Of a stretch of 64,000 nt of DNA, positions 1 to 64,000 are shown piece by piece. Positions within the stretch are counted from its first letter, which is position 1. The number at the start of each line of letters is the position of its first letter. The stretch is from an uncultured Candidatus Saccharibacteria bacterium (GTDB lineage Bacteria > Patescibacteriota > Saccharimonadia > Saccharimonadales > Saccharimonadaceae). Made by a program: the position numbers and the translations under genes. The stretch lies in NCBI GenBank assembly GCA_963747455.1, contig CAVVEW010000001.1, forward strand, positions 32,005-96,004. The letters are read 5' to 3'. Below the pieces are notes generated by a model. That model searched no databases. It saw nothing but the letters and a program-made list of their open reading frames with translations, and was not told the origin of the DNA.

Positions 1-359
1 AGAATCTGAATCGGAAAGTTGAGAGAGTTTAGGAAGTTCTGGTAACTGTACTCCACACCTTCTCGTTCACGATTGCTCATGAGGTCGAAGTTGATAGATT
101 GACACGCGATAACTGCACGGTAAGAGCCATCTGCCATGATAATCATGCCGTCGCGGAGCTCAGAAAATAGGAGGCTTTTTTGTGCTGTTGTGCCATTGGT
201 TTGAGCTTTTTTTGCCTGCTCTGCGGCAGTTTGGGAGGCCGCAACACCAGCCGAGCCGACACCAAGAGGAGCTCCTGCTTGAGGGGCTTGTGGTTGTCCT
301 TGTGGTTGTACCGGCGGTTGTGGTGGAGTTGTTGCCGGTGGTTGGTTACTTGGTGGCAC
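1..359 (-). CDS. VirB4/TraC-like type IV secretion ATPase, N-terminal part (gene continues past window start)
   Basis: GTG at 359 preceded by AAGGAG (364-369); frame open to position 1. P/Q-rich linker, then LLFSELRDGMIIMADGSYRAVIACQSINFDLMSNREREGVEYSYQNFLNSLNFPIQI, which resembles the N-terminal block of Gram-positive-type VirB4 ATPases. Absent from the ORF track because it is truncated. Confidence 0.5.
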   Translation of the reverse strand, partial: MPPSNQPPATTPPQPPVQPQGQPQAPQAGAPLGVGSAGVAASQTAAEQAKKAQTNGTTAQKSLLFSELRDGMIIMADGSYRAVIACQSINFDLMSNREREGVEYSYQNFLNSLNFPIQI

Positions 360-388
360 GCCCACTCCTTATGTTCGTCAAACGGCGG

Positions 389-499
389 TTAGCGAAGTGA
401 TATGACAACTTCGCCTTCATCCTCTTTCTCATGAATGCGCTTTGCCTCATGAGCTATTGTCTCCACCGAGAGATTTTTCGAATTGTTTGCAAGGTTCAT
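389..499 (-). CDS. hypothetical 36-aa ORF between PrgI-like and VirB4-like genes
   Basis: ATG 499 to TAA 389: MNLANNSKNLSVETIAHEAKRIHEKEDEGEVVISLR. Below the ORF-track cutoff. Its ATG overlaps (TAATG) the stop of an alternative frame of the upstream gene. No homology recognised. Confidence 0.25.
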   Translation of the reverse strand: MNLANNSKNLSVETIAHEAKRIHEKEDEGEVVISLR

Positions 500-524
500 T
501 ATATCAGGTGACACCACCTTATCG

Positions 525-1382
525 CTAGTGCTTTGTTGGTGGCTCTGGTGTAGGGCTTGGCGCTGGTTTCGTCGGCTGCGGCAGGCTGAGCGCCCATAGG
601 CTGTATGACAGACTGGTGAATCGATGGGTATGGATTGTAATGAACAGATGCTGGTGTAATTTGTGGTTCTGGTTCAGGCATAGGCCGTGGTTGGTGTAAA
701 TTGCTGTGGCTGGACGAGCACCGGTGCTGCAATTGGGGCTGGCTGAGCCTGCAGGACGGGTGCCGGTGCTTGGGGGGTAGACGCTTGTGGGTGGGTAATG
801 TGATTCGATAACGTTTTTGCGCCTGACGGCATCGGCCTTATCGATGAGACTATCGATCGTCTGGGCGAGATTTCCTCCATCGTCGAGCATATCTTCGGCC
901 GTCTGGGCTTCGCTATAGACTTCGTTAGTCAGTGAGGTGCTCGCTGTCGGTGCGGCTGCGTGACGAATAGCCCAGCCGCGTGAGTCGGCGATATCTGCCA
1001 GGTAGGATAAACGGCGATCTGCCTCGTTGCCACCAAAGCTCTTTGTTAGACTCTCTTCTTCGGTCTTGGGTGCGGTGATTTCAACGATCTGCTCCACCCC
1101 GTCAGGTTTCCACAGGCGTTTACGGGGCTTGAGATAGTAGGATACCATCGCTGCGAGATACGTCTCCATGGGCTGATCTTTGCGCAAGGGCAGCGCAAGT
1201 GCTCCAAACAGTACGATGATCGGTAGTGGTAATATCGCGAGCGGTGGTAGCAATTTCCAAAGGCCGTACCCTAAAATACCTGCCATCGCAACGATGATCA
1301 GGTAGATAAACTGCCGAAACCCAAACGGGCCAACGAGTTTGTCGTCTGCTTCGACGTCTTGTGCTACTTTATAACTTGCCAT
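525..1382 (-). CDS. PrgI/VirB3-like T4SS membrane protein
   Basis: 285-aa ORF. The N-terminus MASYKVAQDVEADDKLVGPFGFRQFIYLIIVAMAGILGYGLWKLLPPLAILPLPIIVLFGALALPL is a short lead-in plus two TM helices, as in PrgI-family proteins that precede VirB4. The P/Q-rich C-terminal third has equally plausible alternative frames (ORFs 674-880 and 499-732), so the 3' end may be frameshifted. Confidence 0.5.
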   Translation of the reverse strand: MASYKVAQDVEADDKLVGPFGFRQFIYLIIVAMAGILGYGLWKLLPPLAILPLPIIVLFGALALPLRKDQPMETYLAAMVSYYLKPRKRLWKPDGVEQIVEITAPKTEEESLTKSFGGNEADRRLSYLADIADSRGWAIRHAAAPTASTSLTNEVYSEAQTAEDMLDDGGNLAQTIDSLIDKADAVRRKNVIESHYPPTSVYPPSTGTRPAGSASPNCSTGARPATAIYTNHGLCLNQNHKLHQHLFITIHTHRFTSLSYSLWALSLPQPTKPAPSPTPEPPTKH

Positions 1383-1402
1383 AACCTACACTATAGCAAA
1401 TA

Positions 1403-4102
1403 TTATTTCCACTTATCCTTAAACGTCGGATTCGTAACACTAATACTTCCGCCGAGTATGGTAGCCAGCTTTTTCATCTGCTCAACTTGGCGTGACTCAA
1501 GTTTAGCTCCGACATCTTTATCGTTTGCCGCTTCACTCATGGCGTCAACGAATCGCTGCTTTGCTTGAGGTGAAAGCGCGGTAAGAGTGGCAATGGCACT
1601 TGGGTCTGTTGCCCATTCGTTCATTTCATCGACATCCATACCACCAAGGTATTGGCCGTTTACTTTCGACCCCTTGGCGTCACCCTCGAGATCGCGTCTA
1701 ATTCGTTGATCTCTTGTCATCGTGAGCTGGCCATTTTCTAGCATTCCTCGGTCCGTTCCACTTAATGATTTTGGCATAAGCGGACTGCCGGCGAACGTAC
1801 GGTTGAGGTCACGCTGCAGTCGGACTACTGTTGCTTTTTGTGTTTCTGTCGCCCCGGGCGCCTGGGCGTCTGCACCCATTTGAACAAGATCTTCAACTAG
1901 ATCCTGCGTCGATTTTGCATTAGCAACTTCTTTAAAGCGCCTAAGAGCGGCAACTCTCTCATGATCCTTTAGGTTTGAATCATTTATTCTGATCATAAGT
2001 TCGTCTTTTGTACGCCCAGCTTTTTGCTCAAAGACCTGAGCGGCCTTAACGTCTTTCTCGAACTCATCTTCCTTTGCTTGAAGGGCGTATGACTGCACGA
2101 GCCCGCCAAGCTCCTTGTCGCCAGCTGCAAGTTTATTCGCGTATGCTACATCCGAACTTGCTCGATCGGCAACATAGTTACGCTCCCCTGCTTCGGCTGC
2201 TAGCTTAGCGTATCTATCTTTTTGCTCGCCCGTAATTCTATTGGCAGAGCCAATGCCGGCGACCCATGCTCGAGCTTTGCGCCTGCGACTGTGTGCGTCG
2301 CCGTATCTACTTCCGCCGCGCTCTCCATTCAGGATTTCTTGAGCTTTTGTAGCTTGGTTTCCACTTCGGAGGTTTTGTCGACGTTCGCTGTACCGGGCGC
2401 TCGCTTTTTTGGCGCGATCGAGCGGTCCGCGGTTTGGATTGTTGGTAAAACCGGCAATCTTGCCCATAATATTACTACTGGCACGCATAACACTGATTAC
2501 CAAGAACGCAGGTATTGCAAGTATTACAAGTGAAGCAACATAGAGGATACCACTAGTTGTCGTACTACGAATAATCTCTGAGGCGAGTTGCCCGGCACCA
2601 AAGAGTAGCGAGATAGTCGGAAACAATAAAAGCATCGCAAAAAATAACTTACGCCACTTAGTGAACCAGCTCTCCGTATTTGGAAGCAGATACGCCACAA
2701 ACGCAATGGTGAAAGGATAACGAGCATAATAATGATCGCTTGACGAGCAATTAAGAGGAATATAACTGTTAAAAATGCCATCAGTGCTGCAATCGCCCCA
2801 GGTATAAGTAGTGCTAGTGCGCCAAAAAATCCATACGATCCAACGGTTACGGCTGCTGTTCCAACCGCGAAAGCACAACCCCCCCAGCCAACAGCCACCC
2901 TGTGACTTCCGACCATGCGTTCAGATTATTATCTGCGCCATCAGCTACGATATTACCAAGCTGTACATCAAGAATGTTGTATATCGAGGTGCCTATGAGA
3001 TTTGATACATCGATGGCTAGGGCTGCAATCCAAAAAGACGCATTAACTAGAATTGCCGCAAGAATGAGCCGGGGAACCATCCGTTTGATACCATAATTGC
3101 TGAGCATTACTTTTTCGCCCCTCCTACCATCTGCGAGTAGATGATTATGAGAAATGCGACGATAAATAATACGTTAGCAAGGTTGCGCACATCCTTCCAG
3201 ATGCGGTAGGCCTCTGCATTTTTCCCTCCGAAGGATTGGTCGAAAACATCGACGAGTCCACTACGAGAAATTCTTTGATGATACCATATAAACTATCGTT
3301 TAATTTCGACATAAACGGCCACGGCTGGACAGACGATCCACCCGACTCCATCAATCTTGCAATCCTGTCGCACCTCTTCGCTGCAGGTTCCATCGGCGTT
3401 GTACGTCCCGCCACCATCTTCGCAGTCTGTTTAAGTTTGGTTTGATAGCTGCATCAAGTGTGGTGCCCCTTGTTTTTTGGCTTCATCCTCGACATTTTGC
3501 ATGGTTTGAAGTATAGTCCGATACGACTCGGTTCGTTTATTCGCTATACATCTAGCGACTGACATCGATGTTAATATCAGGAAATGTAAAGGTCGAACTT
3601 CCTTCATAGCCATTTTCATAAAACGCATTCATACACGTCGTCACCTGACTCTTCAGGATAGATTTACACTCATTTGCAATCTTTACATCTGAAGCGGTAT
3701 TGCTCGCCGGTCGACAAAATTTGTCGGCGAGCGCGGTATAGTAGATGTTTGTCACAGTAGAGGCCGCGGCAGCCTGGAGGGTTCTGGTTGTTGGCGGATA
3801 CGTCGACACAAGTGACTTTATAGCTCGGAGTGTACCACCGGGATTAGTGAGGTCACCCGTCGGGCTCGTACTAAATTTCGGGGTACACACTTCGTTACAA
3901 CTCTTGTCGTAGTCATCAATCGCGACAATCTTACCATTATATTTGCTGTAACAGGCTTTTTTCTGATCGTATGTCAGTGCGCTTGCGGATGGGCTGAAGC
4001 CATATGCAGCAAGAGTGAGCTGCACATCAGTACCCCAGCCATCATTACAAGTAGAGAGCGTCGAATATTCGCTGTGCCCCCAGCAACACGCTTATGTATC
4101 AT
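1403..4102 (-). CDS. giant VirB6/TrbL-like polytopic T4SS protein, paralogue 1 (multiple frameshifts in this assembly)
   Basis: Pieces in three frames join into one protein. They are the signal peptide MIHKRVAGGTANIRRSLLVMMAGVLM (ATG 4102), ORF 3552-4025, the motif CKIDGVGWIVCP (about 3300-3345), and ORFs 3145-3417, 2847-3107, 2524-2916 and 1403-2878. TM block MVPRLILAAILVNASFWIAALAID and FTKWRKLFFAMLLLFP, then a long charged tail. Paralogue of 5229-8225. Frame breaks lie at T5 runs 3111-3115 and 3229-3233. Confidence 0.6.
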
Positions 4103-4201
4103 AGGTATATTTAACAGCATTTACGGAGAAAAAGCTAGGACAAAACAAAAACCCCCAGGTAATTAAATGGGGGTTATTGTGTTTCTCGCTACTGCGTAGT
4201 C

Positions 4202-5066
4202 TTATGGTCGCTTAAAAAGCGATCCCTGACTGTGGTACATGAGTGTACCGTTCTCGTTTACGACGTACGTCACCACGAGTGGGCCAGCTGGCGACTTGGA
4301 GCCGATAACGAGACTCGGCATTTCTTTGCCGTCGACTGTCACGGTGTCTTCGTATGTTGCTTCCCTGCCGTCGGCCATGACCATCACCTTTATGTCAGTA
4401 GAAGTATTGTACTGACCTGTCGAAGACGCACCTTTCTCATTGAACATCTTGATATTTTCGAGCCAGCGCGCGAGCAGATCGTTGCTCTGGGGGTCGGTGT
4501 CTTCAAAGAACCCGTAAGCTATCTTCGTCGCATCGCTTACACTCTATTCTGCCGTTTTTAGGCGACGGCTTCGGACCGCCATAACGTGATTAAGTATCCA
4601 TTGTGTATCCTGTTCAGCAACGGGCTTATCGTCGCTCGGGACGAGATAATCTATAAGGGCTGTTCTGGGTACATCTACAGGATTTTTGGCCGGAGCCATG
4701 ACGATCCCTGGTGCATAATTTTCATCGTCATAGAGAGCCTGAAGCTTATCGTTTAGCCAGGCCGCACGCTCAGGGGCGGGAAGTTTTTCAAAGTCGATAG
4801 ACCAATCTCTTTTTCGGTGTCTGCCGTTACTGCAACTTCTGACGGACTAGGAGGGTGTCGGCTCTGCGGATGGCGAGGCGGTACTAGGAGGGGTCTCTTG
4901 TGAAGTACTGTGGGAGATTTGGTAGGAGTGCCCTCACCTATAGCAGATGCAGGACCACCAAAGCAACCGCTTAAGTTGGCGGCAAGTGTACCCATGCCAA
5001 GAAAGATCGACGAGGTCTCCTTACTCTGTTCCAGAGTTCGTGTCGGTTAGCCATAATGATTTTCAT
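4202..5066 (-). CDS. lipoprotein of the T4SS-like operon (frameshifted)
   Basis: ATG 5066 (or 5054). MKIIMANRHELWNRVRRPRRS, then in a shifted frame FLGMGTLAANLSGC (lipobox LSGC), an S/T/P-rich linker, DWSIDFEKLPAPERAAWLNDKLQALYDDENYAPG.., and ORF 4202-4447 as the C-terminus. At least 3 frame changes. Confidence 0.4.
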
Positions 5067-5128
5067 TTCCTTTCCGCTACTATAGCGGGTTACATCATAT
5101 TGTCGTGAAACAATGTATGTTTGTGTAC

Positions 5129-5159
5129 ACTATACCGCAAATGGTTAAAAAAGTCAATA
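5129..5159 (-). promoter_or_regulatory. sigma70-type promoter, conserved cassette copy a
   Basis: Minus strand reads TATTGACTTTTTTAACCATTTGCGGTATAGT. -35 TTGACT (5152-5157), 17-nt spacer, -10 TATAGT (5129-5134). Lies upstream of the lipoprotein gene. Confidence 0.45.
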
Positions 5160-5228
5160 CCTATGTGATTTTACAAATGTATTGCTAGGGGGCGCGAGGG
5201 GGTTTAAGGCCGGTTCCGGCTACATGGT

Positions 5229-8225
5229 CTATCTGGCGGTCGATAAGGTATTCATTTGGTGTTTCGACAGCACCTTAACTCGCGAGTGCCTGGGGGTCCC
5301 CGCCGGTACGCGCACACCGAATCTCGGGTCTTCGCTATCGTCGATATGGGTATTCATGTAGTAAATTTCTTTATGGATAGGAGGACGTGGGTCGGTAGGA
5401 TCGAGGTACGATGCAAGGACATTCATGATACCGCGCTCACGATCTTTGATGCGACCCTTGAGCATTGGGTTTGATTGAGCATCTTCGATGGCACGGAGGA
5501 TGGCCTAGTCGCCTCTTTTCAGGAATACTTTCACGGAAGTCTTCATTACGGTAGAGCTGCACCATACGTCCGAGCTCGTCTGGATCCATTGTTGACATGC
5601 GTTCTGGATCGTATTTACCACTGTTTGATTCGTATGCAATTAACTGTTCACTCATCGTGCTGAAGCCCTGCTCAGCCTTTACGCGGTATTGACCAGATTC
5701 CATGAGTGATCGCTGGGTTGAGGAGACGTAGCCAACCTTGAGTGGTGAGTTTGCGATTGCATCATTCATAATCTGCTGCATGTCACGGACATAGGTAACT
5801 TCTTCGCTATTTGCATCACCAACCAACGTTTTCGATCCATCCGTATTTACCTTGAAGTACGTATCGGTCGAGTCATCTCGCTCCAGTCCAAGTGTTGCAG
5901 ACCAGTCAATAATCTTCTGCGCCGCCCAGTTATTCCCAACGCCATTCATGACGCGTTGAATAGCAGCATGAATCTGGATCTCGTTTGCCTCAGATCCGTC
6001 TCGCATTTTCTTGTTCTCAATCACATTCATGAGCTCTTGTGCTTCATACCCTTCGTTCGTGTAGACGGAGTTGTAAGCTTTGACGTTCTCCATATGGAGG
6101 GCAGAGTGCTCGGAGCGTGCTTTCGCAAGCACCTTATCGGCACCAAGCTGATCGATACCACCGGCATATTCACGCGCGGACTGATCTGTGCGGAGGCGCT
6201 TCACTTCATTTGACTTGATCATGGTATCTGCGCTTGATTTACGCTTCTCTTGCTGGGCAATATCAAAGGTCAATTGGCCGAGGCGTTGCGTACGATCATC
6301 CATGGTTTGGCTACGAAGGTATTCGTCGACACCTTTTTGGAGACCGTCAAACTCGCTACCCTGGTAGCTGTTGACGCCGGCTTCCATCTCTCGGATGATT
6401 GCTTCGAACTTGTCTTCATCACGTTTCGCCTGGCTCTTGAGTTCGCGGGTGTTAAGTGTTGCGCGGTGAACACCCTGGTCAAAGTGGTGGCTGGTTGGGT
6501 CGAGCCGATTTTGCCAGTGTGCATCACCTGCAGCCTCAACTTGACCTTGGAACGTCTCAGCCTGCTTATGGAAGTCATGCGAATCGATAGCTCGTGTCTG
6601 CATGCGACGTCCGTAGCGACTCGATTCTTCGGCGATTTCGCGCTGACGAGAGGCATCTTGCCTGTTGTCGAGATACGACTCGTTGTCTTTTTTGGTCGCA
6701 TCGCGGCGGCGCTTTTGCTGGTCAAAGCGAAGGCCGAGTCGGGCTGCACCGCGGCCACGTGGGCTGAAGCGGCTGAGTTCGCCGTTTCGTCGGCGCTCGA
6801 CATCTTGCGCGGCATTGGCGAGCTTGTTGCTCTTGTGCATATCGGCATTGTCTTGTGCCCAGTTTCTCGCTCGGTCGGTTAGCCCCTTTTGCTTGTTGTT
6901 CGCCATATTGGCGATCTGACCGAGTACACCTGTGCTGAGGCGAGTAAGGAATGGCGTCAGAGCGAGCGGGATGACCTGGACGGTGAGACCGATGAGGAGC
7001 AGTGGAATCTGCATGGCTTCCGTGGCGTCTTTTGCTGTGCCGATAATTGCCGCCCCTGCGAGTTGCGACGCACCAAAGAGGAGGGCAAATGCTGGAAATA
7101 TGATGAGAAGGTTGGTAAATAGCTTGCGCCATTTGTCAAAAATCCCACGCGTGCTCGGTAGGATAAATGCGATAAATGCCAGTGGTGCGACGGCGGTCAA
7201 GACAACAATGAGCGCCTGGCGTGCTGCTAGGACGACAAAGGCTGCGAGTACGGAAAGCGCTGCGGATATCAGGGCCGCAAATATGATGAATCCCATCGAG
7301 GCCGCACTACCACCTGCTGCTGCAGCAAAACCGGCGATACCAATCGTGCCACCACCGAGTATTACGGCAGTCATGCTCGCCCAGTCAATATCTGTTGCTA
7401 CGGTATAGTTTTCTCTAATATTTACGAGGATTGCCTGAATTGAATATCCGAGAAGGTTTGAGGCATCGACTGCAAGGGCGCAGATCCAGAATGAGACATT
7501 GACGAGGATTGCGCCGATGATGAGCCGCGGTACCATGTCCTTGATGTTGTAGTTTGAGTATCCGGCGCCGGTAATCTGAGAGTAGATAATCACCATGAAA
7601 ACGATAAGGAAGGCGACGTTTGCGATATTACGCATAAGCTCCCAGAGCTGGTAGATTGCACTGTCGGTGGTGCTGATGGTTTGTACTTCGAGGAAGTTCG
7701 AGACGATGCTATATACCCAGTCGATACCGTCTGCGAGGTAGTTTGACAAGCGGACAGACCATCCAGCCTACGCCATCGATATTACAGTTGTTGTTGCCGG
7801 TTTGATTGGTGTCTTGCGCGTCGATAGTAAGGTCACGCGTGACGGTGACGGTTTGAGGGTTTGATGCTGCTGCAGTGAGGTAGTTGCCGCTGACGATTGG
7901 ATAGGAGATGAGGATGGCGCTATCTAGCCTGAGCGGGGTTGTCGGGGCCAAAGTACAGGACATTTGCCATCAGCGAATTGCCCGATCCTGAGCGCCACTC
8001 GTATTCATTTGGGGTGTCTGTTCGATCGGGGGGTGCGGTTACTTTGGTGTAGACACTGCCGTTGTAGGTTAGCTCGGTGCCCTTCCAGATAGCATCAGCA
8101 GCAAAGGCCTCCCGCGCGAGCGGTCCGACCGTGGTGAATGCCGGCATGAGAAAACTCAGTGCCAGTAGAATAATAAAGCGCCGAAAGTGTACCCTCGGCG
8201 CGCGTTGTTTACGCGTAACCCACAT
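5229..8225 (-). CDS. giant VirB6/TrbL-like polytopic T4SS protein, paralogue 2 (frameshifted)
   Basis: Main ORF 5437-7749 (770 aa) with MVPRLIIGAILVNVSFWICALAVD and FDKWRKLFTNLLIIFP. The N-terminal ectodomain is in ORFs 7920-8225 (signal peptide MWVTRKQRAPRVHFRRFIILLALSFLMPAF) and 7709-7963 (CNIDGVGWMVCP). The C-terminus continues in ORF 5229-5465 (AILRAIEDAQSNPMLKGRIKD..) after an extra G near 5500. Confidence 0.65.
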
Positions 8226-8234
8226 TACCTACCG

Positions 8235-8265
8235 ACTGTACCATTTTACAGATGAAAAGTCAATA
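8235..8265 (-). promoter_or_regulatory. sigma70-type promoter, conserved cassette copy b
   Basis: Minus strand reads TATTGACTTTTCATCTGTAAAATGGTACAGT. -35 at 8258-8263, 17-nt spacer, -10 TACAGT at 8235-8240. Only 9 nt separate the -10 from ATG 8225, so the leader is very short or absent. Confidence 0.45.
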
Positions 8266-8350
8266 CTTTAAGGTGTATTTCACTACGTACTTTGACGGCT
8301 GCGACCAGGTATTGCATAAATCGCTTATCTCACCTATTCTAGGAGGTAGG

Positions 8351-8735
8351 ATGAAACTCAAACAAACATTCCTCGGTTTTGCAACATTTGCTGCTCTCGT
8401 AAGCAGCTCGCTTGCTGTAGCGCCTAGTGCTCACGCCCTCGAATGTACCGTCCTTCCAGATAGTATCTGTGGCAAAGCAGATAACGGTACACTCGAAAGT
8501 AGCGGTACATGGGCGTTGTTGATCTTTATAATCCAGCTGCTGACAGCGGGTGTTGGACTGGTCGCTGTGGGTATGATTGCCTATGCGAGCTTTTTGTATA
8601 CCACCGCGCAAAGTGATGAATCGCAGACCAAACAAGCTAAAGAAATGATACGAAATGTTGTTGTCGGACTACTGGTATATGCCTTTATGTGGGCAGCTGG
8701 CACAGTGGCTCATACCGGGAGGAGTATTCGCATGA
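8351..8735 (+). CDS. VirB2/TrbC-like T4SS pilin paralogue P1 (frameshifted, fused to next ORF in this assembly)
   Basis: AGGAGG then ATG 8351. Signal peptide MKLKQTFLGFATFAALVSSSLAVAPSAHA, then a two-helix hairpin. A 1-nt shift near 8695 restores ..LAQWLIPGGVFA with TGA 8733-8735 overlapping the next ATG. As given it reads through (ORF 8252-9154). Confidence 0.5.
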
Positions 8736-9154
8736 TTCGGCAAATGATGAGCGCATTTTTGATAACGGCATCGCTCGCGGGAGTGGTTGCGGTCGCGAGT
8801 CCAGCGCAAGCCTCCGCGGCCTGTGGCCGTCTCGTCACCTTCCCTGCTTGGTATAACGGCTTAACAGATAAAAATTGTGAGCTTAAGCCAGTTGGACAAG
8901 CTGACACAAGCACCGAGGTAACACTGAAAACTTTTATCGTACGCATCCTCATGAATATTATCGAGATGATTTTACAGCTCGTTGCCTATGCGGCGGTCGT
9001 CATGCTGATCATCGGTGGCTTCCAATACATCACGAGTACTGGTGACTCTGGTAATATGTCCAATGCCAAAAAGACGATTCTCAACTCTATCATCGGTTTG
9101 ATTATCTCGCTATTTTCGGTGGCGATTGTAAATATAATTGCGAATGCGTTTTAG
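8732..9154 (+). CDS. VirB2/TrbC-like T4SS pilin paralogue P2
   Basis: GGGAGGAG RBS then ATG 8732. Signal peptide MIRQMMSAFLITASLAGVVAVASPAQASA. C-terminal hairpin LVAYAAVVMLIIGGFQYITSTGDSGNMSNAKKTILNSIIGLIISLFSVAIVNII. Confidence 0.6.
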   Translation: MIRQMMSAFLITASLAGVVAVASPAQASAACGRLVTFPAWYNGLTDKNCELKPVGQADTSTEVTLKTFIVRILMNIIEMILQLVAYAAVVMLIIGGFQYITSTGDSGNMSNAKKTILNSIIGLIISLFSVAIVNIIANAF

Positions 9155-9157
9155 GCT

Positions 9158-9451
9158 ATGAAAGAACTTCTCTATTTAGCAGCAACAAAGTTAGACGCAG
9201 GATCTGTGGGCATACCGAAGGTTGATGCCGATGGAGCTTCGGTTGCTAAGTTGCTCAACGTCGTCTATTTTTGGGCGGGCATGATTGCAGTTCTTGTGAT
9301 TGTTATCGCAGGATATTACTTCGTGCTTTCAAGGGGTGATGCAAACCAAGTCACCCGTGCACGAAATGCCATCATCGCGGCCGTGGTCGGGTTGATAGTC
9401 ATACTCATGGCATTTACCATAACGCAATTTATTTTAGGAAATGTTGGATAA
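9158..9451 (+). CDS. VirB2-like pilin paralogue P3 (no obvious signal peptide)
   Basis: 97-aa ORF. Hairpin VYFWAGMIAVLVIVIAGYYFVLSRGDANQVTRARNAIIAAVVGLIVILMAF matches the shared core of its neighbours. Confidence 0.55.
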   Translation: MKELLYLAATKLDAGSVGIPKVDADGASVAKLLNVVYFWAGMIAVLVIVIAGYYFVLSRGDANQVTRARNAIIAAVVGLIVILMAFTITQFILGNVG

Positions 9452-9460
9452 GGAGACTCT

Positions 9461-9829
9461 ATGTTAAAAAAATTACGCTACACACTCGCCCTCGTTGGCC
9501 TCGGCACGACAGTATTGTTGGCACCAGCAGCACCAGCACACGCCATAAATCTATTTCCCGACTGTAAAGGATCGAGCACGGCAGTGTGCAAAGCGACAAA
9601 TAATGATAACGCTTCGTCGCTGATACAAGATATTATCAACGTGTTGCTCTTTGTTATCGGCGCGGTGGCCGTAGTGATGATAATCATCGGTGGTATCAGG
9701 TACACTACCTCAAACGGCGATTCAAATAGAACAACCGCTGCAAAAAACACGATACTGTACTCTGTAGTTGGTCTGGTGGTAGCAATTATGGCCTCGGCTA
9801 TAGTAAACTTTGTACTATCGTATTTATAA
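9461..9829 (+). CDS. VirB2/TrbC-like T4SS pilin paralogue P4
   Basis: AAGGAG RBS. Signal peptide ending APAHA. Core VLLFVIGAVAVVMIIIGGIRYTTSNGDSNRTTAAKNTILYSVVGLVVAIMASAIVNFV. Confidence 0.7.
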   Translation: MLKKLRYTLALVGLGTTVLLAPAAPAHAINLFPDCKGSSTAVCKATNNDNASSLIQDIINVLLFVIGAVAVVMIIIGGIRYTTSNGDSNRTTAAKNTILYSVVGLVVAIMASAIVNFVLSYL

Positions 9830-9853
9830 AGTTAATAAGAAACGGATTTACTC

Positions 9854-10233
9854 ATGCGAAATATAACCTCACTCCTCGCCTCACTCACACTTATCGTCGG
9901 TAGTATCGTGGCATGTCACTTGCTCCGACACCTGCACTCGCTGCGTGTAGTGGAGTCAACTGTGCGAAAGCAGGTGCAAAGGCAGCTGACACTGGCAGTA
10001 CGAAGAAAACACCAAACGATCTGATAAAATCCGTCGTCAACGTCTTGCTATTTATTACGGGCGCAATTGCCGTGGTTATGATCGTTTTGGGTGGGTTGAA
10101 ATACACTACATCTAACGGCGATTCAAACCAAGTTACCTCTGCAAAAAACACTATCTTGTATGCTGTCATCGGACTCATCGTCGCGATCATGGCATATGCC
10201 ATCGTAAACTTTGTTATCACCTCATTTGTATAA
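9854..10233 (+). CDS. VirB2/TrbC-like T4SS pilin paralogue P5 (frameshift in signal peptide)
   Basis: ATG 9854 encodes MRNITSLLASLTLIVGSIV, then a frame shift near 9908 into ORF 9913-10233. Core LLFITGAIAVVMIVLGGLKYTTSNGDSNQVTSAKNTILYAVIGLIVAIMAYAIVNFV. Confidence 0.6.
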
Positions 10234-10312
10234 ACAGAGCTTTACTCCTAAAGGGTTTTTTGGTATAAACATATAAGAACGACGCTAGTAAAAAACAAGA
10301 AGGGATAACCTT

Positions 10313-10717
10313 ATGAAGCAACGTATCACAAAAATTTTAAATATCGCAATGGCATTGCCTGTCGCCGCACTTATCGCGAGCGCAGTCCTGCCTATGTCAC
10401 CAGCATTCGCTGTCACCTGTGACCCCGCAAATGGTCTCGATGGCTCAGCGGAGTGTGCGCAAGGTAACGGACAGCCTGATAATCTCGTCGGTAACGGTGG
10501 TATTTTCCAGACTGTAACAAACATTCTGCTCTTTATCATTGGTGCAGTAGCAGTCATCATGCTCGTCATCGGTGGTATTCGCTACACTATCAGCAATGGT
10601 GATAGCAACCAAGTTACGGCCGCAAAAAACACAATCCTGTACGCGATTATCGGTATCGTCGTAGCCATCCTGGCATACGCAGCGGTCAACTTCGTGATTA
10701 CAAGCTTCGCGGTCTAA
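10313..10717 (+). CDS. VirB2/TrbC-like T4SS pilin paralogue P6
   Basis: 134-aa ORF with a signal peptide ending PAFA. Core LLFIIGAVAVIMLVIGGIRYTISNGDSNQVTAAKNTILYAIIGIVVAILAYAAVNFV. Confidence 0.7.
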   Translation: MKQRITKILNIAMALPVAALIASAVLPMSPAFAVTCDPANGLDGSAECAQGNGQPDNLVGNGGIFQTVTNILLFIIGAVAVIMLVIGGIRYTISNGDSNQVTAAKNTILYAIIGIVVAILAYAAVNFVITSFAV

Positions 10718-10740
10718 GAAACCTACTAGCGCATCTTAAT

Positions 10741-10767
10741 CCCTCGCACGCGTGCGAGGGATTTTTG
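10741..10767 (+). terminator. rho-independent terminator of the pilin array
   Basis: CCCTCGCACG/CGTGCGAGGG perfect 10-bp stem (10741-10760) followed by ATTTTTG. Confidence 0.7.
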
Positions 10768-10800
10768 TTGAAAGTAGACAGGACTTTTCATCGTATACTA

Positions 10801-10830
10801 AAAACGTCCGGAGTGTATCCGGACGTTTTT
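10801..10830. terminator. bidirectional terminator (hsp20 side)
   Basis: AAAACGTCCGGA gtgta TCCGGACGTTTTT, with A/T runs on both sides. Confidence 0.65.
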
Positions 10831-10848
10831 AGTCGCATTGCTGTTGGA

Positions 10849-11331
10849 TTACTGAACCATAATCTTCTTAGCTTGTTCTTGCTTGACCTTGTTGAAGGTG
10901 ATAGTAAGCACGCCGTCTTTTAGTACTGCTGCTACTTCTTCTTCCCTGACTTGAACTGGAAGTGCGAGGGTACGGTTGAATTCACCCCAGTAACACTCCT
11001 GTACATGCCAGTTTGTCGCATCTGAATCGTCACCACTACTTAGTGTGCCGCTAATAGATAGAATGCCATCAGAAATACTGACATCTAGATCTTCTTTGTT
11101 TACACCTGCGGTGCGTGCTTTTACGATTAATTGTTCGTCGGTTTCGTAGACGTCGACAGCGAGTTGACCGGGAAAATCATCTTGTTCTTGTTCCCAATCT
11201 TGTGAGTCATCCTGTGTCGGAGCCGCTTGTTGAGCAGGTTCAGCCACTGGGGTCGTCGTCGTGTCGTCGTCAAGAAAAGCTGCTGCCAGCTCGTCCTCGA
11301 TCAATAAATCGTCATTTTGCTTCCGGGCCAT
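10849..11331 (-). CDS. Hsp20/alpha-crystallin family small heat-shock protein
   Basis: ATG 11331 six nt after GGAGGA (the ORF-track start at 11343 is an upstream GTG). Acidic N-terminus, then an alpha-crystallin-type domain FPGQLAVDVYETDEQLIVKARTAGVNKEDLDVSISDGILSISG...LKDGVLTITF. Promoter TTGATT-17-TATAAT lies upstream. Confidence 0.8.
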   Translation of the reverse strand: MARKQNDDLLIEDELAAAFLDDDTTTTPVAEPAQQAAPTQDDSQDWEQEQDDFPGQLAVDVYETDEQLIVKARTAGVNKEDLDVSISDGILSISGTLSSGDDSDATNWHVQECYWGEFNRTLALPVQVREEEVAAVLKDGVLTITFNKVKQEQAKKIMVQ

Positions 11332-11441
11332 GATATCCTCCACTTTTCTCTAGGCTCTAATTTGACGTCTAGTCTAAAACAAATTATAACCAGTATATAT
11401 ACTATAATCAAGAACTATCAGGGGTATACGTAAAAATAACA

Positions 11442-12113
11442 ATGATATCTGCTCTAAAAAACCTTATTTTACCCGACTACTGTTGCTCTTGCGGTGATAT
11501 TGGCGCAATTATATGTGAAAATTGTAAATATGACATCGTTTCTGATATTCCTCAGCTTTGCGTTGCCTGCCGAGTGCCGCAAAGTCGTGATGGTGTGTGT
11601 GGATCGTGCGCCCTCCCCTATACTCACTCCTGGTACGTCGGTGACCATCGAGGGGCGCTGGAGTCTCTTGTCGCTGTGAGTAAGTTTAATGCAAACCGCA
11701 GTGGATGCGACGCGCAAGCAGGGCTGATTAACCATATCCTGCCGAGTCTGCCAACTGGTACCGTGATTGTGCCAGTCCCAACGATAGCAAAACACATTCG
11801 ACAGCGAGGTTATGGGCATGCCGAACGCATCGCTAGGCAGCTCGCACGCCTCCGTGGGGTACAGTCGCGACGTGTCGTCGGTCGAAATGCACAGTTTGTT
11901 CAACACGGTGCCAATCGTACGACGCGTCAAAAACAAGCAAAAAGTTCGTACATACTGACAGAGAAGCTCGAGCCGAATGTGACGTATGTGATTGTCGATG
12001 ACGTGTTTACGACTGGCTTTACGACGCAGTATGTTGCGCAAACACTTCGTGATGGAGGCGCGAGTGATGTGTGGGTCGCAGTCACCTCTCGCCAGCCTAT
12101 CGACGAGAAGTGA
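11442..12113 (+). CDS. comF: ComF-family protein (phosphoribosyltransferase domain, ComFC-like)
   Basis: N-terminal Cys clusters (CCSCG..CENC..CVAC..CGSC) plus C-terminal PRTase motif YVIVDDVFTTGFT. Confidence 0.7.
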   Translation: MISALKNLILPDYCCSCGDIGAIICENCKYDIVSDIPQLCVACRVPQSRDGVCGSCALPYTHSWYVGDHRGALESLVAVSKFNANRSGCDAQAGLINHILPSLPTGTVIVPVPTIAKHIRQRGYGHAERIARQLARLRGVQSRRVVGRNAQFVQHGANRTTRQKQAKSSYILTEKLEPNVTYVIVDDVFTTGFTTQYVAQTLRDGGASDVWVAVTSRQPIDEK

Positions 12114-12151
12114 TAGATTTGCTATAATTCACCGAGTGTCACGCACTTTAT

Positions 12152-12239
12152 GGAGAGGTGACCGAGTGGTTTAAGGTACTTGTCTTGAAAACAAGCGTGG
12201 GGCAACTCACCGCGAGTTCGAATCTCGCCCTCTCCGCCA
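12152..12239 (+). tRNA. tRNA-Ser (anticodon TGA)
   Basis: GGAGAGG acceptor, anticodon stem-loop CTTGT-CTTGAAA-ACAAG, long variable arm, T-arm GCGAG-TTCGAAT-CTCGC, encoded CCA. TATAAT at 12123-12128. Confidence 0.9.
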
Positions 12240-12241
12240 AG

Positions 12242-12271
12242 AAAAATGCAGATCGTTTGGTCTGCATTTTT
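12242..12271 (+). terminator. terminator after tRNA-Ser(TGA)
   Basis: AAAAATGCAGA tcgtttgg TCTGCATTTTT. Confidence 0.65.
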
Positions 12272-12435
12272 CTTGCCCGCACTTCAACAAGTATAAACCC
12301 GGAAACCGCAGCACGAATGCTAACGATTTCCGGGGGTGGGTGTAGTGGAGCCGAGACGGGGCGCATATCTGCACGGCATCTGGCCTGACTTCACCTCACC
12401 TATCGTGGCTATCCACCACGCTATTCAAAAGTATA

Positions 12436-12831
12436 CTAGACGTTTGTTCCCGACGTGCTGCCAGGCGCAAAGCTACCGATTACAAAGTTGACGGCTGCGT
12501 AGGCTAGGATTGCGACCACGATACCGATGATTGCATACAAAATTGTATTTTTTGCCGCGGTAATCTGGTTTGAGTCACCACCCGAGAGAACGTAGCGCAT
12601 ACCACCGATGACAATCATGATGACGGCGATTGCTCCGATGATGAAGAGTAGAACATTGGTGATAGTTGAGAAGGTGCCATTTGCTCCGAAAAGTTCAACT
12701 GGTTGACCCTGGCCACGAGCTGCGTTTGCTCCATTTTGCACACCATCGACTGCATAGACGCCAGGAGCGAGGTAGAGTGAGGTTGCGGATATGACGGCGA
12801 GGCTGAGGACTGCTGATAATAGCGTTTTCAT
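12436..12831 (-). CDS. VirB2/TrbC-like T4SS pilin paralogue P7 (stand-alone copy)
   Basis: 131-aa ORF with a signal peptide ending PGVYA. Core LLFIIGAIAVIMIVIGGMRYVLSGGDSNQITAAKNTILYAIIGIVVAILAYAAVNFV. Protein is near-identical to P6 in the core, with many synonymous nucleotide differences. Confidence 0.7.
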   Translation of the reverse strand: MKTLLSAVLSLAVISATSLYLAPGVYAVDGVQNGANAARGQGQPVELFGANGTFSTITNVLLFIIGAIAVIMIVIGGMRYVLSGGDSNQITAAKNTILYAIIGIVVAILAYAAVNFVIGSFAPGSTSGTNV

Positions 12832-12981
12832 GATTTCACGACTCCTTTGGAATTATGCTTCGATTATTGCACAGAGCGGAGTCCGTGTCGAGGTCTGAAA
12901 CTGTTTTATCAGAGAGAGGAGTATGCTATACTTACTCGAGCCAGAGCCTGTAATAAGGCTCAAAAATTCATAATGGAGTGT

Positions 12982-13113
12982 CCAGGTGGCTGCTGCGTGA
13001 AACGTAAATAATCGACGGTTATTGTCCCGAAACGTTACGTACATGCAGGAGTTACGTGGAAACGAAACTTCACAATTTGGCTAAGCGCCCAGGTGGCTGC
13101 TGCGTGAAACGTA
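12982..13113 (+). repeat. two exact 25-nt direct repeats (107-bp period), resembling the tRNA-Ser(GCT) D-arm
   Basis: CCAGGTGGCTGCTGCGTGAAACGTA at 12982-13006 and 13089-13113. Compare tRNA CCCAAGTGGCTG at 13197-13208. The first copy is preceded by GGAGTGT, which looks like an acceptor stem. Confidence 0.6.
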
Positions 13114-13187
13114 CGTTATGAGACGGTTACCGTCCCCTGTGTACAAGTGTTTTGCAGAAGCCACAAGAAAGCGTTACCAAAACAATT

Positions 13188-13280
13188 GGAGGAGTACCCA
13201 AGTGGCTGAAGGGGACGGTTTGCTAAATCGTTAGTGTGGGGAGACCTGCAGCGGGAGTTCGAATCTCCCCTCCTCCGCCA
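13188..13280 (+). tRNA. tRNA-Ser (anticodon GCT)
   Basis: GGAGGAG acceptor, anticodon loop TTGCTAA, long variable arm, T-arm GGGAG-TTCGAAT-CTCCC, encoded CCA. Confidence 0.9.
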
Positions 13281-13321
13281 AATAAAATAGAGTAGTGCGG
13301 CTGCACTACTCTATTTTATTT
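13281..13321 (+). terminator. 19-bp perfect hairpin after tRNA-Ser(GCT)
   Basis: AAATAAAATAGAGTAGTGC ggct GCACTACTCTATTTTATTT (13280-13321). Confidence 0.6.
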
Positions 13322-13330
13322 GCTTCGGAA

Positions 13331-13427
13331 GTTCGGCGAAGCGCGGTGCAGAAACAAAAGCAGCGTTAGCTATTTTTGTTTCAAGCAAGCGGAGGAGCGA
13401 GCAAAGTGAGCGATATCTCCCCTCCTC
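13331..13427 (+). repeat. tRNA-linked repeat E1: pseudo 3'-half of tRNA-Ser(GCT) split in the T-loop
   Basis: GTTCG + 79-nt insert (GCGAAGCGCGGTGCAG...CAAGCAAGCGGAGGAGCGAGCAAAGTGAGCGAT) + ATCTCCCCTCCTC. The last 13 nt repeat tRNA positions 13263-13275. Confidence 0.6.
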
Positions 13428-13449
13428 TCGAATCTGCTATGATTGAACT

Positions 13450-13815
13450 ATGAACATCTACGTTTCTCACTCTAGTGGCTATGACTATGCAACAGAGCTC
13501 TACAAACCTCTAAAAGATACACTGGCTCATGAGCACACGGTATATTTTCCCCATGATCCCGGCAATGATGGCAGCAAATCTAAGGAAATTTTGCTACAGA
13601 GCGATGTATTGCTGGCTGAAGTTTCCTACCCGTCCACGGGCCAAGGTATCGAGCTGGGGTGGGCCGACGATTCACATATGACGATCATAGTTTTTTACCG
13701 ATCTGACGCCACTCCTTCTAGCTCGATAGCACATATCGCAAGCAAGTCGTTCGCGTACGGCACCACAGAGCAGATGGTTGAGCGGCTGACCGAGGCAATC
13801 CTTTCGCTCAAATAA
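13450..13815 (+). CDS. nucleoside 2-deoxyribosyltransferase-like family protein
   Basis: 121 aa. Pattern IYVSHSS...DVLLAEVSYPSTGQGIELGWA resembles the Rossmann-like fold signature (AE.s.pS.G.G.ELG.A) of the nucleoside deoxyribosyltransferase-like superfamily. -10 TATGAT lies 6 nt before the ATG. Confidence 0.4.
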   Translation: MNIYVSHSSGYDYATELYKPLKDTLAHEHTVYFPHDPGNDGSKSKEILLQSDVLLAEVSYPSTGQGIELGWADDSHMTIIVFYRSDATPSSSIAHIASKSFAYGTTEQMVERLTEAILSLK

Positions 13816-13839
13816 TCCTTCTCATGCTATAATTATTTC

Positions 13840-14671
13840 ATGCAGCCGCAAGAGCAAAATCCTGGTGAGCAACCGCAGCCACAGCCATCCGCTGACTGGC
13901 AGCAGCCGACAGCCCCTGTTGCACCAGAGGCAGCTCTGCCGGCCCCTCAAGCTGTGCCCGTTCAAACTCCCGTGACTCCTCCCCAGCCGCAACCTGTCCA
14001 ACCTGCAGCACCTCAAGTCGTGCCGACGCCTGAGCAGCTTAGTGCCCCAGCTCCAGAGCTTCCCGTGCAGGCAACTCCAGTCGCACAGCCTGTCGCGGCT
14101 CCCGAGCCTGCCGCTACGCAAGCGTTACCAGAACAAGATCAAGGACTTGAGCAGGTATATCAAGCAGATGAAACAGCTGAAGCAACTGACGAAGGTGAAT
14201 ATACTGGCGACGAGGAACTCGTGCGCTGGCAAGCTACCGAGCATATCCACCGCGAAAAAACCGCCATATGGTATGGAATTTTCGGCGTAGTTGTCCTCGT
14301 GCTCATCGCACTGGCTATCTTTTTGGTAAAATCATGGACATTTGCCGTCCTCGTCCCTGTCATGGCAGCAGCACTCATCATCTATGCACGTCGCCCACCA
14401 GCCGTACTCGACTACACTCTCAGCCGAAAAGGCCTGCACGTCAATGATCGCCTGTATGAATTTGAACTTTTCAAAGAATTTGGACTTGGTACACGATGAC
14501 GACGAGAACGCAGTGTCTTTGGTGCCGCGTAAACGATTCCAACCGAGCCTAACCGTCTACTTCCCCGACGAAGTCGGTGAAGCGGTCGTCGATATGTTTG
14601 CCGCGCGCCTGCCTATGCATGAAGTTCGGCTTGATCCTATCGATCGCTTGATTCGCCGCCTCCATATCTAA
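13840..14671 (+). CDS. membrane protein with P/Q-rich N-terminus (frameshifted near 14490)
   Basis: ORF 13840-14499 (two TM helices WYGIFGVVVLVLIALAIFLV, FAVLVPVMAAALIIY) continues in ORF 14342-14671 (..VHDDDENAVSLVPRKRFQPSLTVYFPDEVGEAVVDMF..). TATAAT 13828-13833 lies 6 nt before the ATG. Confidence 0.45.
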
Positions 14672-14728
14672 TCTTGCAGCTCACCCCTGTTTGTGGTACA
14701 CTTACTCGAGTTGCGATACAACATTTAT

Positions 14729-14805
14729 GCACCCGTAGCTCAGCTGGATAGAGCATCGGCTTGCGGAGCCGAAGGCCATAGGTTCGAATCCTGTCGGGTG
14801 TACCA
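14729..14805 (+). tRNA. tRNA-Arg (anticodon GCG)
   Basis: GCACCCG acceptor, D-arm TAGCTCAGCTGGATAGAGC, anticodon stem-loop TCGGC-TTGCGGA-GCCGA, T-arm ATAGG-TTCGAAT-CCTGT, encoded CCA. Confidence 0.85.
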
Positions 14806-14874
14806 AGAAAAATGACTCATCAAAAGATGGGTCGTTTTTCTTGGTAGCATTCTGCAAGAATGCGAGAACCGTAA

Positions 14875-14971
14875 GGTTCGGCGAAGCGTAGTGCAGCGAG
14901 AAAAGCGCGAAGCATTTTTCGAGCAAGCAAGCGGAGAAGCGAGCAACGCGACCGCTATCCTGTCGGGTGTA
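14875..14971 (+). repeat. tRNA-linked repeat E2: pseudo 3'-half of tRNA-Arg split in the T-loop
   Basis: GGTTCG + 76-nt insert (GCGAAGCGTAGTGCAG...CAAGCAAGCGGAGAAGCGAGCAACGCGACCGCT) + ATCCTGTCGGGTGTA. The last 15 nt repeat tRNA positions 14788-14802. Confidence 0.6.
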
Positions 14972-15032
14972 AAAGAACATTTTAGTTCCACTATCATCAG
15001 CTATGGTCATTTGTACGTAAAAAGAGTGATAG

Positions 15033-15740
15033 CTAAAAATCCTCAGATTTATAGACGGTGTCATTTTCCGAGAACCACATTTGGCTACCTGTGAGCCTAT
15101 TCAGCATTTCTACACAAGAATCAAATCGCTTTTCCTGAGCAGCTAACTCATCAGTTGTCATCCACTGAGCTTTCGCGTATGGCCAGTGACTAGGTTCCTC
15201 ACCTTGCCATTCTGCTTCAAACACAACAAATAGCTTATCTTCGAGTATCGAGGTTGAGGAATTTGAGTAATCTCTTTGACGGTAAAAACCTTTCAGTGCT
15301 AGTCGAGCTGTTAGACCAGTTTGCTCACGCAAGCCACGAGACGCGGCCTCATCAAACGATTCCCCCCAACGCACTGGCTGACCAATTACACCCCAGTATC
15401 CATAATATGGCTGCCGTAGGCGTTGATGGAACAAGTACTCAATGTTTCCTGTATCTGAGTTGGTCCGCTTAACATACGTTGCTGTGGTCAGTTTTGGCTG
15501 ACGGATAGGAGCACGGTTTTCGTAGTCGAACCGATTCGCGAATTCTTTACCCTCGGGTGTTAATTCATATACCCCTTCGTCATTTTTCATCACCAAACCT
15601 AAGTTAACGAGCTTTCTCAAGTGAAATTTAAAATCGTCGCTTGTTAAATCAGTAACTGCCATCATCTCGGAAAACCGACGTGATGGATAGTGAGATAATT
15701 CCCTCAGTACGCTTACCTGTAATTTGTGTAATTCGTTCAC
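15033..15740 (-). CDS. winged-helix + NUDIX hydrolase domain protein
   Basis: The N-terminus LQVSVLRELSHYPSRRFSEMMAVTDLTSDDFKFHLRKLVNLGLV is wHTH-like. Nudix box GQPVRWGESFDEAASRGLREQTGL. GTG start 7 nt after TATAAT (15748-15753). Confidence 0.6.
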   Translation of the reverse strand: MNELHKLQVSVLRELSHYPSRRFSEMMAVTDLTSDDFKFHLRKLVNLGLVMKNDEGVYELTPEGKEFANRFDYENRAPIRQPKLTTATYVKRTNSDTGNIEYLFHQRLRQPYYGYWGVIGQPVRWGESFDEAASRGLREQTGLTARLALKGFYRQRDYSNSSTSILEDKLFVVFEAEWQGEEPSHWPYAKAQWMTTDELAAQEKRFDSCVEMLNRLTGSQMWFSENDTVYKSEDF

Positions 15741-15839
15741 AGTGCCTATTATATTGAAATCTCATTTTATAGCTACTTCGCTTCATAGGGTATATACGCA
15801 CCCTAGCGTGCTTGCATAGAAATAGGTACTATCGAGCGC

Positions 15840-16790
15840 ATGCGTTATATAGCAAATAGAATCTATAATGAATTCTCTGGTACCTCATATGGCCAGAGTT
15901 TGGCGGAATACCCAAGGTATGATCGGTTCATGCCGGAAGGTTGGCTCGTGGACCAATGGGGGCTACTCATGGGTGACGACATGAATAACTTGTACCATAT
16001 GAGAGAAACGATTGAAAACGCGTGCTGGTTAATTGAAAATGAAAACCAGATTCAACCAGGTACGTTCTCTTTTGAGGATGCAGTGAAACTCACAATCACT
16101 GCTGCCCTACACGATCAAGGCGAAGCGATTGTTGGAGATATTGAGTATGGACGCAAAACCGCCGATAAAGAAATGGCTGAACGTACCGCTTTACGAGACT
16201 ACGAATCTGTGTTTGTACCGGGATTGAGCGGACGAGCACTTGATATATATCGTATTGGCCGCGACGAAATTGCGTTTGGTGATAAAAACGAAAAATTGCC
16301 AGGGGCATTTACTACCATTGAACTTATAGGATTCATCAACAATACGTTGCGTGCTCTTCAGCAACTAAGACGGTTAAGCGGAGTAGATATGTCTGATCGA
16401 AAGCTGATGGCAATGGGAATCCGAAATGATTCTGATCGCCACACTGCAAGAGAGGTTCTTGAGCGTTTAGTCGCTGAAGTACTGGGTAGTGGAGTGCTCG
16501 AAATGTTAATACGTATGGCTAATCGCTATTCTGGAGCGAACCAGTACCTAAAGGCGCATTCGAGTGAGATAAGTTTAGGATTTAATCAAATAAGTCAAAA
16601 AGCGTTTGATTGGTACGAATCCGAAGATCCAGGCGCGGTTGAAGGCGAAAAAAGTAGTCGCATAGAAAAGTTCAATCGCCAAAAATTAATTTGGGAGCGA
16701 TGGTCAGATTCTGAAAATGTAGCCACAATTTCACGGCTAGGAGTTACTGCTACAACTGACGCCTTGTCAGAAATCGGTGATTCAATGTGA
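15840..16790 (+). CDS. HD-domain phosphohydrolase (YfbR/5'-deoxynucleotidase-like)
   Basis: 316 aa. AALHDQGEAIVGDI matches the HD...GD metal-binding signature of HD_3/YfbR-type enzymes. TACTAT lies 7 nt before the ATG. Confidence 0.5.
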   Translation: MRYIANRIYNEFSGTSYGQSLAEYPRYDRFMPEGWLVDQWGLLMGDDMNNLYHMRETIENACWLIENENQIQPGTFSFEDAVKLTITAALHDQGEAIVGDIEYGRKTADKEMAERTALRDYESVFVPGLSGRALDIYRIGRDEIAFGDKNEKLPGAFTTIELIGFINNTLRALQQLRRLSGVDMSDRKLMAMGIRNDSDRHTAREVLERLVAEVLGSGVLEMLIRMANRYSGANQYLKAHSSEISLGFNQISQKAFDWYESEDPGAVEGEKSSRIEKFNRQKLIWERWSDSENVATISRLGVTATTDALSEIGDSM

Positions 16791-16854
16791 TGCTTGCAAA
16801 TTAGGGTATTACATTACCCTATATTATGGCTACGACGTGTGTTTTAATGATGGT

Positions 16855-17775
16855 ATGAGTGAACAATTTCCTAGCACAAGCCCAATTGATGAACCAGTAG
16901 AGAGCTCTATAGACCATACGTCGTCGCATGAGCAGCTCGATTTGGAGGTACCTTTGCCAGAGGAGATACAGCGCCTGATGGATTTGATGCACGACCGTAA
17001 TCTTGAGCATCTCCCTACTATGGAGCATCGTACAAATCACTTATTCTTGGGGCACGCGGGAATCGGAGGTTTACTGACCCAACCAAAATTTGACCAGGAC
17101 CCAGAAAGGCGCAAAGAGCTCCTTAGGATTGACGTTGCAAAAACCTACCTTCGCATACTGACATTGGCTGAAGCACTGGGCACTCCCGATGAATTTACTG
17201 CTAAGTTTGTAGAGCAATACGAAAAATGTCATAGATGCGGTCAAAACCCATGCGTCTGCAACCCCAGTGAGGCCGGTTTTGAAAGTGAGCAACCTACTGC
17301 AACTGAGATACATGCAGGATCAAGCCTTTCTGAATGGCAGGCACACCTCAAAAGGTTGTACGGGGGCAATAATGCACTACGCGACCTAGAGTGGATGGGC
17401 TTAAAGCTTGGCGCCGAGCTGGGTGAATCAATCACAGAGGTAACGCGAATGCAGAAAGCCATTCAGGCTGGCGGTAGCCCGGAGCAAGTAGAAGAATATC
17501 GACAGAGAGCTCTCGAAGAGCTAGCTCAAGTCACCGCATGGCTCCTTGGCATATGTGTTCACCCTGACGCGCGTCTTAACAATCAGGAAATAAATCTTGA
17601 ACAAATCCTGGTAGATTTATACGGCGATGGCTGCCCTAACTGTGGTCAGATGCCGTGCCAATGCGGACCATTCGGACTCGAGGAAACCCGCAAAGATGAG
17701 ACAGCGCCAGTATTACTAGAAATACTTAGGATGAAAGATGAGCAACGAGCTTCGGCACAAAGTGTTGATGCATGA
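16855..17775 (+). CDS. tandem MazG-like (all-alpha NTP pyrophosphohydrolase-like) protein with two CxxCGQxPCxC knuckles
   Basis: Start taken at MSEQFPSTSP (ATG 16855). Two helical modules (..RIDVAKTYLRILTLAEALG.. and ..LGAELGESITEV..EELAQVTAWLLGI..) end in KCHRCGQNPCVC and GCPNCGQMPCQC respectively. Confidence 0.35.
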   Translation: MSEQFPSTSPIDEPVESSIDHTSSHEQLDLEVPLPEEIQRLMDLMHDRNLEHLPTMEHRTNHLFLGHAGIGGLLTQPKFDQDPERRKELLRIDVAKTYLRILTLAEALGTPDEFTAKFVEQYEKCHRCGQNPCVCNPSEAGFESEQPTATEIHAGSSLSEWQAHLKRLYGGNNALRDLEWMGLKLGAELGESITEVTRMQKAIQAGGSPEQVEEYRQRALEELAQVTAWLLGICVHPDARLNNQEINLEQILVDLYGDGCPNCGQMPCQCGPFGLEETRKDETAPVLLEILRMKDEQRASAQSVDA

Positions 17776-17850
17776 AATCCGGTGAGCAGCCGAAGAAACT
17801 TAATGCCCGCATTGAGTACATTGGAAAAGCAACTATTCTTCGATGAGATT

Positions 17851-17887
17851 AGCGCCATCCTGTCGGGAAAACAAGCGGAGGAGCGAG
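17851..17887 (+). repeat. orphan fragment of the tRNA-linked repeat (tRNA-Arg 3'-end copy plus repeat core)
   Basis: AGCGCC-ATCCTGTCGGG (17857-17867 repeats the tRNA-Arg 3' segment), then AAAA-CAAGCGGAGGAGCGAG (17872-17887, identical to 13386-13401). Confidence 0.55.
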
Positions 17888-17928
17888 TCTGGATAAAGCG
17901 CCTTTCTATGAAATGATATACTCAGCAT

Positions 17929-18235
17929 ATGATCAAATCCCATGCCTCCCCTGACTACATATGCCCAATCTGCGTAGGTTTGCGCGAAGAAAATAAACGA
18001 CAATACACTTATTCGACCGAGCGATATCGTGTATCGCGATGAACGCGTGACTGTACTTATCAATTCATTCTTTATGGGCAAGAATGCCGGTCATGTCATC
18101 ATCGTTCCAAATGAACATATCGAAACCGAGCCGTCATACGAGGCTGTAATGACATCTATGAACTCCCCGAAGAGCATGACACCATATCTGAACTGGAATG
18201 CCGCAAAGCAAATGCGCACTAGTGCAGGCGATTAG
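17929..18235 (+). pseudogene. HIT-family-like gene, disrupted (several frame changes; 3' end uncertain)
   Basis: ATG 17929 gives MIKSHASPDYICPICVGLREENK. A shifted frame gives ..LIRPSDIVYRDERVTVLINSFFMGKNAGHVIIVPNEHIE (ORF 18029-18235). No intact HxHxH motif was found downstream in any frame. Confidence 0.35.
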
Positions 18236-18593
18236 GACAGCGTACGAATGCAGACGGCATCACTCAAGCCGAGATAATGAGGCCAGAAAACTGGTCGATC
18301 ACAGCATACCTTTTATTTTCAACCTTGCAGCGTGATCAGACAGTTCAACTACTCAAAAAATCGTTCGACGATGGATCACATCACTCCGAGCTTAGTCTAT
18401 AAAAGCGCCTGGCCCCACGAGAGCGGCAGCTATATCCGAGAAGCTAGCACAGCCGTTCTACGAGACTTGTTCTAGGTTCAACTGCTACGAATCATACACT
18501 ATTCGGAGTAAAACAGTGGGTAATAATTGTTGTTGTATTTCCTTGACAGCCAGGCGTACAATAACACTAGCAGCTGAACATAAAGGAGGATGT

Positions 18594-19016
18594 ATGCGCG
18601 GACCAATTGACTACATAATTGTGGGGTTCGAAGGGAATACCTTCGATGGAAGCATACTAAAAGCTATCGGCGACGCACTCGACCAAGGCGTCATTGCGCT
18701 CGTTGACCTTCTCGTCGTCAGCAAAGACGAAAATGGCGCTGTCAGGGCGCTGGATGTTGCCTCTACTGGCGATGAATTTGCAGTAAGCTTCGTACAGAAG
18801 TACAAACCGGGTGAAAGTCACGTCAACGATGACGACAAAGACGAAATCGGCGACTTGCTCGAGAACAATACGACCGCAGGCATGCTCGTTATCGAGCAAC
18901 TCTGGGCGATTCCGCTCAAGCAAGCCCTTATAGATGCAAATGGTGTACTGGTCGCGGAGGGTCGAATTCACCCTGAAGCGGCAGAAGAATTTAATGTCGA
19001 AGAAGAGGAGGAATAA
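18594..19016 (+). CDS. DUF6325-like protein
   Basis: AAGGAGGA then ATG 18594. GPIDYIIVGFEGNTFDGSILKAIGDALDQGVIALVDLLVVSKDENGAVRALDV resembles the family usually found next to SHOCT proteins. Assignment is from memory only. Confidence 0.4.
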   Translation: MRGPIDYIIVGFEGNTFDGSILKAIGDALDQGVIALVDLLVVSKDENGAVRALDVASTGDEFAVSFVQKYKPGESHVNDDDKDEIGDLLENNTTAGMLVIEQLWAIPLKQALIDANGVLVAEGRIHPEAAEEFNVEEEEE

Positions 19017-19017
19017 G

Positions 19018-19278
19018 ATGCCGGGATTATTACGAGGGGTAGCGAGAACGGCTGTCATAGCAGGAACCGCTACGGCAGTATCGAACAACGTCAGTCGGCG
19101 TCAAGCGCGGCGCTGGTCTGATCAGCAAGCCGAAGCGCAGCCACAGATGGAGGCAGCGCCGCCCGAGCCAGCTAATGATATGGTCTCTGAGCTGCAGCAG
19201 CTCGCACAGCTAAAAGATCAGGGCATCCTGACTCAAGAAGAATTCGACGCCAAGAAAAAGCAGATTCTTGGTATCTGA
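19018..19278 (+). CDS. SHOCT-domain protein
   Basis: GAGGAGGA then ATG 19018. N-terminal TM-like segment, C-terminal LQQLAQLKDQGILTQEEFDAKKKQILG, which is the SHOCT motif. Confidence 0.6.
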   Translation: MPGLLRGVARTAVIAGTATAVSNNVSRRQARRWSDQQAEAQPQMEAAPPEPANDMVSELQQLAQLKDQGILTQEEFDAKKKQILGI

Positions 19279-19299
19279 TAGACGTAGTGTGCTCTATGC

Positions 19300-19329
19300 A
19301 AAACGTCGCCTGGGCAAGGCGACGTTTTT
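19300..19329. terminator. bidirectional terminator
   Basis: AAAACGTCGCC tgggca AGGCGACGTTTT between convergent genes. Confidence 0.65.
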
Positions 19330-19349
19330 AGTATGGTATGGAAGAATGG

Positions 19350-19496
19350 TTACGCTCGGGCGCGGACAGCATGTACGGGTATATCGACTGCTTGGTCGCG
19401 AAGACGAAGCTGGTTCAGGCGGCGGCGGTGGTACTGTGACGCCAGTCGACGGATGCGAAATTTTGGACTAGTGAATTTACGTTTCGTATCTGCCAT
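19350..19496 (-). CDS. hypothetical 48-aa Arg-rich ORF
   Basis: MADTKRKFTSPKFRIRRLASQYHRRRLNQLRLRDQAVDIPVHAVRARA. Its ATG lies 2 nt after the upstream TAA (GTGTAATCATGG). Below the ORF-track cutoff. Confidence 0.3.
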   Translation of the reverse strand: MADTKRKFTSPKFRIRRLASQYHRRRLNQLRLRDQAVDIPVHAVRARA

Positions 19497-19498
19497 GA

Positions 19499-19678
19499 TT
19501 ACACTCCTGGTTGTGGTACACCAAAGAAATAGTTGATTTCGTCGATGATGCGACCGCGCTGATAGACGGGGACTTTTCGTGGTCGTATGTCTACGTCGTT
19601 TAGCTCAGGGAATTTGCGTGATTTTGATGCCATGAATTTTTTGATTCGAGCATCTGTTACCATATCTACTCTTTTCAT
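19499..19678 (-). CDS. hypothetical 59-aa ORF
   Basis: AGGTGGAGAATC then ATG 19678. MKRVDMVTDARIKKFMASKSRKFPELNDVDIRPRKVPVYQRGRIIDEINYFFGVPQPGV. One residue below the ORF-track cutoff. Confidence 0.4.
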   Translation of the reverse strand: MKRVDMVTDARIKKFMASKSRKFPELNDVDIRPRKVPVYQRGRIIDEINYFFGVPQPGV

Positions 19679-19815
19679 GATTCTCCACCTCTTCTTGCGT
19701 TAACAATACCCGTAGTATAGCTAGGCTCGCAAGGGAACACTGTAAAAAATGTCACATAAAAACACAATCACGATTCGTATGTGAGAAACTCTCGACTTTT
19801 TGTTACTATACGAGA

Positions 19816-20268
19816 ATGACAATACAGTATATCTGTCGAGGCAATGCCTTTCGAAGTATCATGGCTGAAGCATATACAAACTCTCTACACATCCCCGGTG
19901 TGGAAGTGTTATCGAGTGGTACTATTGCAACCCGCGCTAAACACGGAAACATCGCGCGCTTTCCGATGACGCTCGATGTTCTATCGGAGCATGGAATCCA
20001 AAAGTACGCCAAGGATCACTATGCGGATGATTTGACCCAGGAATTACTCGATCGCTCAGATGTTGCCGTATTCGTAAATGACCGAGCATACCAGGAGGCA
20101 GCAACTACCTACCGTATGCCGCGGCAAGTCTACATATGGGATATTACGGATATTGGCGAAGGCGACCGAGTTGCGCATTCATTGACCGAAGAGCAGCACT
20201 TCAGTGAAATAATTTTCGGTGAGATCAAGCAAAACATCGACGAGCTCGTAAAGCAATTAGGCTTGTAA
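19816..20268 (+). CDS. low-molecular-weight phosphotyrosine phosphatase / ArsC-like
   Basis: P-loop CRGNAFRS (CX5R-S) at residues 7-14. 150 aa. TACTAT lies 6 nt before the ATG. Confidence 0.7.
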   Translation: MTIQYICRGNAFRSIMAEAYTNSLHIPGVEVLSSGTIATRAKHGNIARFPMTLDVLSEHGIQKYAKDHYADDLTQELLDRSDVAVFVNDRAYQEAATTYRMPRQVYIWDITDIGEGDRVAHSLTEEQHFSEIIFGEIKQNIDELVKQLGL

Positions 20269-20745
20269 GCGCCCGTTATTGACATGTATATACTCACGCA
20301 AGCCGGCTTCGCCGCGCTGCATTATACGGTGATGAAAGAATGTAAAGAGAGGCCGGAGCAAAAAAGATAGTCTCTGCATCCACGCTTTCGTCGTGACAAC
20401 GTTCCAGGTGATGACAATCGTGGTGGGTGTGCTTGGTGTGGTATCTGTGGCGTGAATCATGAAGCTTCCCTTTCCGACTAAGTCTCCGTCTGAGTCGAAG
20501 TAGATGTGGCGAGCCTTTTCGTATTCGGTGACAGTGATGTCGGTTCTGAGTCTATAGCCACCTCCACTTTTCCAGGTGCATATATAGCGCGAACCGGCTC
20601 CGTGCACTTCGTCTAAAATTTCGACAGATTCGAGTCCCGCCCACCAGCTTTGCCAGTCCTCACTGCGGAGGATTGCTTCGGAAACTACCTCGCGAGAAGC
20701 GGGGATTGTCCAGGTGTGGGTGAACTCGTATTCGGCTGGCTGCAT
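20257..20745 (-). CDS. SRPBCC (START/polyketide-cyclase-like) family protein
   Basis: 162 aa. Size and W-rich pattern (SEDWQSWWAGLESVEI...) are typical of SRPBCC proteins. Weak assignment. Confidence 0.4.
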   Translation of the reverse strand: MQPAEYEFTHTWTIPASREVVSEAILRSEDWQSWWAGLESVEILDEVHGAGSRYICTWKSGGGYRLRTDITVTEYEKARHIYFDSDGDLVGKGSFMIHATDTTPSTPTTIVITWNVVTTKAWMQRLSFLLRPLFTFFHHRIMQRGEAGLREYIHVNNGRLQA

Positions 20746-20811
20746 AGAAGCATATTGTAGCGAAGCTTGCTATGATTTTCCAGGGGTAGTGTGAGAAAAT
20801 AAGTACGAATA

Positions 20812-20903
20812 TGGCGGAGAGGAAGAGATTCGAACTCTCGGTACGAGTCGCCCCGTACACACGCTTTCCAAGCGTGCGCCTTCAACCGCTCGGCCACCTC
20901 TCC
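20812..20903 (-). tRNA. tRNA-Ser (anticodon GGA)
   Basis: Minus strand reads GGAGAGGTGGCCGAGCGGTTGAAGGCGCACGC-TTGGAAA-GCGTG..., long variable arm, GAGAG-TTCGAAT-CTCTT, CCA. Confidence 0.9.
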
Positions 20904-21065
20904 ATAGTTTCCTATTGTACAAAATTCATTCGACTCATACGAGCCCAATAGACAGGCGCAGCGCCGCGTGCTCCTATCGCTTAGCTCTTCCGCCTCCTCA
21001 CCGACAAATAAGTAAACTTATTGTCGATTTCGCTCGGCTCCACCAACCGCTCGGCCACCTCTCCA
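20904..21065 (-). repeat. repeat upstream of tRNA-Ser(GGA) ending in a 22-nt copy of the tRNA 5' end
   Basis: CAACCGCTCGGCCACCTCTCCA at 20883-20904 (tRNA 5' end, plus strand) recurs at 21044-21065. The interval contains GGCGGAAGAGCTAAGCGAT, related to the E-repeat core, and a second degenerate copy GTGGAGCCGAGCG. Confidence 0.5.
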
Positions 21066-21147
21066 TTAGAACCTAGTATACACGAGTGAAAAATACATCA
21101 CGGTCATGGTTGCTCTCGTTGCAATTGGCAGTGATAATAGATAGAAT

Positions 21148-22008
21148 ATGCCGACCAAAAAACCTATTATCCGTTTGAACGGTCTCGTAAAAAAGTACGG
21201 GATTGGTGACGCTGAGCACCGAGCACTCGATACGGTCGATTTATCGATCGATGCGGGTGAGTTCGTGGCTATCATGGGGCCGTCGGGATGCGGCAAGACG
21301 ACGCTACTCAATATCTTGGGTCTGCTCGACCGTGCAGATGATGGCGAATACCTACTCGACAACGAGGACGTTGAGCAATTCTCTGATCGGCGCCGTGCAC
21401 ACGTTCGCTCAAAACAAATCGGCATCGTATTTCAAAACTTCAACCTGATTGATCGCATGACCGTAATCGAAAACGTCGCCCTTCCTCTGACCTATCATGG
21501 TTTGCGGCGTACAAAGCGCCTCGAAGCTGCGAGCCAATCGCTCAAGACATTTCATCTCTCTGAGCGAGAGTATTATCTGCCCCATCAGCTATCTGGTGGA
21601 CAAATGCAACGCGTGGCGATCGCACGTGCGCTCGTAAACAAGCCTACCCTCATCTTGGCCGACGAGCCAACTGGTAATCTCGACAGCCGCTCAAGTCACG
21701 TCATCATGGAAGAGCTAGCGGATTTGCACCGTCGTGGAAACACAATTCTTATGGTGACTCATAATCCCAATCTAACAAGTTATGCGAGTCGTGTAATCAA
21801 CATGCTCGATGGTCGTGTGGCGAGTGACAAGAAGATTCGGGTTTCGGCGGTATCGGATGTCCAGAAGATTACGCTCCGTACACCGAAGAAGACGAAAGCC
21901 GAGGAAAAGCCTACGAAAAAAGCGACGAGTAAGAAAAAGTCGACCAAGACCGCAACAAAGAAGCGAGTGACCGCAAAAAATGCGAAGAAAAAGGAGAAAA
22001 CGTCGTGA
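21148..22008 (+). CDS. ABC transporter ATP-binding protein (MacB/LolD-like) with Lys-rich C-terminal tail
   Basis: Walker [10 protein letters not shown], signature [15 protein letters not shown], Walker [13 protein letters not shown]. 60-aa K/T-rich tail. Confidence 0.85.
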
Positions 22009-23223
22009 GAATGCTCATCGCTGACTATATCGATACCGCTGCGCACTCGCTTCGCATGAACAGGATGCGAACGCTCCTCACTACCGTTGGAGTTGCAATA
22101 GGTATTGCGAGCGTTACGACGATTCTGGCACTCGCGCAGGGCGTAACCTCTGCGGTGAACAGCCAAGTGAACCAAGTCGGCGGAAATGTCGCGGTCATTC
22201 GACCTGGTGTCGAAACGCCGAGTGATTTGACGCGTCCCATTCTGCCCCAGCAGTTCAACACGAGCAGCTTAACAGAGAATGATGTCGAGGCTATACGTAC
22301 AGCAAACAAGGGGCTTACCGTTGCGCCTATCATGACGCTAAACGCAACCCTTCGATCGAAAACATCTACTGTTCCAACTACCTTGGTTGCGAGTTCACCT
22401 GAACTGGCTAAGACGACCGATTTACCGATAGATCAAGGACAGTTTCTCGATGAAAGTACCTCGGACAATGTCGCTATCGTTGGTCGGCAGCTCTCGATTG
22501 ATCTGTTCGGTACAGATAACCCAATCAGTCAGCAGTTTAAGGTTCAGAGGAGAGACGTTCACCGTTATCGGCGTACTGAAGATGCTCGACAATCCAGTCA
22601 ATTACAACAATGTAGATTTTGATAATGCCGCAGTAATCACTTTCCGCCAGGGGAAGTCGCTCAACGATGGGCGTACGCAGATTCAGCAAATAAATATCCG
22701 TGCCAGCAGCCCTGAGGAGCTAGAAAAAGCAATCGATTCGATTTCTACACAATTGAAAAAACTTCACGGCGAAGATGACTTCCAAATCCTCACTGGCACC
22801 GATGTTGCATCGACGACCAATCGCACCTTTCAATGGGTGGCAGCAGTCATGACAGCAATTGCCGCAGTATCGCTACTCGTAGGTGGGATTGGCATCATGA
22901 ATATCATGCTCGTCGGGGTCGCAGAACGTACGCGCGAAATTGGTATCCGAAAGAGTGTGGGTGCAAGTAATGGCACGATCGTGATTCAGTTTATGGTTGA
23001 GGCATTGATGCTTAGCTTGCTCGGCGGCATCGTCGGTGTTATTGCAGGTCTGGTACTTGCGTTCTCACTATCGCTCGGTCTCTACTTTACACCGGTCTTT
23101 TCATGGCAGATTTTTGCTCTGGCGCTTGGCGTATCACTCGTTGTGGGCGTCATATTTGGCCTTTATCCTGCAATACGTGCTGCGCGAAAAGACCCTATCG
23201 AGAGTCTTCGACAGTACAGATAG
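22005..23223 (+). CDS. ABC transporter permease, MacB/FtsX-like (frameshift near 22555)
   Basis: ORFs 22005-22622 and 22450-23223 join at ..ISQQFKV/GETFTVIGVLK... The C-terminal FtsX block IGIRKSVGASNGTIVIQFMVEAL is present. Start overlaps the ATPase stop (GTGA). Confidence 0.75.
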
Positions 23224-23242
23224 CTACCAATCTGTTAACGGT

Positions 23243-23353
23243 CGCGACACGACCCTAGTTTCTTCAGGCACGCGCGGGCGCTTAGTTACATATCTGTCTT
23301 GCCCGCGCTCTGCCGGAAAGGCAGAGCCTTCAGAAACTAGGGGGCGTGTCGCG
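23243..23353. repeat. 111-nt GC-rich nested inverted-repeat element
   Basis: Outer arms are 23243-23269 and 23326-23353, about 27 bp with 3-4 mismatches. Inner hairpins are GCGCGGGC (23272-23279) with GCCCGCGC (23301-23308), and CTGCC-ggaaa-GGCAG (23310-23324). Lies between convergent genes. Confidence 0.5.
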
Positions 23354-23369
23354 CCCTACCCGGTTGCTT

Positions 23370-24416
23370 TTAGGCGAGTTCTTGCTTCAACTTTGTGATC
23401 AGAGGCACTGGGCCAGGATCGGCGTTGTTGAGGATACCGACATAGATACTGACAAAATCTGCGAGCAGGTGCCCTGCGACAAGTTGCTTGAGGAGGGTGT
23501 CTCCGACGAGATGAATGGTATTTGCCTTCGGTCGTTTGCCGCTGAGTAAACGATCACTCACCTCGAATCGTTTGAGAATTTGTGGATGTTCTTTATCGCT
23601 GACAAGGTCGAAAATAACAAACGGCTTGTCGATTGGGTGTGAGGTCCAGCCGATGAATTCGTTGTGATTGACCTCTGGGTAATAGTTCCAAAACGCGACG
23701 TTTTTGGCATTTTCATTCCAGCTAATCTTCCATTTGTAGGCGAGTGAGCGCGTGTCGTAGCCGCCATAAAATACTGGCGTCTTTCCGACAGCCGTCAGTG
23801 CTAATTGCTTGGCATAGTTTCGCTCAACAGGCACTTCTTTGACCCATTTTTCGCTCTGCTCATGGAGCCACTCAGAGGCGTCTTCTAGTTCGGCTAGATG
23901 TGGCTTGGCTTTGAGCACGCCAAAGTGGTCGAGTAGTGTGACAAGCACGCGGACCTGAACAAAGGTCAGCATGCGTGGCTGAATTTTGATGTCTGGCAAG
24001 GTTACATTGACGACTTTGTCGGCCATGGCCGTTTCGCGCAGCTTGCCACCACCAGCGATAACGGCAAGTTGACTGCCGCGTTTTCGCGCCTGGGCGTATG
24101 CATTTAAAATTTCTTCGGTGTTGCCAGAACAACTCGAAGTGATTACGAGCGTGTCTTCATCTGCATAGGTGGGTAAACTGTAATCCTTGACTACTTCAAA
24201 AGGTATGCAAAGGTCTGCATCGAGCCATGATTTTACAAATTCTGCAGCGAGCGCTGATCCGCCCATGCCTGCAAACACGATGTTTTTCACCGTACGGTGA
24301 TCATGCTCTGGCTCGTTTATCTCGACATCCATAGCGAGTTGTTCGTACTGCATCGCTCCTGAATCGAGCGTCCGTTCACTGTCTCGTTGCTTTAGCACAT
24401 TACTATCATCGAGCAT
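23370..24416 (-). CDS. bifunctional phosphoglucose/phosphomannose isomerase (SIS domain, PGI/PMI family)
   Basis: Start taken at MLDDSNVLKQ (ATG 24416 after GGTGGAG). SIS motif VFAGMGGSALAAEF and SSCSGNTEE. C-terminal ADFVSIYVGILNNADPGPVPLITKLK is typical of archaeal-type PGI/PMI. Confidence 0.65.
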   Translation of the reverse strand: MLDDSNVLKQRDSERTLDSGAMQYEQLAMDVEINEPEHDHRTVKNIVFAGMGGSALAAEFVKSWLDADLCIPFEVVKDYSLPTYADEDTLVITSSCSGNTEEILNAYAQARKRGSQLAVIAGGGKLRETAMADKVVNVTLPDIKIQPRMLTFVQVRVLVTLLDHFGVLKAKPHLAELEDASEWLHEQSEKWVKEVPVERNYAKQLALTAVGKTPVFYGGYDTRSLAYKWKISWNENAKNVAFWNYYPEVNHNEFIGWTSHPIDKPFVIFDLVSDKEHPQILKRFEVSDRLLSGKRPKANTIHLVGDTLLKQLVAGHLLADFVSIYVGILNNADPGPVPLITKLKQELA

Positions 24417-24508
24417 CTCTCCACCTTTCTGTCTTGTCTCGCTGTTTGTCTCCATGATACAATACACAGTAAGTAAGCGTAAACAATATATCGATAAACG
24501 AGGTGGGC

Positions 24509-25004
24509 ATGAATATCGAACCAACAGAACAGAAGCAATCGATTAGTGATGATCAAGAACTCGCGAAAGTACTCGCGGGTATCAACAATGACGCTGGTGA
24601 GCCAGCTCCAGTAGCAGATGCGGTTATGCCTGCGATGCCAACGCCGCCTACTCCCCCACCTGTGGCGGATGATGCAGCAGCTGCTGTTGTAGCAGACCCT
24701 ATCGATGAACCAGCACTGCCTGCCGTCCCTGCCGCAGAAGCAGGACGAATCGCTCGAGGTTATCAAGAAGCAAGCCCTCGGCGAACTCCGCCCACTTGTC
24801 GATAAGCTCCAGGTTGAGCCAGATGAAAAGTTCGACATCTACCTCCTGCTCCTTCGTTCAACTGACGACAAAGAGCTCATCGCGCCAGCACACGAGGCTG
24901 CCAAGGCTATCACCGATGAGTCAAAGCGCGCCCAGGCACTCCTCGATATCATCAAGGAAATCGACTTTTTGAGCCAAGGCACTTCCTCGGCACAGCAACT
25001 GTAG
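24509..25004 (+). CDS. hypothetical protein with A/P-rich linker (frameshift near 24740)
   Basis: GAGGTG then ATG 24509. ORF 24503-24805 joins ORF 24705-25004 (..DESLEVIKKQALGELRPLVDKLQVEPDEKFDIYLLLLRSTDDKELI..). Confidence 0.4.
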
Positions 25005-25023
25005 ATTTACTACCTCCAAAACC

Positions 25024-25052
25024 AAAACTCCCGCTTATACGGCGGGAGTTTT
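25024..25052. terminator. bidirectional terminator
   Basis: AAAACTCCCGC ttatacg GCGGGAGTTTT. A second hairpin CCCCGACTTGCGCCGGGG lies at 25070-25087. Confidence 0.6.
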
Positions 25053-25157
25053 GTATATGCATGAAGATGCCCCGACTTGCGCCGGGGACTTTTTCGTACC
25101 AATGGTACTCTCGGTCTGGACGGGCCGATAACGTTTTCATGAGAGGATGTATGCGTG

Positions 25158-25685
25158 TCAGTAGCGAGTACTCTCGCGCCGCTCGTCGACAAGCCGAAGC
25201 GCGGCGTTGCGCATCACCTTGTTCGCCTCTGTACGAAGATGGTTGACTCTGTTGGCACTCAGACCCATCTGAATGCCGAGCTCCATGGCGGTGAGGATCG
25301 AGCCGCCGTCCATGCCAGACCGCCGAAGGACGACCTGAAGCTGAGTTCTGGTCAACTGACGAAGAAGCCAGCTGACGTTTTGCTCAGTGCTCAACCATTC
25401 CCTTTCGTCCTCGTAGAGCGCGCGAAGTTTTTGCGCCTTCTTGTGACCTTCCGCGTCGATCTTCGCAGGCAAGAGGGTGGCAATCAGCTTCTCGCACTCA
25501 GCCGGCCTAAGCTTGCTAGGAACGTGTGGAGCTTGCGCGGTGAGTGACTCAGCAAGTTCGCGTACTCGCCCCGGATTACGGAGGGCCCGCTGAAGATCCC
25601 ATTCCCTCACGCCGAGAGCCGCGAGCGCCTCAATGAGAGACGTCGCCGTTGAAAGTCGTACATCGTCGGTATCGATGGTGACCAT
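25158..25685 (-). CDS. GC-rich orphan: HTH protein with sigma-70 region-4-like C-terminus
   Basis: GGGGAGG then ATG 25685 (the longer track ORF 25158-26198 is an out-of-frame extension over groEL). The C-terminus LTRTQLQVVLRRSGMDGGSILTAMELGIQMGLSANRVNHLRTEANKVMRNAALRL has the spacing of sigma region 4.2 (L..RE..VL.LR.G.....T..EIG...GVS..RV.Q....A...LR). Confidence 0.5.
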   Translation of the reverse strand: MVTIDTDDVRLSTATSLIEALAALGVREWDLQRALRNPGRVRELAESLTAQAPHVPSKLRPAECEKLIATLLPAKIDAEGHKKAQKLRALYEDEREWLSTEQNVSWLLRQLTRTQLQVVLRRSGMDGGSILTAMELGIQMGLSANRVNHLRTEANKVMRNAALRLVDERRESTRY

Positions 25686-25757
25686 CGTACCTCCCCTTCG
25701 TGAAATGTTGCCCTGAGGGCAACAACGAAACTCCCGCTTAAGCAAGGAGTTGAATGA

Positions 25758-25786
25758 ATTATATAACTTTATATAAAAAAAAGCAA
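25758..25786 (-). promoter_or_regulatory. sigma70-type promoter of the sigma4-like gene
   Basis: Minus strand has TTGCTT (25781-25786), a 17-nt spacer and TATAAT (25758-25763). The -35 overlaps the groEL terminator stem. Confidence 0.4.
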
Positions 25787-25808
25787 GACCGTCGCAAAAC
25801 GGTCTTGC
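25783..25808 (-). terminator. groEL terminator
   Basis: GCAAGACC gtcgcaaaac GGTCTTGC, followed on the minus strand by T8. Confidence 0.7.
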
Positions 25809-25825
25809 TTTCGCAGAGGGTGAAT

Positions 25826-27470
25826 TTACATCATCCCAGGCATGCCGCCACCCATTGAAGGCATCGATGATTCCTTCTCTGGGATATCGACGACGAGGGC
25901 ACCCATAGTTGCTGCGGTGCTCGCGATAGATACGGCATTTTGCACAGCTTCTTTGGTGACGCGAGTTGGGTCGATGACACCGGCTTTTTTGACATCGATG
26001 AGGCCTTTGTCGGGTGCCATGACATCGACACCCATACCAGCCTTGGCTGACTTCAACCTGTGCCAGGAGCGCTGCAGAATTGAGGCCAGCATTTGCGGTG
26101 ATCTGCAGGAATGGCTGCTTGAGCGCATCACGGACGACTTGGCGACCAGCGCTTCGCTGTCGCGCCGTCGACCTTGATGCTGCCTGCGAGGTTGACAAGT
26201 GTTACGCCACCACCAGCGACGATACCTTCAGCGAGTGCGGCTTTTGTAGCGGCGACGGCGTCATCGACGCGGAATTTCTTCTCATCGATCTCGGTTTCGG
26301 TTGCGCCACCGACTTTGATGACGGCGACTTTGCCGCCGAGTGCTGCCGCACGCTTTTCGTACTGCTCTTTGTCGTATTCGCTGCTGGCGTTTTCGGCTTG
26401 AGCGACGATTTGCGTCAGACGAGCCTTGAGCTCTCTGGCGTACCAGCACCTTCGATGATCGTCGTTTCGTCTTTGCCGACGATAACTTTGCGGGCTGTAC
26501 CGACTACTTCGAGGCCGACGTTTTCAAATGTCAGACCTTGGTCTTCGCTGATAACCTGTGCACCGACAAGTGTGGCGATATCGGCCATGATGTCTTTGCG
26601 GCGGTCACCGAACGACTGGCGCCTTGACGACGACAGTGTTGAGCACACCCTTTGAGCTTGTTGAGTACAAGGATACTGAGTGCTTCCCCGTCGACTTCGT
26701 CGGCGATGAGCACGATGTCTTTTTTGCCAGCTTGCGCCAATTTTTCGATCAGCGGCAATAGCTCTTGCGCACTCGAAATCTTTTTGTCGGTGATGACAAT
26801 CGATGGTTTTTCGTAGACTGCTTCTTGGCGATTGGAATCAGTCACGAAGAATGGACTTGCCCAGCCTTTGTCGAGGCTAAATCCTTCGACAACTTCGGCT
26901 TCCATGTCGAGGCTTTGGCCGGCTTCAACCGTGATGACGCCGTCTTTGCCGACTTTTTCCATAACGTCTGCAATCAGCTTGCCGATCTGGCTATCACCAG
27001 CAGAAATCGTCGCGACTTCAGCGATACGATCACTTTTGCCTTCGATTGATTCGCTCAGGCCATCGATGCTTTTGACAATCTCAGCGCCCGCAGCTTCGAT
27101 GCCTCGTTTGAGTTCCATCGGGTTGTGACCAGCGGCAATCAGGCGGTTGGCTTCGTTTAAGATGTGGTACGTCAGTACTGTTACGGTCGTCGTACCGTCA
27201 CCGGCTACTTTGTTGAGCTTGCTCGCAGCCTGATTTGATAAGCTCTGCACCGACTTTGTAGCCGAGTGTTTCGTCGTCTTCCTCTGGTAGGTCAACGCCT
27301 TCAGCTACCGTTACACCATCGTGTGTGACCGTTGGGCCGCCGTAGCCTTTGGCAATCACAACATTGCGGCCTTTTGGCCCGTAGGTTACCTTGACTGCGT
27401 CGTAGAGCGCTTTTGCTCCGCCAAGTACACGAGCGCGCGCATCATCATCATAAAAAACTTTTTTTGCCAT
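25826..27470 (-). CDS. groL: chaperonin GroEL (at least 4 frameshifts in this assembly)
   Basis: AGGAGGAACC then ATG 27470. [38 protein letters not shown].., [39 protein letters not shown], and a C-terminal GGGMPGMM repeat. Pieces lie in ORFs 27198-27515, 26531-27295, 26415-26648, 25158-26198 (part) and 25826-26131. The first break lies at TTT 27234-27236. Confidence 0.9.
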
Positions 27471-27600
27471 GGTTCCTCCTATATTGCTCACACTGAATGC
27501 ACCGCCCGCGACCATACGCCTCTATTGTTCTATTGAAATATCGGCTCTCCAAAAATGGAGAATGGTCGTCGGACGTGTGGCATCCAGTACTCGCAAGTTG

Positions 27601-27864
27601 TTAAACGGTTGCTAAAATATCTTCTTCTTTAACGATCAAGTATTCGTCACTGTCTAGCTTGATCTCTGTCGTCGAGTATTCTTTATAGAGAATCTTATCC
27701 CCTACTTTGACTGCCTTTACATCGGGGCCGACAGCTTTTACGGTAGCCATGACGGGTTTTTCCTTGGATTGTTCTGGCAGGTAAAGCCCGCTGGCAGTCT
27801 TTTCTACGGCTTTTTCGCGGACAGCTACCACGCGATCGCCGAGTGGTTTGATAGGTGAACTCAC
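27601..27864 (-). CDS. groES: co-chaperonin GroES
   Basis: 87 aa. IKPLGDRVVAV...ASGLYLPE...KVGDKILYKEY..TEIKLD.DEYLIVKEEDILA. GTG start after GGAGGAAAAG. Confidence 0.9.
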   Translation of the reverse strand: MSSPIKPLGDRVVAVREKAVEKTASGLYLPEQSKEKPVMATVKAVGPDVKAVKVGDKILYKEYSTTEIKLDSDEYLIVKEEDILATV

Positions 27865-27916
27865 GTCGCTTTTCCTCCTATAGTTTCATGTTGTGACTCT
27901 AGTCTAGCAGACAAAA

Positions 27917-27943
27917 TTAGCACTCGTCAAGCGCGAGTGCTAA
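27917..27943. promoter_or_regulatory. CIRCE operator (HrcA binding site) upstream of groES-groEL
   Basis: TTAGCACTC-gtcaagcgc-GAGTGCTAA is a perfect match to the TTAGCACTC-N9-GAGTGCTAA consensus. Confidence 0.9.
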
Positions 27944-27965
27944 TTTTCTGGATTTGAAGAAGACG

Positions 27966-28337
27966 CTATTTTACAGGGTTTTCGCGCCAGTCTTCTGGTG
28001 ACTGCGAAGGTAAGAACGGCTCATAGTGAGCGGTGGCAGGACTTCCCGGGTCGTCTGGTGTACCCGCTTCGATGCGCACGACAAAATCCCTGCCTTCTGC
28101 GACGAGAAAGCCATGTATGCCGTAATTCTGTGCAATCAATAGCATATCCAATGTGTAGGCAGTGTGGCCGAGTCTCTTAGCTCGTCTCGTCGAGAGTTCG
28201 TCTTCTGGAGAAGCTGCGATATCGACACGTAGTTCCTTGAGTCCGGTGTCACCCCGTGGTGCTTCATCGACACACTTGAGGACACCAGCCCATGTAGGGG
28301 GTTCAGTAACGTGATATCGGCCAGCGGGTAGGTTCAT
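27966..28337 (-). CDS. hypothetical protein (moderately GC-rich orphan)
   Basis: 123-aa ORF. Own promoter TTTACT-17-TATAAT at about 28344-28372. No family recognised. Confidence 0.45.
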   Translation of the reverse strand: MNLPAGRYHVTEPPTWAGVLKCVDEAPRGDTGLKELRVDIAASPEDELSTRRAKRLGHTAYTLDMLLIAQNYGIHGFLVAEGRDFVVRIEAGTPDDPGSPATAHYEPFLPSQSPEDWRENPVK

Positions 28338-28376
28338 AATGGTATATTATATCATTTATACTACAAAAAGTAAATG

Positions 28377-29174
28377 CTATACTGCCTTTGCTTGCTCTGC
28401 GTCCAGTCGAGCGAGGAGTCGAGCTCGTATGATAGCCAGCTGCTCGTCATTTGCACGGAAACTCTCGCCTAGCTGGTAGCCGGTCAGTCCTGTCCAGAAA
28501 CGGAAATGTCCTGAACTACCGATGCCAACGTTTTCATTTTCTTCGGAAGACTTCACATCCATTTCGTACATGTCGCGTTTGTAGGAAAAACGGATGTCCA
28601 CACCCTTTTTCTCATCCTCTACGGAGACTTCTTCATATACTTCGACATCTGGGATAGTCCACAATGCCTGCTCGGTAAAAATCTCTTGCTGCATGGCAGT
28701 TACCCTTCGTCGGGTCTCTCGGCTGAAGTCCCCCGTGTCATCGTTTGGTAGCACCTGTATGGCCAGCTGGTCGATTAGCGACAGTAGCTCACGACGAGTC
28801 GTACTGGGCGATGCATCAATTATCAGTCGGACACCATGGTTAAACCGAATTAGCGTATCTTTTGCTTGGCCAATCTCTTCTTTACTTGCATCGGGAGAGT
28901 GGACGACATTCATGGCTTCAGCCGCAGGGCTAACCGTCGATAGGAGTGCCAAAACTTGATGCTTTTCATCGAGGTATTCGGTCTGGTTCTCTACCTGGTA
29001 CTTCCGCACCATAACAGCTGCTGCTCTACCAATCGCCGTTGCGATACGGTCTGGGACGGGTAGCTCGCGAAGATCATCTCGATCGCGAGCGAGTACAGCT
29101 AGATACTCATTTGAGCCCTGGATCTGGCTCGTGAGTTCGTGGGGTTGTGTGGTGGGTGTGTATGTTTTTGCCAT
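28377..29174 (-). CDS. hypothetical protein
   Basis: 265-aa ORF with coding-like composition. No family recognised. Confidence 0.45.
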   Translation of the reverse strand: MAKTYTPTTQPHELTSQIQGSNEYLAVLARDRDDLRELPVPDRIATAIGRAAAVMVRKYQVENQTEYLDEKHQVLALLSTVSPAAEAMNVVHSPDASKEEIGQAKDTLIRFNHGVRLIIDASPSTTRRELLSLIDQLAIQVLPNDDTGDFSRETRRRVTAMQQEIFTEQALWTIPDVEVYEEVSVEDEKKGVDIRFSYKRDMYEMDVKSSEENENVGIGSSGHFRFWTGLTGYQLGESFRANDEQLAIIRARLLARLDAEQAKAV

Positions 29175-29254
29175 AGGTACGCTATTAGCATAACAATTAT
29201 AGTCAGTTTTGTCAACCCTACTGGCATACCTACGGAGTATGCTTAAATAGTCAC

Positions 29255-30292
29255 ATGTCTATACGATTTGCGACCGACGACGAGATTGCCGTCTGGAATG
29301 AAATGATTATTGCCAATCCCGATGGAGGAAATATCCTCCAGGGTGAAGAATTTATGCAGCAAAAGCGCGAAGCTGGCTGGACGATTCGCTATGCTATGGC
29401 CGATAAGCGCGCGATTTCTGTGATGGAAAAGTACGTTTTTCCCTTCGGTAAGGTGTGGTACGCGCCAAAAGGTCCATCGACGACTTCGCTCGATGATCTC
29501 GATGCACTTCTCGCTATACTTGTGCCCTTTGCACGAAAAAACGGTGCTTTTACACTGAAAATTGAGCCGGAGCTCGACCACGACGTAGACCTAACGAGTT
29601 TGATACAAAAGTACGGGTTACACCGCACTAATCCGATCCAGTACAACTTTGCGACAGTTATCGTCGATTTATCACCGAGTCTCGATGAAATCATGGCAAG
29701 CCTGCCGCAAAAAGGTCGCCATGCAATCCGCCGAGCTGAGCGCGACGGCGTGACAGTGCAAAAAGTCGAGCCAACTGACGAAAACTGCAAAATTATGTAT
29801 GACCTGCTTCGTGGCACCGCCGACGATTCGTCGTTTGCTATCCGCCCACCCGAGTATTACAAACGATTTTATCGTCATTATGGCGAAAACGGCGGACTAT
29901 TTCTCGCGTACTTTGAAGGCCAGCCTGTCGCTGGCGCCTTTGCTATGGTTCAGGGAAAAAAGAGTATGTACAAAGACGGTGCATCTATCCGCCAGCGAAC
30001 CGCCTATGGCGCCAGTCACCTCTTGCAGTGGCATGTTATACAGTGGGCCAAGTCCAAGGGCTCTGAGTACCACGACCTCGCTGGTGCGCCACCGATTGCA
30101 CGCGTCCATGACCAGACGCATCCTTTTTACTATATGGGCAAGTTCAAGCGCCAATTCAATAAGGAAACGACTGAATTTGTCGGCACCTACAACATACCGG
30201 TTGCAAAACTTCGTGGTATCTTCTGGGATCGATTCTACGAGAAAGTACTGCGCCGCGCATATTTCAAATTTCGCGGCCAATCGTGGTATTAA
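29255..30292 (+). CDS. FemAB-family peptidoglycan aminoacyltransferase (FemX-like)
   Basis: 345 aa. W..I......G.ILQ...F...K...GW, ...FLAYFEGQPVAGAFAMVQGKKSMYKDGAS and the overall length match Fem/MurM-type lipid II peptide-bridge transferases. Confidence 0.6.
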   Translation: MSIRFATDDEIAVWNEMIIANPDGGNILQGEEFMQQKREAGWTIRYAMADKRAISVMEKYVFPFGKVWYAPKGPSTTSLDDLDALLAILVPFARKNGAFTLKIEPELDHDVDLTSLIQKYGLHRTNPIQYNFATVIVDLSPSLDEIMASLPQKGRHAIRRAERDGVTVQKVEPTDENCKIMYDLLRGTADDSSFAIRPPEYYKRFYRHYGENGGLFLAYFEGQPVAGAFAMVQGKKSMYKDGASIRQRTAYGASHLLQWHVIQWAKSKGSEYHDLAGAPPIARVHDQTHPFYYMGKFKRQFNKETTEFVGTYNIPVAKLRGIFWDRFYEKVLRRAYFKFRGQSWY

Positions 30293-30322
30293 CCCTCTAA
30301 ATTGTGAGATAATAAACATCCT

Positions 30323-31212
30323 ATGATAAACACACGAGTACTCATGTCCGGCGTCCAGTATTTTGCCGATGATGCCCCGATCAATCCCTTTATGGACAAA
30401 GACAGCACCTATCGACCTCGCATGAGGCCAAGCGTGAACACGATGCTATCCAATCAGCGCTCGAATCTGTCGGCGTGAGCGTCGAGCGTGTCGATCCGCC
30501 TGCTGATTGCCAAGATGGTGTCTTCACGGCCAACTGGGCGCTTGTACGTGGCGACAAAGCAGTCCTGGCTCGCTTACCCAATGCTCGCAAAGACGAGGAG
30601 CCATATGCCAAGCAAGTACTGGAGAGTATGGGAAAGACTGTCTATGAACTGCCAGCAGATATCGAAAAGTTTAGTGGTCAAGGCGATGCCCTTCCCTGTG
30701 GCAACTATCTCTTTTGCGGCACTGGCTATCGTACCGATGAGGCGGCTCAACTATTTGTCTGCGAAACCCTAGGCTTTGAGCGCGTAAAAGTTCAAGCAAA
30801 GCCTCAGCTCGATGCAAACGGGCAGCCGATGATAAATGCCTACTCTGGTTGGCCAGACAGTTTCTACTATGACCTAGATCTAGCAGTGTCGATTCTCAAG
30901 GCGCCAGTCTATGACGGCGATGAGATTATCGAAAATGGTCTGATTGGCTTTTGCCCCGAAGCGCTGACACCGGAAAGCGTCGAAGTTATCCGTAGTCTGC
31001 CTGGCCTCGACCGTATCGAAGTCAGCGAAGATGAAGCAGTCCACAACCTCGCCTGCAATCTCGTCAGCACCGGCACGCACGTCGTCATGAACGACGCGCC
31101 AGAATTTGCGGCCGCCATAGAGTCACACGGCCTCACGACCACTCGCCTCTCCAACCCTGAACTCGCCAAAGGTGGCGGGTCGATGCGGTGTACGACGTTG
31201 ACGTTGGAATAA
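30323..31212 (+). CDS. amidinotransferase/DDAH-like guanidino-group-modifying enzyme (frameshift near 30410)
   Basis: ATG 30323 gives MINTRVLMSGVQYFADDAPINPFMDKDS.., then shifts into ORF 30475-31212. C-terminal KGGGSMRCTTLTL carries the catalytic Cys context of the pentein fold. Confidence 0.5.
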
Positions 31213-31295
31213 TTTTTCCAATTAGAAGACCCCGCAGGGGTCTCCCACTCTCCTTTCGGATCGTAGTTGTCTTGCGGGGTAGTGCCTGAGCGAGC

Positions 31296-32129
31296 TCAGG
31301 CGGGTTGCAGTGCCTCGGGCATGACGCCAAGAGCCTGCAGGCGGAGGATGGTGAACGCGAAGCCACGACGGACCCACACCTCTGAGGTGTCGGAGCATTC
31401 TTGGCTGAACTGCGTTCGGGTCAGGCTCTTGAACTCAGCAGCACCGTCCTCGATGTCGAGACCGGAGCCCCATGCCACGTCGACGAGCTGCCCACCGAGC
31501 TGGATGTTCTCGTAGTGCCAGTAGTTGCGGTGGCCAGAGAACTGCCAGTAGCCGAGGATGAGCTCGACTTCCTTGGCGGGACGGTAGTGGCAGCCAGTCA
31601 TCTCTCCAAGATCGGCGAGTCTCACCCAGCCGCGCTGACCACGACGACGCTCCCGCGCCTTCATGCTCAGTCCTCGATGGGTTGCGAGAGGCTGTCGGGC
31701 GTAGTTGAGCCTGGGGATGTTGACTCCACGGCCCAGCTCGCCCTTGTGAATCATGCGGGCGTACTCCAGGGTCTTGCGACCACTGGGCTTGACCTGCCGT
31801 CTCGGCTGGTCGACATCCTCTTCTTCTGCGCAGACGTAGCCGAACGGCTTGTCGCTGATGTAGAGCACGTCGGGGGTGCTGTAGAGCGAGCTCAGTGTGA
31901 TGCTCTCGAGCTGGCTGTGGTCGATGCCGACGAGCCAACTGTAGTAGCCGGGGATGAGCGTACGCTCCATGACCCACATGCCGTTCGGTACGACGAAGGG
32001 GGTCTTTTCGATCACCTCATCAGCGCCAGTGTATGTACGGGGCTTCAGGCCGGACTTAATGTCCGGGTCGAGCACCCACTTCTTCTTCGTGAACGTCATT
32101 CCCTCGGGGTTGTCGGTCACTTGAACCAT
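31296..32129 (-). CDS. GC-rich orphan protein, 277 aa
   Basis: Intact ORF with RBS GGAG. Line 31621-31680 is 41/60 G+C. No family recognised. About 120-nt leader behind cassette promoter c. Confidence 0.5.
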   Translation of the reverse strand: MVQVTDNPEGMTFTKKKWVLDPDIKSGLKPRTYTGADEVIEKTPFVVPNGMWVMERTLIPGYYSWLVGIDHSQLESITLSSLYSTPDVLYISDKPFGYVCAEEEDVDQPRRQVKPSGRKTLEYARMIHKGELGRGVNIPRLNYARQPLATHRGLSMKARERRRGQRGWVRLADLGEMTGCHYRPAKEVELILGYWQFSGHRNYWHYENIQLGGQLVDVAWGSGLDIEDGAAEFKSLTRTQFSQECSDTSEVWVRRGFAFTILRLQALGVMPEALQPA

Positions 32130-32263
32130 CTCCTATGCGATACTATCGGTATATTCGTGAAGCGTATCGCCACCCCACGAACTCGCCACCTGATGCGACG
32201 AAGACAAGAGCTATCCAGCTCCTCTCTTCGCCCCATCAAACGACTCTGTTAAAGAACAGATAT

Positions 32264-32294
32264 ATATTAGCATAAATAGTATAAAAAGTCAATA
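32264..32294 (-). promoter_or_regulatory. sigma70-type promoter, conserved cassette copy c
   Basis: Minus strand reads TATTGACTTTTTATACTATTTATGCTAATAT. -35 at 32287-32292, 17-nt spacer, -10 TAATAT at 32264-32269. Confidence 0.5.
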
Positions 32295-32329
32295 ATCGAG
32301 CGGTAGCAAACAAGAGGGGCTGCTATTTG

Positions 32330-33645
32330 TTAGCTCGAGTGCATTTCGCACTTCACCGGCTTCGTCCCACGGATGGACTTCCCAGAGGCACTGTCGTCTT
32401 TTTCGCCGCCAGATCCTATCGCACGTTCGATGGTTTTTTCGTGGCCTTTGCCGAGCAATATGACGACATCGTCTTTGCCTGAAACTCTGGTCATCGCGAA
32501 TTTGATAGCTTCTGGGCGGTCGAGTATGAGGAACATGTCTTTATCTTTTACTTTGCCGCTTCGCTCTGCACCTTCGGCGATTTGGATGAGGATGAGATTG
32601 CCGTCGATATCGCGGTCGTCTTCTTCGGTCAGGACGACTTCATCGCAGTATTTACCAGCAATTTCACCTTGGGTCCATCGCTTGCCTTCGTCGCGGCGGC
32701 CAGCTGAGCCAAATACCGCGATCAGTTTGCCCTTGGTGCTTTTTCGTAAATCACCGAGCAGTCGTTCGAAACTATCTGGCGTATGCGCAAAGTCGACGAT
32801 GACGCTAAAGTCTTGTCCTTCGTCGATGGTGTCCATGCGGCCTTCAACGCCCTTGAGGCTCGCAATTCCCTGCTCGATCTGTTCTTTTGATAGACCGAGA
32901 TGATGGCCGACAGTCACGGCAGCGAGACTATTTGATACGTTGAATTCACCAGGAATATTGCAGCGGATGTCGTAGCTCGTTTCGCCGATGACTGCGCTGT
33001 ACGTGCTGCCGTCACCCTGCATGTCGATAGTCGTGTGCCTGGACGTCACCCTTTGCGATACCGTAGGTTGCGCTGTGGTCGATGGCTCCAGTGAAGATAT
33101 CTGCACTCGGATCATCGGCGTTTACGACACCAAACCCGCCACGTTTGTTTGCCAAACGAAACATCGATGCCTTTGCGTCGCGGTAGCGTTCAAATGTCCC
33201 GTGGTAATCGAGGTGCTCATGGGTAATGTTCGTCATGACGGCGATCTCGTACGGGATACCCCAGACGCGGTGCTGCGCGAGCGCATGGCTGGTAGTCTCG
33301 AGTACGACCCAGTCAGCTCCTTGTAGCTTTGAACTCTTTGAGGCGGCGATTTAACAGAGGTGCCGATACGGTCGTCATGTGTGCGACTTGAGGGGTAATG
33401 TCATTGCCGACACCGTAGGCAACTGTTGTCATAAGAGCAACATTATAACCAGCATCAGCGAGCATCTTGTGAATCATGAAACTCGTCGTCGTCTTGCCGT
33501 TTGTGCCTGTTACACCGATGACATGCATGCCGCGTGCAGGAAAGCCGTAGCGGGCACTCACGAGCATTGCTTCTAGTTTGTGTCCTGTTGGTTCGATAGC
33601 CTTAAAGACGCTCATGGGCATGAGCTTTTTTAGGAGTTGTTTCAC
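32330..33645 (-). CDS. murE: UDP-N-acetylmuramoyl-L-alanyl-D-glutamate--(L-Lys or meso-DAP) ligase MurE (at least 2 frameshifts)
   Basis: GTG 33645 overlaps the upstream stop (GTGA). VIGVTGTNGKTTT P-loop, then ..TNITHEHLDYHG.. (ORF 33012-33236), then ..DFAHTPDS..FGSAGRRD.. (ORF 32330-33115). Confidence 0.75.
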
Positions 33646-34718
33646 GCTTTCAGTACCTCTTCTAGTAATATTTCGCTTGTTAATTTTCCGTTCGTCGACT
33701 TCGTGCGTAAAGTGCGGGCCGAGCAAGAGTACGACGTCATCTTTTTTGGCTGAGCGGAGGGTCAACTCGATCGACTGCTTCAGGTCGTCAGCATGGTAGC
33801 GTGCCGTTGACTTCCTCGCCCCTTGTGACGGTCACATGGTCGGCTCTGAGTCGAGAGCATGTCGAGCGTGTCGCTGTCGAAACTATCATCACAGGCGATG
33901 AGCAGACGGCGCTTGGCAATCTGCTTGAGTGAGGCCGTGACGAGATCTGCTGAACGAGATGACGGAGCACCATCGACATAGAGGGAGTACGGCTCATTGA
34001 GCGGCAATTGCTCGAGATTTCCTCGGACGGTTTCGAGCCGAGCAATCCCCTCTTGGAACTTAGAAATATCGAGTCCTAGCAGATAGCCAGCGGCGACTGC
34101 TGCGGCGACATTGTAGGCATTTGCCTTGCCAAGGAGGTAGGTCGACAGCGTCAAATTGGTTTGGTGGTCAATTGTTACTTCAATTTCTGTGCCTTTGCGA
34201 TACAGTACGACATTTCGCAGGTATGCTTCGGCAAGTTCGCTGTCGCCAAAGCTGATTTTTTGATGTGGTGCGATGGCCAAGCCTTCGGTGGCCATGCCTT
34301 CAGGAATCACGACATACGCTGACGGTGTTTCCATCACTTGCTTAGAAAGCTCGCCTTCTGAGGTGACGACCATCATTTCTACCTGGAGTGTCTCCAGTAC
34401 GCAGCTACGCAAAATAGCCGGTGTGACCGCCATGACGACCGTCTCAGCTCGTTTTTTACTCTTTGAGATGGCTCGTTGGACGGCTTCGGCGCTGGCATCG
34501 TAGCGCTCTGGGTAAGGTTCGCCATCGATGTGACTCGTTCTGTCGGTAAATACTGCAGCTGTTTGGGCATTTTCCCGTAGGAGCTCGCCGATATAGAGAG
34601 CTGTCGTCGTCGCACCGTATTCCCCCACTACCAGTATCAGCCGGACGTTACGCGACGGGTGGTTGTAACGCAATGCAGCCTTTTTGGCTCGAGCTTTCCC
34701 AAAAAAATCTCGCTTCAT
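33642..34718 (-). CDS. Mur-ligase-family protein with degenerate P-loop (frameshifted C-terminus)
   Basis: ORF 33780-34718. LILVVGEYGATTTALYIGELL occupies the GxxGKT/S position. The C-terminal ..DDVVLLLGPHFTHE.. piece is in the frame of ORF 33313-33765, and the natural end ..LLEEVLKA-TGA is in a third frame. Confidence 0.5.
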
Positions 34719-34761
34719 ACCCCTATTTTACACCTAATCAGCGATGGTATACTAGACGAGT

Positions 34762-35850
34762 ATGAAAATATTGGGAATCGAGTCGAGTTGCGACGAGACG
34801 AGCGCGGCGGTTGTCGAGGATGGCCGGACGCTGCTGAGCAATGTAGTTCAGAGCCAAATCGACATCCATGCAGAATATGGCGGAGTGATTCCAGAGATTG
34901 CAGCGCGCAGCCATATCGAGGCAATCAACCCTGTGATCGCAAAAGCGTTGCAGGATGCGCATGCTGACTGGGATGATATCGATGCGATCGCCGTCACAAA
35001 TGCCCCTGGCCTCGTGGGCTCTCTATTGATTGGCACGCTTGCCGCTCGAACTCTCGCTGTCATTCACAATAAGCCCCTCTACGGCATCCACCATGTGGAG
35101 GCGCATGTGTATGCAAATTTTGTAATTCAACAGAGTGAAGACAGTGAAAAGCAATTGATACTTCCCTCTTCTCAGCCCAAATTTCCTATGCTCGCACTCA
35201 TTGTCAGCGGTGGCCACACACAGCTAGTGTTATTTCGAGCTCATGGTGACTATGAACTCCTCGGTCAGACGCAGGACGATGCCGTCGGCGAGGCTTTTGA
35301 CAAGGTAGCGAAGATCCTTGGTCTCCCCTATCCAGGCGGACCGTCGGTTGAGATCGCAGCCAAGGAGGGTGACCCGTACGCGTATGATTTGCCAAAGGCT
35401 CGTATGCAAAACCCATACGATTTTAGCTTCTCGGGCCTCAAGACAGCCGTTCTGAGGGCCGTACAGCGCGATGTGGGCAAGGACTTTAGATTTCCCTCTC
35501 ACGAGCTCTCAGCGCTTCTCACGGCCAAACAGCAGCATGATTTCGCTGCTAGCTTCGTCCGTGTCGCGATAGAGACACTCGTCGACAAGACCGAAAAGGC
35601 TTTCCATGACTACTCCCCTGCCTCTGTTGTGATCGCTGGCGGCGTGGCAGCGAGCCCACCGCTACGTGCAGAACTCTCGCGTCGCTTACCGATAGCTATC
35701 GAGTACGCTCCGATGAGCCTTTGTACGGATAACGCAGCAATGATTGCGACTCTCGGCTACTACTATGCTCAGCATCATCAGGCGGATGACCCCTACTCTC
35801 TCGAAGTCACCCCTAGCCTGAGTATGACCAAAACTGCGTGGGCAAACTAG
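34762..35850 (+). CDS. tsaD: tRNA N6-adenosine threonylcarbamoyltransferase TsaD
   Basis: MKILGIESSCDETSAAVVEDGR...GGVIPEIAARSHIE...VSGGHTQL are hallmark Kae1/TsaD motifs. Confidence 0.9.
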   Translation: MKILGIESSCDETSAAVVEDGRTLLSNVVQSQIDIHAEYGGVIPEIAARSHIEAINPVIAKALQDAHADWDDIDAIAVTNAPGLVGSLLIGTLAARTLAVIHNKPLYGIHHVEAHVYANFVIQQSEDSEKQLILPSSQPKFPMLALIVSGGHTQLVLFRAHGDYELLGQTQDDAVGEAFDKVAKILGLPYPGGPSVEIAAKEGDPYAYDLPKARMQNPYDFSFSGLKTAVLRAVQRDVGKDFRFPSHELSALLTAKQQHDFAASFVRVAIETLVDKTEKAFHDYSPASVVIAGGVAASPPLRAELSRRLPIAIEYAPMSLCTDNAAMIATLGYYYAQHHQADDPYSLEVTPSLSMTKTAWAN

Positions 35851-36060
35851 CAAAAATCGCTATCTGACCTCGAGAAAATGACTATTGTACACATACGTAT
35901 TGCGTGTGCTATACTGATATCGAACATAAACACGTGAATGCGGGGAAAAGCGACCTGTCAACATTTTCGTAAGAAGATGAGTATTGACATTATGCCCAAT
36001 TTCACGTGAAATATTGATAAGCTTTCAGCGTGTTGGTGGATAGCTACAAGAGGTGATTAG

Positions 36061-38623
36061 GTGAAATTAGCGAGTACATACACCCCCGGAGACTACGAAC
36101 CGAACATCTACGCTCTCTGGGAAGAATCTGGTGCATTCAAGCCGTCTGGTAAGGGCGAACCTTTTTCTATGGTCATGCCACCGCCAAATGCCAACGGCAA
36201 TCTGCATATCGGTCACGCACTTGATATGAATCTCAAGGATATCCTGGCCCGCTGGCGACGTATGCAGGGTAGGGACGTGGCATTTCTGCCAGGTGCAGAT
36301 CACGCTGGCTTCGAAACGTGGGTGGTATACGAAAAATATCTACAGTCTGAAGGCAAAAGCCGCTTTGATTTCACCCGTGAACAGCTCTATAGCCAGGTGT
36401 GGGATTTTGTCGAAAACAGACGAGGCGATATGGAGCTTCAGCTCCGCGCTCTCGGAACCAGTTGTAGCTGGGACGATTTGGTATTTACACTCGATGAAAA
36501 AGTCATCGACACCGTATACGACACCTTCAAGCGCATGTGGGATGACGAACTCGTCTACCGCGGTAAGCGTATCGTTAACTACTGTACAAAGCATCAGACG
36601 AGCTTTGCTGATATCGAAGTCGAGCACAAAAACGAAAAAGGGAAGTTATGGAAAATTGCCTATCCGTTGCTCGATAAACGCGGCGAAATCGTCGTTGCGA
36701 CAACTCGTCCAGAGACAATGCTCGGTGATACAGCAGTTGCCGTCCACCCCGATGACGAGCGCTACAAAGACCTCATCGGCACACGCGTACAGCTACCGAT
36801 AACAAATAGGGAAATGCCGATCATCGCCGATGAGCATGTCGACAGGGAATTTGGTACTGGTGCAGTCAAGGTGACGCCAGCGCACGATCCAAATGACTTT
36901 GAGATTGCCGAACGGCATGGTCTCGAAATCCTTACTATCATCGACGAACAGGGTAAGATGCAGAATGTCCCAGAGTACCTGCAGGGCATGACAGTTCTAG
37001 ATGCCCGCAAGCGCCTGCTTGCCATGCTCGAAGCTGATGAAGCGATGCGTGGTTCAGAAGATATCGAACACGCCGTCGGCCATTGTTACAAGTGCGGCAC
37101 TATCATCGAGCCAATGCTCAAAGAGCAGTGGTTTGTGAAACTAGAGCCGCTTGCACACGATGCGATTACGCGCTTGCAGCAAAAGGAGATCAAATTTCAC
37201 CCGGCAACCAAGCAAAAGGAAGTCATAGCCTACCTCTCACAGATACGCGATTGGAATATTTCTCGCCAGATTCCGTGGGGAATCCCAATACCGGCATTTC
37301 AAAGTACCACAAATCCAGATGATTGGATATTTGATACGCGGGTTGATCAGAAAACTATCGATGTAAAGGGTACAACATATAAACGTGAAGAAGATACCTT
37401 CGACACGTGGTTTAGCTCTGGTCAATGGCCCTATATCGTCACCGATAGTTTGTCCGAGGGCGAACTGAGCCGATTCTTCCCGACTGATCTGATGGAAACA
37501 GGCAGCGACCTTCTGCGGCAGTGGGTGAGTCGTATGATTATGCTCAGCGTCTATCGTACTGGCCAAGTACCGTTTGAAGATGTTTATTTCCACGGCATGG
37601 TCAATGACGAAAACAACCAAAAAATGAGCAAGTCAAAGGGCAATGTCATCAATCCTATGGAGATGGTCGCCGAATTTGGTTCGGACGCGCTCCGAATGGG
37701 TATTATTTCTGGACGTAGCGCCTCGCAAAACCAAGCCTTCAACAAGGGCGCGGTGGTTGCTGGACGCAATTTCTGCAATAAGCTCTGGAATATCGCTCGT
37801 TTTACCGAAAATACTCTTGGCGATAGTCCGGCTATCAGTTCTGCGTTGGCGCAGACGATGGCGGATCATTGGATTATTCGCCAGCTCAATGAAGCGCGCG
37901 CTACTATCGACGAGCAACTAGAGCAGTATCGGTTCTCAGAGGCCGCCGATACGGTCTATCATGTCATCTGGGGCGATGTTGCCGACTGGTTCCTCGAAGT
38001 CAGCAAGGTAGAAAAAAATACCGACATGCTGGCATGGGTGCTCGATACGTCACTCAAGCTCGCTCATCCGTTTGCGCCATTTGTGACCGAGACGATCTGG
38101 CAGAGCCTGTCGTGGCACGAGAGTATTACCGATAACCTCATTACTGCCAAATGGCCAACAGATCAAAAGTACGATGAAATTGCCGCAGCAGAGTTTGGCC
38201 GATTCAAGGATTTGGTCAGCGAAGCCCGCTTTGTCACGGCAGGACTTCCTGGAAACGACAAGTATACACTGCTCTATCACGATGATTCGTTGATTGCCGA
38301 CAATGCCGAGTTGCTCAAGCATCTCGTACGCTCCGTAAACGCCGTTGAACATGTCGACGTAGGGCAGGGGACTGCGCCTCGCGAGTAGCGGACGTGACGT
38401 CTGGCTCGATATCAGTGATGAAGTTCTCTATGAGCACCAGATCAACCTCGAGCGACGCCTTGCCGAAGTACGCCAGTCTATCGCCGCACTCGAAGCACGA
38501 CTCTCGAATGAAAACTATATTGCAAAAGCTCCTGAGCATCTAGTAGAAGAGACGCGCACCAAGCTCGACGAAGAAAAAGCCCATGCCGAGCGACTCGTGC
38601 ATGAGCTTGAAGTACTGAGTTAA
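36061..38623 (+). CDS. valS: valine--tRNA ligase (frameshift near 38370; C-terminal coiled coil in second frame)
   Basis: GTG after AGAGGTGA. HIGH motif PPPNANGNLHIGHAL, KMSKS motif NQKMSKSKGN. After ORF end 38388 the coiled-coil tail ..YEHQINLERRLAEVRQSIAALEARLSNENYIAKAPEHLVEETRTKL.. continues to TAA 38621-38623. Confidence 0.9.
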
Positions 38624-38625
38624 AT

Positions 38626-38949
38626 TTAGGCTACGATCGGGAGAGAGTAGTTATCAAATGCGTGCCGGCCGCGAGGTTCGGCATTTTGCATGAGGTAGCG
38701 TTTCGATTTGTTCTCACGGGGTTGGATAGAAGGGGACTGATAGACAAATCCATTGAGGGTACGCTGTGTATGCTCGGGGTGGACGTGTGCTTCAGCAAGC
38801 GTTCCGGCATCGGTGGTGACTACGTTGCGTTTGAGCAAGTACTCGCCACTCATGTAGGTAGCTTTATCGATACGCGCGTCATGGATGAAAATACCAGTGG
38901 CGGTCACGAGGCTGAGAATGATTCCGAAGATGTTGATGAATTTTGTCAT
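38626..38949 (-). CDS. hypothetical membrane-anchored protein
   Basis: 107-aa ORF with N-terminal TM FINIFGIILSLVTATGIFI. Confidence 0.4.
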   Translation of the reverse strand: MTKFINIFGIILSLVTATGIFIHDARIDKATYMSGEYLLKRNVVTTDAGTLAEAHVHPEHTQRTLNGFVYQSPSIQPRENKSKRYLMQNAEPRGRHAFDNYSLPIVA

Positions 38950-39023
38950 GGTGGTGTATGTTTTTTGTAGTTTTACTTCACCATGGTAGCATAAGCTTTA
39001 TGAATTGTCAAGTATAGGTCAAG

Positions 39024-39479
39024 CTATACGTGGTGGTAGCTACCGCCACGAGCAATCTCTTGGGACCGGTACAGCTGTTCTATGAGCATAAGTCGAACCA
39101 GCTGATGTGGAAATACCAGAGGTGAGAGTGACCAAATATAGTCTGCTCGTCGCCTGGAGTTTGTCACTGACTCCATAGGCGCCACCGATGACGAAGGTGA
39201 CGGATTGGCTGTGTGTGAAACGCGTATCGCAGTAGGTGGCAAGTCCTGGCGAGTCGAGCATGTTGCCGGTCTCATCGAGCAGTACGACGGCAGACGATGC
39301 ATCGAGCCGCTCGAGTATGCGCTCTGACTCTTCTTCGCGGGCTCTATCGCCCTCGAAGCTCGAATGTGGCAAGAGTTCCCATTTGACGTCCCATGGCTGC
39401 TTGAGGCGCTTTTGATAGCGTTCTATGCCGACTGAACCCAGTCTTCGTGCTTTTTGCCGATAGCGAGGATGGTAATCAT
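39024..39479 (-). CDS. rlmH: 23S rRNA (pseudouridine1915-N3)-methyltransferase RlmH (2 frameshifts)
   Basis: ATG 39479 overlaps the HIT stop (ATGA). [17 protein letters not shown] / [38 protein letters not shown] / ..[29 protein letters not shown] matches the SPOUT RlmH pattern. Confidence 0.7.
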
Positions 39480-39874
39480 TGGAAGCGGAGTTTCTCGGCC
39501 ATTGCTTCCAAGTCATCATTGTTCGCAGGATTTTGCATGTCTGGAATTTCTCTGTATTGTCCGCGGTCGAAAGGGAATATCTTTACATGTGCGTGGTTTT
39601 CGACATCTAGGCCTTCAATAATCACGCCGACTCGTTGCTTGTCTGGGAACGCCTCACGGAGTCGTTTGCCTACTTTATGCACAGTACTCATCAGCGCTTG
39701 GTATTCTTGCTCTTCAAGATCCCACACGAAGGGGACTTGTCGCTTTGGGACAACGAGGGTGTGGCCTGGTTGTATCGGATGAATGTCAAGAAATGCAAGC
39801 GTATTTTCATCTTCATAAATTTTTTGACACGAGATTTCGCCGTTGATAATCTTGGTAAAAATTGAATCTTCCAT
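39476..39874 (-). CDS. HIT-family (histidine triad) protein
   Basis: MEDSIFTKIINGEISCQKIYEDENTLAFLDIHPIQPGHTLVVPK...NHAHVKIFP. TATACT (39881-39886) lies 6 nt before ATG 39874. Confidence 0.75.
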   Translation of the reverse strand: MEDSIFTKIINGEISCQKIYEDENTLAFLDIHPIQPGHTLVVPKRQVPFVWDLEEQEYQALMSTVHKVGKRLREAFPDKQRVGVIIEGLDVENHAHVKIFPFDRGQYREIPDMQNPANNDDLEAMAEKLRFQ

Positions 39875-39926
39875 GCCCTCAGTATACACCCCGTATCTGT
39901 TATACTAGAAATCGAAGAACCACTAC

Positions 39927-40014
39927 GGAGAGGTGCAGGAGTGGTTGAACTGGCCGCTCTCGAAAAGCGGTAAGCCGCAAGGTTTCGAGGGTTCGAATCC
40001 CTCTCTCTCCGCCA
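39927..40014 (+). tRNA. tRNA-Ser (anticodon CGA)
   Basis: GGAGAGG acceptor, anticodon stem-loop CCGCT-CTCGAAA-AGCGG, long variable arm, T-arm GAGGG-TTCGAAT-CCCTC, CCA. Terminator hairpin at 40018-40058. Confidence 0.9.
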
Positions 40015-40093
40015 TGAGAAAACGTCTCGTCGGGCTTTCGTCCTAACGAGACGTTTTCTTTTTGTCAGAAAAGAGAAGGGATTTGAACCCAGG

Positions 40094-40186
40094 GGTTCGT
40101 GAAGCGAGCGATGCGAAGTATCGCGTGCGGAAATAGGAAGCCCCGCTACTCGCGGGCGCGACCGCTATCCCTCTCTCTCCGCCATG
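40094..40186 (+). repeat. tRNA-linked repeat E3: pseudo 3'-half of tRNA-Ser(CGA) split in the T-loop
   Basis: GGTTCG + 67-nt insert (TGAAGCGAGCGATGCGAAG...CGCGGGCGCGACCGCT) + ATCCCTCTCTCTCCGCCATG. The last 20 nt repeat 39997-40016. Confidence 0.6.
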
Positions 40187-40215
40187 CAAAACGACCCAGA
40201 AATGGGTCGTTTTGC
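40186..40215. terminator. 13-bp perfect hairpin, bidirectional terminator
   Basis: GCAAAACGACCCA gaaa TGGGTCGTTTTGC. Confidence 0.6.
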
Positions 40216-40228
40216 ATAATGTGGACTG

Positions 40229-41318
40229 CTACTTCAAAGCTTTGTTATACACATCAAGCGTTTGGGCCGCCATTTTCTCCCAAGAAAACGATGCGTGTCG
40301 AGCTTTTCCGCGAGTAATGAGGTCTTTTCGGAGTGTCTCGTCCGAAAGAACCATGTCGATCTTTTCGGCCATGTCGTCAACGTTCAGCGGATCGAAGTAG
40401 AGAGCGCCATCGTCGTATACCTCGGGTAGGCAACTCGCGTTACTGGAGATGACTGGCACAGCCGAATCCCATAGCCTCGAGTGCACCCAGGCCGAATCCT
40501 TCAAACAGCGAGGGTGTGACATATGCTGTTGCCTTGGTATAGAGGTAGTCACGTTCACCTTTCATCGCTTTGAGCGTAAAGTGAATGTTTTTATAGCCGC
40601 GTGACTCAAATAAGGCTTTGTTTGTGAGAACCGAAGGATCCGGGCCATTGACGAATACAAGTCCGAGATCGGGGTGTGTCTTGAGTAATTTCTGATGAGC
40701 CTCGGCGAGCCGGACAGTGTTTTTGTAGTCACTGTGTCGGCCTACATTGATGAGAAACCGCTTAAACGGTACGTCATAGCGAATCGGCTTGAATTGCCCA
40801 ATATCGGCTGCCTCATAGGTAACAAATACCTTCTCTGGCGGTAGTTTCGCGTAGGAGACCAGGTCATTCTTGGTGTATTCTGTCGGTGTGATGACGGCGA
40901 CAGAGTCGCGCGCTGCTTTTTTAAATACATGCCGACCGATAAGTTGTTTGGTCTTAAAGATAAGATAATTTTTGTCTGAGTTATAGACGCGAAGGAGCGT
41001 CAAATCGTGCACTGTCGTTACCTTGCGCCCCTTATACATGATTGGTTGCTGCGGCATGCAAAAATGAACTAAATCAGCATGAAGGGTGTCCAAAAACCGC
41101 TTGAATCCGAACTGCTCCTCTAGTGAATATTGATCAAAATCGGCGATTTGAACCGAGAAGTTCTTGGCGGTCGGTTTCCAAAAGTCCTTATCTTCTGACG
41201 GCACCAGAATGGTATAGCGATTTACGGTATCGATGCGCTGCAGGTAATGAAGTAACCGTTCAATATACGTTCCGGTTGTAGTATTTATCATACGTGCATC
41301 GATGACAATATGGCTCAT
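40229..41318 (-). CDS. glycosyltransferase family 4 (GT-B, group 1; frameshift near 40500)
   Basis: ORF 40440-41318 ends ..YVTPSLFEGFGLGALEAMGFG and continues in ORF 40229-40558 as ..VPVISSNASCLPEVYDDGALYFDP.. (the E-x7-E region of GT4 enzymes). Confidence 0.7.
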
Positions 41319-42656
41319 TTTTCAAACCCCAATCGTTGTTCTTCTGTTAAGAGTAATCCGGTTTCGCGGTGAAGACGCTTGGTTACGCCGCGAACAATCT
41401 TTTCTGCCACGTGATCGCCATAGAGGTTTTGTTTGCGCATCGAATCATTGCCATAGGCGCCCTTGATGACTTCGAAGACGAACTCCTTGCTAAGTGGTGG
41501 CGCAGGAATATTTGCACCCGCAAAGAACGACTCACTCCGGTCGGAGCCGAACCGAACAGTGACCGACGGAACACCGACTATATTTGCTTCTTCTTGAAAC
41601 CCGCCAGAGTCTGATACAACCACGCTGGAATGTTGTACTCAAGGCAATAATGTCACGGTGCAGCGCTATAGCAGGTGAGTAGATGAAGAGCTCAGGATAC
41701 TCGCGTTGCAATCGAGTAATATCATCGCGGAATCCGAACTTGTCGATGGCATCTTCTGTCGAGAGGAGGGAGAGGAACAGCACTCTGTAACCATTGGCGA
41801 CGAGCTCCTCGACTGTCTGCATGATAATTGTGAAGCGGTTTTTGTCATAAATATTTTCTCTACGATGAATCGACATAAGTATATACTCGCCATCTGCGAG
41901 CTGTGTAAACTCTTCAAATATTGTAGAATCTTTCGCCGCCTCGATAGCCCGAAAGGTCGCGTCAGTGATGGTATTACCGACTACTTCTACCTTCGATGGA
42001 TCGACACCCTCTGCGATCAGCTGCTGCTTGTTTAGCTCGACTGGAGCAGCGCAATAGCCCGAAGCGGGCTCAGTCATGCGGGTATTCATTTGTTCGGGGA
42101 ATGGTTCGACACTTCCGAGCGAGTAATTTGTAGGATCTTGCATGGCCCCGTAGTACTCATCCCAATCAAATGTGCCTGCTTGTAGGGCATCGTAGAATTG
42201 GTGGTACACTTCTTTTTTCGGGGTCAGTGTACGGATACCAGCCTCGACATGTACGCAGGAAATTTTATGAAGCATCGCCGCGAATGAAATCGCAGAAGCT
42301 GTAGAGGTATCTCCATGCACATAGGGGACCGGTATGTTACCTTGTTCGGTCAATACAGTGAGTATTTCGCTAAAACGCTCGATCATTTGAACGGTTTTTT
42401 GGGGCCAGTCACCATTGATCCCGAGCCGAATATCGACTTCTAGGCCGAGCTCTTGCTCTACGCCACCACTGTAATTGTAGTCATAGTGTTGGCTGGTGTG
42501 GCAAAGCAGTACGGTTTCGCCCTGTTTGATCAGCTCGTGATAGATTGGAGCTTGCTTGATAATATCTGGTTTTGTACCAATGGTCACAATGTGCACGAAG
42601 TGGGCATTCTTCGTTTTTTCTATGGCTTCTGGTGTCATGTATGTGGATGTATGCAT
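41315..42656 (-). CDS. UDP-N-acetylglucosamine 2-epimerase-like (WecB family; frameshift near 41600)
   Basis: VHIVTIGTKPDIIKQAPIYHEL..TSQHYD...VHGDTSTA..VEAGIRT in ORF 41532-42656. ..VVSDSGGFQEEANIVGVPSVTVR.. in ORF 41315-41623. Confidence 0.65.
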
Positions 42657-42721
42657 CGGGCCTTCGTTATCGTAATAATCTCACCATACTATACAGGAGC
42701 TAAAACTATAGATAAAGCTGG

Positions 42722-43859
42722 CTATACTCGTTTAGACCGAGCGTCAATGTAGTCGATAATCTTTTGTTTGAAGGCAGAAACATCGAAACGCTCGGAGCTT
42801 TCATGAAGGCTATTTACATCAAAAGTGATTGATTCAGCTTGTTGAATAGCCCCGACAACGCTCTCGACAGTTTGCTGATCAAACAAGACACCGGTTTTTC
42901 CATCTGTCACGATATCGAGGGCGCCACCAACGCCATACGCAATCACGGGCGTTCCACCTGCCATCGCCTCTACAGGAGTAATACCGAAGTCTTCCTCGGC
43001 GGGAAATAGCAAACCGCGGGCAGTGTTGTATGCTTCGGTGATACGGGCCTGGTCCACGGCCGAGGGTGTTCCTGGATAAAACGACACGGTTGGCCCGGCC
43101 AGCGCGACGAGCTTGGTCATGTTCGCTGCCGTCGCCAAACACCCGAAGCGGCAAAGAAAGTTCATTCGCGGCCAAGATTGCAAGGTCGAGCCGCTTGTAG
43201 GGAATATGACGCGAAAGTGCCATATAAAAATCACTTCGTTTTTTTGAAGGCGTAAATCGCTTTGTGTCGACAGGCGGATGTATCACATCGGCGTTTCGCT
43301 CATAGTACTGTTGTATGCGACGAGCCACGCTACTAGAGTTGCCTATAAAATAGTCTACCGATTGAGCGGCCTGAAAGTCGGCGCGCTTAAGGCGAGGAAC
43401 AAAGAGCGGCATCGTGAGCCGGATGAGCCAGTTCAGCCTCCCAAAGCCGGGGTCGGATCGGTATTGCTCGTAATGGCTCCAGTAGTAACGAATCGGCGTG
43501 TGACAGTAGCAAATATGTACTTGGTCGTCGCGCGTTTTGCGGACCTGTTTTGCTTCGGCGCTAGCGCTCGAAAGGATGACATCGTACTCCGACAGGTCAA
43601 GCTTGCGAAATGCATGAACACGAAGCATGGGAAAAAACTTATGCAGCTTGCGCAAGGGGCGCGGCAATCTTTGTAGATATGTTGTTCGTACGTCGGCATT
43701 TGCAAACGCCGGAACGTATTCCGGGGTGTATACGCTGGTATAAATTGGCGCGTCAGGGAAGGCCTCGTGAAATGCGAGCACTACTTTTTCTGCGCCGCCC
43801 ATGTTTGTCAGCCAGTCACAAACGATCGCTACTCTAGGTTGGGATTTTGTCGTACTCAT
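42722..43859 (-). CDS. glycosyltransferase family 4 (frameshift near 43180)
   Basis: ORF 42879-43859 (N-terminal domain, VAIVCDWLTNMGGAEKV) plus ORF 42722-43234 (..LLFPAEEDFGITPVEAMAGGTPVIAYGVGGALDIV..). Confidence 0.7.
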
Positions 43860-43886
43860 AAGCTCGGGTATAATTATATACTAGCT

Positions 43887-44312
43887 ATGAAAAGAATTAT
43901 TGTTAGTGGATACTTCAATCCACTTCATGTCGGTCATCTGGAAATGATGGAAAACGGTCGCCAGCTCGGCGACTACCTTATTGTGATTGTGAATAACGAT
44001 CAGCAACAGCTGCTGAAAAAAGGCAAGATTATCATCCCAGAGCAAGAGCGTCTACGTATTGTGCGCGCACTGAGAATTGTTGACGAAGCAGTTCTGTCGA
44101 TTGACTCCGATTCGCCAGTTTCGAATACCATCCGCCAATTAGCCGAAAAATATCCTTCGGACGAACTGTTATTTGGAAATGGCGGAGACAGAAACACACA
44201 AAAAGCCGTGCCTGAAACCGCTGTGTGTGAAGAATTTGGTATCGAAATGCGTTTTGACCTAGCGGGGCAGCTGGATTCGTCTACGCGAATCAATCAAGAA
44301 CTTGATCGCTAA
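43887..44312 (+). CDS. cytidylyl/adenylyltransferase-family protein (HxGH nucleotidyltransferase)
   Basis: MKRIIVSGYFNPLHVGHLEMM carries the GxFxxxHxGH motif. 141 aa. TATAAT at 43869-43874. Confidence 0.6.
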   Translation: MKRIIVSGYFNPLHVGHLEMMENGRQLGDYLIVIVNNDQQQLLKKGKIIIPEQERLRIVRALRIVDEAVLSIDSDSPVSNTIRQLAEKYPSDELLFGNGGDRNTQKAVPETAVCEEFGIEMRFDLAGQLDSSTRINQELDR

Positions 44313-44352
44313 CTGTTATTCACGGTTCAGCGGTATGCTATAGTCTAGATTA

Positions 44353-45786
44353 ATGCGCCGATTGGGTAAATTAGAAGTAATTGCATTTGTCACAGGATTT
44401 AGTCTGATGGCGTTTGAGCTTGCTGCTGCTCGTATACTTGCTCCAACAATTGGCAGCTCAACATATGTATGGACGAGCGTGATTGGTGTGATCATAGCGG
44501 CACTCAGTGTCGGATATTATGCCGGTGGCATCGTCGCCGACAAGCGCAACTTGGCAGCCGACGTCGCCTGGATGTTGCTCTGCTCGGCGGCTACCGTAAC
44601 GCTGACACTGCTTATTTACGAGGATCTACTCGATTCTGCGATGCACTGGCAGGTCGACGTACGCTTGCAGGCGGTGATCGTCGCGACGGCGCTGTTTGCG
44701 CCAACCAGTTTTGTGCTGGGCATGATTAGCCCATATCTTGCCAAGCTCAATGTTCGTTCACTATCTGCGTCGGGACGGTCTGTTGCATCACTGAGCGCGC
44801 TCAATTCTATCGGTGGCATCGCCGGTACGTTTGTGACAGGGTTCATTCTATTTAGTTATATCGGCTCTCGGGAAACAATCGTACTCGTTGCGCTCATGCT
44901 CCTGGTGGCTAGCTGGGTTATAGTGCCAGAGTATAGGCGTCGTTTGCGAATTGGACTGACTGCTGCGGTGCTCGTTATCATTTTTTTCTCGGATAGCTCG
45001 GTCGAGGACAGTTACTCATTCGCGCTCGAAACGCCGAGCGCACATTATGAAGTACAAGAATTCGTCTATGACGGCCTACGTGTTCGCGGTATCAGGACGG
45101 GCCCGGGAAGTATCCAGTCTGGAGTCGATATGAGTGGTTCGAGCACGCCGGTGTTTTGGTATACCCAGCAGCTCGCCCAGCTGACTCTCGACGAACAGCC
45201 GCAGCGGGTACTCGTACTGGGTGGGGGAGCATTTACGTTGCCAGAGTATCTGGGGGAGCAACTGCCAGAGGCTACTATAGATGTCGTCGAAATCGACCCG
45301 GATCTCGCACCAATCGCGCGAAACTTCTTTTATTATGACGATCCGAGCAATGTGAATCTCATATTTGACGATGCGCGCGCCTATATAAACCAGACGGATA
45401 AGCGTTACGATGTGATCATCGTCGATGTGTATGGCGATACGAGTATTCCGTTTTCACTCATGACGCGCGAATACGGCGAGGCAATCGCCGCACACCTACA
45501 AGATGACGGTGTCGTGCTGGCTAATATCGTCGGAGGTACGGTTGGCGAGTGCAGAGGGGTGTTTGATGCTTTGAGCTCAACGTATCTGAACGAGTTCAAG
45601 TACGGTCGGTACAGTACTCAGCAGCCATCGCGCGAGTTGCGCCGAGGCAATATCATAGGAGTGTATACCAATCGCGATGATGTCGACTACGGTGTGCCAA
45701 TAAAACGCATAAACAAGACGGTGTATACCGACAACTTCACGCCGTCCGAACGCCTGTACTACCAATGTCTCGCGGCTACGACGTAA
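44353..45786 (+). CDS. membrane-fused spermidine-synthase-like (aminopropyl/methyltransferase fold) protein
   Basis: N-terminal half has at least 6 TM helices. The C-terminal half has VLVLGGGAFTLPEYL...IDVVEIDP...YDVIIVDVYGD, the spermidine-synthase-type SAM-fold motifs. Confidence 0.6.
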   Translation: MRRLGKLEVIAFVTGFSLMAFELAAARILAPTIGSSTYVWTSVIGVIIAALSVGYYAGGIVADKRNLAADVAWMLLCSAATVTLTLLIYEDLLDSAMHWQVDVRLQAVIVATALFAPTSFVLGMISPYLAKLNVRSLSASGRSVASLSALNSIGGIAGTFVTGFILFSYIGSRETIVLVALMLLVASWVIVPEYRRRLRIGLTAAVLVIIFFSDSSVEDSYSFALETPSAHYEVQEFVYDGLRVRGIRTGPGSIQSGVDMSGSSTPVFWYTQQLAQLTLDEQPQRVLVLGGGAFTLPEYLGEQLPEATIDVVEIDPDLAPIARNFFYYDDPSNVNLIFDDARAYINQTDKRYDVIIVDVYGDTSIPFSLMTREYGEAIAAHLQDDGVVLANIVGGTVGECRGVFDALSSTYLNEFKYGRYSTQQPSRELRRGNIIGVYTNRDDVDYGVPIKRINKTVYTDNFTPSERLYYQCLAATT

Positions 45787-45832
45787 TCCTGATATAAAAA
45801 TAACTCACAGTATATGTGAGTGTGGTGGGTGG

Positions 45833-45865
45833 CCGGACGAGAGAGCGACGTGCTCTCTCGTCCGG
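45833..45865 (-). terminator. 14-bp GC-rich hairpin terminating the GC-rich islet genes
   Basis: CCGGACGAGAGAGC gacgt GCTCTCTCGTCCGG. A second hairpin CTCACA-gtatat-TGTGAG and a T-run follow on the minus strand. Confidence 0.6.
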
Positions 45866-45880
45866 CGTGCACCCGGTGGA

Positions 45881-46282
45881 TCAGGCGGTCTGGGCGTCGA
45901 CGCGGGATGCGACGACGATGTAGCCGATCTCGTTGTCCTTGCAGAACTGCACGAACGCCTCGTAGATCTTCGTCTTCGTGCGGATGCAGAGGCTGGCCGG
46001 CACGGTGCTGTCACCGTAGGCCAGGGCGTAGATGTAGTCGAACACGAGCACGTCGTGCTCGGGGTTCGCCCAGCCCTCCTCGGCCTGCATGGCCTTCACG
46101 ATGTCGCCGAAGGCCTCGATCTGACCGGGCGTCAGCGGCGCGTCCTTGATGACGATGGTCTTGCCGGCCGTGTCCATCTTGGCAGCGCTACGGTTGCCCT
46201 TCTTGAAGGGCTTGCGCCCACGGCGGGTGGACTTCTTGGCCTTGGCCAGGCTCTTCGTGGCCATCTCGGTGTTAGCGGTCAT
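45881..46282 (-). CDS. GC-rich orphan protein, 133 aa, Lys/Arg-rich N-terminal tail
   Basis: GGAAGGA then ATG 46282. MTANTEMATKSLAKAKKSTRRGRKPFKKGNRSAAK.. plus a globular C-terminal domain. Line 46081-46140 is 42/60 G+C, against 15/60 in flanking line 46321-46380. Confidence 0.5.
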   Translation of the reverse strand: MTANTEMATKSLAKAKKSTRRGRKPFKKGNRSAAKMDTAGKTIVIKDAPLTPGQIEAFGDIVKAMQAEEGWANPEHDVLVFDYIYALAYGDSTVPASLCIRTKTKIYEAFVQFCKDNEIGYIVVASRVDAQTA

Positions 46283-46332
46283 GGCAGGGATCCTTCCGGG
46301 TGCTAATCGCCGGGTGCGATTATGTATATATA

Positions 46333-46363
46333 ATATTACTACAAATAGCAAGAAAAGTCAATA
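46333..46363 (-). promoter_or_regulatory. sigma70-type promoter, conserved cassette copy d
   Basis: Minus strand reads TATTGACTTTTCTTGCTATTTGTAGTAATAT. -35 at 46356-46361, 17-nt spacer, -10 at 46333-46338. Confidence 0.5.
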
Positions 46364-46453
46364 CTCCAGAAAAGGAAACAGGCTCACCGACGGAGCTCTA
46401 GCTGATGGATCGAATCCATCGGCAAGCCTGTTTCCGTACGGTGAGCCGTTGGC

Positions 46454-46672
46454 TCAGGACTGCTGGCCGATGCGCGCCTTCTCGGCGCGCTTCGCCTCGC
46501 GCTCTTCGTGCTTGGCGAGTCGCCTCTTGATCTCACCAGCTGACTGGCTGACCATGAGGACGACACCGATGCAAACCACGACGGTGCCAAGTCGGTCGAA
46601 CTCCAGTCCGGCGCGGGCCAGGGCCCAGAGGAACAGCATGGCGCCGATGGTACGAGTGATCATTACTGCCAA
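46454..46672 (-). CDS. GC-rich small membrane protein, 72 aa
   Basis: MAVMITRTIGAMLFLWALARAGLEFDRLGTVVVCIGVVLMVSQ (two hydrophobic helices) plus a basic tail EIKRRLAKHEEREAKRAEKAR. Confidence 0.4.
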   Translation of the reverse strand: MAVMITRTIGAMLFLWALARAGLEFDRLGTVVVCIGVVLMVSQSAGEIKRRLAKHEEREAKRAEKARIGQQS

Positions 46673-46714
46673 CTTTCGTCGAGGGATGTATCCAGGCGAG
46701 TCCTGGTCTATTTC

Positions 46715-46745
46715 ACAATATCACAAATAACAACAAAAGTCAATA
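46715..46745 (-). promoter_or_regulatory. sigma70-type promoter, conserved cassette copy e
   Basis: Minus strand reads TATTGACTTTTGTTGTTATTTGTGATATTGT. -35 at 46738-46743, 17-nt spacer, -10 TATTGT at 46715-46720. Confidence 0.45.
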
Positions 46746-46771
46746 TACACTTACTGTCAACACAAGCTTAA

Positions 46772-46818
46772 GCACTACATATAGCGTTGTAAATATGAAA
46801 CACACCACTATATAGCAC
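46772..46818. promoter_or_regulatory. NrdR-box pair 1
   Basis: GCACTACATATAGCGT (46772-46787, 13/16 to acaCwAtATaTwGtgt) and CACCACTATATAGCAC (46803-46818). Centres are 31 bp apart. Confidence 0.6.
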
Positions 46819-46886
46819 TTCTTGGGGTAGCGTAAGCAACTTAGCATTAGTTCGTTGTATTTTGTGTCAATTTGCCTATAAAAGTC

Positions 46887-46940
46887 TTGCAAATCACATA
46901 TCTAGCGTCCATAATGCTACGCAGACGCTACATATACAGT
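46887..46940 (+). promoter_or_regulatory. nrdA promoter overlapped by NrdR-box pair 2
   Basis: -35 TTGCAA (46887-46892), 17-nt spacer, -10 CATAAT (46910-46915). Box ATCACATATCTAGCGT fills the spacer (46893-46908) and box ACGCTACATATACAGT lies at 46925-46940. Centres are 32 bp apart. Confidence 0.6.
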
Positions 46941-47088
46941 AGTGCAATGAAAAACACACATTTGCAAGCGGGAGGACATATTCTCACCTGGATTCGCCAG
47001 GGGCTTATGTTCTTGCTTGCAAAGAGACGCTTTGGGAGGTGTCGGTGTGGAGGGTATAACAATCTAACTAACAAAAAAGGACTAGGGA

Positions 47089-49510
47089 ATGGACGGAATC
47101 CATGTGGTACATCGCGACGGCACCCGCGTACCATTTGACGCCAACAAGATCAACCTGGCACTTGTAAAAGCAAGTGAAGGCCTTCCTGATCAGATCAGCA
47201 AGGTAGTACAGGTTGCGACAGAGCTCCAGTTGACACTGTTTGACGGTATCACGACGGAACAGCTCGACGAGGCAGTCATCCAGACAGCGCTACAGAATAT
47301 CAAGGACGACCCTGATTTCGACAAGATCGCAGCGCGCCTACTACTAAAGAATATCTATAAGAACATTCTCGGTGATTTCGATACAAAAGCAGAGCTCAAA
47401 AAGCTCCATGCCCAGAAGTTTCCAAGCTATATCAAGAACGCAGTCGCTGATGGTTTGCTCGACAAGCGCATGAACGACGGTCGATATGACCTCAAGAAGC
47501 TCGCTGCTGCTCTGGAACCAGAGCACGACGAGCTATTTAAATATATCGGTGTGGTAACGAACAAAAACCGTTACGCACTCCGCAAAAACTCTGGCGCTCC
47601 ACTCGAGACGCCACAGTTTACCCACATGCGCATCGCTATGGGACTGGCATACAACGAAGAAGACCCAACCGCAGCGGCACTCGAGTTTTACGACCACATG
47701 GCCAAGCTCGAATACGTCACAGGTGGTTCAACTCGTGTCAACGCCGGCGGCGCATTCCCGCAACTCAGTAACTGTTTCCTCATGGAAGTCCAAGACGACA
47801 TGGAATCGATCGCAAAATCGGTTCGCGACACGATGTGGATCGCCAAGGGTACGGGTGGTATTGGTATCACTATGACCAAACTCCGTGCAGCAGGCAGCCC
47901 TGTTCAAGACGACCAACACCGAGTCAACGGGCCCAATTCCATTTATGAAGATGATCGACTCTGCGCTCTTTGCTGTCAGCCGCAAAGGCAAGAAAGCAGG
48001 CGCAGCAGCGATGTATCTCGAAAACTGGCACCTAAACTTTCCTCAATTTCTGGATCTCCGCCAAAACTCTGGCGACCCATACTTGCGTACTCGTATCATG
48101 AACACCGCCGTCTATATTTCGGACGAATTCATGAAACGCGTCGAAGCTGACAAAGATTGGTACCTATTTGACCCGGCGGAAGTATCTGACTTACCTGAGC
48201 TATATGGCGAGGAATTTTCAAAGCGTTACAACGAATACGTAAAACTCGCCGAAGCTGGCAAAATGAAGGAATTCACCTCACTCCCTGCTCGCCAGCAATT
48301 CCGACAAATCCTGACCACACTCCAGGCGACCAGCCACCCATGGCTCACATGGAAGGATACGATCAACGTTCGTGCACTCAACAACAACACCGGCACGATT
48401 CACTGTTCGAACCTCTGTACTGAGATCACACTGCCTCAAGACGAAAAGAACGTTTCTGTCTGTAACCTCATCAGCATCAACTTGAGCCAACACCTCAACG
48501 ACGACCTGAGTTTTGACTACGAGCGTATGGAAAAGAGTGTACGTGCGGCAACCCGCCAGCTCGACAACCTCGTCGACATCACCAACACGCCGATTCCAGA
48601 GGCAATGCACTCAAACTCAGCCAACCGCGCAATCGGCCTCGGCCTGATGGGCTTTACCGATGTCCTCGAACGACGCAACCACAGTTACGACAGCAAGGAA
48701 TCGTTTGATCTCATCGACGAAGTCGTCGAGTTCATCAGCTACCACGCTATCGACGAATCAGCAGAGCTCGCAAAGACTCGCGGCAGCTACGACACCTTCA
48801 AGGGAAGTGGCTGGAGCAATGGCTTGCTCCCAATCGACACGCTCGACGAACTCGCCGCATCACGCAAGACAAAGGTCAATATCACCCGCAAGCACAAACT
48901 CGACTGGGACGTCCTGCGCAAAAAGACCAAAAAGGGTATGCGAAACGCAACACTCATGGCGATTGCACCGACAGCAAACATCGGTCTCGTTGCTGGCACG
49001 ACGCCAGGCCTCGACCCACAATTTGCACAGATCTTTAGCCGAAGCACACTCAGTGGTAAATTTCTCGAAGTCAACGTCAACCTAGTAAACACACTCAAGG
49101 AAGCTGGCCTGTGGGACAAGGTAAAAGATGAAGTGCTTTCCCGCCAAGGTGATATCCAAGATATCGACGTCATTCCACAAGACATCAAAGACGTCTTCAA
49201 GACAAGTTTCCAGCTCAGCCCGTATGCCTTCATCGAAGTGGCAGCCCGAGCACAAAAGTATGTCGACCAAGCAATCAGCCGCAACATGTACCTCGATACC
49301 CGAAACATCGACGACTACATCGAGATTTATACCGAAGCATGGAGGCGCGGCCTCAAAACTACTTACTATCTGCACGTGAAACCACGACACCAAGCTGAAC
49401 AGTCAACCACTCATGTCAACAAGACTGAAGAGATGGCAAAAAGCTCTGGTGGTGCGAAACGATCTGGGTTTGGATTTGCAAAGAAACAATCGGTGGGAGG
49501 TGATGCATGA
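47089..49510 (+). CDS. nrdA: ribonucleoside-diphosphate reductase alpha subunit, class I with ATP-cone (frameshift near 47905)
   Basis: ATP-cone VVHRDGTRVPFDANKINLAL. ..NCFLMEVQDDMESI..GGIGITMTKLRAAGSPV / KTTNTESTGPIPFMKM..CSNLCTEITL.. joins ORFs 47089-48150 and 47885-49510. Confidence 0.9.
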
Positions 49511-49569
49511 GCAACACAAGCTGTGGATGCAACTGCAGCTGCTGCGCAAACTGCGATAGCTGCAAGTAA
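49507..49569 (+). CDS. 20-aa Cys-rich micro-ORF (alternatively the frameshifted C-terminal tail of NrdA)
   Basis: ATG 49507 overlaps the nrdA TGA (ATGA) and lies 6 nt after GGGAGGT. MSNTSCGCNCSCCANCDSCK has 7 Cys in 20 residues. Confidence 0.35.
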   Translation: MSNTSCGCNCSCCANCDSCK

Positions 49570-49618
49570 AGCAAATTTTAAGAAATAACGAGAAGAATAA
49601 AACGCAAGGGGAACTCAC

Positions 49619-49801
49619 ATGAACGCATCAGCAATATTTGGCGAAAACGAAGATCAGATGTCACTCGAGCAAAAGCTCGCTGCTATCGACAACGCCATGA
49701 AAGCTGCACAAGATCAGGCAAACGAAGACGCCTCATCTCGTGGACAGGTGTCTGCACCACTCGATCCTGCAAGCTTAACAATTTGTGACGGCTGCGAGTA
49801 A
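49619..49801 (+). CDS. 60-aa acidic protein ending in CDGCE
   Basis: AAGGGGA then ATG 49619. MNASAIFGENEDQMSLEQKLAAIDNAMKAAQDQANEDASSRGQVSAPLDPASLTICDGCE. Confidence 0.5.
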   Translation: MNASAIFGENEDQMSLEQKLAAIDNAMKAAQDQANEDASSRGQVSAPLDPASLTICDGCE

Positions 49802-49806
49802 CACGC

Positions 49807-50280
49807 ATGGCAGGACTTACTAGCGCCGAAGAAGCAGTACTGCCAAATATGCATGAGCTAGGACAGACACTCATGACCGAAGAAGAGGTTCGTGCCGAGC
49901 TAATGGCAATGTCTGCCCTAGAATTGCAGAAACTAATCATTGAAATACTTAACAACGTAGAGACTGGCCATACCGCAACCGATGCCTTCATGGACCAGGT
50001 TGAGCTTGCTGTCACTGTCTTGGCCGAAAAAGCTACTCCGCCTAAGAAGAAAACCAAATCTAGTACGGTACCTCCACTCGCATTTGGGAAGGTTATCGAT
50101 CAAGCAGATATTCACGAGACGGAAATGTATCGGAGGCTGACGATAGGATCGACCAAAGACTATATGAGTCAACTTCGAAAGGCTACCAGTCTCGGCGGCG
50201 GAGCACTTATTGCCGTTACGATTGCGGACAAAGATAGTACCGCTCATGCTTCACCTAAACAGGTAGAAGCGCTATTCTAA
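49807..50280 (+). CDS. hypothetical protein, 157 aa, between nrdA and nrdB
   Basis: Intact ORF. No family recognised. Confidence 0.45.
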   Translation: MAGLTSAEEAVLPNMHELGQTLMTEEEVRAELMAMSALELQKLIIEILNNVETGHTATDAFMDQVELAVTVLAEKATPPKKKTKSSTVPPLAFGKVIDQADIHETEMYRRLTIGSTKDYMSQLRKATSLGGGALIAVTIADKDSTAHASPKQVEALF

Positions 50281-50303
50281 ACTAATAACAAGGAGATAAC
50301 ACT

Positions 50304-51387
50304 ATGGCAGGAATATTAGGCAGCGGTATCCAAGACGGATTACTGCTCAAGCCAATCCACTACCCGTGGGCATGGAGCTGTACGACCAAGCAGTCGCAAA
50401 CACGTGGTTTCCAAACGAAATCCAGCTCGGGCAAGACCTGAGCTGACTGGAAGAAGATGACCGACGAAGAGCGCTACGCGGTCGAATTCCTCATGGGCTA
50501 TTTCAACCCAAATGAGCTGCTCGTCAACAAAGCACTCGCATTTGGCGTCTACCCATACGTAAACGCAGCAGAATGTCACCTCTACCTCGCAAAGCAAATG
50601 TGGGAAGAGGCAAACCACTGTATGGCGTTTGAGTACGTGCTCGAAACATTCCCGATCGACCGTGAAAAGGCATATGCCTCGCACGTCGACGAGCCAACTA
50701 TGGCGCGCAAAGAAGAGTTCGAGATGAAAGCTATCAAGCGCATGACCGAGAAGCACCTCGACATCACGACGACCGAAGGTAAAAAGGACTTCATCCGCAA
50801 CCTGATCGCCTACAACATCATCCTCGAAGGTATCTGGTTTTACTCTGGCTTCATGGTTGCACTCAGCTTCCGCCAGCGAAACCTACTGCGCAACTTTGGC
50901 TCAGCTGATCGACTGGGTCGTCCGAGACGAAAGTCTTCACCTCAAGTTCGGTATCAACCTGATTCTGACGACACTGGAAGAAAACGAAGACCTCCAGACA
51001 GAAGAGTTCGCAAACGAGATCAAGCAGACTATTCTCGACGCTGTGGAGATGGAAGAAGAATACAACAAGGCGATGCTGCCAAAGGGTATCCTTGGTCTCA
51101 ACGCCGACTACGTCAACCAGTACGTGAAGTACCTGACCGACCGCCGCCTCGAAGAGCTCGGTTTTGAGCCACACTACAAGGTTTCAAACCCAGCCAAGTG
51201 GATGGCGACAGCAAACGACACGCTCGAGCTGGTCAACTTCTTTGAAAGCACCAATACGAGCTACGAAGTCAACGCTGGCAACAGTGCCAGTACACTCAAG
51301 CCTCAGTCACCAAGTGGTGCACGCGGCGAAACCGATCCAGACGTAAGTATTCTGGAAAACGAAGCTGCCGAAAACGGCGACAAGTAG
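50304..51387 (+). CDS. nrdB: ribonucleoside-diphosphate reductase beta subunit (at least 3 frameshifts)
   Basis: AAGGAGA then ATG 50304. MAGILGSGIQDGLLLKPIHYPWAW / ELYDQAVANTWFPNEIQL.. / ORF 50457-51167 (..EEANHCMAFEY..ILEGIWFYSGF..) / ORF 50857-51387 (..RDESLHLKFG..). The ferritin-like di-iron motifs are present. Confidence 0.85.
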
Positions 51388-51405
51388 TTTACATAACAAG
51401 GTTCC

Positions 51406-51445
51406 AATAGAGCGCGGACGTTTCGCCACACGCCGCGCTCTATTT
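51406..51445 (+). terminator. nrdB terminator
   Basis: AATAGAGCGCGG ...15 nt... CCGCGCTCTATT followed by T. Confidence 0.55.
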
Positions 51446-51566
51446 GTATCAAAACATCGGGGGATGACATGACAAGCAGAGAAACTATCAAAGTATCGGC
51501 ACTCAGCGCAGCACTTGCTGCCGCGTATGTATTGATGTTTGTAATCGAAGCGAATAGGGGATTGTG

Positions 51567-52175
51567 ATGCAGGCCGAGATTGAAGCCAAATTTCTCGATA
51601 TTAACATTGAGGAAATACGAGAAAAGTTAAAAGCGGCAGGCGCCCAACTTGAGCAGCCGATGCGGTTGATGAAGAGAGTTCTCATAGAAGAGCCACATCA
51701 TGCAGCGGAGCGCTCGTTCATCAGGATACGCGATGAAGGAGACAAGACAACACTGACGTTTAAGCGTCGTCTGCGGCCAGATGAAGAAACAACTATCAGT
51801 AGCGTGCAAGAACTAGAGACGACAGTTGGAGACTTTGATACGACAGTTAAAATCTTTGCCGAGGCAGGATGGGACTATATCACATTCCAAGAATCAAAAC
51901 GTGAAACCTGGCATCTTAACGATAGTGAAATAGTTATTGATGAATGGCCATGGTTGAATCCAATGATTGAGATCGAGGCCGATACTGAAGACAAAGTTGA
52001 GCAGACGGCAGAACAGCTCGGGTTCAGTTGGAATGATGCTGTATTCGGATCGGTTGACGTTGTGTACCACCGAGAGTTTCCAAACATGACATGCCGAGGT
52101 ATTATAGAGGTCAAAGAAGCGCACTTTGCCGACCCTGTACCAAAGGAGTTTGGGGAAAGAGCGAATGGCTCGTAA
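51567..52175 (+). CDS. CYTH-domain protein (CyaB-like class IV adenylate cyclase / triphosphatase fold)
   Basis: AGGGGA then ATG 51567. N-terminal EIEAKF signature. About 200 aa. Confidence 0.6.
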   Translation: MQAEIEAKFLDINIEEIREKLKAAGAQLEQPMRLMKRVLIEEPHHAAERSFIRIRDEGDKTTLTFKRRLRPDEETTISSVQELETTVGDFDTTVKIFAEAGWDYITFQESKRETWHLNDSEIVIDEWPWLNPMIEIEADTEDKVEQTAEQLGFSWNDAVFGSVDVVYHREFPNMTCRGIIEVKEAHFADPVPKEFGERANGS

Positions 52176-53374
52176 TGCTCGGCATGTCTTAACACTGCTC
52201 GGTCCGGCCTTTGTCGCGGCTGTTGCGTATGTCGATCCAGGTAAATTTCGCTGCCAACATCTCTGCTGGTGCAAGATACGGCTACGCCCTCCTTTGGGTG
52301 CTCGTCGTCGCCAATCTCATGGCGATGGTCGTGCAGTATCTCAGTGCAAAGATTGGAATTGTCACCGGCAAAAGTTTGCCGCAGCTCATCGCCGAAAACT
52401 TGGGCAGAAAGAGTCGCATCACCTACTGGTTGCAAGCAGAATTCGTTGCTATCGCTACCGACATTGCCGAAGTTATCGGTGGGGCGCTTGCACTCAATAT
52501 CCTCTTTGGCATACCGATGCTACTCGGCGCGGTGATTACCGGCCTAGTTTCACTCGGTCTGCTGCTGATTTACAACAAGCGCGACACGCGTATATTTGAG
52601 CGCGTCATCATCGGCATGCTCTTGATTATCCCGATTGGATTTTTCGTCGGGCTATTCATCGTACCACCAGATCCTGTGGGCGTGCTCTCGGGGCTAGTCC
52701 CGACGCTCAAGAGCGCAGATATGCTACTACTTGCGACGGCTATGCTCGGTGCGACAGTCATGCCGCATGTGGTGTACCTGCACTCGGCGCTGGCGCGAGA
52801 CCGTCATGGCAAAGCAGCAGATGGGCGGCTCAAGTATTTGCTAAAAGCGACCAAGATCGACGTTGGTGTCGCCATGCTTGTAGCGGGCACTGTCAATATC
52901 GCCATGCTACTGCTTGCAGCGAGCGCCCTGAGCGGCCTGCCAGAATCAGATAGTCTGCAGTCTATCTTTGCCGCGATCGAGAGTAATGTCAGCTCTATCG
53001 TCGCATGGTTATTTGGGCTGAGCTTGCTGGCATCGGGCTTTGCATCGACAGCGGTGGGGGCACAAGCAGGCGCAGTGATCATGAAAGACATGATCGAGCG
53101 CAAGATTCCGATACTGCTGCGGCGTACCATTACTATCATCCCTGCGATTATCATCATCGGTTTTGGTGTCGATGCTACCATGGCACTCATCCTCAGCCAG
53201 GTGGCGCTGAGCTTTGGCATACCGTTCGCACTCGTCCCACTCATCTTTGTGACTCGTAGCGAGCGTATCATGGGTAAAAACCGCAACCCATCGTGGCTGA
53301 CATGGCTCCTCACGGCTATCGTAGCCGTCATTAGCGTACTCAATCTCGCACTCATAGTCTTAAGCTTGCAGTAA
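52165..53374 (+). CDS. mntH: Nramp-family divalent metal (Mn2+/Fe2+) transporter MntH (frameshift at 52243-52248)
   Basis: MARNARHVLTLLGPAFVAAVAYVDPGN / FAANISAGARYGYALLWV.. (DPGN motif restored by removing one base of the AAATTT run). MPHVVYLHS motif. 11-12 TM helices in ORF 52211-53374. Confidence 0.8.
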
Positions 53375-53400
53375 ATCCTACATCGTAATATACTAAAACA

Positions 53401-56205
53401 ATGTTTGGGATGGTGATGCGAGCATCCATAGCCATAGCCGCTGTCGTAGCGGCGTTTCTCGTATTGCCTGTGCATGCTGGCGAAGCTTCTTTGTGGCGTC
53501 AAAACCAGACCTTCAGTACAGAATCATCCAACGACGTACGTCAGGATATAGATTGTTATGAAGTCACCGCAGAGGTGGTTCAGCAATCGGGCGCTACAAA
53601 GCAGCAAAAGGTATGTGAACAACGCGGCAAGAATCTTACGCTCGGTAGGTACACCGATACCGATAACAAAAAGTACTACGCTGTAAAAATCGGCTTTGAC
53701 CAGTACTACCGCAATATCGCAAATGTGAACGCATACGACACGCGAATCTATCTACGCCCGAGTGACGATGCACTCATCGTCAAGTTTCCAGGTGCGCAGA
53801 AAGTACACATCCCATCTTTCAGTATTTATCGACTAGACAACGGAGGCATAGAATCCAAGCTGTCTAATGGCCATGGCACTATAGAATATGAGCTCGATTT
53901 TTATAAACGTACAACCCTCATGGGCCTCGTGCAGCCAGACGGCAGCGCATACTACACTAAACAAGACGGTTACGCTTTTTCGCAAAATCGCCAGTATCTC
54001 TTGACGTGGCACAGTGATCATTCAGTCGTTGTCACCAACACCATCACAGGTGATATGCGAATCATATCAGCGCAGTATCTCTCGGGAAAAATCGATGCGA
54101 CGATTTCGGATGACGGTCGGTATGCGGTACTGGGGACGGCGGGTTTTGTCTTCGATACGCAAAATTGCGGCGAGACGTACGACTTTCGGATGCATAACAT
54201 ACGCGAGTCAAATGGATTGCTCCGAACGGCATGTCCCATGGCGTATATATGGGATAAGATATATAGTGTCGCGAACATTACTTATATGGGCGCGAACTTT
54301 TATTTTGTCGACGACAACACTGCGCTGGCATTTGACTTCCCCCGTGAAAACCCACGCATACACGGCCTGATAAAAACTTCAGCCTACAATCCAACTCGTC
54401 TCGACTACCTTGCTCTGGGTGATTCGTATTCGAGCGGGGAAGGGGATACGGAAATCATTAACGGCGTGAGTTACTACACTCCTGTTACGGATGGTAATCG
54501 CGGGTGCCATCTCAGTACACGTTCATATCCGTTTAGGTTGAGCATTCATGGAGTATTCAAGACGATAAGATGCAGTCGGTGGCCTGCTCTGGCGCCAAGA
54601 TCAATCCTGATTATACCGGGGAACTTTCTACATATCTTGGGCAAAATGACAGGCTCAATAATGTTTCAGATGAACGCCGAGGAGAACTTCAGGGACAGGC
54701 ACTAAATGCTTTCATCCCTGGATATCTTCCACAACTCGAATTCGTCAAAAAATACCAACCAAAAATCGTTACGCTTACCGGTGGGGGAAACGATGTTGGT
54801 TTTGCAGAAATCTTAATAGACTGCGCATCTGACGTTTCTCGAAATGTAGTGTACATAAACAGTTGTGAATATATCGAGGGTGGTTCGCTACATAGCACTC
54901 TCAATGCATCGATTGACTCACAAAGAGCCGCGATGAGCGATTTGATCAAGCGTATCCATCAGATATCACCGAGCACGAAAGTGGTCCTTGTTGGTTATCC
55001 ATCATTTATCGCTGGCTCAGACGGCTCCTGCGCCCTGAACTCCGGCATATTAGACAACGATGAGCGAGATATGATTAATACTGCTGTGCATCGGATGAAC
55101 GGTGTCCTCAAAGATGCAGCGACAGAGGCGGGTGCTGCGTTTGTAGATATAGAAGATAGCCTCAATGGGGGGAGGCTATGCGAGGGGTCAGAGTACATGA
55201 CGGGATTTTTTGAGCTCCAGCTGAAATATTCGGACAGGGGGTATCTTTGATCAGAATCATTTTCATCCGAACGCCTCTGGCCATGAAAAGATGGCAAATG
55301 CCATTATCACATCAGGAGCTTATGAGACACCACCACCATTGCCTCAGGCGGTGAATAGCATCAGAGCTAACCTCGCAATCAACAGCGAGTTTACAGATTC
55401 CTCTGTCACCTTGAGTATATCTACTCAGCTGGGAATAGATACAGCCACACAAACATTTGCAGATGGCTCGTCTATCACCACAGCAATTTTTTCTGAAGAG
55501 ACGCCCCTCGGTACCTATGAAGCAGATTCGAATGGCGCGCTACATACAATTGTAGACGTAGCTGACGTTACCACCGGGTAGGCATGTCGTAGTGCTACGC
55601 GGGCAGACACCATCTGGTGACCCAATCACGCTGTACCAGTTCATCACTATCAATGACACTGAAGCTGACGCCGACGGAGATGGTATACCTGACGCATCTG
55701 ATCCATGTAACTTCATCGATAGTTGGTACGATGAACAGTCGGGCGTGGGTATTTGTGAAGCCGTTGCGCAGGATGAACCCACAGATATATCGATTCCGCC
55801 AGTTGTAGCCCCGCCCGTTACGGATACGAAGCTAGAGCTTCCAGAGACGCGAATTGAGATCGAGGCGCCACAAGTACTGGTCCCGCAAAAATCCGCGAGC
55901 ATAGAGGAGGGTCGGCAAGCAGTAACACCTTGGTTCAGCTCAACGCCCGCACAACATGGGTAGGCCGAGATATTTCAAGTTTGCAGACAGATGCCAACGC
56001 TGACATTATTGAGCGCAGTGATGTCTCATCGGTTCTTGGTGAGTCAACCGAGAAACCGCTCACGACAGTAGATGATCTAGCAAGCGCCGATCAGAATATA
56101 TCTTCTTGGGTATGGGCTATAATAGGAGGAAGTATTGTAATAGGGGGAGTAGTTCTATATGCCAAATCACAAAAAACCCGAAAAAGCTTCGACCATAAAA
56201 AATAG
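53401..56205 (+). CDS. large surface protein with SGNH/GDSL hydrolase domain and C-terminal TM anchor (at least 4 frameshifts)
   Basis: Signal peptide MFGMVMRASIAIAAVVAAFLVLPVHA. SGNH block I LALGDSYSSGEG (about 54410), block III TLTGGGNDVGF, block V HPNASGH (about 55270). DADGDGIPDASDPC is a thrombospondin-type-3-like motif (about 55670). TM WVWAIIGGSIVIGGVVLYA plus a basic tail. Pieces lie in ORFs 53401-54705, 54570-55250, 55291-55581, 55592-55963 and 55930-56205. Confidence 0.6.
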
Positions 56206-56509
56206 ACCTTATAAAGTAGCGCTACTCGCTGTAAGTCTTGTCGCATTGTTAGTGCTGTTCGATGTGAGCACAATTGGAGGAAATATCTACGGCTTTATGT
56301 GACATGGATTGATTGCGGGCGCTGGCCTGTTGAGACTGTAGGTCACGTTGCTGGTGAAGTACCCTACTACCATACGGCAGATGGATTCGCACTCGTACTC
56401 AGGGGTGAGCGAAATATTCTGCACACCCCTCGAAGCCGAAAAAGCAGGCTACTCTGCGGATTCAAAAGTCTATCGCTACCCAAATCTCAATGCAGAAAAG
56501 AAGCAATAG
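56159..56509 (+). CDS. small membrane-anchored hypothetical protein (frameshifted)
   Basis: ATG 56159 gives MPNHKKPEKASTIKNRPYKVALLAVSLVALLVLFDVS... It continues in ORF 56299-56514 and ends ..EAEKAGYSADSKVYRYPNLNAEKKQ in a third frame. Terminator hairpin AACTCCGAG...CTCGGAGTT at about 56530-56566. Confidence 0.25.
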
Positions 56510-56650
56510 ATTAGTTAGAGCAAATTCGAAACTCCGAGATAACTCCGATTTAACTCGGAGTTGCATTTGCGCTATTTACAGATGAAAAAAGCCACGTTTC
56601 GATAGCGGTGGCGGAGCGGTGGGGAAGTGGTGGATAGAAACTAACATTAT

Positions 56651-57424
56651 CTACAGTGGGTCTGCGTAGAGTAAGTCGGCAATATTCACACCAGTTAATG
56701 TGGCGAATACACTAAATCCGGGTGATCTGTTGACTTCCATCAGACGCAACTCGCCAGTGGCGGTTCGTGCGACATCGAGTCCGACTACGTCGAGATTTGT
56801 CGCCCTCCGGTAAATCATCGTAGCGAATGTCACTTCATCTTGCGTTAGCTCTCGCGCACTAATAGCCTGTGTCTTTTGACCGTTAGTCATGCTCCTTCTG
56901 ACTGCACCTGCAGGGTAGACTCGTCCGCAAACGACATAGATTCTTAGCTCCTCACTAATATCGAGCATTTCCTGTGTAATCCAGTCATTTGCCAAACCAT
57001 GAACGTCTCGAATATCTCTCGTCACTCCTTCACCTCTTGAGCTCAGCCTCTTTTTGTAAATCATTTTCCGGTCGTCGGTACTCTCAACTTCATCTAAAAG
57101 CTGCGTTCTGGGCACAAACTCTGAAAACATCTGATACTGTTTCCATTTGTCTTCAAAGTTAATTATCTTTTCTACAGTATCCATTTCGTCGATAACTTTG
57201 ATGTTAGGGTTTTTCTCCTTGCTCTGAGCAACTATACGACTGATTTCATTACGGAAATTTTGAGGTTGCAGCTTGGGTTCACTAAAATGACTTCGTATAT
57301 AAAGGCTTTCATACGGATGCTGAATATTTAGCTCTACGTCTTGGTCTAGTATAAGTACATCTGCATGCTTGCGAAGCAGTTCAATAGACGATTCAGCGCT
57401 GACTGTGACTACGAGATGCTTCAT
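56651..57424 (-). CDS. ATP-grasp (RimK-like) ligase
   Basis: 257 aa. FEDKWKQYQMF, KKRLSSRGEGV, ELRIYVVCGRV and GLDVARTATGELRLMEVNRSPGF follow the ATP-grasp motif order. Confidence 0.5.
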   Translation of the reverse strand: MKHLVVTVSAESSIELLRKHADVLILDQDVELNIQHPYESLYIRSHFSEPKLQPQNFRNEISRIVAQSKEKNPNIKVIDEMDTVEKIINFEDKWKQYQMFSEFVPRTQLLDEVESTDDRKMIYKKRLSSRGEGVTRDIRDVHGLANDWITQEMLDISEELRIYVVCGRVYPAGAVRRSMTNGQKTQAISARELTQDEVTFATMIYRRATNLDVVGLDVARTATGELRLMEVNRSPGFSVFATLTGVNIADLLYADPL

Positions 57425-57536
57425 TACCTAATCTTAGCAAATAGTTCTGTATCCACGTCGTTTTGTATACAAATAAAGTCCAAATGCTGTCTGGTAGGGA
57501 AGTGGTGCCAAAAAAAATAAGTTCAAAAATGAGTGA

Positions 57537-57574
57537 GGGGTCGGGGCGGACGCTGGTGCGTCCACCCCGACCCC
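57537..57574 (-). terminator. GC-rich terminator of the purN-like/purD-fragment islet
   Basis: GGGGTCGGGGCGGACGC tggt GCGTCCACCCCGACCCC (one bulge), followed on the minus strand by a T-rich tract. Confidence 0.65.
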
Positions 57575-57598
57575 GGTGGTAGTTCACTCGTTCGCCAC

Positions 57599-57736
57599 TC
57601 AGGCGGCGATGTCGGTCTGGTAGTGCATACCGGTGAACCGGATGAGACTGACGACCTTGTAGGCCAGGTCACGAGCCTTCTCGAGCGCGCACTCGCGACC
57701 GCCGCCTCCGACGACTGCAATCGTTTCCGGTTTCAT
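57599..57736 (-). CDS. 45-aa ORF resembling the N-terminus of PurD (GAR synthetase); probable gene fragment
   Basis: GGAAGGGA then ATG 57736. MKPETIAVVGGGGRECALEKARDLAYKV.. compared with E. coli PurD MKVLVIGNGGREHALAWKA... Stops after 45 codons. GC-rich. Below the ORF-track cutoff. Confidence 0.4.
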   Translation of the reverse strand: MKPETIAVVGGGGRECALEKARDLAYKVVSLIRFTGMHYQTDIAA

Positions 57737-57767
57737 GCTCTGTCCCTTCCGTTGAGGTAGATGGTTC

Positions 57768-58247
57768 TCAGGTCAAGCCTGTCTCCGAGGATGTCGGCTC
57801 TAGCGCCTTGATGTCTTTCGGGTCGATCTTACCGCCCAGAATCTTGGACAGCGTGTAGAGGTCGACGGTGACGGCGCGCTCGCCAGGTCGCGGCGAGTTG
57901 TCGAACTGCCTTTCGACGACGTGCAGCATCCAGCCGCTGTAGTACTGGAAGATGACCGGGTCGAAGGGCATTGCGCCTGAGGACAACAAGGCTACGTCGA
58001 TACCGTGGCCGGTGAGGACGTTGGCGATGTTCCTGCTGAACTGCCAGCAGTTCCACCCCTCTCGTGGGTAGCCATAGTGGCTACGTCTGAGGATTACGGT
58101 TTTGAGGCCGGCCTCTTTGGCTATGGCGTAGTCGGAGTTGGTGCGCTCTCCGATGACAACATCGATCCTCACTCCACGTTCGAGCAAGTTCTCCACCAGT
58201 GTGTCGTCGTAGACGAGCACTGCGAGACTCATCTCTCTGTCGCTCAC
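57768..58247 (-). CDS. GC-rich PurN-like (formyltransferase N-domain-like) protein, catalytically degenerate and truncated
   Basis: GGAG then GTG 58247. DVALLSSGAMPFDPVIFQYYSGWMLHVVER aligns with PurN DVVVLAGFMRILSPAFVSHYAGRLLNIHPS, but the N-x-H catalytic pair is replaced and the C-terminal third is missing. Confidence 0.35.
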   Translation of the reverse strand: MSDREMSLAVLVYDDTLVENLLERGVRIDVVIGERTNSDYAIAKEAGLKTVILRRSHYGYPREGWNCWQFSRNIANVLTGHGIDVALLSSGAMPFDPVIFQYYSGWMLHVVERQFDNSPRPGERAVTVDLYTLSKILGGKIDPKDIKALEPTSSETGLT

Positions 58248-58339
58248 GGTTTTCTCCGTTTCTGAATTGTGATGAACTAGCGTTTATACCACAGCGTCAG
58301 TATAGGCTATCTACTCGAGAGGAAAAAGCACGAGTGCAA

Positions 58340-58922
58340 TTACTGGCGAATAGTCTTCAGCGCACCCGCATACGCAACCAAGTCACCGAGCATGTGCTGC
58401 AAGGCACCGTTTGGTCCGTGAGGGTTTGCGGCGAGGTCAGGGCTGAGCGTGCCGTCTTCGCTAAATGCCAGGCTGGCATACGGAGTTGATATAGACGGTA
58501 CGTGGTACGGTGACAGCCAGGGTGCCGGCTGCTACAGAGCGGAGGGTATGGACTGCCTGTGCGCCACCAGTCGAGCCGTGGGCGATGATACCGATGGGCT
58601 TTCGCTCTAGTTCGTAGGCGACGTAGTCGAACGCGTTTTTGACTACTGCGGGCAGGGTACGGTTGTACTCTGGCGTGACGACGATCAGCGCGTCCATCTC
58701 GGCGAGCTTGTCGAGCCAGGCTTTTACGACACCAGTAGTTTTGCGCTCTGGGTTGTATTGCGGCGAGATCGCTTCGTCAAAAAAGGGCAGGGGATAGTCG
58801 GCGAGGTCGAGTAGTTCTACCTCGACATCGTCAAGTTGCTGGGCTGCTGCAAGCGCCCATTTTGCTGGTCGATCTGTGCTGCGACCTTGTCGTGTGCTGC
58901 CAATAATAATACCAAGTTTCAT
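58340..58922 (-). CDS. NADPH-dependent FMN reductase (frameshift near 58470)
   Basis: MKLGIIIGSTRQGRSTDRPAKW...VVTPEYNRTLPAVVKNAFD... ORF 58461-58922 continues in another frame as ..YASLAFSEDGTLSPDLAANPHGPNGALQHMLGDLVAYAGALKTIRQ to TAA 58340-58342. Confidence 0.7.
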
Positions 58923-59001
58923 AGTGCCTCCATTTTGAAATATATTTATGATATACTTTGTATAGTAACAATTGTAATCGCATTACTATATTTTGTAAAG
59001 T

Positions 59002-59361
59002 ATGAAAACAGCAGAACCGAAACGCATCACTCAATACGATACCGAACCGATCGAACCGAGTATCGGGTGTATCGCCTCGGCTATGCAGGTGATAGGCAAC
59101 AAATGGACAGCGCTACTACTGCGAGACTTAGCGACGGGTCCAAAACGCTTCACCGAACTGGAAAAATCGGTAGGGGGAATCAACCCACGCACGCTGAGCC
59201 AGCGCCTCGATGAACTCGAAACGCATGGAATCATCACCAAAGAAGCATACAAGCAAATCCCTCCACGTATCGAATACGCTCTGACGCCAAAAGGCTTCGA
59301 CCTCATACCGATTCTTCGGCAGATGGCAAACTGGGGCGAAAAGTACCCAGCGGATAAATAA
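59002..59361 (+). CDS. HxlR-family transcriptional regulator
   Basis: CIASAMQVIGNKWTALLLRDLATGPKRFTELEKSVGGINPRTLSQRLDELETHGIITKE..PPRIEYALTPKG is the canonical HxlR wHTH. Divergent from the FMN reductase gene. Confidence 0.75.
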   Translation: MKTAEPKRITQYDTEPIEPSIGCIASAMQVIGNKWTALLLRDLATGPKRFTELEKSVGGINPRTLSQRLDELETHGIITKEAYKQIPPRIEYALTPKGFDLIPILRQMANWGEKYPADK

Positions 59362-59433
59362 ACAAAACGAAACCCCGCCACGACCCGGAGGCCGCAGGGG
59401 GGCTTCGACGGGTGGACGGGGAACAACAGCGAG

Positions 59434-59721
59434 CTACTCGCCAACCCACTTCTGGAGCATCTTCTCTCCGTACAGCTTGTACGCTCCGAAGAGCGAAGCT
59501 GCCATCAAGATCGCTCCGATGATCAGGCCGGCCATCGCTAGGAGGCTGGCCTTGAGGGTCGTAGCCGGTGGCATGAAATCTGCCATTGCCCATGAGTAGG
59601 CCATTGTGACTGCGATTGCTGGCAAGCAGCAAGCTGCTGCGATGATGAAGATCTTCACGAAAATCATCACGGCGACTGCCAACCTTTTGATTGCCGCATG
59701 TAGCGGCTCGTACAAACCCAT
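59434..59721 (-). CDS. small membrane protein, 95 aa
   Basis: Three predicted TM helices. AGGAGATGG then ATG 59721. TTGTTT-17-TATAAT upstream. GC-rich hairpin region 59365-59425 downstream. Confidence 0.45.
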   Translation of the reverse strand: MGLYEPLHAAIKRLAVAVMIFVKIFIIAAACCLPAIAVTMAYSWAMADFMPPATTLKASLLAMAGLIIGAILMAASLFGAYKLYGEKMLQKWVGE

Positions 59722-59810
59722 GAGACCATCTCCTTGTGCTGTAGGTGCTGGGTTATATATATTATAACATACTTTTAAATATAAAACAATATGTATCTGT
59801 AGTATGTATG

Positions 59811-61172
59811 CTATGTACGATGACTCGTTGCTGTCTTGTTTTCGATCCCAATCATCGATACTATTCCACCGATAGCTAGTAGCGCGGCGGTGACGAGTAC
59901 TGCGTTGTGAAAGCCGGCGACGTCTAGCTGGACGCCCGTAACTATACCGATAAGTGCGATACCGATCAGACCTGCAACACGAGCAACCATATTGTTCACG
60001 GCCGAGGCGATACCGGCATCGCGAGAGGGAACAGAAGCGAGCACTGCCGAGGTAAGTGGTGAAACAGTGATCGCAAGACCCAGTCCAAAGAGCAAGATCC
60101 CAGGTAGTAGCTGCGTCCAGTACAGCACGCGTTCATCGACCATCACCATAGATACATATCCGGCGGCAGCGAGGAGCGGGCCAAAGCCCATAAACCACCG
60201 TGGCCCATGTGTGGCGGCAAGTTTGCCAAAGCGCGGCGAGAGAAAAAACATGATGATAGTGACGGGTATGATTGCCATACCTGATTGTATGGCTGTGTAG
60301 TTACCGACTTGTTGCACAAAGATGACGAGCAAAAACGTCGCGATACTGAGGCCTGCATAGATGCTGAACGTGGCGGCATTTCCGACAGAAAAATTGCGAA
60401 TGCGAAAGAGTTCTGGTGGCAACATCGGGTGTGCCTGCCGGCGTTCATAGAGCAAAAACGTCGCCAGTAGTATCGTGCCAAACACGATTGCGCTGATGAT
60501 TAATGGATCATCCCAACCATTTCGATTTTGCTCGATGAGTCCATAGACGACGCTCGCGAGGCCAAAGGTACAGAGAAGCGCGCCGATGGTATCGATTTTT
60601 ACCCGGTCTTTTGTGACATCCTCACGCTGCAAGCGGGTGAGGAGCCAGAGTGTCACTGCGATTGGTACGATATTTATAGCAAATATTAGTCGCCACGAAC
60701 TGATATCGACGAAAAATCCACCGAGAAGAGGGCCAAACAGAAACGCAATACCTGTCCACGCGGTCCATGTGCCGATTGCTTTTCCCTGAGCTACGCCAGA
60801 AAATGCTGAGATGATGAGTGCCAATGAACTTGGTACGAGTAGCGCGCCGCCGATACCTTGTAGTGCGCGAGATGCAATCAGCAGCTCGCCTGTCGGCGCA
60901 ACGGCACAGAGCAGGGAACCGACGAGGAATATAACGAGCCCAATTCGCAAGATAAATTGCCTGCCAAAGAGATCCGAAAGTGAGCCGGCGAGGAGTATCA
61001 GCGAGCCGAGGGTGATGAGATAGGCATCGACGACCCATTGCTGCAGGGGTAGGCCTCCGCCGAAATCATTTGTAATTGCAGGTAGGGCAACGTTGACGAC
61101 CGAGCCATCGAGAAACGCCACGAACGATGCCAAGATGGCGATAGTCAGTACTAGTTTTTGATCTCGCGTCAT
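59811..61172 (-). CDS. MFS transporter, DHA2 (EmrB/QacA-like) drug:H+ antiporter family
   Basis: 453 aa, about 14 TM helices. LDGSVVNVALPAI and LSDLFGRQFILRIGL motifs. Confidence 0.8.
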   Translation of the reverse strand: MTRDQKLVLTIAILASFVAFLDGSVVNVALPAITNDFGGGLPLQQWVVDAYLITLGSLILLAGSLSDLFGRQFILRIGLVIFLVGSLLCAVAPTGELLIASRALQGIGGALLVPSSLALIISAFSGVAQGKAIGTWTAWTGIAFLFGPLLGGFFVDISSWRLIFAINIVPIAVTLWLLTRLQREDVTKDRVKIDTIGALLCTFGLASVVYGLIEQNRNGWDDPLIISAIVFGTILLATFLLYERRQAHPMLPPELFRIRNFSVGNAATFSIYAGLSIATFLLVIFVQQVGNYTAIQSGMAIIPVTIIMFFLSPRFGKLAATHGPRWFMGFGPLLAAAGYVSMVMVDERVLYWTQLLPGILLFGLGLAITVSPLTSAVLASVPSRDAGIASAVNNMVARVAGLIGIALIGIVTGVQLDVAGFHNAVLVTAALLAIGGIVSMIGIENKTATSHRT

Positions 61173-61247
61173 GGGGCTATTTTATACCCAATATCTATCG
61201 AGCGATAGCAACTTGCCTCAACCTAGCCCGCACGCTATACTAGCCTC

Positions 61248-61508
61248 ATGATACTTATGCTTCACATATTCATCGCACTAGCCACTGTCGGTGGCGCACT
61301 CTACACAGCAATTTCACCCACGACTCGTCGTATGGGCCTCGTTTACGGAGGAATTGGCGCAACTGTCCTCAGTGGCATGGTACTAGTTTTTATCACGCCA
61401 GATATGCTGCCTCACGCCTGCGCGAGCGGTAGCCTGACAATCGCTGCAACGCTCGGCCTGCAATACCTCGCACACCGACGCAAGCCTGCGTTTGAGGCTG
61501 AGGTTTAG
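61248..61508 (+). CDS. small membrane protein, 86 aa
   Basis: Three hydrophobic helices. TATACT (61236-61241) lies 6 nt before the ATG. Confidence 0.4.
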   Translation: MILMLHIFIALATVGGALYTAISPTTRRMGLVYGGIGATVLSGMVLVFITPDMLPHACASGSLTIAATLGLQYLAHRRKPAFEAEV

Positions 61509-61510
61509 TT

Positions 61511-61813
61511 TTGAAAGCTGTCTGGAAGGACACCGTCGTCGCAGAAGCGGCACAGGACGATCTGATACGAATCGAAGGAAACTGGTATTTTCCACCATCG
61601 TCAATCAAGCAAGAATTTTTCGCGCCGAGCGATCATCATACGACATGTTTTTGGAAAGGCGAGGCCAGCTACCACGATGTCGTCGTCAATGACGAGGTAA
61701 ATGACGCAGCTGCCTGGTATTATCCAGAGCCAAAAGACGGCTCAGTCGAGCGTGTCGGTCGTGATTTCAAAGATTACGTGGCATTTTGGCACGGCGTCGA
61801 AGTCGTAGAATAG
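61511..61813 (+). CDS. DUF427-domain protein
   Basis: TTG start. VVAEA..LIRIEGNWYFPPSSI....S...T.C.WKGEASYHDVVV......AAWYYPEP resembles the DUF427 pattern. Confidence 0.55.
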   Translation: MKAVWKDTVVAEAAQDDLIRIEGNWYFPPSSIKQEFFAPSDHHTTCFWKGEASYHDVVVNDEVNDAAAWYYPEPKDGSVERVGRDFKDYVAFWHGVEVVE

Positions 61814-61888
61814 AGCTATAGAATTTCTAAGTTGATTAACGGTGACTTTTTGCGTATCTTAGGGCGCTATCTACAAGTACACCTGCAA

Positions 61889-62284
61889 CTATACCTGCAA
61901 GAGTACAGACGACAAGCCAGTCAGGTAAAGAAGCAGCGATCTCGCTTGGTGAATCCGGGAAAAGGAAGTGGTTTGTAAAACCGGATATGGATTGTCATAG
62001 CTGCCGCGGTACTGAGCAAGGATGTGGAGTACGAGACCAATCTGTAGTCCAATCCATGAGAAAAGCTGTGTATATTTAAAGCGATCGGGGATAGCGAACA
62101 GAGCGACCGCATTGAGTCCTACTGTAATCAGCATGATTAGTAAGAATGTCTGTAATGCTCCCGAAAACGCATCTGTAGCGAGCAGTAAGAGCTGTATCGG
62201 TACGACGACGAAAGGGACCGCTAACATTGCAATAATTTTTACTGTATTCCCATCCGATGTTCTTTTAAAAAGTTGATGGTTCAT
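61889..62284 (-). CDS. hypothetical polytopic membrane protein, 131 aa
   Basis: Four hydrophobic segments. No family recognised. Confidence 0.4.
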   Translation of the reverse strand: MNHQLFKRTSDGNTVKIIAMLAVPFVVVPIQLLLLATDAFSGALQTFLLIMLITVGLNAVALFAIPDRFKYTQLFSWIGLQIGLVLHILAQYRGSYDNPYPVLQTTSFSRIHQARSLLLYLTGLSSVLLQV

Positions 62285-62390
62285 AAAGCAAAAGTTTTCA
62301 CTATCTCGGTGGAACGGAACAGTTATACTATACTACAAATAGCCAAAAAAGCAACATACTGGCTAAAATACTATTGCTCATATCTTTAGT

Positions 62391-63293
62391 TTATGGTTCA
62401 GCTGGAGCGGGGAGAGGCGGCGTCTTTTTCGGCGTTGATAGCGCCAGACGGGCACCAAATAGCACGATAACTCCGCCGATAAATATCTGCCACGTGATTG
62501 CTTCATCTACGACCAGTGCCGCGAGAACTACCGTAATAATTGGCTGCAGGTATATAAAGATATTTGCTTGTGCTGCTTCCATGACCTTGAGTGCGCGCTG
62601 ATACAGCAGGTATTGGGCGCCCGTGCCGATAAAACCGAGGTATAACGTAGCTAGCAGTGGCCACAGTGTGACGTTACCAAACCATGGGTTCTGAACAGTT
62701 TCTACCACCGCAAACGGTATCGATATGATGGTCGTGATGACAGCAAAATAAAAGGCGAGGGCAGTGCCAGAGATTTGATCTTTGCGTTGTTCTTCTTTGG
62801 ACATGATGCCATAGGCGAAAAATGCGAATACCGAGACCAAAATGAGTCCGATCCCGATGTAGGGGTTGGATCCGTCTGTCGACACGGCGGTATGAAGCGA
62901 GACGATGCCGACGCCGATCAGGCCAAGCACGAAGCCGGCAATCTGAGCAAAGCTAGTGCGGACGTGTTTGACAAACATCAGATACAGCACACTTAGCCCT
63001 GGGATAATCGCATAAAACAGCGCAGTGATGTTCGAGGGAATATACTGCAGCGCCAAAAAGATAAAAATAGGGTTGAGCGCACCGATAATTCCGATCCATC
63101 GCAGCTTGTACAGATTTTGTAGCGAGAGCTCCTTTTTTGGCATAAAGAAGTATATGACGATAGATGCCGCCAAAAATCGAAAGAATACGAGTGTAAACGG
63201 GTCGAAACTCTCCAGCGCAAGTTTGGCAAACGGTGGAATCGAACCGCCTGCCAACGCTATGAGGGCGATGAGGAGAAAGTGTTTCCTATTCAT
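62391..63293 (-). CDS. EamA/DMT-superfamily transporter
   Basis: 300 aa, 10 TM helices in two EamA-like halves. Confidence 0.7.
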   Translation of the reverse strand: MNRKHFLLIALIALAGGSIPPFAKLALESFDPFTLVFFRFLAASIVIYFFMPKKELSLQNLYKLRWIGIIGALNPIFIFLALQYIPSNITALFYAIIPGLSVLYLMFVKHVRTSFAQIAGFVLGLIGVGIVSLHTAVSTDGSNPYIGIGLILVSVFAFFAYGIMSKEEQRKDQISGTALAFYFAVITTIISIPFAVVETVQNPWFGNVTLWPLLATLYLGFIGTGAQYLLYQRALKVMEAAQANIFIYLQPIITVVLAALVVDEAITWQIFIGGVIVLFGARLALSTPKKTPPLPAPAEP

Positions 63294-63783
63294 GGGAGCT
63301 TTGTTTAGCCAAGTCTTCGACTATCGTCACATTCGATATTTTTTTGAGTTCTTGGGGATCAAGAACGATCTTGCTCGTACGGTTGCCGCCACCCATGACA
63401 ACCTGCGGTTGTTGCATGACGGCACTATCGACGTAGACGGGCAGATCTGGCACACCGATGGCGACCACGCCGCCGATCTCCATGCCGGTGACGGCTCGTG
63501 TGGTTTCCGCGTCGGCGAATGACGCGCGCTTGATTTGCATAAGCTGACACACTTTCTTGTTTACATCGAGTCGCGTCGTGGCGAGTACGACGCATAGCGC
63601 ATACTTGATGGGCTCGACTTTGCGCGAAGCGACGAGGATAGTATTGGCAGATTGCTGTGGCAAAAAGTCATATTTCTCGCAAAACCTAGCAGTATCTGCA
63701 AATTCTGGGTCACATTCGAGCACGCGATACGTTAGATCGTTCGTATCAAGCGCATCGCGTACTTTTGGCATAAGTTCAGGCAT
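63286..63783 (-). CDS. YbaK/EbsC-family aminoacyl-tRNA deacylase-like protein
   Basis: 165 aa. ..ANTILVASRKVEPIKYALCVVLATTRLDVNKKV...TGMEIGGVVAIG.. is the YbaK/ProRS-associated editing-domain pattern. Confidence 0.65.
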   Translation of the reverse strand: MPELMPKVRDALDTNDLTYRVLECDPEFADTARFCEKYDFLPQQSANTILVASRKVEPIKYALCVVLATTRLDVNKKVCQLMQIKRASFADAETTRAVTGMEIGGVVAIGVPDLPVYVDSAVMQQPQVVMGGGNRTSKIVLDPQELKKISNVTIVEDLAKQSSHE

Positions 63784-63829
63784 AGCTTCTATACTACGCC
63801 TGTACGGTGTTGCAGTCTACGATTTTAGT

Positions 63830-63873
63830 CTCAACCAAAATACTTAAATGCATAATTAAGTATTTTGGTTGAG
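63830..63873. repeat. 18-bp perfect AT-rich inverted repeat
   Basis: CTCAACCAAAATACTTAA atgcataa TTAAGTATTTTGGTTGAG. Abuts a GC-rich hairpin at 63876-63902. Confidence 0.7.
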
Positions 63874-63916
63874 CCTCGACTCCGGGTTGCCCCGGAGCCG
63901 AGTGCCCACCATGGTG

Positions 63917-64000
63917 TTACTTGTTGAGCCAGCGCAGAACGGTGCGTCCCGACTTTGGCAGCCAGGGCGCACGCGTGCCGACCGGCATGGCGATCAGCTT
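63917..64000 (-). CDS. 3' end of another GC-rich gene (partial, enters from beyond window end)
   Basis: Minus frame ..KLIAMPVGTRAPWLPKSGRTVLRWLNK-TAA (63917-63919). Sharp GC rise after 63874. Hairpin CTCGACTCCGGG ttgc CCCGGAGCCGAG lies downstream. Confidence 0.4.
   Translation of the reverse strand, partial: KLIAMPVGTRAPWLPKSGRTVLRWLNK

Follow-up and report, generated by a model that had tools for sequence, protein, structure and literature searches.

Introduction

The described systems closest to the locus reported here are the islands that tyrosine integrases establish at tRNA genes, with att sites in the T-loop/3' end, and the integrase-less tandem CIMEs of Streptococcus thermophilus ICEs. 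In both, as in the present locus, the tRNA gene is restored, a direct repeat of the tRNA 3' end lies at the far junction and insertions are stacked at one tRNA; some CIMEs also have att-like ends without a recombinase. The small units described below, termed E units, differ from these systems in that no cognate integrase was found for them in any of 41 genomes, one E family uses many different tRNAs, and members without cargo are only about 150-230 bp long. Known att sites, moreover, lack counterparts to the conserved terminal core (75 nt) and the target-derived hairpin of E.

Hypervariable islands of Prochlorococcus reportedly lie beside tRNA genes and contain repeated partial tRNA 3' ends, as Coleman et al. 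are said to have described in 2006. They resemble our locus in the streamlined genome, the strain-specific cargo behind tRNA genes, the multiple partial copies of tRNA 3' ends and the usual lack of an integrase in the island, but they measure tens of kb and have been ascribed to phage integrases. Nor do we know of a conserved miniature element there whose junction is fixed at 58/59. Elements of the IMEX type (e.g. CTX phage, with a folded single-stranded attP and the host XerCD) likewise have no recombinase of their own, and an inverted repeat of target-like sequence stays at one end of the integrated element. The likeness is geometric only; IMEX target dif rather than tRNA genes, and E units have no phage genes.

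The tiny genomes of Saccharibacteria seem poor in mobile elements, but accessory genes vary from strain to strain, and how these are gained is, to our knowledge, poorly understood. We analyzed a 64,000-nt stretch of a Saccharibacteria genome (the window), in which an earlier inspection of the letters alone (the sequence-only reading) had proposed a 3-kb island behind tRNA-Arg, and compared this genome (G000) with 40 relatives, 41 genomes in all.

Results

Direct repeats of the tRNA-Arg 3' end

An exact-match search of the window found the 11-mer ATCCTGTCGGG exactly three times, starting at 14788, 14957 and 17857, just where the sequence-only reading had placed three copies of the tRNA-Arg 3' end. 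Copies 1 and 2 share an extended form, the 15-mer ATCCTGTCGGGTGTA. The E-repeat core said to follow the third copy was also found: CAAGCGGAGGAGCGAG is identical at 13386-13401 and 17872-17887, and occurs with one mismatch at 14928-14943. The arithmetic expectation for an exact 11-mer in 64 kb, on both strands, is about 0.03 matches, and five matches to CAAGCGGAGGAGCGAG were reached in none of 100 shuffled sequences, which rules out a chance origin of the repeats. The features of the locus are listed in Table 1.

Table 1. Coordinates of the tRNA-Arg locus and of related units in the window
Feature	Position	Strand	Evidence or context
tRNA-Ser(GCT) unit: tRNA, terminator, E1 core (13331-13414), copy of tRNA-Ser positions 59-71 (13415-13427)	13188-13427	+	
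tRNA-Arg(GCG), insertion target	14729-14805	+	ARAGORN; Rfam tRNA 68.7 bits
Repeat copy 1, tRNA-Arg positions 59-73	14788-14802	+	inside tRNA-Arg(GCG)
Terminator hairpin directly 3' of tRNA-Arg	14801-14846	+	inverted repeat; fold
E2 unit, miniature, cargo-less	14806-14956	+	between tRNA-Arg and islet
E2 left part: hairpin GCATTCT-GCA-AGAATGC, then GAACC-GTAA-GGTTCG	14847-14880	+	sequence; fold; 30 other units compared
E2 core	14875-14956	+	model R1, 60.1 bits, E 1.8e-17; nhmmer
Repeat copy 2, tRNA-Arg positions 59-73	14957-14971	+	exact repeat search
Islet cargo	14972-17856	.	absent from 40 relatives; 96% identical in contig L178
Winged-helix + NUDIX hydrolase gene, 235 aa	15033-15740	-	Pfam; PHROG 1198
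Rare all-helical protein gene (ORF2), 316 aa	15840-16790	+	homologues, motif, structure model
Rare helical protein gene (ORF3), 306 aa	16855-17775	+	homologues, alignment
Repeat copy 3, tRNA-Arg positions 59-69, islet right junction	17857-17867	+	exact repeat search
Further E-core fragment, CAAGCGGAGGAGCGAG...AAAGCGCC	17872-17902	+	sequence reading
tRNA-Ser(CGA) unit, best-preserved in window	39927-40218	+	model R1; copy search

On sequence grounds, the middle copy is the right end of a separate small E unit (E2) that lies between the tRNA and the islet, and it forms the left junction of the islet at once. The E-core fragment behind copy 3, which has no tRNA copy 3' of it, may be the remnant of an older unit. 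The island reading as such was retained, with these two pieces of the proposed bracket reassigned to E units. The AAAGAA that follows copy 2 also stands after the tRNA-Arg end in a metagenomic contig (L179, see below), and TTAGCGCC, directly before copy 3, resembles the E right-end motif RAGCGMT. The terminator stem behind tRNA-Arg takes in the ACCA end of the tRNA.

Anatomy of the E units

In an E unit, the tRNA is followed by a terminator, a hairpin, a conserved core of about 75 nt and a copy of tRNA positions 59-76. The arms of the left hairpin are often an inverted and a direct copy of about positions 45-57 of the local tRNA. In intact units the closing tRNA copy is exactly 18 nt long, through CCA, and a second terminator follows. 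Of 31 units compared across 15 genomes, 26 have a copy that starts at position 59 (+/-1), and in 14 the copy runs exactly to A76; comparison of the copies with their tRNAs shows an exact junction at position 58/59.

The tRNA-Ser(CGA) unit of the window has a terminator, inverted and direct T-arm copies and a variant E core; positions 59-76 are then repeated perfectly over 18 nt (40167-40184), ahead of a second terminator. In E2, the inverted and direct copy of the T arm start (GAACC-GTAA-GGTTCG) is degenerate, and the core is laid out as GGTTCG-GCGAAGC, an A/T-rich hairpin and CAAGCAAGCGGAGAAGCGAG...GACCGCT. RNAalifold returned no consensus pairs from the E alignment because the hairpins align out of register, and per-sequence folds were used in place of a consensus fold. 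A fold-back duplication at the terminator was ruled out by the fresh units, in which only positions 45-57 are inverted and the stretch adjoining the terminator bears no relation to the tRNA. We also ruled out an opposite-strand tRNA-like gene, because its T-arm and acceptor parts are not maintained.

E units at many tRNA genes

About 11 of the 40 tRNA genes of G000 are followed by an E unit, and each E-bearing tRNA of this genome except tRNA-Tyr and tRNA-Gln(CTG) has an exact 12-21 nt copy of its own 3' end 135-180 nt downstream. E occurred in 18 of the 41 genomes, where it almost invariably follows a tRNA at a distance of 65-100 nt. Occupancy was patchy (13 in G000, none in G002, and no unit at tRNA-Arg of G006), and units occurred at the same tRNAs in different genera. 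Tandem or cargo-bearing units were found at the tRNA-Gln(CTG) locus on contig C7 and among the tRNA-Trp-type units at the end of contig C6, and in G003 the tRNA-Arg is followed by a 3.2-kb cargo and then by a full unit.

One E variant stands at both Ser(CGA) and Glu(TTC) in G000, another at both Arg(TCT) and Glu(CTC) in G021, and in three genomes the same tRNA-Ser(GGA) is paired with different E variants; the 3' ends of these three tRNA genes differ, and each is perfectly copied in its unit. This distribution shows that E variants have moved between tRNA loci. The E units form a Saccharibacteria-wide family of small elements behind tRNA genes that is apparently undescribed so far. Viral contigs gave no match to the E core. 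A pattern scan of the whole collection returned mostly chance matches in GC-rich genomes; its matches in Saccharibacteria and Saccharimonadia records are likely to be true E elements, as candidates by pattern only.

The islet in relatives and in metagenomic contigs

The islet DNA had no match in any of the 40 related genomes searched, which include eight species of the same genus. In G006, the same interval between tRNA-Arg(GCG) and tRNA-Ser(GGA) holds two unrelated genes and neither the repeat, the islet nor E, and in G003, G007 and G021 it holds other cargo. Close relatives thus vary in whether this tRNA has the block behind it, as is expected of tRNA islands.

In a metagenomic contig (L178) the block recurs, 96% identical across window positions 14921-17833, so that L178 has the right half of E2 and the islet in common with the window. 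Similarity collapses about 25 nt before repeat copy 3, and the next alignable flank is 74% identical. Three further contigs (L179-181) hold a related, rearranged islet (order Nudix/ORF3/ORF2) from a third organism, bracketed by two perfect copies of CGTTCGAATCGTGCCGGGTGTACCAA, a 26-nt direct repeat that equals tRNA-Arg positions 52-76 plus one base, with an own terminator 3' of each copy. L179 is without an E element. Neither an empty site nor a circular form came to light in any sample, and one metagenome scan for the empty site of L179 gave no match. The tRNA thus stays intact next to direct repeats of its 3' end, of 15 nt and 11 nt in the window and of a perfect 26 nt in L179. As judged from the shared block and its edges, these contigs show that the islet transfers as a module. 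The attL/attR-like geometry seen in the sequence-only reading gains support from the 40 relatives, the comparison that this reading had called for, from the L178 module and from the clean repeats of L179-181. On this comparative evidence the 3-kb block is an islet that moves horizontally and has been inserted where the tRNA-Arg gene ends. Given the existence of tandem and of cargo-bearing E units, the islet would be one cargo-bearing insertion in the tRNA-Arg stack.

Genes of the islet

The G+C content of the islet cargo is slightly lower (0.42-0.45 vs about 0.49). All three of its genes had been taken for nucleotide phosphohydrolases, an assignment that holds firmly for the first, probably for the second and at the level of a motif guess for the third. 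The first protein matched the NUDIX family PF00293 (3.4e-10, 40.5 bits against a cut-off of 21.1) and HTH_45 (5e-5) in Pfam. ORF2 matched no family in Pfam, NCBIfam or PHROGs and yielded only eight homologues; H53, H91-D92 and D100 are invariant in an alignment of 10 sequences. The best fold matches of its model (pLDDT 86) were OxsA and other HD phosphohydrolases (Foldseek E 0.8), with OxsA (5tk7) at a probability of 0.94, a TM of 0.57 on the target and a non-significant E of 0.84, and the protein is probably an HD-type phosphohydrolase. ORF3 has two CxxC..PCxC knuckles in the alignment and only three homologues were found; profile searches including Pfam gave no family match, and its poor model (pLDDT 59) gave no fold match, with DCTPP1 at rank 48 only (probability 0.11). 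Its ‘MazG-like’ label is a motif-level guess.

Search for a mobilizing enzyme

Family searches found no recombinase among the three islet genes, and none is linked to any unit or islet; the cognate integrase or recombinase expected in a tRNA island is missing from this one. The sequence-only reading was right that no integrase remains: the sole tyrosine recombinase of G000 is Xer-like and lies about 140 kb away on the same contig, in an assembly that is only 79% complete. There is essentially one Xer-like tyrosine recombinase in each of the 41 genomes, and the second recombinases of G023, G029, G034, G037 and G039 do not adjoin E, which speaks against a dedicated integrase.

A TnpB-type gene (PF07282) was found in one of the 41 genomes, and we rejected a TnpB guide-RNA arrangement (scaffold plus 18-nt guide, TTCGA as target-adjacent motif) because the enzyme is absent. 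Genes for Y1 (IS200-type) transposases (PF01797) occur in 11 of 41 genomes, uncorrelated with E and never adjacent to it, and a Y1/RAYT-REP origin was discarded for this lack of co-occurrence. Neither TnpA nor TnpB lies in the element or co-occurs with it, as would be expected of an IS200/IS605-type or TnpB-guided element. No dif-like site was detected in the genome within 7 mismatches of four known dif sites, and none in E.

Discussion

Proposed repeated insertion at the tRNA-Arg gene

We propose, with a probability of about 0.62, that the tRNA-Arg gene is a hotspot with repeated T-loop/3'-end insertions and that the E units are a wider family occupying tRNA genes. The 6-kb interval between tRNA-Arg(GCG) and tRNA-Ser(GGA) would have been hit repeatedly at the T-loop/3' end of tRNA-Arg, each insertion giving the pattern tRNA(1-58), replacement 59-76 with terminator and element, and original 59-76. 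The tRNA gene would remain whole, and the far junction would be marked by a direct repeat of the tRNA 3' end. From left to right, the window would then hold the cargo-less E2 unit, the Nudix/HD-like/ORF3 islet between copies 2 and 3, and the remnant of the older unit, the unit nearest the tRNA presumably being the youngest. The conserved E core may be the right-hand terminal module of such elements, of which cargo-bearing versions exist. Insertion would proceed by site-specific recombination within positions 59-76, with a recombinase acting in trans, either from an unsampled phage or plasmid or as the single host Xer-type enzyme, and spread between cells would probably occur through the natural competence of these bacteria.

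A classical integrase scar leaves three observations unexplained: the hairpin of inverted and direct tRNA positions 45-57, the perfect hairpin next to a decayed 59-76 copy (Asp unit of G008, Arg unit of G007), and the persistence of E units at the same tRNAs across genera, which hints at selection. Repeated insertion also does not account for how an element gains segments that match a new tRNA.

Alternative explanations

A tentative alternative is that the E units are a new protein-less mobile element, inserted at a single base in the tRNA T loop (after G57, replacing A58) by a host enzyme on single-stranded DNA, and occasionally into a similar D-loop site as well. The tRNA would be rebuilt from the end copy that the element carries or generates, and the target-derived hairpin and the 75-nt core would be the recombination substrate. 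The E unit would then act as a landing pad, and small gene cassettes would accumulate behind tRNA genes in the otherwise strongly reduced genomes of Saccharibacteria.

We consider it unlikely that the E units serve the host as structured RNAs or cis-elements (for processing, termination or regulation) rather than being mobile DNA. On this view, local duplication would have produced the tRNA-end copies, gene conversion would keep them matched, and the islet would merely sit in a recombination-prone spot. Conservation of the core motifs and of two hairpins extends across genera and families, with varying stem sequences, the hairpins are more stable than those of shuffled sequence (mean z -2.9 left, -1.8 inner), and G.U pairs number 58 on the tRNA-sense strand vs 7 on the other, as expected for RNA or single-strand structure. 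The second terminator and the recurrence at the same tRNAs across genera also fit a host function. However, a strong terminator separates the tRNA from the unit and no promoter was found, Rfam gave nothing over E1 or E2 even at E <= 5 (only tRNAs reached threshold in 11500-21500), and patchy occupancy, cargo-bearing and tandem versions, and the occurrence of different variants at one orthologous tRNA and of one variant at different tRNAs count against this view. The clean repeats of L179, which has no E, would be left unexplained.

It is similarly improbable that the units are old scars and that islets are exchanged by nothing but homologous recombination following natural transformation, the flanking homology coming from the conserved tRNA genes and the E cores. 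The lack of a recombinase, the two conserved tRNA genes bounding the interval and the joint occurrence of the E2 right half and islet in L178 are consistent with such exchange, and relatives of this group are naturally transformable. But homologous exchange makes neither direct repeats from position 59 to A76 nor the perfect 26-nt repeats of L179, and it does not cover the independent perfect 18-nt copies at differing tRNA-Ser(GGA) genes with different E variants.

Movement as folded single-stranded DNA, taken up by competence and inserted at G57/N59 by a host Xer (as in IMEX of the CTX-phage type) or HUH-type enzyme, would have the 45-57 hairpin and GCGNAGC mini-hairpins at both core ends mimic the target. 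Several features suit it: the base-exact insertion point (GGTTCG^A58), an E-like core standing in place of A22 at a similar site of the D loop (GGTTG^A) upstream of tRNA-Ser(GGA), hairpin arms equal to local tRNA positions 42-57 in about a third of units, a core that starts and finishes with GCGNAGC (in DNA, d(GCGAAGC) forms a mini-hairpin of unusual stability), the single tyrosine recombinase per genome, and the pair bias (G.T in DNA), which shows single-strand structure on one strand. We nevertheless regard it as quite improbable, since Xer normally acts at dif, of which neither E nor the genome has a likeness, and not at tRNA genes, Y1/HUH transposase genes do not co-occur with E, a single-stranded intermediate is without direct evidence, and the source of the correct tRNA-specific arms is not accounted for.

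Implications

Under repeated insertion at tRNA genes, the locus would represent a concrete route of gene gain, in which small cassettes are stacked behind tRNA genes and bounded by exact copies of tRNA ends, and the conserved 75-nt core would serve as a class-wide marker of these sites. Should the units move without their own recombinase, theirs would be a new mechanism, which could be tested in cultured, transformable relatives and might offer a natural method of site-specific insertion for these hard-to-engineer bacteria. The units would also account for many of the contig breaks and partial tRNA copies seen in assemblies of Saccharibacteria.

The E copy spans precisely the tRNA segment, positions 59-76, to which the 18-nt primer-binding site of LTR retroelements is complementary: it begins just after A58 and ends with CCA. 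Unlike that site, the E copy is in the tRNA sense and always beside its own tRNA gene, and neither a reverse transcriptase gene nor any other enzyme gene was noticed beside the E units inspected; we treat the likeness as a coincidence for now.

Repeats behind tRNA-Arg(GCG) and other tRNA genes

The assembly of the source genome (G000) comprises 918 kb in 7 contigs with 49% G+C, the window being C1:32005-96004. The sequence-only reading had proposed that a 3-kb gene block, the islet, is bracketed by direct repeats of the tRNA-Arg(GCG) 3' end. A search of the window for the proposed repeat, ATCCTGTCGGG, gave exactly three hits, copies 1-3, at 14788, 14957 and 17857, and copies 1 and 2 extended to the 15-mer ATCCTGTCGGGTGTA. 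The E-repeat core that it had placed after the last copy, CAAGCGGAGGAGCGAG, was recovered exactly at 13386 and 17872 and with one mismatch at 14928, a number of matches never equalled in shuffled sequence. The tRNA-Arg carries the anticodon GCG, not the usual bacterial ACG, in the window and in all relatives examined.

We scanned the 3' flank of each of the 40 tRNA genes in the G000 assembly. For nine tRNAs (Ser-GCT, Arg-GCG, Ser-CGA, Arg-CCT, Glu-TTC, Gln-TTG, two Met and Trp), 12-21 nt of the tRNA's own 3' end recurred exactly at a distance of 135-180 nt downstream; the copies at Tyr and Gln-CTG were shorter (8 nt), and Gln-CTG had another of 15 nt, 965 nt downstream. The DNA between tRNA and copy is the E repeat already noted in the first reading, for which a profile search recovered 13 copies in G000. 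The core was detected by a sequence model, R1, in 18 of the 41 related genomes, with 1-13 copies per genome. These comprise eight of the nine genomes of the genus (G000 among them) and, beyond the genus, several genera of its family and members of other families in the order. In almost all loci retrieved, a tRNA gene preceded the core at a distance of 65-100 nt, the tRNAs including Trp, four Ser, two Gln, Val, Asp, Met, Arg-TCT, Arg-GCG, Tyr and Glu-CTC. The E repeat matched no Rfam family and the core was absent from the viral contigs searched; a full-text literature search found no description of E units, which is weak evidence of novelty.

Structure of the E unit

When 25 loci of 14 other genomes were aligned with the G000 loci, a single layout emerged (parts 1-5 in the table). 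The right-hand copy started at tRNA position 59 (+/-1) in 26 of 31 units from 15 genomes and ended exactly at A76 in 14 of the 31, giving 17-19 nt through CCA; the remaining copies were shortened, decayed or spurious short matches. Several intact units were followed by a second terminator, which in one tRNA-Met unit was a diverged version of the first with compensating changes.

The left hairpin frequently bore a conserved small hairpin, YTTTTGC-NNN-GCAAAAR, as its cap, and in about one third of the units its arms were specific for the neighbouring tRNA: the local tRNA ranked in the top 3 of ~29 tRNAs for the direct arm in 8/31 units and for the inverted arm in 10/31, versus ~3 expected. All that was left of the arm match in the other units, including the tRNA-Arg unit in the window, was GGTTCG. 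Both the left hairpin (mean z -2.9; 21 of 30 lay below -2) and the inner hairpin (mean z -1.8) were more stable than shuffled sequence. The structure of the left hairpin matters when single-stranded on the tRNA-sense strand, because G.U-type pairs numbered 58 on that strand versus 7 on the other.

Features of the islet region and layout of the E unit (window positions unless a contig is named)
Feature	Position	Description
tRNA-Arg(GCG) gene	14729-14805	contains repeat copy 1
Islet	14972-17856	gene block between repeat copies 2 and 3
ORF1	15033-15740 (-)	in islet
ORF2	15840-16790 (+)	in islet
ORF3	16855-17775 (+)	in islet
HIT-family-like gene	17930-18235	broken; directly right of islet
Deoxyribosyltransferase-like gene	13450-13815	after tRNA-Ser(GCT) E unit
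Partial 5' copies of tRNA-Ser(GCT)	12977-13113	two in tandem, upstream of the gene
Second copy of promoter and positions 1-21 of tRNA-Ser(GGA), with E-like core and positions 23-32	20966-21082 (-)	upstream of the gene
E-like core at tRNA-Ser(GGA)	21043-20976 (-)	after the promoter/1-21 copy
tRNA-Gln(CTG) unit with insert	C7:57205-58242
Two Trp-type units	C6:128246-130550	end of C6
tRNA-Trp with own unit	C7:1-2300	start of C7
E unit, part 1		tRNA gene, then strong terminator hairpin with the ACCA end in its stem
E unit, part 2		short spacer after the terminator
E unit, part 3		long left hairpin; 5' arm is the reverse complement and 3' arm a direct copy of ~45-57 of the neighbouring tRNA
E unit, part 4		conserved core of ~75 nt: GCGNAGC, A/T-rich hairpin of variable sequence, CAAGCGGAGGAGCG, GCGNAGC again, GAT at the end
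E unit, part 5		direct tRNA copy from position 59 onward

Genes, absence and junctions of the islet

ORF1, claimed as Nudix, proved to be a winged-helix and NUDIX protein. The assignment of ORF2 as an HD phosphohydrolase is probable on its predicted structure: the model is all-helical (pLDDT 86), H53, H91-D92 and D100 are invariant, and the best fold matches were the HD phosphohydrolases OxsA, lin2634 and DatZ, none of them statistically significant. ORF3, a MazG-like candidate in the sequence-only reading, has two helical halves with a Cys knuckle after each and gave no match in profile or fold searches. These are rare proteins, with 8 (ORF2) and 3 (ORF3) homologues in a collection of 5.8 billion proteins.

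The comparison with related genomes suggested alongside the island proposal found the islet DNA (14990-17860) missing from 40 of 40 relatives. The whole stretch between tRNA-Arg(GCG) and the convergent tRNA-Ser(GGA) was variable: it measured 6.0 kb in G000 and 1.6 kb in the related genome G006, where it contains two unrelated genes and lacks E, and it was occupied by other genes in the relatives G003, G007 and G021.

A metagenomic contig from another sample (ERZ25039483), L178, matched window 14921-17833 at 96%. It begins in the right half of E2, the unit behind tRNA-Arg(GCG), with a decayed copy, ACCCTGTCGACTAC; beyond 17833 the match collapses, leaving only TTAGCGC-ATCC.G.C in common. The next alignable flank, window 18109-18403, was 74% identical. 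Between the two organisms the islet is thus far more alike than its flank, with a break ~25 nt before copy 3, though this flank is a decaying HIT-like pseudogene region and the sole one to hand. The HIT-family-like gene itself is broken in the window by frameshifts and stops (..GHVIIVPNEHIE..); L178 has only its 3' part in common, at 74% identity, and G003 carries an intact HIT-type gene at the tRNA-Ser(CGA) gene of this region.

Metagenomic contigs L179-181, from a third organism (L179 sample SRR33375171), encode a Nudix gene (83% DNA identity), an ORF3 homologue (69%) and an ORF2-like gene, in an order that differs from the window. The block lies between two perfect CGTTCGAATCGTGCCGGGTGTACCAA copies, each followed by a different terminator, and no E core was found in these contigs. 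To the left of the left copy a proper T stem follows on, which identifies that copy as the tRNA; in the right copy the match breaks off at position 51. The sequence behind copy 2 in the window, AAAGAAC..., corresponds to AAAGAAA... behind the L179 tRNA end, and GAGATTAGCGCC before copy 3 matches GAGTTCGCC before the L179 right copy. Repeats of the tRNA-Arg 3' end therefore bound the islet in two contexts that are independent of each other. In the window, the E2 unit sits between the tRNA and the islet.

Units with cargo and stacked units

At the tRNA-Gln(CTG) locus, a full unit, whose copy is 8 nt long, precedes a G+C-rich insert of 760 nt with a single gene; the insert is closed by the right half of a core and a 15-nt tRNA-end copy. 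The insert, whose G+C is far above that of the genome, has one 131-aa ORF with its own terminator; the ORF had no Pfam match and the DNA may come from a high-G+C organism. At the end of contig C6 are two complete Trp-type units that lack a tRNA; they stand 1.3 kb apart, with small genes between them and a tRNA-Trp-end remnant on the left side of each. The tRNA-Trp with its own unit opens contig C7, and the two contigs probably abut. If so, three units would be stacked here, their cargo being genes for small membrane proteins and for a Cys-rich protein of 231 aa.

In G003, tRNA-Arg(GCG) and its terminator are followed by a truncated core and 3.2 kb with six genes (deoxyribosyltransferase-like, hydrolase, cupin, SDR, HAD and NUDIX), to the right of which lie GTGTACCA, a terminator, a full core and ATCCTGTCGGGT. 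The G003 tRNA-Arg gene lacks an encoded CCA, which is present in the partial copy of its second unit. None of the cargo of the Gln(CTG), C6-end or G003 units included a recombinase gene.

Behind the tRNA-Ser(GCT) E unit, the window carries a short nucleoside 2-deoxyribosyltransferase-like gene (weak Pfam match), and in G003 its homologue heads the cargo behind tRNA-Arg(GCG) (locus L053:1921-). Two species thus have the same accessory gene in different tRNA slots.

Insertion model and candidate enzymes

The whole data set fits insertion into a tRNA gene at its T loop/3' end. The inserted DNA would supply a replacement tRNA 3' end and terminator, giving the layout tRNA(1-58), then [59-76, terminator, ..., core], then the original 59-76 and the original terminator. 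Insertion after insertion would build a stack, the newest presumably nearest the tRNA. The conserved core would be the right-hand terminal module, and E units would be miniatures without cargo; the islet terminates in a core-like motif, TAGCGCC/T, ahead of ATCC.

The target-derived hairpin, its perfection beside a decayed 59-76 copy and the GCGNAGC motifs point to passage of E units through a single-stranded intermediate, or to a function of the units, two readings that we retain as rivals. A classical att scar does not account for these same three features. The boundaries of a retroelement primer-binding site, 59-76, are identical to those of the E-unit copy, a match we treat as coincidence because no enzyme gene lay beside the inspected units (reverse transcriptase being outside that search) and every copy lies beside its own tRNA gene.

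As to enzymes that could move an inserted element, a tyrosine recombinase was present in 38 of 41 genomes, mostly as one gene of ~310 aa with an Xer-like score; six genomes had 1-2 extra. The G000 gene adjoins ndk, ~1 kb from the tRNA-Arg(CCT) unit, and the distance from recombinase to E unit was 3-4 kb in G007, G008 and G029, a closeness that we take to be conserved gene order. None of the extra recombinases lay beside E in the five genomes examined. A recombinase could still be missing from the G000 assembly, which is 79% complete; several complete relatives with E units lack one too. TnpB-type genes occurred in only 1 of 41 genomes. Y1 transposase genes occurred in 11 of 41, never adjacent to E and with no correlation with it; these IS200/RAYT-like genes of ~210 aa (in G003, G006, G007, G008, G036 and others, with up to 6 copies in G036) are unrelated to E units.

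Occupancy and movement of the core

Differing occupancy among species of one genus speaks for insertion: a unit at tRNA-Arg(GCG) was present in G000, G005 and G007, displaced in G003 and absent from G006. The tRNA-Ser(GGA) genes of G007, G029 and G020 have three differing 3' sequences, and each is accompanied by an 18-nt copy that matches its own version perfectly, together with a different core variant. A single distinctive core variant stands behind Ser-CGA and Glu-TTC in G000, and another behind Arg-TCT and Glu-CTC in G021 (support 95 and 98); other cores (Met, Trp) grouped by tRNA across genomes. Cores have thus been both inherited and moved or converted between tRNA loci, with flanks that always fit the local tRNA.

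An E-like core also stands upstream of tRNA-Ser(GGA) in the window (21064-20966, minus strand), where the second copy of the promoter and positions 1-21 is followed by this core and then by positions 23-32. The core takes the place of A22 in the D-loop GGTTG^A, in parallel to the T-loop GGTTCG^A58. The tandem 5' copies of tRNA-Ser(GCT), ..CCAGGTGGCTG|CTGCGTGAAACGTA, both break at one same D-loop position, and a similar copy in G007 (locus L026) indicates that the feature is conserved in the genus.

Follow-up and report, generated by a model that had tools for sequence, protein, structure and literature searches.

The gene examined here occupies the slot flanked by groEL and a conserved, convergent gene, within a stretch of Candidatus Saccharibacteria DNA that was analysed as a whole (64 kb, hereafter the window). 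The features recognised at the locus, in window coordinates, were as follows.

24503-25004, plus strand: convergent neighbour gene of about 150-160 aa, Saccharibacteria-wide and without a Pfam family, frameshifted in this assembly
25023-25053, no strand assigned: hairpin T1, a perfect bidirectional terminator (AAAACTCCCGC...GCGGGAGTTTT) containing copy 1 (25025-25037) of a 13-mer direct repeat
25070-25095, plus strand: family-wide terminator shared with the convergent neighbour, a CCCCG-N8-CGGGG hairpin followed by ACTTTTT
25096-25134, minus strand: conserved 3'-UTR block, made up of ACGTTATCGGCCCGTCCAGACCGAGAGT (25107-25134) and a small hairpin, GTACCATTGGTAC (25096-25108)
25158-25685, minus strand: CDS of 175 aa, with a novel helical N-terminal part (residues 1-100), a sigma-70 region-4 (4.1+4.2) HTH (residues ~101-160) and a long C-terminal helix
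25690-25696, minus strand: Shine-Dalgarno sequence GGGGAGG, 4 nt before the ATG
25707-25723, minus strand: leader hairpin HP2 (GTTGCCC-TCA-GGGCAAC), with a 7-bp stem and a 3-nt loop
25729-25751, minus strand: leader hairpin HP1 (AACTCCT-T-GC TTAA GC-GGGAGTT on the sense strand), at the predicted mRNA 5' end and containing copy 2 of the 13-mer
25758-25786, minus strand: predicted promoter, TTGCTT (25781-25786), a 17-nt spacer and TATAAT (25758-25763)
25779-25812, minus strand: groEL intrinsic terminator, a 15-bp stem followed by T8 (-22.1 kcal/mol)
25826-27515, minus strand: groEL, the upstream flank of the slot, broken into at least four ORFs in this assembly

The one intact gene that a preliminary description of this DNA had placed at 25158-25685 is indeed a single intact ORF of 175 aa on the minus strand. 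Its GC content of 58.9%, in a window averaging 50.2%, ranks at the 97.6th percentile among segments of 528 bp (maximum 0.634), and its GC3 is 0.66 compared with 0.54 +/- 0.08 for long ORFs. The clearly higher G+C reported between the repeats was thus found to be higher (0.589 versus 0.502) but not exceptional, as the adjacent groEL reaches up to 0.60 and the GC-elevated segment is just the CDS itself, with AT-rich flanking UTRs. The family gene was richer in GC than its locus in 10/10 loci. Both the GGGGAGG ribosome binding site and the TTGCTT-17-TATAAT promoter of that description could be read directly, and the promoter hexamers recur in orthologous loci: TTGCTT and TATAAT stand at equal spacing in L001, L003, L004 and L085, and TTGACA-17-TATAAT is found in L089. 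TTGCTT fits just 3/6 positions of TTGACA, hence a consensus scan calls no promoter. The -35 hexamer overlaps the 3' arm of the groEL terminator, and a GAAAGG(A/T)-type Shine-Dalgarno sequence occupies the equivalent position in all orthologous leaders.

The C-terminal 60 residues of the protein are a sigma-70 region-4 domain by both profile and fold. A profile of the family matched region 4 of RpoS/RpoD among PDB sequences (E=5e-8, positions 101-159), and the best 60 matches were all sigma factors bar one weak match to a designed protein. Alignment with hhalign against a sigma C-terminal fragment gave a probability of 97% over columns 102-164 only, and the AF2 model (pLDDT 81) retrieved isolated sigma-4 chains in Foldseek at TM 0.70-0.84 and rmsd 1.2-2.5 A. 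In this model the recognition helix runs on as a helix of ~30 residues. No family member reached the Pfam gathering threshold for Sigma70_r4 (PF04545; 24.1 bits), the best scoring 14.7 bits (E=0.022) and 3/11 members matching at E<=1, and Sigma70_r2 matched none of the 11. The preliminary reading of a region-4 C-terminus without regions 2 and 3 is therefore borne out, and with no sigma-2 or sigma-3 the protein alone cannot be a sigma factor.

The N-terminal part (residues 1-100) had no known match, and a model of the isolated domain (pLDDT 73, pTM 0.40) had no PDB fold match (E>4); the family alignment is shallow at 11 sequences, which limits confidence in this model. An identity as sigma-3 plus region 3.2 was rejected, given that hhalign aligned only columns 102-164 and that the domain model was without a PDB match. 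By eye, an LPAKIDxEG...LYxDERE segment resembles the sigma-finger region. An identity as a TALE/BurrH-like repeat was likewise set aside as a lead and not homology: the N-domain profile matched BurrH (4cj9) at E=1.9e-11, but this value adds up 14 near-identical repeat matches, each scoring 0.5-5.4 bits and having an individual E-value of at least 270, and no TALEs were listed by Foldseek.

Upstream of the gene, HP1 and HP2 form a conserved, covarying RNA leader of the gene module. HP2 showed compensatory changes in 5/7 pairs, with 95% of cells paired, and HP1 in 7/9 pairs, with U:G wobbles on the sense strand only and a conserved 1-nt bulge. Over the whole leader, 90.8% of cells were paired, compared with 38-44% when the partners were slid, and 12/16 pairs carried a compensatory change; the observed values were reached by 0/500 shuffles. 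At all loci HP1 starts 6-9 nt past the -10 box, and conservation beyond the needs of pairing is seen in the TCA loop of HP2 and in the apex of HP1 (GC/GC and the bulge). A covariance model of the leader matched only 11 family loci in 0.8 Mb and gave a single match in the window (25707-25751, 57.6 bits), and no HP2-like palindrome occurs in the 64 kb outside the gene's own leader. At gathering score, Rfam reported only tRNAs in the window, with sub-threshold terminator-like matches within 24800-25950.

The 3' side is also structured. The 3'-UTR block is identical to that of L001 at 27/28 nt though the CDS is 54% identical in amino acids, and L003 and L085 have it too, their hairpins carrying compensatory changes. 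The AAAAGTCCCC...GGGGCAT hairpin of the shared terminator is conserved in L001, L004, L087, L089 and L090. Orthologues of the convergent neighbour gene were found beside PGI in nearly all of 80 Saccharibacteria loci. A further frameshift in the window affects an FtsX permease.

The family is rare. A search of 1.84 billion representatives returned 13 matches, 10 of them family members (about 10 clusters); the homologues comprise ten full-length or near full-length proteins (173-200 aa) and one 117-aa fragment. Peptide patterns of the family retrieved nothing from GTDB genomes, a JGI metagenome scan yielded only L092, a spurious high-GC match, and no literature on a region-4 protein of Saccharibacteria was found. 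An exact-protein search with the PGI of the window returned no entry. An Actinomycetota or phage source, also raised in the preliminary description, found no backing, in that all sizeable contexts are Saccharibacteria-like and scans of viral contigs and structures returned nothing specific. A phage or plasmid origin was rejected on the same searches: IMG/VR viral contigs held no family relatives, BFVD viral structures gave weak generic sigma matches only, and the PHROG match was to a sigma family via region 4 only.

Within Saccharibacteria the gene belongs to the accessory content of a variable slot beside groEL, a conclusion drawn from its position, from empty sites in relatives and from other occupants. 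It directly follows groEL in at least 7/10 distinct contexts (the window, L001, L004, L085, L089, L090 and L091) and is carried by 0/80 GTDB Saccharibacteria loci. Its accessory status is supported by empty sites: at least 22/80 related species have an empty site between groEL and the neighbour gene, spanning 33-162 bp (median about 63 bp), and the 22 clean empty sites have one bidirectional terminator each, whilst one further locus has overlapping stop codons instead of a spacer. The closest clean empty-site genome (L005) has only 68% PGI identity, hence a base-level junction match with the window is impossible. In other lineages the slot holds other genes, including, in L066, a genuine sigma-70 that has both region 2 and region 4. 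The position downstream of groEL also stands out as a probable hotspot of recombination where accessory genes of the phylum are found, one of these being a regulator, the sigma factor.

Several comparisons bear on exchange between hosts. L002 is an independent short contig on which groEL, the module and its neighbour gene are all present. Over about 951 bp (24933-25882), module included, it matches the window at 100% identity; just past this tract, groEL shows 26 substitutions within 450 bp, of which 22 fall at codon position 3. This abrupt change in identity at about 25883 indicates that the window contig may be a strain mosaic there, and strain mixing in either assembly, instead of recombination, could account for the identical tract. 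L091 is the closest host to the window (PGI 73%, neighbour gene 63/67), yet its family protein is the most distant (34%); in L001 the neighbour gene matches at 61/67 and the family protein at 54%. In the PGI tree, carriers fall into three clades, each with non-carrier sisters, a patchy distribution that would also follow from vertical inheritance combined with numerous losses and rapid evolution.

The locus is thus probably best explained as a self-contained accessory module of Candidatus Saccharibacteria encoding a putative transcription factor with a sigma-4 HTH. The module consists of its own predicted sigma-A-type promoter, the two-hairpin leader, the 175-aa protein and a structured 3' UTR with terminators, set in a slot between groEL and the convergent conserved gene that appears empty in most relatives and filled by other genes in some; it may have been gained, lost or swapped via homologous recombination through the conserved flanking genes. 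Judged from sequence and modelled fold, the most likely function is that of an accessory transcription factor, whose sigma-4-type HTH would bind nucleic acid with a specificity other than for the -35 hexamer, and whose N-terminal part may serve as a partner or signal interface. Since the gene's own leader is the one place in the 64 kb with an HP2-like palindrome, autoregulation at this palindrome is the first candidate, and HP1, placed at the predicted transcript 5' end, probably also stabilises the mRNA. The genomes of Saccharibacteria and other CPR organisms are tiny and encode very few transcription regulators, and knowledge of gene control in their epibiotic life is scant; a lineage-restricted bare sigma-4 domain with a novel N-terminal part and its own leader RNA is a tractable candidate regulator.

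A different role for the same fold is possible though unlikely, namely that of a free sigma-4 module acting on the transcription machinery instead of being an ordinary DNA-binding regulator, either as a host decoy against factors that target region 4 of sigma-A, phage anti-sigma-4 proteins for instance, or as the sigma-4 half of a split sigma in an ultra-small CPR genome. As a decoy, likewise an unlikely role, the protein would bind no DNA and would dock on the beta-flap of RNA polymerase or on binders of sigma-A region 4 as a competitor, for example against anti-sigma-like proteins or phage proteins that bind sigma-4. The complete sigma-4 fold of group 1/2 type accords with docking, as does the replacement of residues at the -35-contacting positions. 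The residues of E. coli sigma-70 contacting the -35 element, which we take to be R584, E585, R586, R588 and Q589, align in the HMM alignment with a variable position, G, Q, N (N148) and a second variable position; with these residues not kept, DNA binding could have given way to a protein-protein role. However, V147, R151 and A154 are invariant in the family alignment and N148 is nearly so, which argues that the recognition-helix surface is used, and the constancy of N148 and R151, alongside numerous basic residues, points to a nucleic-acid surface. The near-universal Phe/Tyr in the 'RFGL' turn of sigma is Ser, Gly or Leu in all family members, so that the sigma-4 core and its flap-facing packing are altered, a further point against docking. 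The fast evolution of the gene relative to its flanking genes, and the conflict of its tree with the host tree, would suit a conflict-driven gene, but no phage or defence genes are adjacent and PADLOC defence models gave 0 families at E<=1 for the four members compared. Sigma mimicry has a precedent in PhyR (PMC8103513). Were the protein a free sigma-4 module, its rapid divergence and allele swapping between close hosts would be the trace of an arms race, and the two-hairpin leader a new cis-regulatory RNA controlling it.

As the sigma-4 subunit of a two-piece sigma factor of the SigO-RsoA type, the protein would pair with a small sigma-2-like protein encoded elsewhere, which we regard as improbable. 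The genes for SigO and RsoA lie in one operon, an arrangement not matched here: there is no partner ORF in the module, the 3'-UTR block is non-coding and lacks an ATG in L001 or L003, phmmer found no sigma-2-containing ORF within the 64-kb window, and the N-terminal part is without similarity to sigma. In favour of the two-piece arrangement, a protein of 175 aa with sigma-4 and without sigma-2 fits the description of SigO (PMC8103513), and a complete sigma factor occupies the equivalent slot in L066, from another Saccharibacteria lineage.

Similarly improbable, in our estimate, is autoregulation through RNA, in which the protein would bind both hairpins of its own leader and so control translation or mRNA stability. 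The hairpins are structures of the RNA, as judged by their strong covariation and sense-strand wobbles, they occur exclusively upstream of this gene family, and their loop and apex are conserved more than pairing alone explains. Binding of RNA hairpins by a sigma-4-type HTH is not known to us, though, and mRNA stabilisation suffices to explain hairpins at a 5' end.

The preliminary description had taken the repeat as the trace of an insertion into a pre-existing terminator. In its full form this would be the recent insertion of a foreign GC-rich cassette, with the 13-bp repeat as target-site duplication and copy 2 as a decaying half-terminator, and we consider it very unlikely. The repeat itself was placed correctly: the window has exactly two copies of AAACTCCCGCTTA, at 25025-25037 and 25728-25740, which bracket the gene and lengthen to 21 nt with 18/21 identical (25017-25037 versus 25720-25740). 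Copy 1 does lie within a terminator hairpin, T1, a strong structure of -21.8 and -21.4 kcal/mol on the two strands, preceded by an A-run and followed by a T-run, which resembles the single terminators of empty sites (for instance AAAAACTCCGC..GCGGAGTTTTT in L013 and AACCTCCCG..CGGGAGGTT in L005). These similarities, along with the GC of the gene and the existence of empty sites, favour an insertion. The hairpin around copy 2 is nonetheless not a degenerate copy of the first but a conserved, covarying element of its own. It is the weaker, bulged HP1 (-9.5 kcal/mol on the sense strand of the gene), the 3' half of which is copy 2. HP1 accompanies the gene at every family locus, L001, L003 and L004 among them, where copy 1 is absent, and L003 is not beside groEL. 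T1, by comparison, is lineage-specific and absent from these same three loci. Since copy 2 belongs to a hairpin that covaries across the family, with or without copy 1, the reading of the 13-bp repeat as a target-site duplication or insertion scar fails; the repeat is the overlap of two similar hairpins, the family-wide leader HP1 and the lineage-specific T1.

Other observations on the repeat point the same way. When the window was simulated with a first-order Markov model, direct pairs of an exact 13-mer no more than 1 kb apart arose at a mean of 1.18 per window, with at least one in 63% of simulations, so that the repeat alone is not beyond chance, and the 12-mer, allowing up to 2 mismatches, gave 5 matches in the window against 4.1 expected. 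A search for terminal inverted repeats inside the direct repeats gave only the arm-to-arm complementarity of the two hairpins, and no transposase or integrase is present, the sigma-4 gene being the sole gene between the repeats and its neighbours being groEL and a conserved core gene. Occupancy of the slot is moreover shared among lineages whose proteins are only 33-55% identical, which indicates that the arrangement is old and not recent. The exact 13-nt identity between T1 and HP1 could reflect duplication, gene conversion or chance. A repeated element (REP/MITE) was rejected, there being no further copies of the 13-mer, HP1/HP2 or T1 in the window, as was an integron-like cassette with an attC hairpin, HP1 being far too short, an integrase lacking and the gene having its own promoter. 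A short direct repeat around a GC-rich gene can accordingly be two related hairpins and not an insertion scar.

A chimeric or misjoined islet, produced by error-prone assembly, is extremely unlikely. Frameshifts are many in the window, affecting the neighbour gene, the FtsX permease and groEL (which differs from L002 by three indels between 25880 and 26332), and identity to L002 changes abruptly, but both junctions lie inside the tract shared base for base with L002 and the gene order is identical in six other species-level loci from different samples, which together show that the islet is not an assembly chimera.

The accessory module with a putative sigma-4-type transcription factor, which remains our preferred explanation, can be set against several known systems. 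A heat-shock regulator of groESL is unnecessary because groES carries a canonical CIRCE operator (TTAGCACTC-N9-GAGTGCTAA at 27917-27943) and the leader motif does not recur near groES. HP1 is like the 5'-terminal stem-loops of Gram-positive mRNAs, which protect against 5'-end-dependent decay, in lying at the predicted mRNA 5' end; the leader differs from such stabilisers in having two conserved hairpins, with a bulge, GC/GC apex and TCA loop that exceed simple pairing. GerE/LuxR-type regulators are small proteins with a four-helix HTH DNA-binding unit structurally akin to sigma-4, and they offer a working model for a stand-alone sigma-4-like DNA binder; GerE/LuxR (PF00196) nevertheless had no Pfam match at E<=1 among the 11 members, and all sequence and fold matches were to sigma factors proper.

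Region 4 of the group 1/2 sigma-70 factors (RpoS, RpoD/SigA) is alike in fold and in ~60 residues of homology, and the family protein keeps the motif L-T-x-x-Q/E-x-x-V-(L/I)-x-x-R-x-G-L-D/x-G together with the HTH, whilst differing at the -35-contacting positions, in the RFGL turn, in the extended recognition helix and in its sub-threshold Sigma70_r4 score. The closest architectural analogue, likened by description only, is SigO (YvrI) of Bacillus subtilis, which is small, of similar size and has sigma-4 without sigma-2. The sigma-2 of that system is supplied by RsoA, encoded beside SigO, in contrast to the family protein, for which there is no sigma-2 partner in the module or the 64-kb window. 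In the SigO-RsoA pair, sigma-4 and sigma-2 are split between the two proteins (PMC8103513), and the Saccharibacteria protein is a second natural example, after SigO, of sigma-4 apart from sigma-2. PhyR, of the alphaproteobacterial general stress response, combines ECF-type sigma-2 and sigma-4 with a receiver domain, whereas the family protein has only a sigma-4 of group 1/2 type, an unrelated N-terminal part and no receiver domain. The sigma-derived domain of PhyR initiates no transcription and acts through protein-protein titration (PMC8103513).

Single-sequence searches with the 175-aa protein encoded downstream of groEL gave weak but consistent sigma-factor signals, namely Pfam Sigma70_r4 (E=0.022, under threshold), the C-termini of SigD, RpoD and RpoS in NCBIfam (1e-5 to 1e-4) and a PHROG sigma family (8e-7). 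Scanned in full with HMMER, 1.84 billion representatives yielded 13 matches, nine of them full-length relatives of 173-200 aa (33-54% identity), one a 117-aa fragment and three true sigma-like proteins matching at region 4 only. The profile of this family matched RpoS/RpoD region 4 in the PDB over positions 101-159 (E=5e-8), and hhalign against a sigma C-terminal fragment aligned columns 102-164 only (probability 97%). The AlphaFold model (pLDDT 81, pTM 0.70) resembled the isolated sigma-4 chains 1rio_H (TM 0.84, 1.4 A), 1ku7_A (TM 0.80) and 6ido_B (TM 0.70, 1.2 A). The preliminary description was therefore right to call a sigma-region-4-like protein with regions 2 and 3 absent. Region 4.2 is changed at positions aligned with the -35-reading residues of sigma-70, with V147, R151 and A154 invariant in the family and N148 nearly so. 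Profile and model together show a genuine sigma-4 fold whose recognition surface is conserved but distinct; both sigma-2 and sigma-3 are lacking.

Residues 1-100 are helical and include a conserved hairpin-like segment (LPAK-I/Y-DxEG ... LYxDERExL); the fold search gave no significant match for this part and Pfam no family. A TALE-like (BurrH) assignment was rejected, its high summed score being an artefact of 14 repeats at 0.5-5.4 bits each. Two distant matches of the family search had unusual multi-sigma-4 architectures, with four region-4-like stretches in P0012 (528 aa) and two in P0014 (586 aa), the tail of which is DnaA-C-terminal-like by eye.

The gene is intact, and the ribosome-binding site and promoter that had been described could be read in the sequence.

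Features between the neighbour gene and groEL
25023-25053: T1, perfect hairpin with a 5' A-run and a 3' T-run, -21.8 / -21.4 kcal/mol on the two strands
25070-25087: second hairpin, called by the consensus scan
25158-25685, minus strand: CDS, 175 aa, the one intact ORF between the repeat copies
25690-25696, minus strand: GGGGAGG, read directly
25729-25751, minus strand: HP1, weaker bulged hairpin containing copy 2 of the repeat, -9.5 kcal/mol
25758-25763, minus strand: TATAAT, read directly, 17-nt spacer to TTGCTT
25781-25786, minus strand: TTGCTT (-35), read directly
25812-25779: groEL terminator, called by the consensus scan

No promoter was called at the gene by the consensus scan, because the -35 matches only 3/6 bases. 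The higher G+C reported for the segment held as an enrichment (0.589 vs a window mean of 0.502; GC3 0.66 vs 0.54 +/- 0.08 in long ORFs), but the gene is no outlier: among 528-bp windows, whose maximum is 0.634, it ranks at the 97.6th percentile, and G+C in the adjacent groEL reaches 0.60. Composition was not uniform in related genomes either, the gene being GC-richer than its surroundings in 10/10 loci, by 2.5 to 16 points.

The 13-mer AAACTCCCGCTTA is indeed exact and confined in the window to two sites, 25025-25037 (copy 1) and 25728-25740 (copy 2), and can be extended gap-free to 18/21 identity (25017-25037 vs 25720-25740). By itself, this repeat is within chance expectation: Markov simulations gave a mean of 1.18 exact 13-mer direct pairs no more than 1 kb apart per 64-kb window, with at least one such pair in 63% of simulations. 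Copy 1 does lie in a terminator hairpin, forming the 5' arm and the start of the loop of T1, whose strong fold on both strands and A-run/T-run mark it as a bidirectional terminator. Copy 2, previously placed in a degenerate copy of that hairpin, instead forms the 3' arm (sense strand) and part of the loop of HP1, a covarying leader hairpin of the family.

When the 5' regions of nine loci were aligned, HP1 was found to start 6-9 nt past the -10 box and to have a stem of 6-7 bp with a single bulged nucleotide, topped by a GC/GC apex and a tetraloop; ~5 nt further on lies HP2 (7 bp, TCA-type triloop), followed by the Shine-Dalgarno. Paired positions made up 90.8% of alignment cells, vs 38-44% with the partners slid, compensatory changes were present in 12/16 pairs, and none of 500 shuffles reached the observed values. 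Frequent U:G pairs on the sense strand place the structure at the RNA level, and single-sequence folding recovered both hairpins in 7/9 sequences. A covariance model matched the window once (25707-25751, 57.6 bits) and, over 0.8 Mb of Saccharibacteria loci, located the motif solely upstream of family genes; no Rfam family matched the leader. At the other end of the gene, a 3'-UTR block, ACGTTATCGGYCCGT..GACCGAGA, and the small hairpin after it were nearly invariant (window 25096-25134; L001 747-800; L003 990-1040; L085 about 7160-7215), although the CDS is only 42-54% identical; L004 and L087 have a different block in common, AAGTCCTGCGCCGCAGGCTCGT.

T1 was not present in the family loci L001, L003 and L004, which terminate in a family-wide AAAAGTCCCC...GGGGCAT hairpin, equivalent to that at 25070-25087 in the window. 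Since HP1 is conserved with the family and T1 is missing from these loci, the 'direct repeat' comes down to a leader hairpin carried by the module resembling an additional, lineage-specific terminator of the empty-slot kind. Candidate origins of T1 are duplication of HP1, gene conversion and retention of an ancestral terminator, none of which makes the 13-mer a target-site duplication. Neither a recombinase nor terminal inverted repeats were found among the ORFs and repeats of the module, and the proposed insertion scar is rejected.

Repeats of another kind were observed elsewhere in the window, where four tRNA genes (Ser-gct, Arg-gcg, Ser-gga and Ser-cga; regions 13188-13430, 14729-14975, 20812-21070 and 39927-40190) are each accompanied, at a distance of 150-170 bp, by a 13-24 nt duplicate of one end of the tRNA (pairs 13263/13415, 14788/14957, 20883/21044 and 39997/40167). 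A terminator hairpin lies in the interval behind tRNA-Arg and tRNA-Ser(gct), and less clearly behind tRNA-Ser(cga); it is followed by about 90 nt of common sequence, GTTCGGCGAAGCG..GTGCAG..AGCAAGCGGAG.AGCGAGCAA.., terminating precisely at the duplicated 3' end of the tRNA. The arrangement resembles either remnant att sites or a small repeat element that targets tRNA genes.

In the window, L001, L004, L085, L089 and L090, the family gene is immediately downstream of groEL and convergent with one and the same conserved neighbour gene; in L091 it likewise lies after groEL, with four extra genes between it and the neighbour gene, in L003 and L088 the upstream gene is not groEL, and the short L087 contig ends before it. 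The window PGI (23370-24416), located beyond the neighbour gene, retrieved 80 GTDB species-representative loci, nearly all Saccharibacteria/Saccharimonadales (57-68% identity), none of which held a family relative (tblastn, 1e-3). These PGI matches assign the window to a Saccharibacteria (TM7, CPR) genome. Synteny in these relatives revealed an empty slot in 22/80, with a groEL-neighbour spacer of 33-162 bp (median about 63) containing one bidirectional terminator, typically AAAATACCCGC...GCGGGTATTTT (in L013 AAAAACTCCGC...GCGGAGTTTTT; in L005 AACCTCCCG...CGGGAGGTT). In other Saccharibacteria, unrelated genes occupy the slot on the groEL strand.

Occupants of the slot in other Saccharibacteria
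L066:3447-4334: complete sigma-70-family factor, regions 2 and 4
L036:3594-4376, L055:513-1298; L014:3261-4289, L068:3230-4294: two families, 260 aa and about 350 aa, without a confident Pfam match
L009:4085-4372: 95-aa ORF
L011:2232-4301: 689-aa protein

Being empty in some lineages and filled by other genes elsewhere, the slot after groEL is a variable accessory-gene hotspot, and the gene is accessory in a broad evolutionary sense. The earlier observation was real but partly over-read. An acidic coiled-coil-like 'MERGF...' protein is another recurrent occupant near the slot: in L091 (8745-9263) it is encoded downstream of the family member, and in L008 (4031-4396) it is the only occupant.

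Both junctions were confirmed by an independent 1,401-bp contig (L002, run ERR11718636) encoding an identical protein, which matched window positions 24933-25882 at 100% identity over 951 bp, so the adjacency is real. Besides the module, the identical tract takes in the 3' end of the neighbour gene and the final 57 bp of groEL with its stop codon. Beyond it, in groEL up to 26332, identity was ~94%, with 26 substitutions (22 at codon position 3) and three indels corresponding to the window's frameshifts; the switch at ~25883 points to a strain recombination breakpoint or a strain-mosaic contig. Frameshifts split groEL (25826-27515) into at least four ORFs and the FtsX-type permease (22005-23223) and neighbour gene (24503-25004) into two each; groES and groEL of L091 are frameshifted too. 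One of the three broken window genes, groEL, is normally essential. Consensus errors from long reads or strain mixture are the most likely cause of the frameshifts, rather than pseudogene formation.

In the PGI tree, the three carriers with a PGI each fell in a separate clade alongside sisters that lack the gene; L004 was sister to L010, whose slot is empty. Host markers conflicted with the family protein: L091 is the closest host (PGI 73%, neighbour C-terminus 63/67) with the most distant family protein (34%), vs L001 (61/67; 54%) and L004 (PGI 63%, 53/67; 47%). The tree, the marker conflict, the GC contrast and the L002 tract are consistent with Saccharibacteria exchanging the module via recombination in conserved flanks; a fast-evolving gene inherited vertically and lost many times is another possible explanation.

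The novelty is modest but genuine, comprising a very rare, uncatalogued Saccharibacteria protein family whose sigma-4 domain stands bare, the two-hairpin leader RNA tied to it, likewise uncatalogued, and the variable slot that follows groEL. From architecture, homology, conservation and context we infer a role as accessory transcription factor for the protein, whose sigma-4-type HTH would bind nucleic acid with its own specificity and whose novel N-terminal part may be a partner or signal interface. The leader would at least stabilise the mRNA and is the first candidate autoregulation site. Upstream of groES (27917-27943, minus strand) there is a canonical CIRCE operator, TTAGCACTC-N9-GAGTGCTAA, and groES of L091 is preceded by it too; groESL in these Saccharibacteria is presumably under HrcA control and needs no new regulator, and the covariance model did not find the leader motif again at groES in the window. 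PADLOC defence models matched none of four family members at E<=1, and viral contigs and structures yielded no specific relatives.

Compared with an accessory transcription factor, a free sigma-4 module that acts as a decoy or binds RNA polymerase, for which PhyR mimicry provides a precedent, seems unlikely, and an RNA-binding autoregulator is quite improbable. With a sigma-2-like partner found neither in the module nor in the 64-kb window, it is equally doubtful that the protein contributes sigma-4 to a split sigma factor, as exemplified by SigO-RsoA (PMC8103513).

Follow-up and report, generated by a model that had tools for sequence, protein, structure and literature searches.

Results

A two-gene GC-rich islet beside the nrd control region

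Between a spermidine-synthase-like (speE-like) gene and the leader of nrdA, a soil-type Saccharibacterium of the class Saccharimonadia carries two small minus-strand ORFs in a 0.95-kb islet that is, on balance, best explained as a genuine, lineage-restricted accessory islet of two moron-like, high-expression units whose G/C bias reflects a directional force and not recent import. The islet lies at 45.8–46.75 kb of the window (the whole 64-kb stretch of DNA that was analyzed) and has a G+C content of 61–66%, against roughly 50% for the genome. On one side it is flanked by the speE-like gene (Pfam PF01564), which is convergent to the islet and has its stop codon at 45786, and on the other by the nrdA leader and nrdA. 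Its features, in the direction of transcription, are:

46715–46745, minus strand: putative promoter P1 of unit 1, TATTGACT (−35), 17 nt, TG-extended TATTGT (−10)
46664–46714, minus strand: 5′ leader of unit 1, stem-loop CCAGG-ACTCG-CCTGG at 46692–46706, weak Shine–Dalgarno sequence (GAAAG)
46454–46672, minus strand: unit 1 ORF, 72 aa from TTG 46672, probably 69 aa from ATG 46663; GC3 0.81
46366–46453, minus strand: predicted terminator T1, 21-bp stem (46374–46394 / 46415–46435) and U-run
46333–46365, minus strand: putative promoter P2 of the 133-aa gene, TATTGACT, 17 nt, TAATAT
46283–46332, minus strand: 5′ leader of unit 2, stem-loop AATCGC-ACCCG-GCGATT at 46305–46321, second GCACCCGG at 46296–46303, Shine–Dalgarno sequence GGAAGGA
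45881–46282, minus strand: unit 2 ORF, 133 aa, ATG start, Shine–Dalgarno sequence GGAAGGA; GC1/2/3 0.54/0.44/0.95
45869–45876, minus strand: CCGGGTGC after the stop codon, inverse complement of the leader GCACCCGG repeats, with a putative role only
45832–45866, minus strand: hairpin H1, perfect 15-bp GC-rich stem, 5-nt loop
45793–45831, minus strand: predicted terminator T2, CACCCACCAC linker, hairpin H2 (ACTCACA-TATAC-TGTGAGT), T-run; abuts the speE-like stop codon at 45786

The original prediction, made from the sequence of the window, described GC-rich coding sequence interleaved with AT-rich control regions, and its counts of 42/60 G+C at 46081–46140 and 15/60 at 46321–46380 were reproduced on recounting. 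In 100-nt windows the islet has a G+C content of 0.60–0.69, compared with a window mean of 0.502 (sd 0.051 for 200-nt windows). Codon usage is strongly atypical relative to the rest of the window: GC3 is 0.947 for the 133-aa ORF and 0.806 for the 72-aa ORF (binomial p = 3e-27 and 6e-7, respectively), against 0.524 ± 0.059 (maximum 0.636) for 30 long genes, and 76 of 77 two-fold codons end in G or C, against about 50% in reference genes. The log-likelihood of synonymous codon choice under resident usage was also tried but, resident usage being nearly flat, proved uninformative; the comparison therefore relies on GC3 and two-fold codon counts. Both units are real genes, as judged from the codon-position G+C of the 133-aa ORF (0.54/0.44/0.95) and from homologues with conserved motifs. 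The two predicted ORFs thus stand, with the qualifications that both lie on the minus strand and that the smaller one probably starts at ATG 46663 (69 aa); this start is the likelier because the independent contig L001 has the same start call and the homologue in locus L080 begins at the aligned position.

Each unit has its own predicted promoter and terminator

The proposal that each gene is preceded by its own promoter cassette is borne out by exact copies of TATTGACTTTT at 46353–46363 and 46735–46745 on the minus strand, each 17 nt from a candidate −10 element (TAATAT in P2 and TATTGT in P1). Both qualify as near-consensus sigma-70 sites by consensus match alone (46715–46743 and 46333–46361, minus strand); in the consensus scan P1 gave 9/12 matches, with a TG preceding the −10. 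P1 and P2 are 78% identical over 40 nt, and the P2 layout is also found in loci L005, L080, L003, L033 and L061. Strict TTGAC-N18-TAnnnT sites occur eight times in the 64 kb, three of them preceding GC-rich ORFs. A T4SS-associated operon in the same window is preceded by the same TATTGACTTTT promoter type, which agrees with the suggestion that the islet promoters are of a resident, apparently strong, type. The Shine–Dalgarno sequence is good in unit 2 and weak (GAAAG) in unit 1.

Across five cassettes, 96.7% of the 5′ leader stem of unit 2 is paired, with changes on both sides in 4/6 pairs; the observed covariation score was reached by 0/500 shuffles, and slid controls were 20–50% paired. At the position of the unit 1 leader stem-loop, L080 has a different hairpin (TCCGAGAAGGTCTCGGA).

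A factor-independent terminator of its own is predicted for each unit, namely T1 (stem and U-run) for unit 1 and T2 (H1, H2 and T-run) for unit 2. T1 has a fold energy of −46.8 kcal/mol (z = −7.4) and three G-U pairs, which make its folding specific to the minus strand; its 3′ arm could pair alternatively with the upstream GGCTCACCG. The nested structure predicted between the genes is therefore real, but its coordinates were slightly off: GCCTGTTTCC lies at 46426–46435 (not 46424–46433) and the inner palindrome at 46404–46420. The 21-nt 3′ arm of T1 is identical in L003, where it stands behind a different gene. Searches of the leader and T1 against Rfam 15 returned no family match, only the sub-threshold microRNA-precursor matches that any long hairpin is expected to give. 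The T-arm-like GATGGATTCGATCCATC of the T1 loop raised the possibility of a tRNA or att site, which was rejected, as ARAGORN and Rfam reported no tRNA and the L080 loop differs.

Downstream of unit 2, the hairpin predicted at 45833–45865 was confirmed, with a perfect stem of 15 bp, not 14 (45832–45846 / 45852–45866). Between the window and L080, 5/15 pairs of H1 are changed on both sides and 0 are broken, so that the hairpins in the leader and in the terminators are alike kept by compensatory changes. Hairpins of other sequence occupy the place of H1 in L005 and L061. The linker and H2 are exact in L080, and the same architecture occurs in L005 (twice) and L061.

The encoded proteins match no known family

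The unit 1 product is a predicted helical-hairpin membrane protein with a charged C-terminal helix. The two hydrophobic helices originally proposed are supported by the hydropathy profile and by an AlphaFold2 model of the 69-aa protein (helix 2–17, turn, helix 24–68; pLDDT 72); the RAGLEFD turn is conserved, and the charged C-terminal helix is long. Its sole homologue is the L080 protein P0004 (47% identity), and it has no significant match in Pfam, PHROG, NCBIfam or PADLOC.

The 133-aa protein is predicted to consist of a disordered K/R tail and a novel three-helix domain, consistent with the K/R-rich N-tail and globular domain first proposed: in the AlphaFold2 model, residues 1–45 (approximately) are disordered and K/R-rich, and residues 51–115 form three helices (domain pLDDT 78–87). 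Its family, which comprises only five sequences, includes P0001 of L005 (38% identity), P0003 of L080 (24–29%) and the N-domain of P0002 of L003 (24%), with the conserved motifs W-N, LV-DY and VP-L. Nothing above cut-off was found for it in Pfam, PHROGs, NCBIfam or PADLOC, a PDB sequence profile search gave no match (E ≥ 0.48), and a structure search of the model against the PDB and BFVD gave no fold match below E = 1. A six-frame hmmsearch over all 80 loci revealed no further members; in profile–profile comparisons, the 227-aa protein of L061 (E = 0.11) and a protein of L033 (E = 0.28) aligned weakly at the same motif.

These protein features invite the reading of the pair as a two-component toxic or lytic module, in which the membrane protein would be a holin-like or type-I-toxin-like pore former and the basic 133-aa protein would regulate it or serve as its antitoxin, perhaps in phage exclusion. 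With two predicted hydrophobic/TM helices and a charged C-terminus, the 69-aa protein resembles a class II holin in outline, and it gave faint, non-significant PHROG holin/anti-holin (E = 0.29, the best holin match) and Pfam matches, although nothing reached the Pfam cut-off. In L041, the same site holds a GC-rich cargo with 4 TM segments and a faint mycobacteriophage-holin match (E = 0.01, below cut-off), and a DNA-binding product might use the GCACCCGG repeats on either side of the 133-aa gene as operators. However, the two genes form no operon, being separated by the predicted 21-bp terminator and a second putative promoter, and L003 and L081 carry the 133-aa family alone, two departures that also set the islet apart from type II toxin–antitoxin pairs. 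In addition, no endolysin or phage genes lie near the islet, no PADLOC or toxin–antitoxin family is matched, and an unregulated pore former driven by a strong constitutive promoter would be expected to kill the cell. The islet gene differs further from class II holins and small bitopic phage membrane proteins, with which it shares its size (69–72 aa), two hydrophobic helices, tight turn and highly charged C-terminus, in that its sequence matches nothing significantly, a lysis cassette and a dual-start motif are lacking, and it stands behind a constitutive-looking strong promoter. We consider a toxic module improbable.

The islet occupies a site that is empty in 14 related loci

A distance of 11–87 bp, with no islet, separates the speE-like stop codon from the NrdR box in 14 related loci; the speE-like gene thus directly abuts the nrd leader, and the islet is therefore an insertion, as had been proposed. 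Insertions in this slot were seen only in the window, L003, L061, L017, L020 and L040, and the closest relative by NrdA (L068, 92% aa identity) lacks the islet. The L080 contig carries both units, in the same order and on the same non-coding scaffold; in three lineages besides L080 the 133-aa family occupies the same slot, and in L003/L081 it does so without the membrane gene. Sister genomes thus gave a divided answer, with an islet of similar composition in some relatives but not in all. Every carrier contig has Saccharibacteria neighbors (the speE-like gene or the nrd leader).

A high-G+C fragment of another organism joined into a Saccharibacteria contig, by misassembly or contamination, would account for the sharp composition step at both ends of the islet, and several apparent frameshifts in conserved genes of the window, nrdA among them, suggest imperfect sequence quality. 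Against this, an independent Logan contig (999 nt, ERR11718636) is 100% identical to the islet from the NrdR box to the 3′ hairpins, spanning the nrd-side junction and reaching to about 30 nt from the speE-side junction; the islet is therefore not an obvious chimera. The junction architecture is the same in L080, L005, L003/L081 and L061, the 3′ elements abut the speE-like stop codon in other genomes, and AT-rich promoters and terminators are interleaved with GC-rich ORFs, unlike in a simple chimera. Chimerism at the islet ends, which the original prediction had named as a possible refutation, is thus unlikely, and an artefactual origin of the islet as a whole is so improbable that it is already essentially refuted.

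Homologues of the two proteins are confined to Saccharibacteria: among 5.8e9 and 1.84e9 proteins only P0001–P0004 were found, with no match in phage records, viral contigs or IMG/VR, and motif scans of IMG/VR with the leader and T1 motifs gave 0 matches. The islet is hence endemic to a few related Saccharibacteria. At the site itself the neighboring ORFs are housekeeping genes, with no recombinase, no tRNA within 5 kb, and neither flanking direct repeats nor a target-site duplication. Nothing relevant on GC-rich islets in Saccharibacteria was found in the literature searched. Ten other GC-rich cargos gave nothing above cut-offs in Pfam, PHROGs, NCBIfam or PADLOC; apart from faint holin-like matches, these scans returned just a weak SnoaL-like match for the cargo L054_144. 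Elsewhere, locus L057 has a 3-kb GC-rich block adjoining a tRNA, in which the first 35 residues of a 553-aa protein match Streptomyces phage proteins.

Proteins diverge while GC3 and RNA structure are retained

The islet proteins diverge extremely fast, with protein identity within both families of only 24–47%, yet high GC3 persists, as do the terminator sequence and the RNA hairpins. Between the window and L080, identity is 56% for the 69-aa CDS and 46% for the 133-aa CDS; among non-coding segments it is 92% for the nrd leader, 68% for P1, 70% for P2, 83% for T1 and 78% for T2, compared with 32% for a neutral spacer. GC3 of the 133-aa gene is nonetheless 0.95 in the window, 0.97 in L005 and 0.93 in L080 (0.74 in L003), and synonymous differences among the first three are at saturation (pS about 0.41). 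The NG86 dN/dS ratios (1.3–1.8 among the window, L005 and L080; 0.9 for the window versus L003) are not interpretable, because the G/C constraint caps pS. Fast protein change is seen even between the near-identical strains L081 and L003, which differ by 3 substitutions (2 non-synonymous) in the 495-nt ORF and by 0 in the flanks (about 1,100 nt, leaving out contig ends).

These data bear on whether the ORFs were recently captured from a high-G+C source, for instance the host actinobacterium or its phages and plasmids, and integrated beside nrd with resident-type promoters. Their GC3 of 0.81–0.95 and 76/77 G/C-ending two-fold codons look actinobacterial, and their distribution among relatives is patchy. 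The L057 block and the weakly SnoaL-like cargo point the same way, the SnoaL-like family being common in Actinobacteria. A route for capture is also conceivable, as the Saccharibacteria are naturally competent epibionts of Actinobacteria (PMC10633639). However, well-sampled actinobacterial, phage and metagenome proteins contain no homologue outside Saccharibacteria contexts; composition and patchiness fit a recently transferred islet, but donor homologues and mobility hallmarks were not found. Moreover, the promoter, leader hairpin, ORF family and 3′ hairpins recur in the same slot of four other Saccharibacteria lineages whose members are 24–38% identical, and the AT-rich promoter and leader hairpin are common to them. 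Since the whole unit recurs with extreme GC3, its promoter and ORF move or evolve as one, and the ORF is no recent arrival under a promoter that was already there. Nor is GC3 a signal of fresh import; it has not decayed although silent sites are saturated. The original description of foreign ORFs under resident promoters accordingly holds for the insertion, the atypical coding composition and the resident-type promoters but not for recent capture, for which the homology and structure searches gave no donor homologue (and no known fold for the 133-aa protein). Recent capture is thus a serious but unlikely alternative. Independent acquisitions from an unsampled high-GC pool are possible, and the relatives, being short metagenomic contigs (1–1.7 kb), are compatible with both vertical descent and repeated allele replacement.

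Discussion

In the account that we favor, a lineage-restricted accessory islet is under a directional G/C force. The islet was inserted between the spermidine-synthase-like gene and the NrdR-controlled nrdA leader, and both units follow one plan: a putative near-consensus sigma-70 promoter (TATTGAC, 17 nt, TAnnAT), a short leader with a 5′-proximal stem-loop, a small ORF whose silent sites are almost G/C-saturated, and one or two long hairpins with a U-run. Such an architecture would suit constitutive, high and stable expression, with the 5′ hairpin and the 3′ hairpins protecting the ends of the mRNA. The two genes probably serve in conflict or host interaction; their proteins would be subject to diversifying pressure and comparable in function to phage "morons". 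The islet could be kept and exchanged by homologous recombination through its conserved flanks (the nrd leader and the terminators) in the Saccharibacteria, which are naturally competent, and the G/C bias may be imposed by selection on mRNA or DNA or by biased conversion, instead of being left over from import. Known biased conversion and translational selection in bacteria have much smaller effects than the GC3 bias of the islet. Silent sites that are >90% G/C in genomes of about 50% G+C, while the proteins diverge to 25–40%, pose a clean evolutionary puzzle. Should some force maintain the bias, to infer "recent horizontal transfer" from composition would mislead in these genomes.

Saccharibacteria, like other Patescibacteria, are obligate epibionts whose host-interaction genes are largely uncharacterized; the Saccharibacteria type IV secretion system is essential and, to our knowledge, has no known substrates. 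It is conceivable, if rather a long shot, that the islet belongs to a Saccharibacteria-wide class of stand-alone, GC3-saturated, hyper-evolving ORFan units with G/C codons that are actively maintained and not inherited; these units would act on or be expressed in the high-G+C actinobacterial host, maybe as K/R-tailed effectors delivered by the T4SS. For the islet itself, the combination of consensus promoter, 5′ hairpin, GC3-saturated small ORF and long terminator is a signature of candidate genes; it marks a presumably strongly expressed, lineage-specific and fast-evolving protein pool, and therefore provides concrete candidates for host interaction or conflict.

The closest parallel to the favored reading is the phage moron, a stand-alone unit with its own promoter and factor-independent terminator, such as the HK97 gene 15 unit, which lies between two conserved genes, is absent there in related genomes, differs in G+C from its neighbors and usually encodes a small accessory or conflict protein (PMC3594210). 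The islet units likewise have their own predicted promoters and terminators, differ in G+C from their flanks (0.61–0.66 versus 0.50) and occupy a site that is empty in 14 loci. Unlike morons, they lie in a cellular chromosome between housekeeping genes (speE-like and nrdA) and not in a prophage, with no PHROG, phage or viral-contig matches; they deviate in composition to an extreme degree, even among deeply diverged members of the family, and their non-coding scaffold is better conserved than the ORFs. With horizontally acquired ORFan islets they share atypical G+C and codon usage, patchy distribution, small hypothetical proteins and an intergenic insertion beside highly conserved sequence, but here there is no detectable donor lineage, integrase, tRNA and direct-repeat hallmarks are absent from the site, and the same family occupies the same slot of several diverged hosts with non-ameliorated GC3.

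Integron cassettes resemble the islet in their array-like series of small, unrelated ORFs, each with an imperfect hairpin behind it, and in variable content at one site. They differ in that each islet ORF has its own predicted promoter and the hairpins, with their U-runs, are predicted terminators; neither an integrase nor attI turned up near the islet, and no attC core sites were identified.

Stem-loops at the 5′ terminus that stabilize bacterial mRNA are known from the leaders of ompA, ermC and aprE. Unit 2 similarly has a stable, structurally conserved hairpin a few nucleotides from its predicted 5′ end, upstream of the Shine–Dalgarno sequence. In contrast to those leaders, its loop ACC(C/A)G and the downstream GCAC(C)CGG are kept in sequence as well as structure and have an inverted copy past the stop codon, where CCGGGTG follows directly in the window, L005 and L080 amid differing surroundings. 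The conserved loop and the inverted post-stop copy hint at an additional, specific interaction.

Composition and organization of the islet

The window has an overall G+C content of 50.2% (200-nt windows: mean 0.502, sd 0.051), whereas 100-nt windows across the islet (45.80–46.70 kb, between the speE-like gene and the nrd leader) reach 0.60–0.69, with a trough of 0.41 at ~46.30–46.40 kb and values of 0.32–0.40 beyond 46.65 kb. The G+C counts originally given for two sequence lines (42/60 and 15/60) were both exact. The islet comprises two units, as follows.

46743–46715, minus strand: promoter P1 (unit 1), TATTGACT, 17 nt, TG-TATTGT
46454–46672, minus strand: unit 1 ORF (small membrane protein), 72 aa from TTG
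46374–46394 / 46415–46435, minus-strand RNA: T1 stem between the genes, 21 bp, then UUUUCU
46361–46333, minus strand: promoter P2 (unit 2), TATTGACT, 17 nt, TAATAT
45881–46282, minus strand: unit 2 ORF, 133 aa, ATG start, GGAAGGA upstream
45832–45866, 3' of the 133-aa gene: H1, perfect 15-bp GC hairpin
Adjoining the end of the convergent speE-like gene (stop codon 45786): H2, small hairpin with T-run, matched in a terminator scan

A likelier unit 1 start is ATG 46663 (69 aa), which is the one assigned on an independent contig and lines up with that of the sole homologue. The G+C contents at the three codon positions are 0.54/0.44/0.95 for the 133-aa ORF and 0.67/0.44/0.81 for the small ORF. 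The distinct codon usage anticipated in the original prediction is therefore present: G+C at third positions (GC3) is 0.524 ± 0.059 (maximum 0.636) in 30 long window genes (binomial p for the excess = 3e-27 and 6e-7, respectively), and two-fold codon families end in G or C in 76/77 cases in the islet vs about half in reference genes.

Each islet gene had been proposed to possess its own promoter, and the consensus matches P1 and P2, 78% identical across 40 nt, bear this out at the sequence level. The window contains only eight strict TTGAC-N18-TAnnnT sites, against 1.6 expected over its 64 kb; three precede GC3-rich ORFs, the third (32264–32292) lying before a 277-aa ORF with GC3 of 0.79, and two others are located in the region associated with a type IV secretion system (T4SS). 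As this type also occurs before other window ORFs and in the T4SS region, the islet promoter appears to be a resident strong type. The nested structure noted between the genes is a real stem, T1, although the coordinates of its 3' half were 2 nt off. Because of its three G–U pairs it is specific to RNA from the minus strand (−46.8 kcal/mol, z = −7.4), and T1 is the predicted terminator of the upstream small membrane-protein gene. The order 3' of the 133-aa gene is CCGGGTGC, H1, linker CACCCACCAC and H2. Rfam holds no family for the control elements (leader, T1 and 3' hairpins). An 11-nt inverted match between the H2 loop (45807–45817) and the second NrdR-box region (46930–46940), ACAGTATATGT / ACATATACAGT, is probably due to chance.

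Insertion site and assembly

The left neighbour encodes a 477-aa membrane-anchored spermidine-synthase-like (speE-like) protein (PF01564), the best genomic relatives of which come from Saccharimonadia/Saccharibacteria MAGs (49–53% identity). A 24-nt NrdR-box pattern common to these genomes retrieved 74 metagenome loci, in which the segment is exact. Among those also holding the speE-like gene, its stop codon lies 11–87 bp from the NrdR box in 14, and inserts at the junction are found only in the window (995 bp), L003 (722 bp), L061 (922 bp), L017, L020 and L040. The closest locus by NrdA (L068, 92% amino acid identity) carries a glycosyltransferase gene at the junction, without the islet. Because the junction is tight in 14 loci and filled in few, the islet, described as inserted in the original prediction, is an insertion. 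The comparison of loci thus shows a real insertion made up of two units that appear autonomous, each with a promoter of the resident type and a hairpin terminator.

The possibility of a chimeric assembly was addressed using a 999-nt Logan contig from an independent run (ERR11718636), which is 100% identical to the window from the NrdR box to H2; a chimera is very unlikely. The last 30 nt up to the speE-like stop codon have indirect support, in that H2 and its T-run directly abut this stop in L005 and L061. The nrd leader itself (window 46779–47088; L002–L079) is strikingly conserved, with a second box pair at ~46925–46945. Several conserved window genes seem to be split by frameshifts (47089–49510, 42722–43859, 32330–33765 and 5437–8225): nrdA, intact at 806–807 aa in L002 and L003, reads as 47089–48150 plus 47885–49510, and a glycosyltransferase gene, a murE-like gene and a large T4SS-region ORF are also split. 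These represent either assembly indel errors or pseudogenes.

Homologues and divergence

The 133-aa protein has no match in Pfam, PHROGs, NCBIfam or PADLOC, nor in a word-indexed search of 5.8 billion proteins; exhaustive phmmer against 1.84 billion representatives returned one, P0001 (131 aa, 38% identity, E = 1e-13). Profile searches added P0003 (148 aa, 24–29% identity) and P0002 (164 aa), the N-terminal domain of which shares the motifs W-N, LV-DY, G...VP-L and E-F-Q. The single homologue of the 69-aa protein (47% identity) is on contig L080. Every contig that carries a family member resembles Saccharibacteria, and in each the slot concerned is the same.

L005: P0001, convergent to the speE-like gene
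L003/L081: P0002, between the speE-like gene and nrd
L080: P0003, adjoining the nrd leader

Phage records (tblastn) and IMG/VR (peptide patterns with tblastn; DNA motifs) contain no match to the islet. AlphaFold2 predicts a disordered basic tail (1–45) and a three-helix domain (pLDDT 78–87) for the 133-aa protein, a model with no neighbour below E = 1 in the PDB or BFVD, and for the 69-aa protein a helical hairpin (2–17, 24–68) with the charged tail continuing the second helix.

In the 1,235-nt contig L080 the elements of the islet are arranged as in the window, running nrd leader, P1, small membrane protein, T1, P2 with leader hairpin, 133-family gene, CCGGGTG, H1, linker and H2. Identities to the window are 92% for the nrd leader (over 214 nt), 32% (random level) for the spacer from NrdR box to P1, 68% for P1, 56% for the 69-aa CDS, 83% for T1, 70% for P2, 62% for leader 2, 46% for the 133-aa CDS and 78% for the T2 region (H1/H2), so the usual order, with coding sequence the more conserved, is inverted. 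In H1, 5/15 pairs differ, every one by a double compensatory change; T1 is conserved in sequence, its 21-nt 3' arm being identical in the more distant L003. The 5'-proximal leader stems of five cassettes (window AATCGC/GCGATT; L005 GGTCGC/GCGACC; L080 GGTTGC/GCAACC; L003 GACTGC/GCAGTC; L033 GGTCGC/GCGCCC) are 96.7% paired, with two-sided changes in 4/6 pairs, a covariation score reached by 0/500 shuffles (slid controls, 20–50% paired). In the window, L005 and L080 alike, the leader contains GCACCCGG twice and the inverse complement of this repeat lies 3' of the stop codon.

The 133-aa family proteins are 24–38% identical, and their genes have GC3 of 0.95 (window), 0.97 (L005), 0.93 (L080) and 0.74 (L003), vs ~0.52–0.69 in host genes there. 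Nominal dN/dS values of 1.3–1.8 (window, L005, L080) and 0.9 (window vs L003) are uninterpretable, because synonymous differences (pS ~0.41) have reached the value that saturation would give if only G or C were allowed. Between the near-identical strains L003 and L081, three substitutions (two non-synonymous) occur in the 495-nt ORF and none in ~1,100 nt of flanks (contig ends excluded); these small numbers are consistent with fast protein evolution. Together, the alignments show the ORFs to be genuine, Saccharibacteria-only as far as the searches reach, and rapidly diverging, with RNA-level hairpins and GC3 retained across carriers.

Origin and possible role

The original prediction of foreign ORFs under resident promoters correctly described the mosaic. 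The history differs: promoter, leader, ORF family and terminators behave in these comparisons as one heritable unit, and the homology searches returned only Saccharibacteria-like contigs and no donor. Import of the ORFs from a high-GC source is therefore unlikely, and is retained because such import does appear to occur in the group: L057 (oriented copy, 5400–8600) carries a 3-kb block of 62–69% G+C beside a tRNA gene near nrd. Either import from a phage or a contig chimera could explain this block, which encodes a 553-aa protein resembling Streptomyces phage proteins over its first 35 residues (63% identity, E = 5e-5) and holds a 148-aa ORF with an HTH. Over the divergence observed, a passive import signal ought to have faded, so the G/C bias would be maintained by a directional force. 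The carrier contigs, at 1–2 kb, would also be compatible with units replaced time and again from a GC-rich pool, so far unsampled, that carries the same AT-rich promoters.

Integron cassettes were rejected as every ORF comes with a promoter and a U-run terminator of its own, a TA operon as a terminator and second promoter separate genes that do not always co-occur, and a holin cassette as the islet is not recognisable as one. Of the four features that define phage morons (PMC3594210), the islet units have three and lack location in a phage genome. By analogy, the units are moron-like accessory units of a cellular chromosome, whose GC3 stays extreme and whose RNA scaffold is conserved. In the literature covered, stand-alone units with saturated GC3 are not described for Saccharibacteria, which is not proof of absence.

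Stem-loops at the 5' end stabilise mRNA (ompA, ermC). The consensus promoters (TG-extended at P1), 5'-terminal stem-loop, tandem 3' hairpins and, in unit 2, good Shine-Dalgarno sequence would favour strong, stable expression. Hypervariability, small size, membrane and basic-tail features and the moron analogy suggest that the proteins are probably conflict or host-interaction factors; a distinctly improbable extension is that they act on the host as effectors, possibly as T4SS substrates, and that selection keeps their codon usage host-like. The site beside the ultra-conserved nrd leader would collect such units in several lineages, with a speE-like (window, L003, L005, L061) or tRNA (L041, L054, L057) left neighbour. 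Exchange by transformation, for which Saccharibacteria have natural competence (PMC10633639), would use the conserved flanks as anchoring homology.

Other GC-rich units and the T4SS-like cluster

The T4SS-like cluster (1400–9830) includes three T4SS_pilin/TrbC genes (8252–9829, plus strand; PF18895), a 770-aa polytopic membrane ORF (5437–7749, minus strand) and two islet-type TATTGACTTTT promoters (8235–8263 and 5129–5157 on the minus strand), which suggest a common strong-promoter class or a regulon. A second GC-rich unit (31296–32294) consists of the 277-aa ORFan with a TATTGACTTTT promoter (32264–32294), a ~150-nt leader and a hairpin terminator; the protein has no match in Pfam, PHROGs, NCBIfam, PADLOC or phage records. 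The third (57530–58260, minus strand), likewise without a family match, holds a 159-aa ORF (GC3 0.80) and a 45-aa ORF, and ends in a strong GC hairpin and T-run (~57530–57590). Further stand-alone small ORFs with GC3 of 0.79–0.95 occur in other Saccharibacteria loci, several immediately upstream of the nrd leader beside a tRNA gene.

L054: 12900–13800
L047: 88–456
L041: 8593–8985, 1618–2037
L024: 8194–9054
L046: 289–657
L003: 4599–5006

Among them, L054 has two tandem paralogues, L041 a 4-TM protein and L024 a 276-aa protein that looks secreted; L054_144 and L041_139 form a SnoaL-like pair and are 45% identical.
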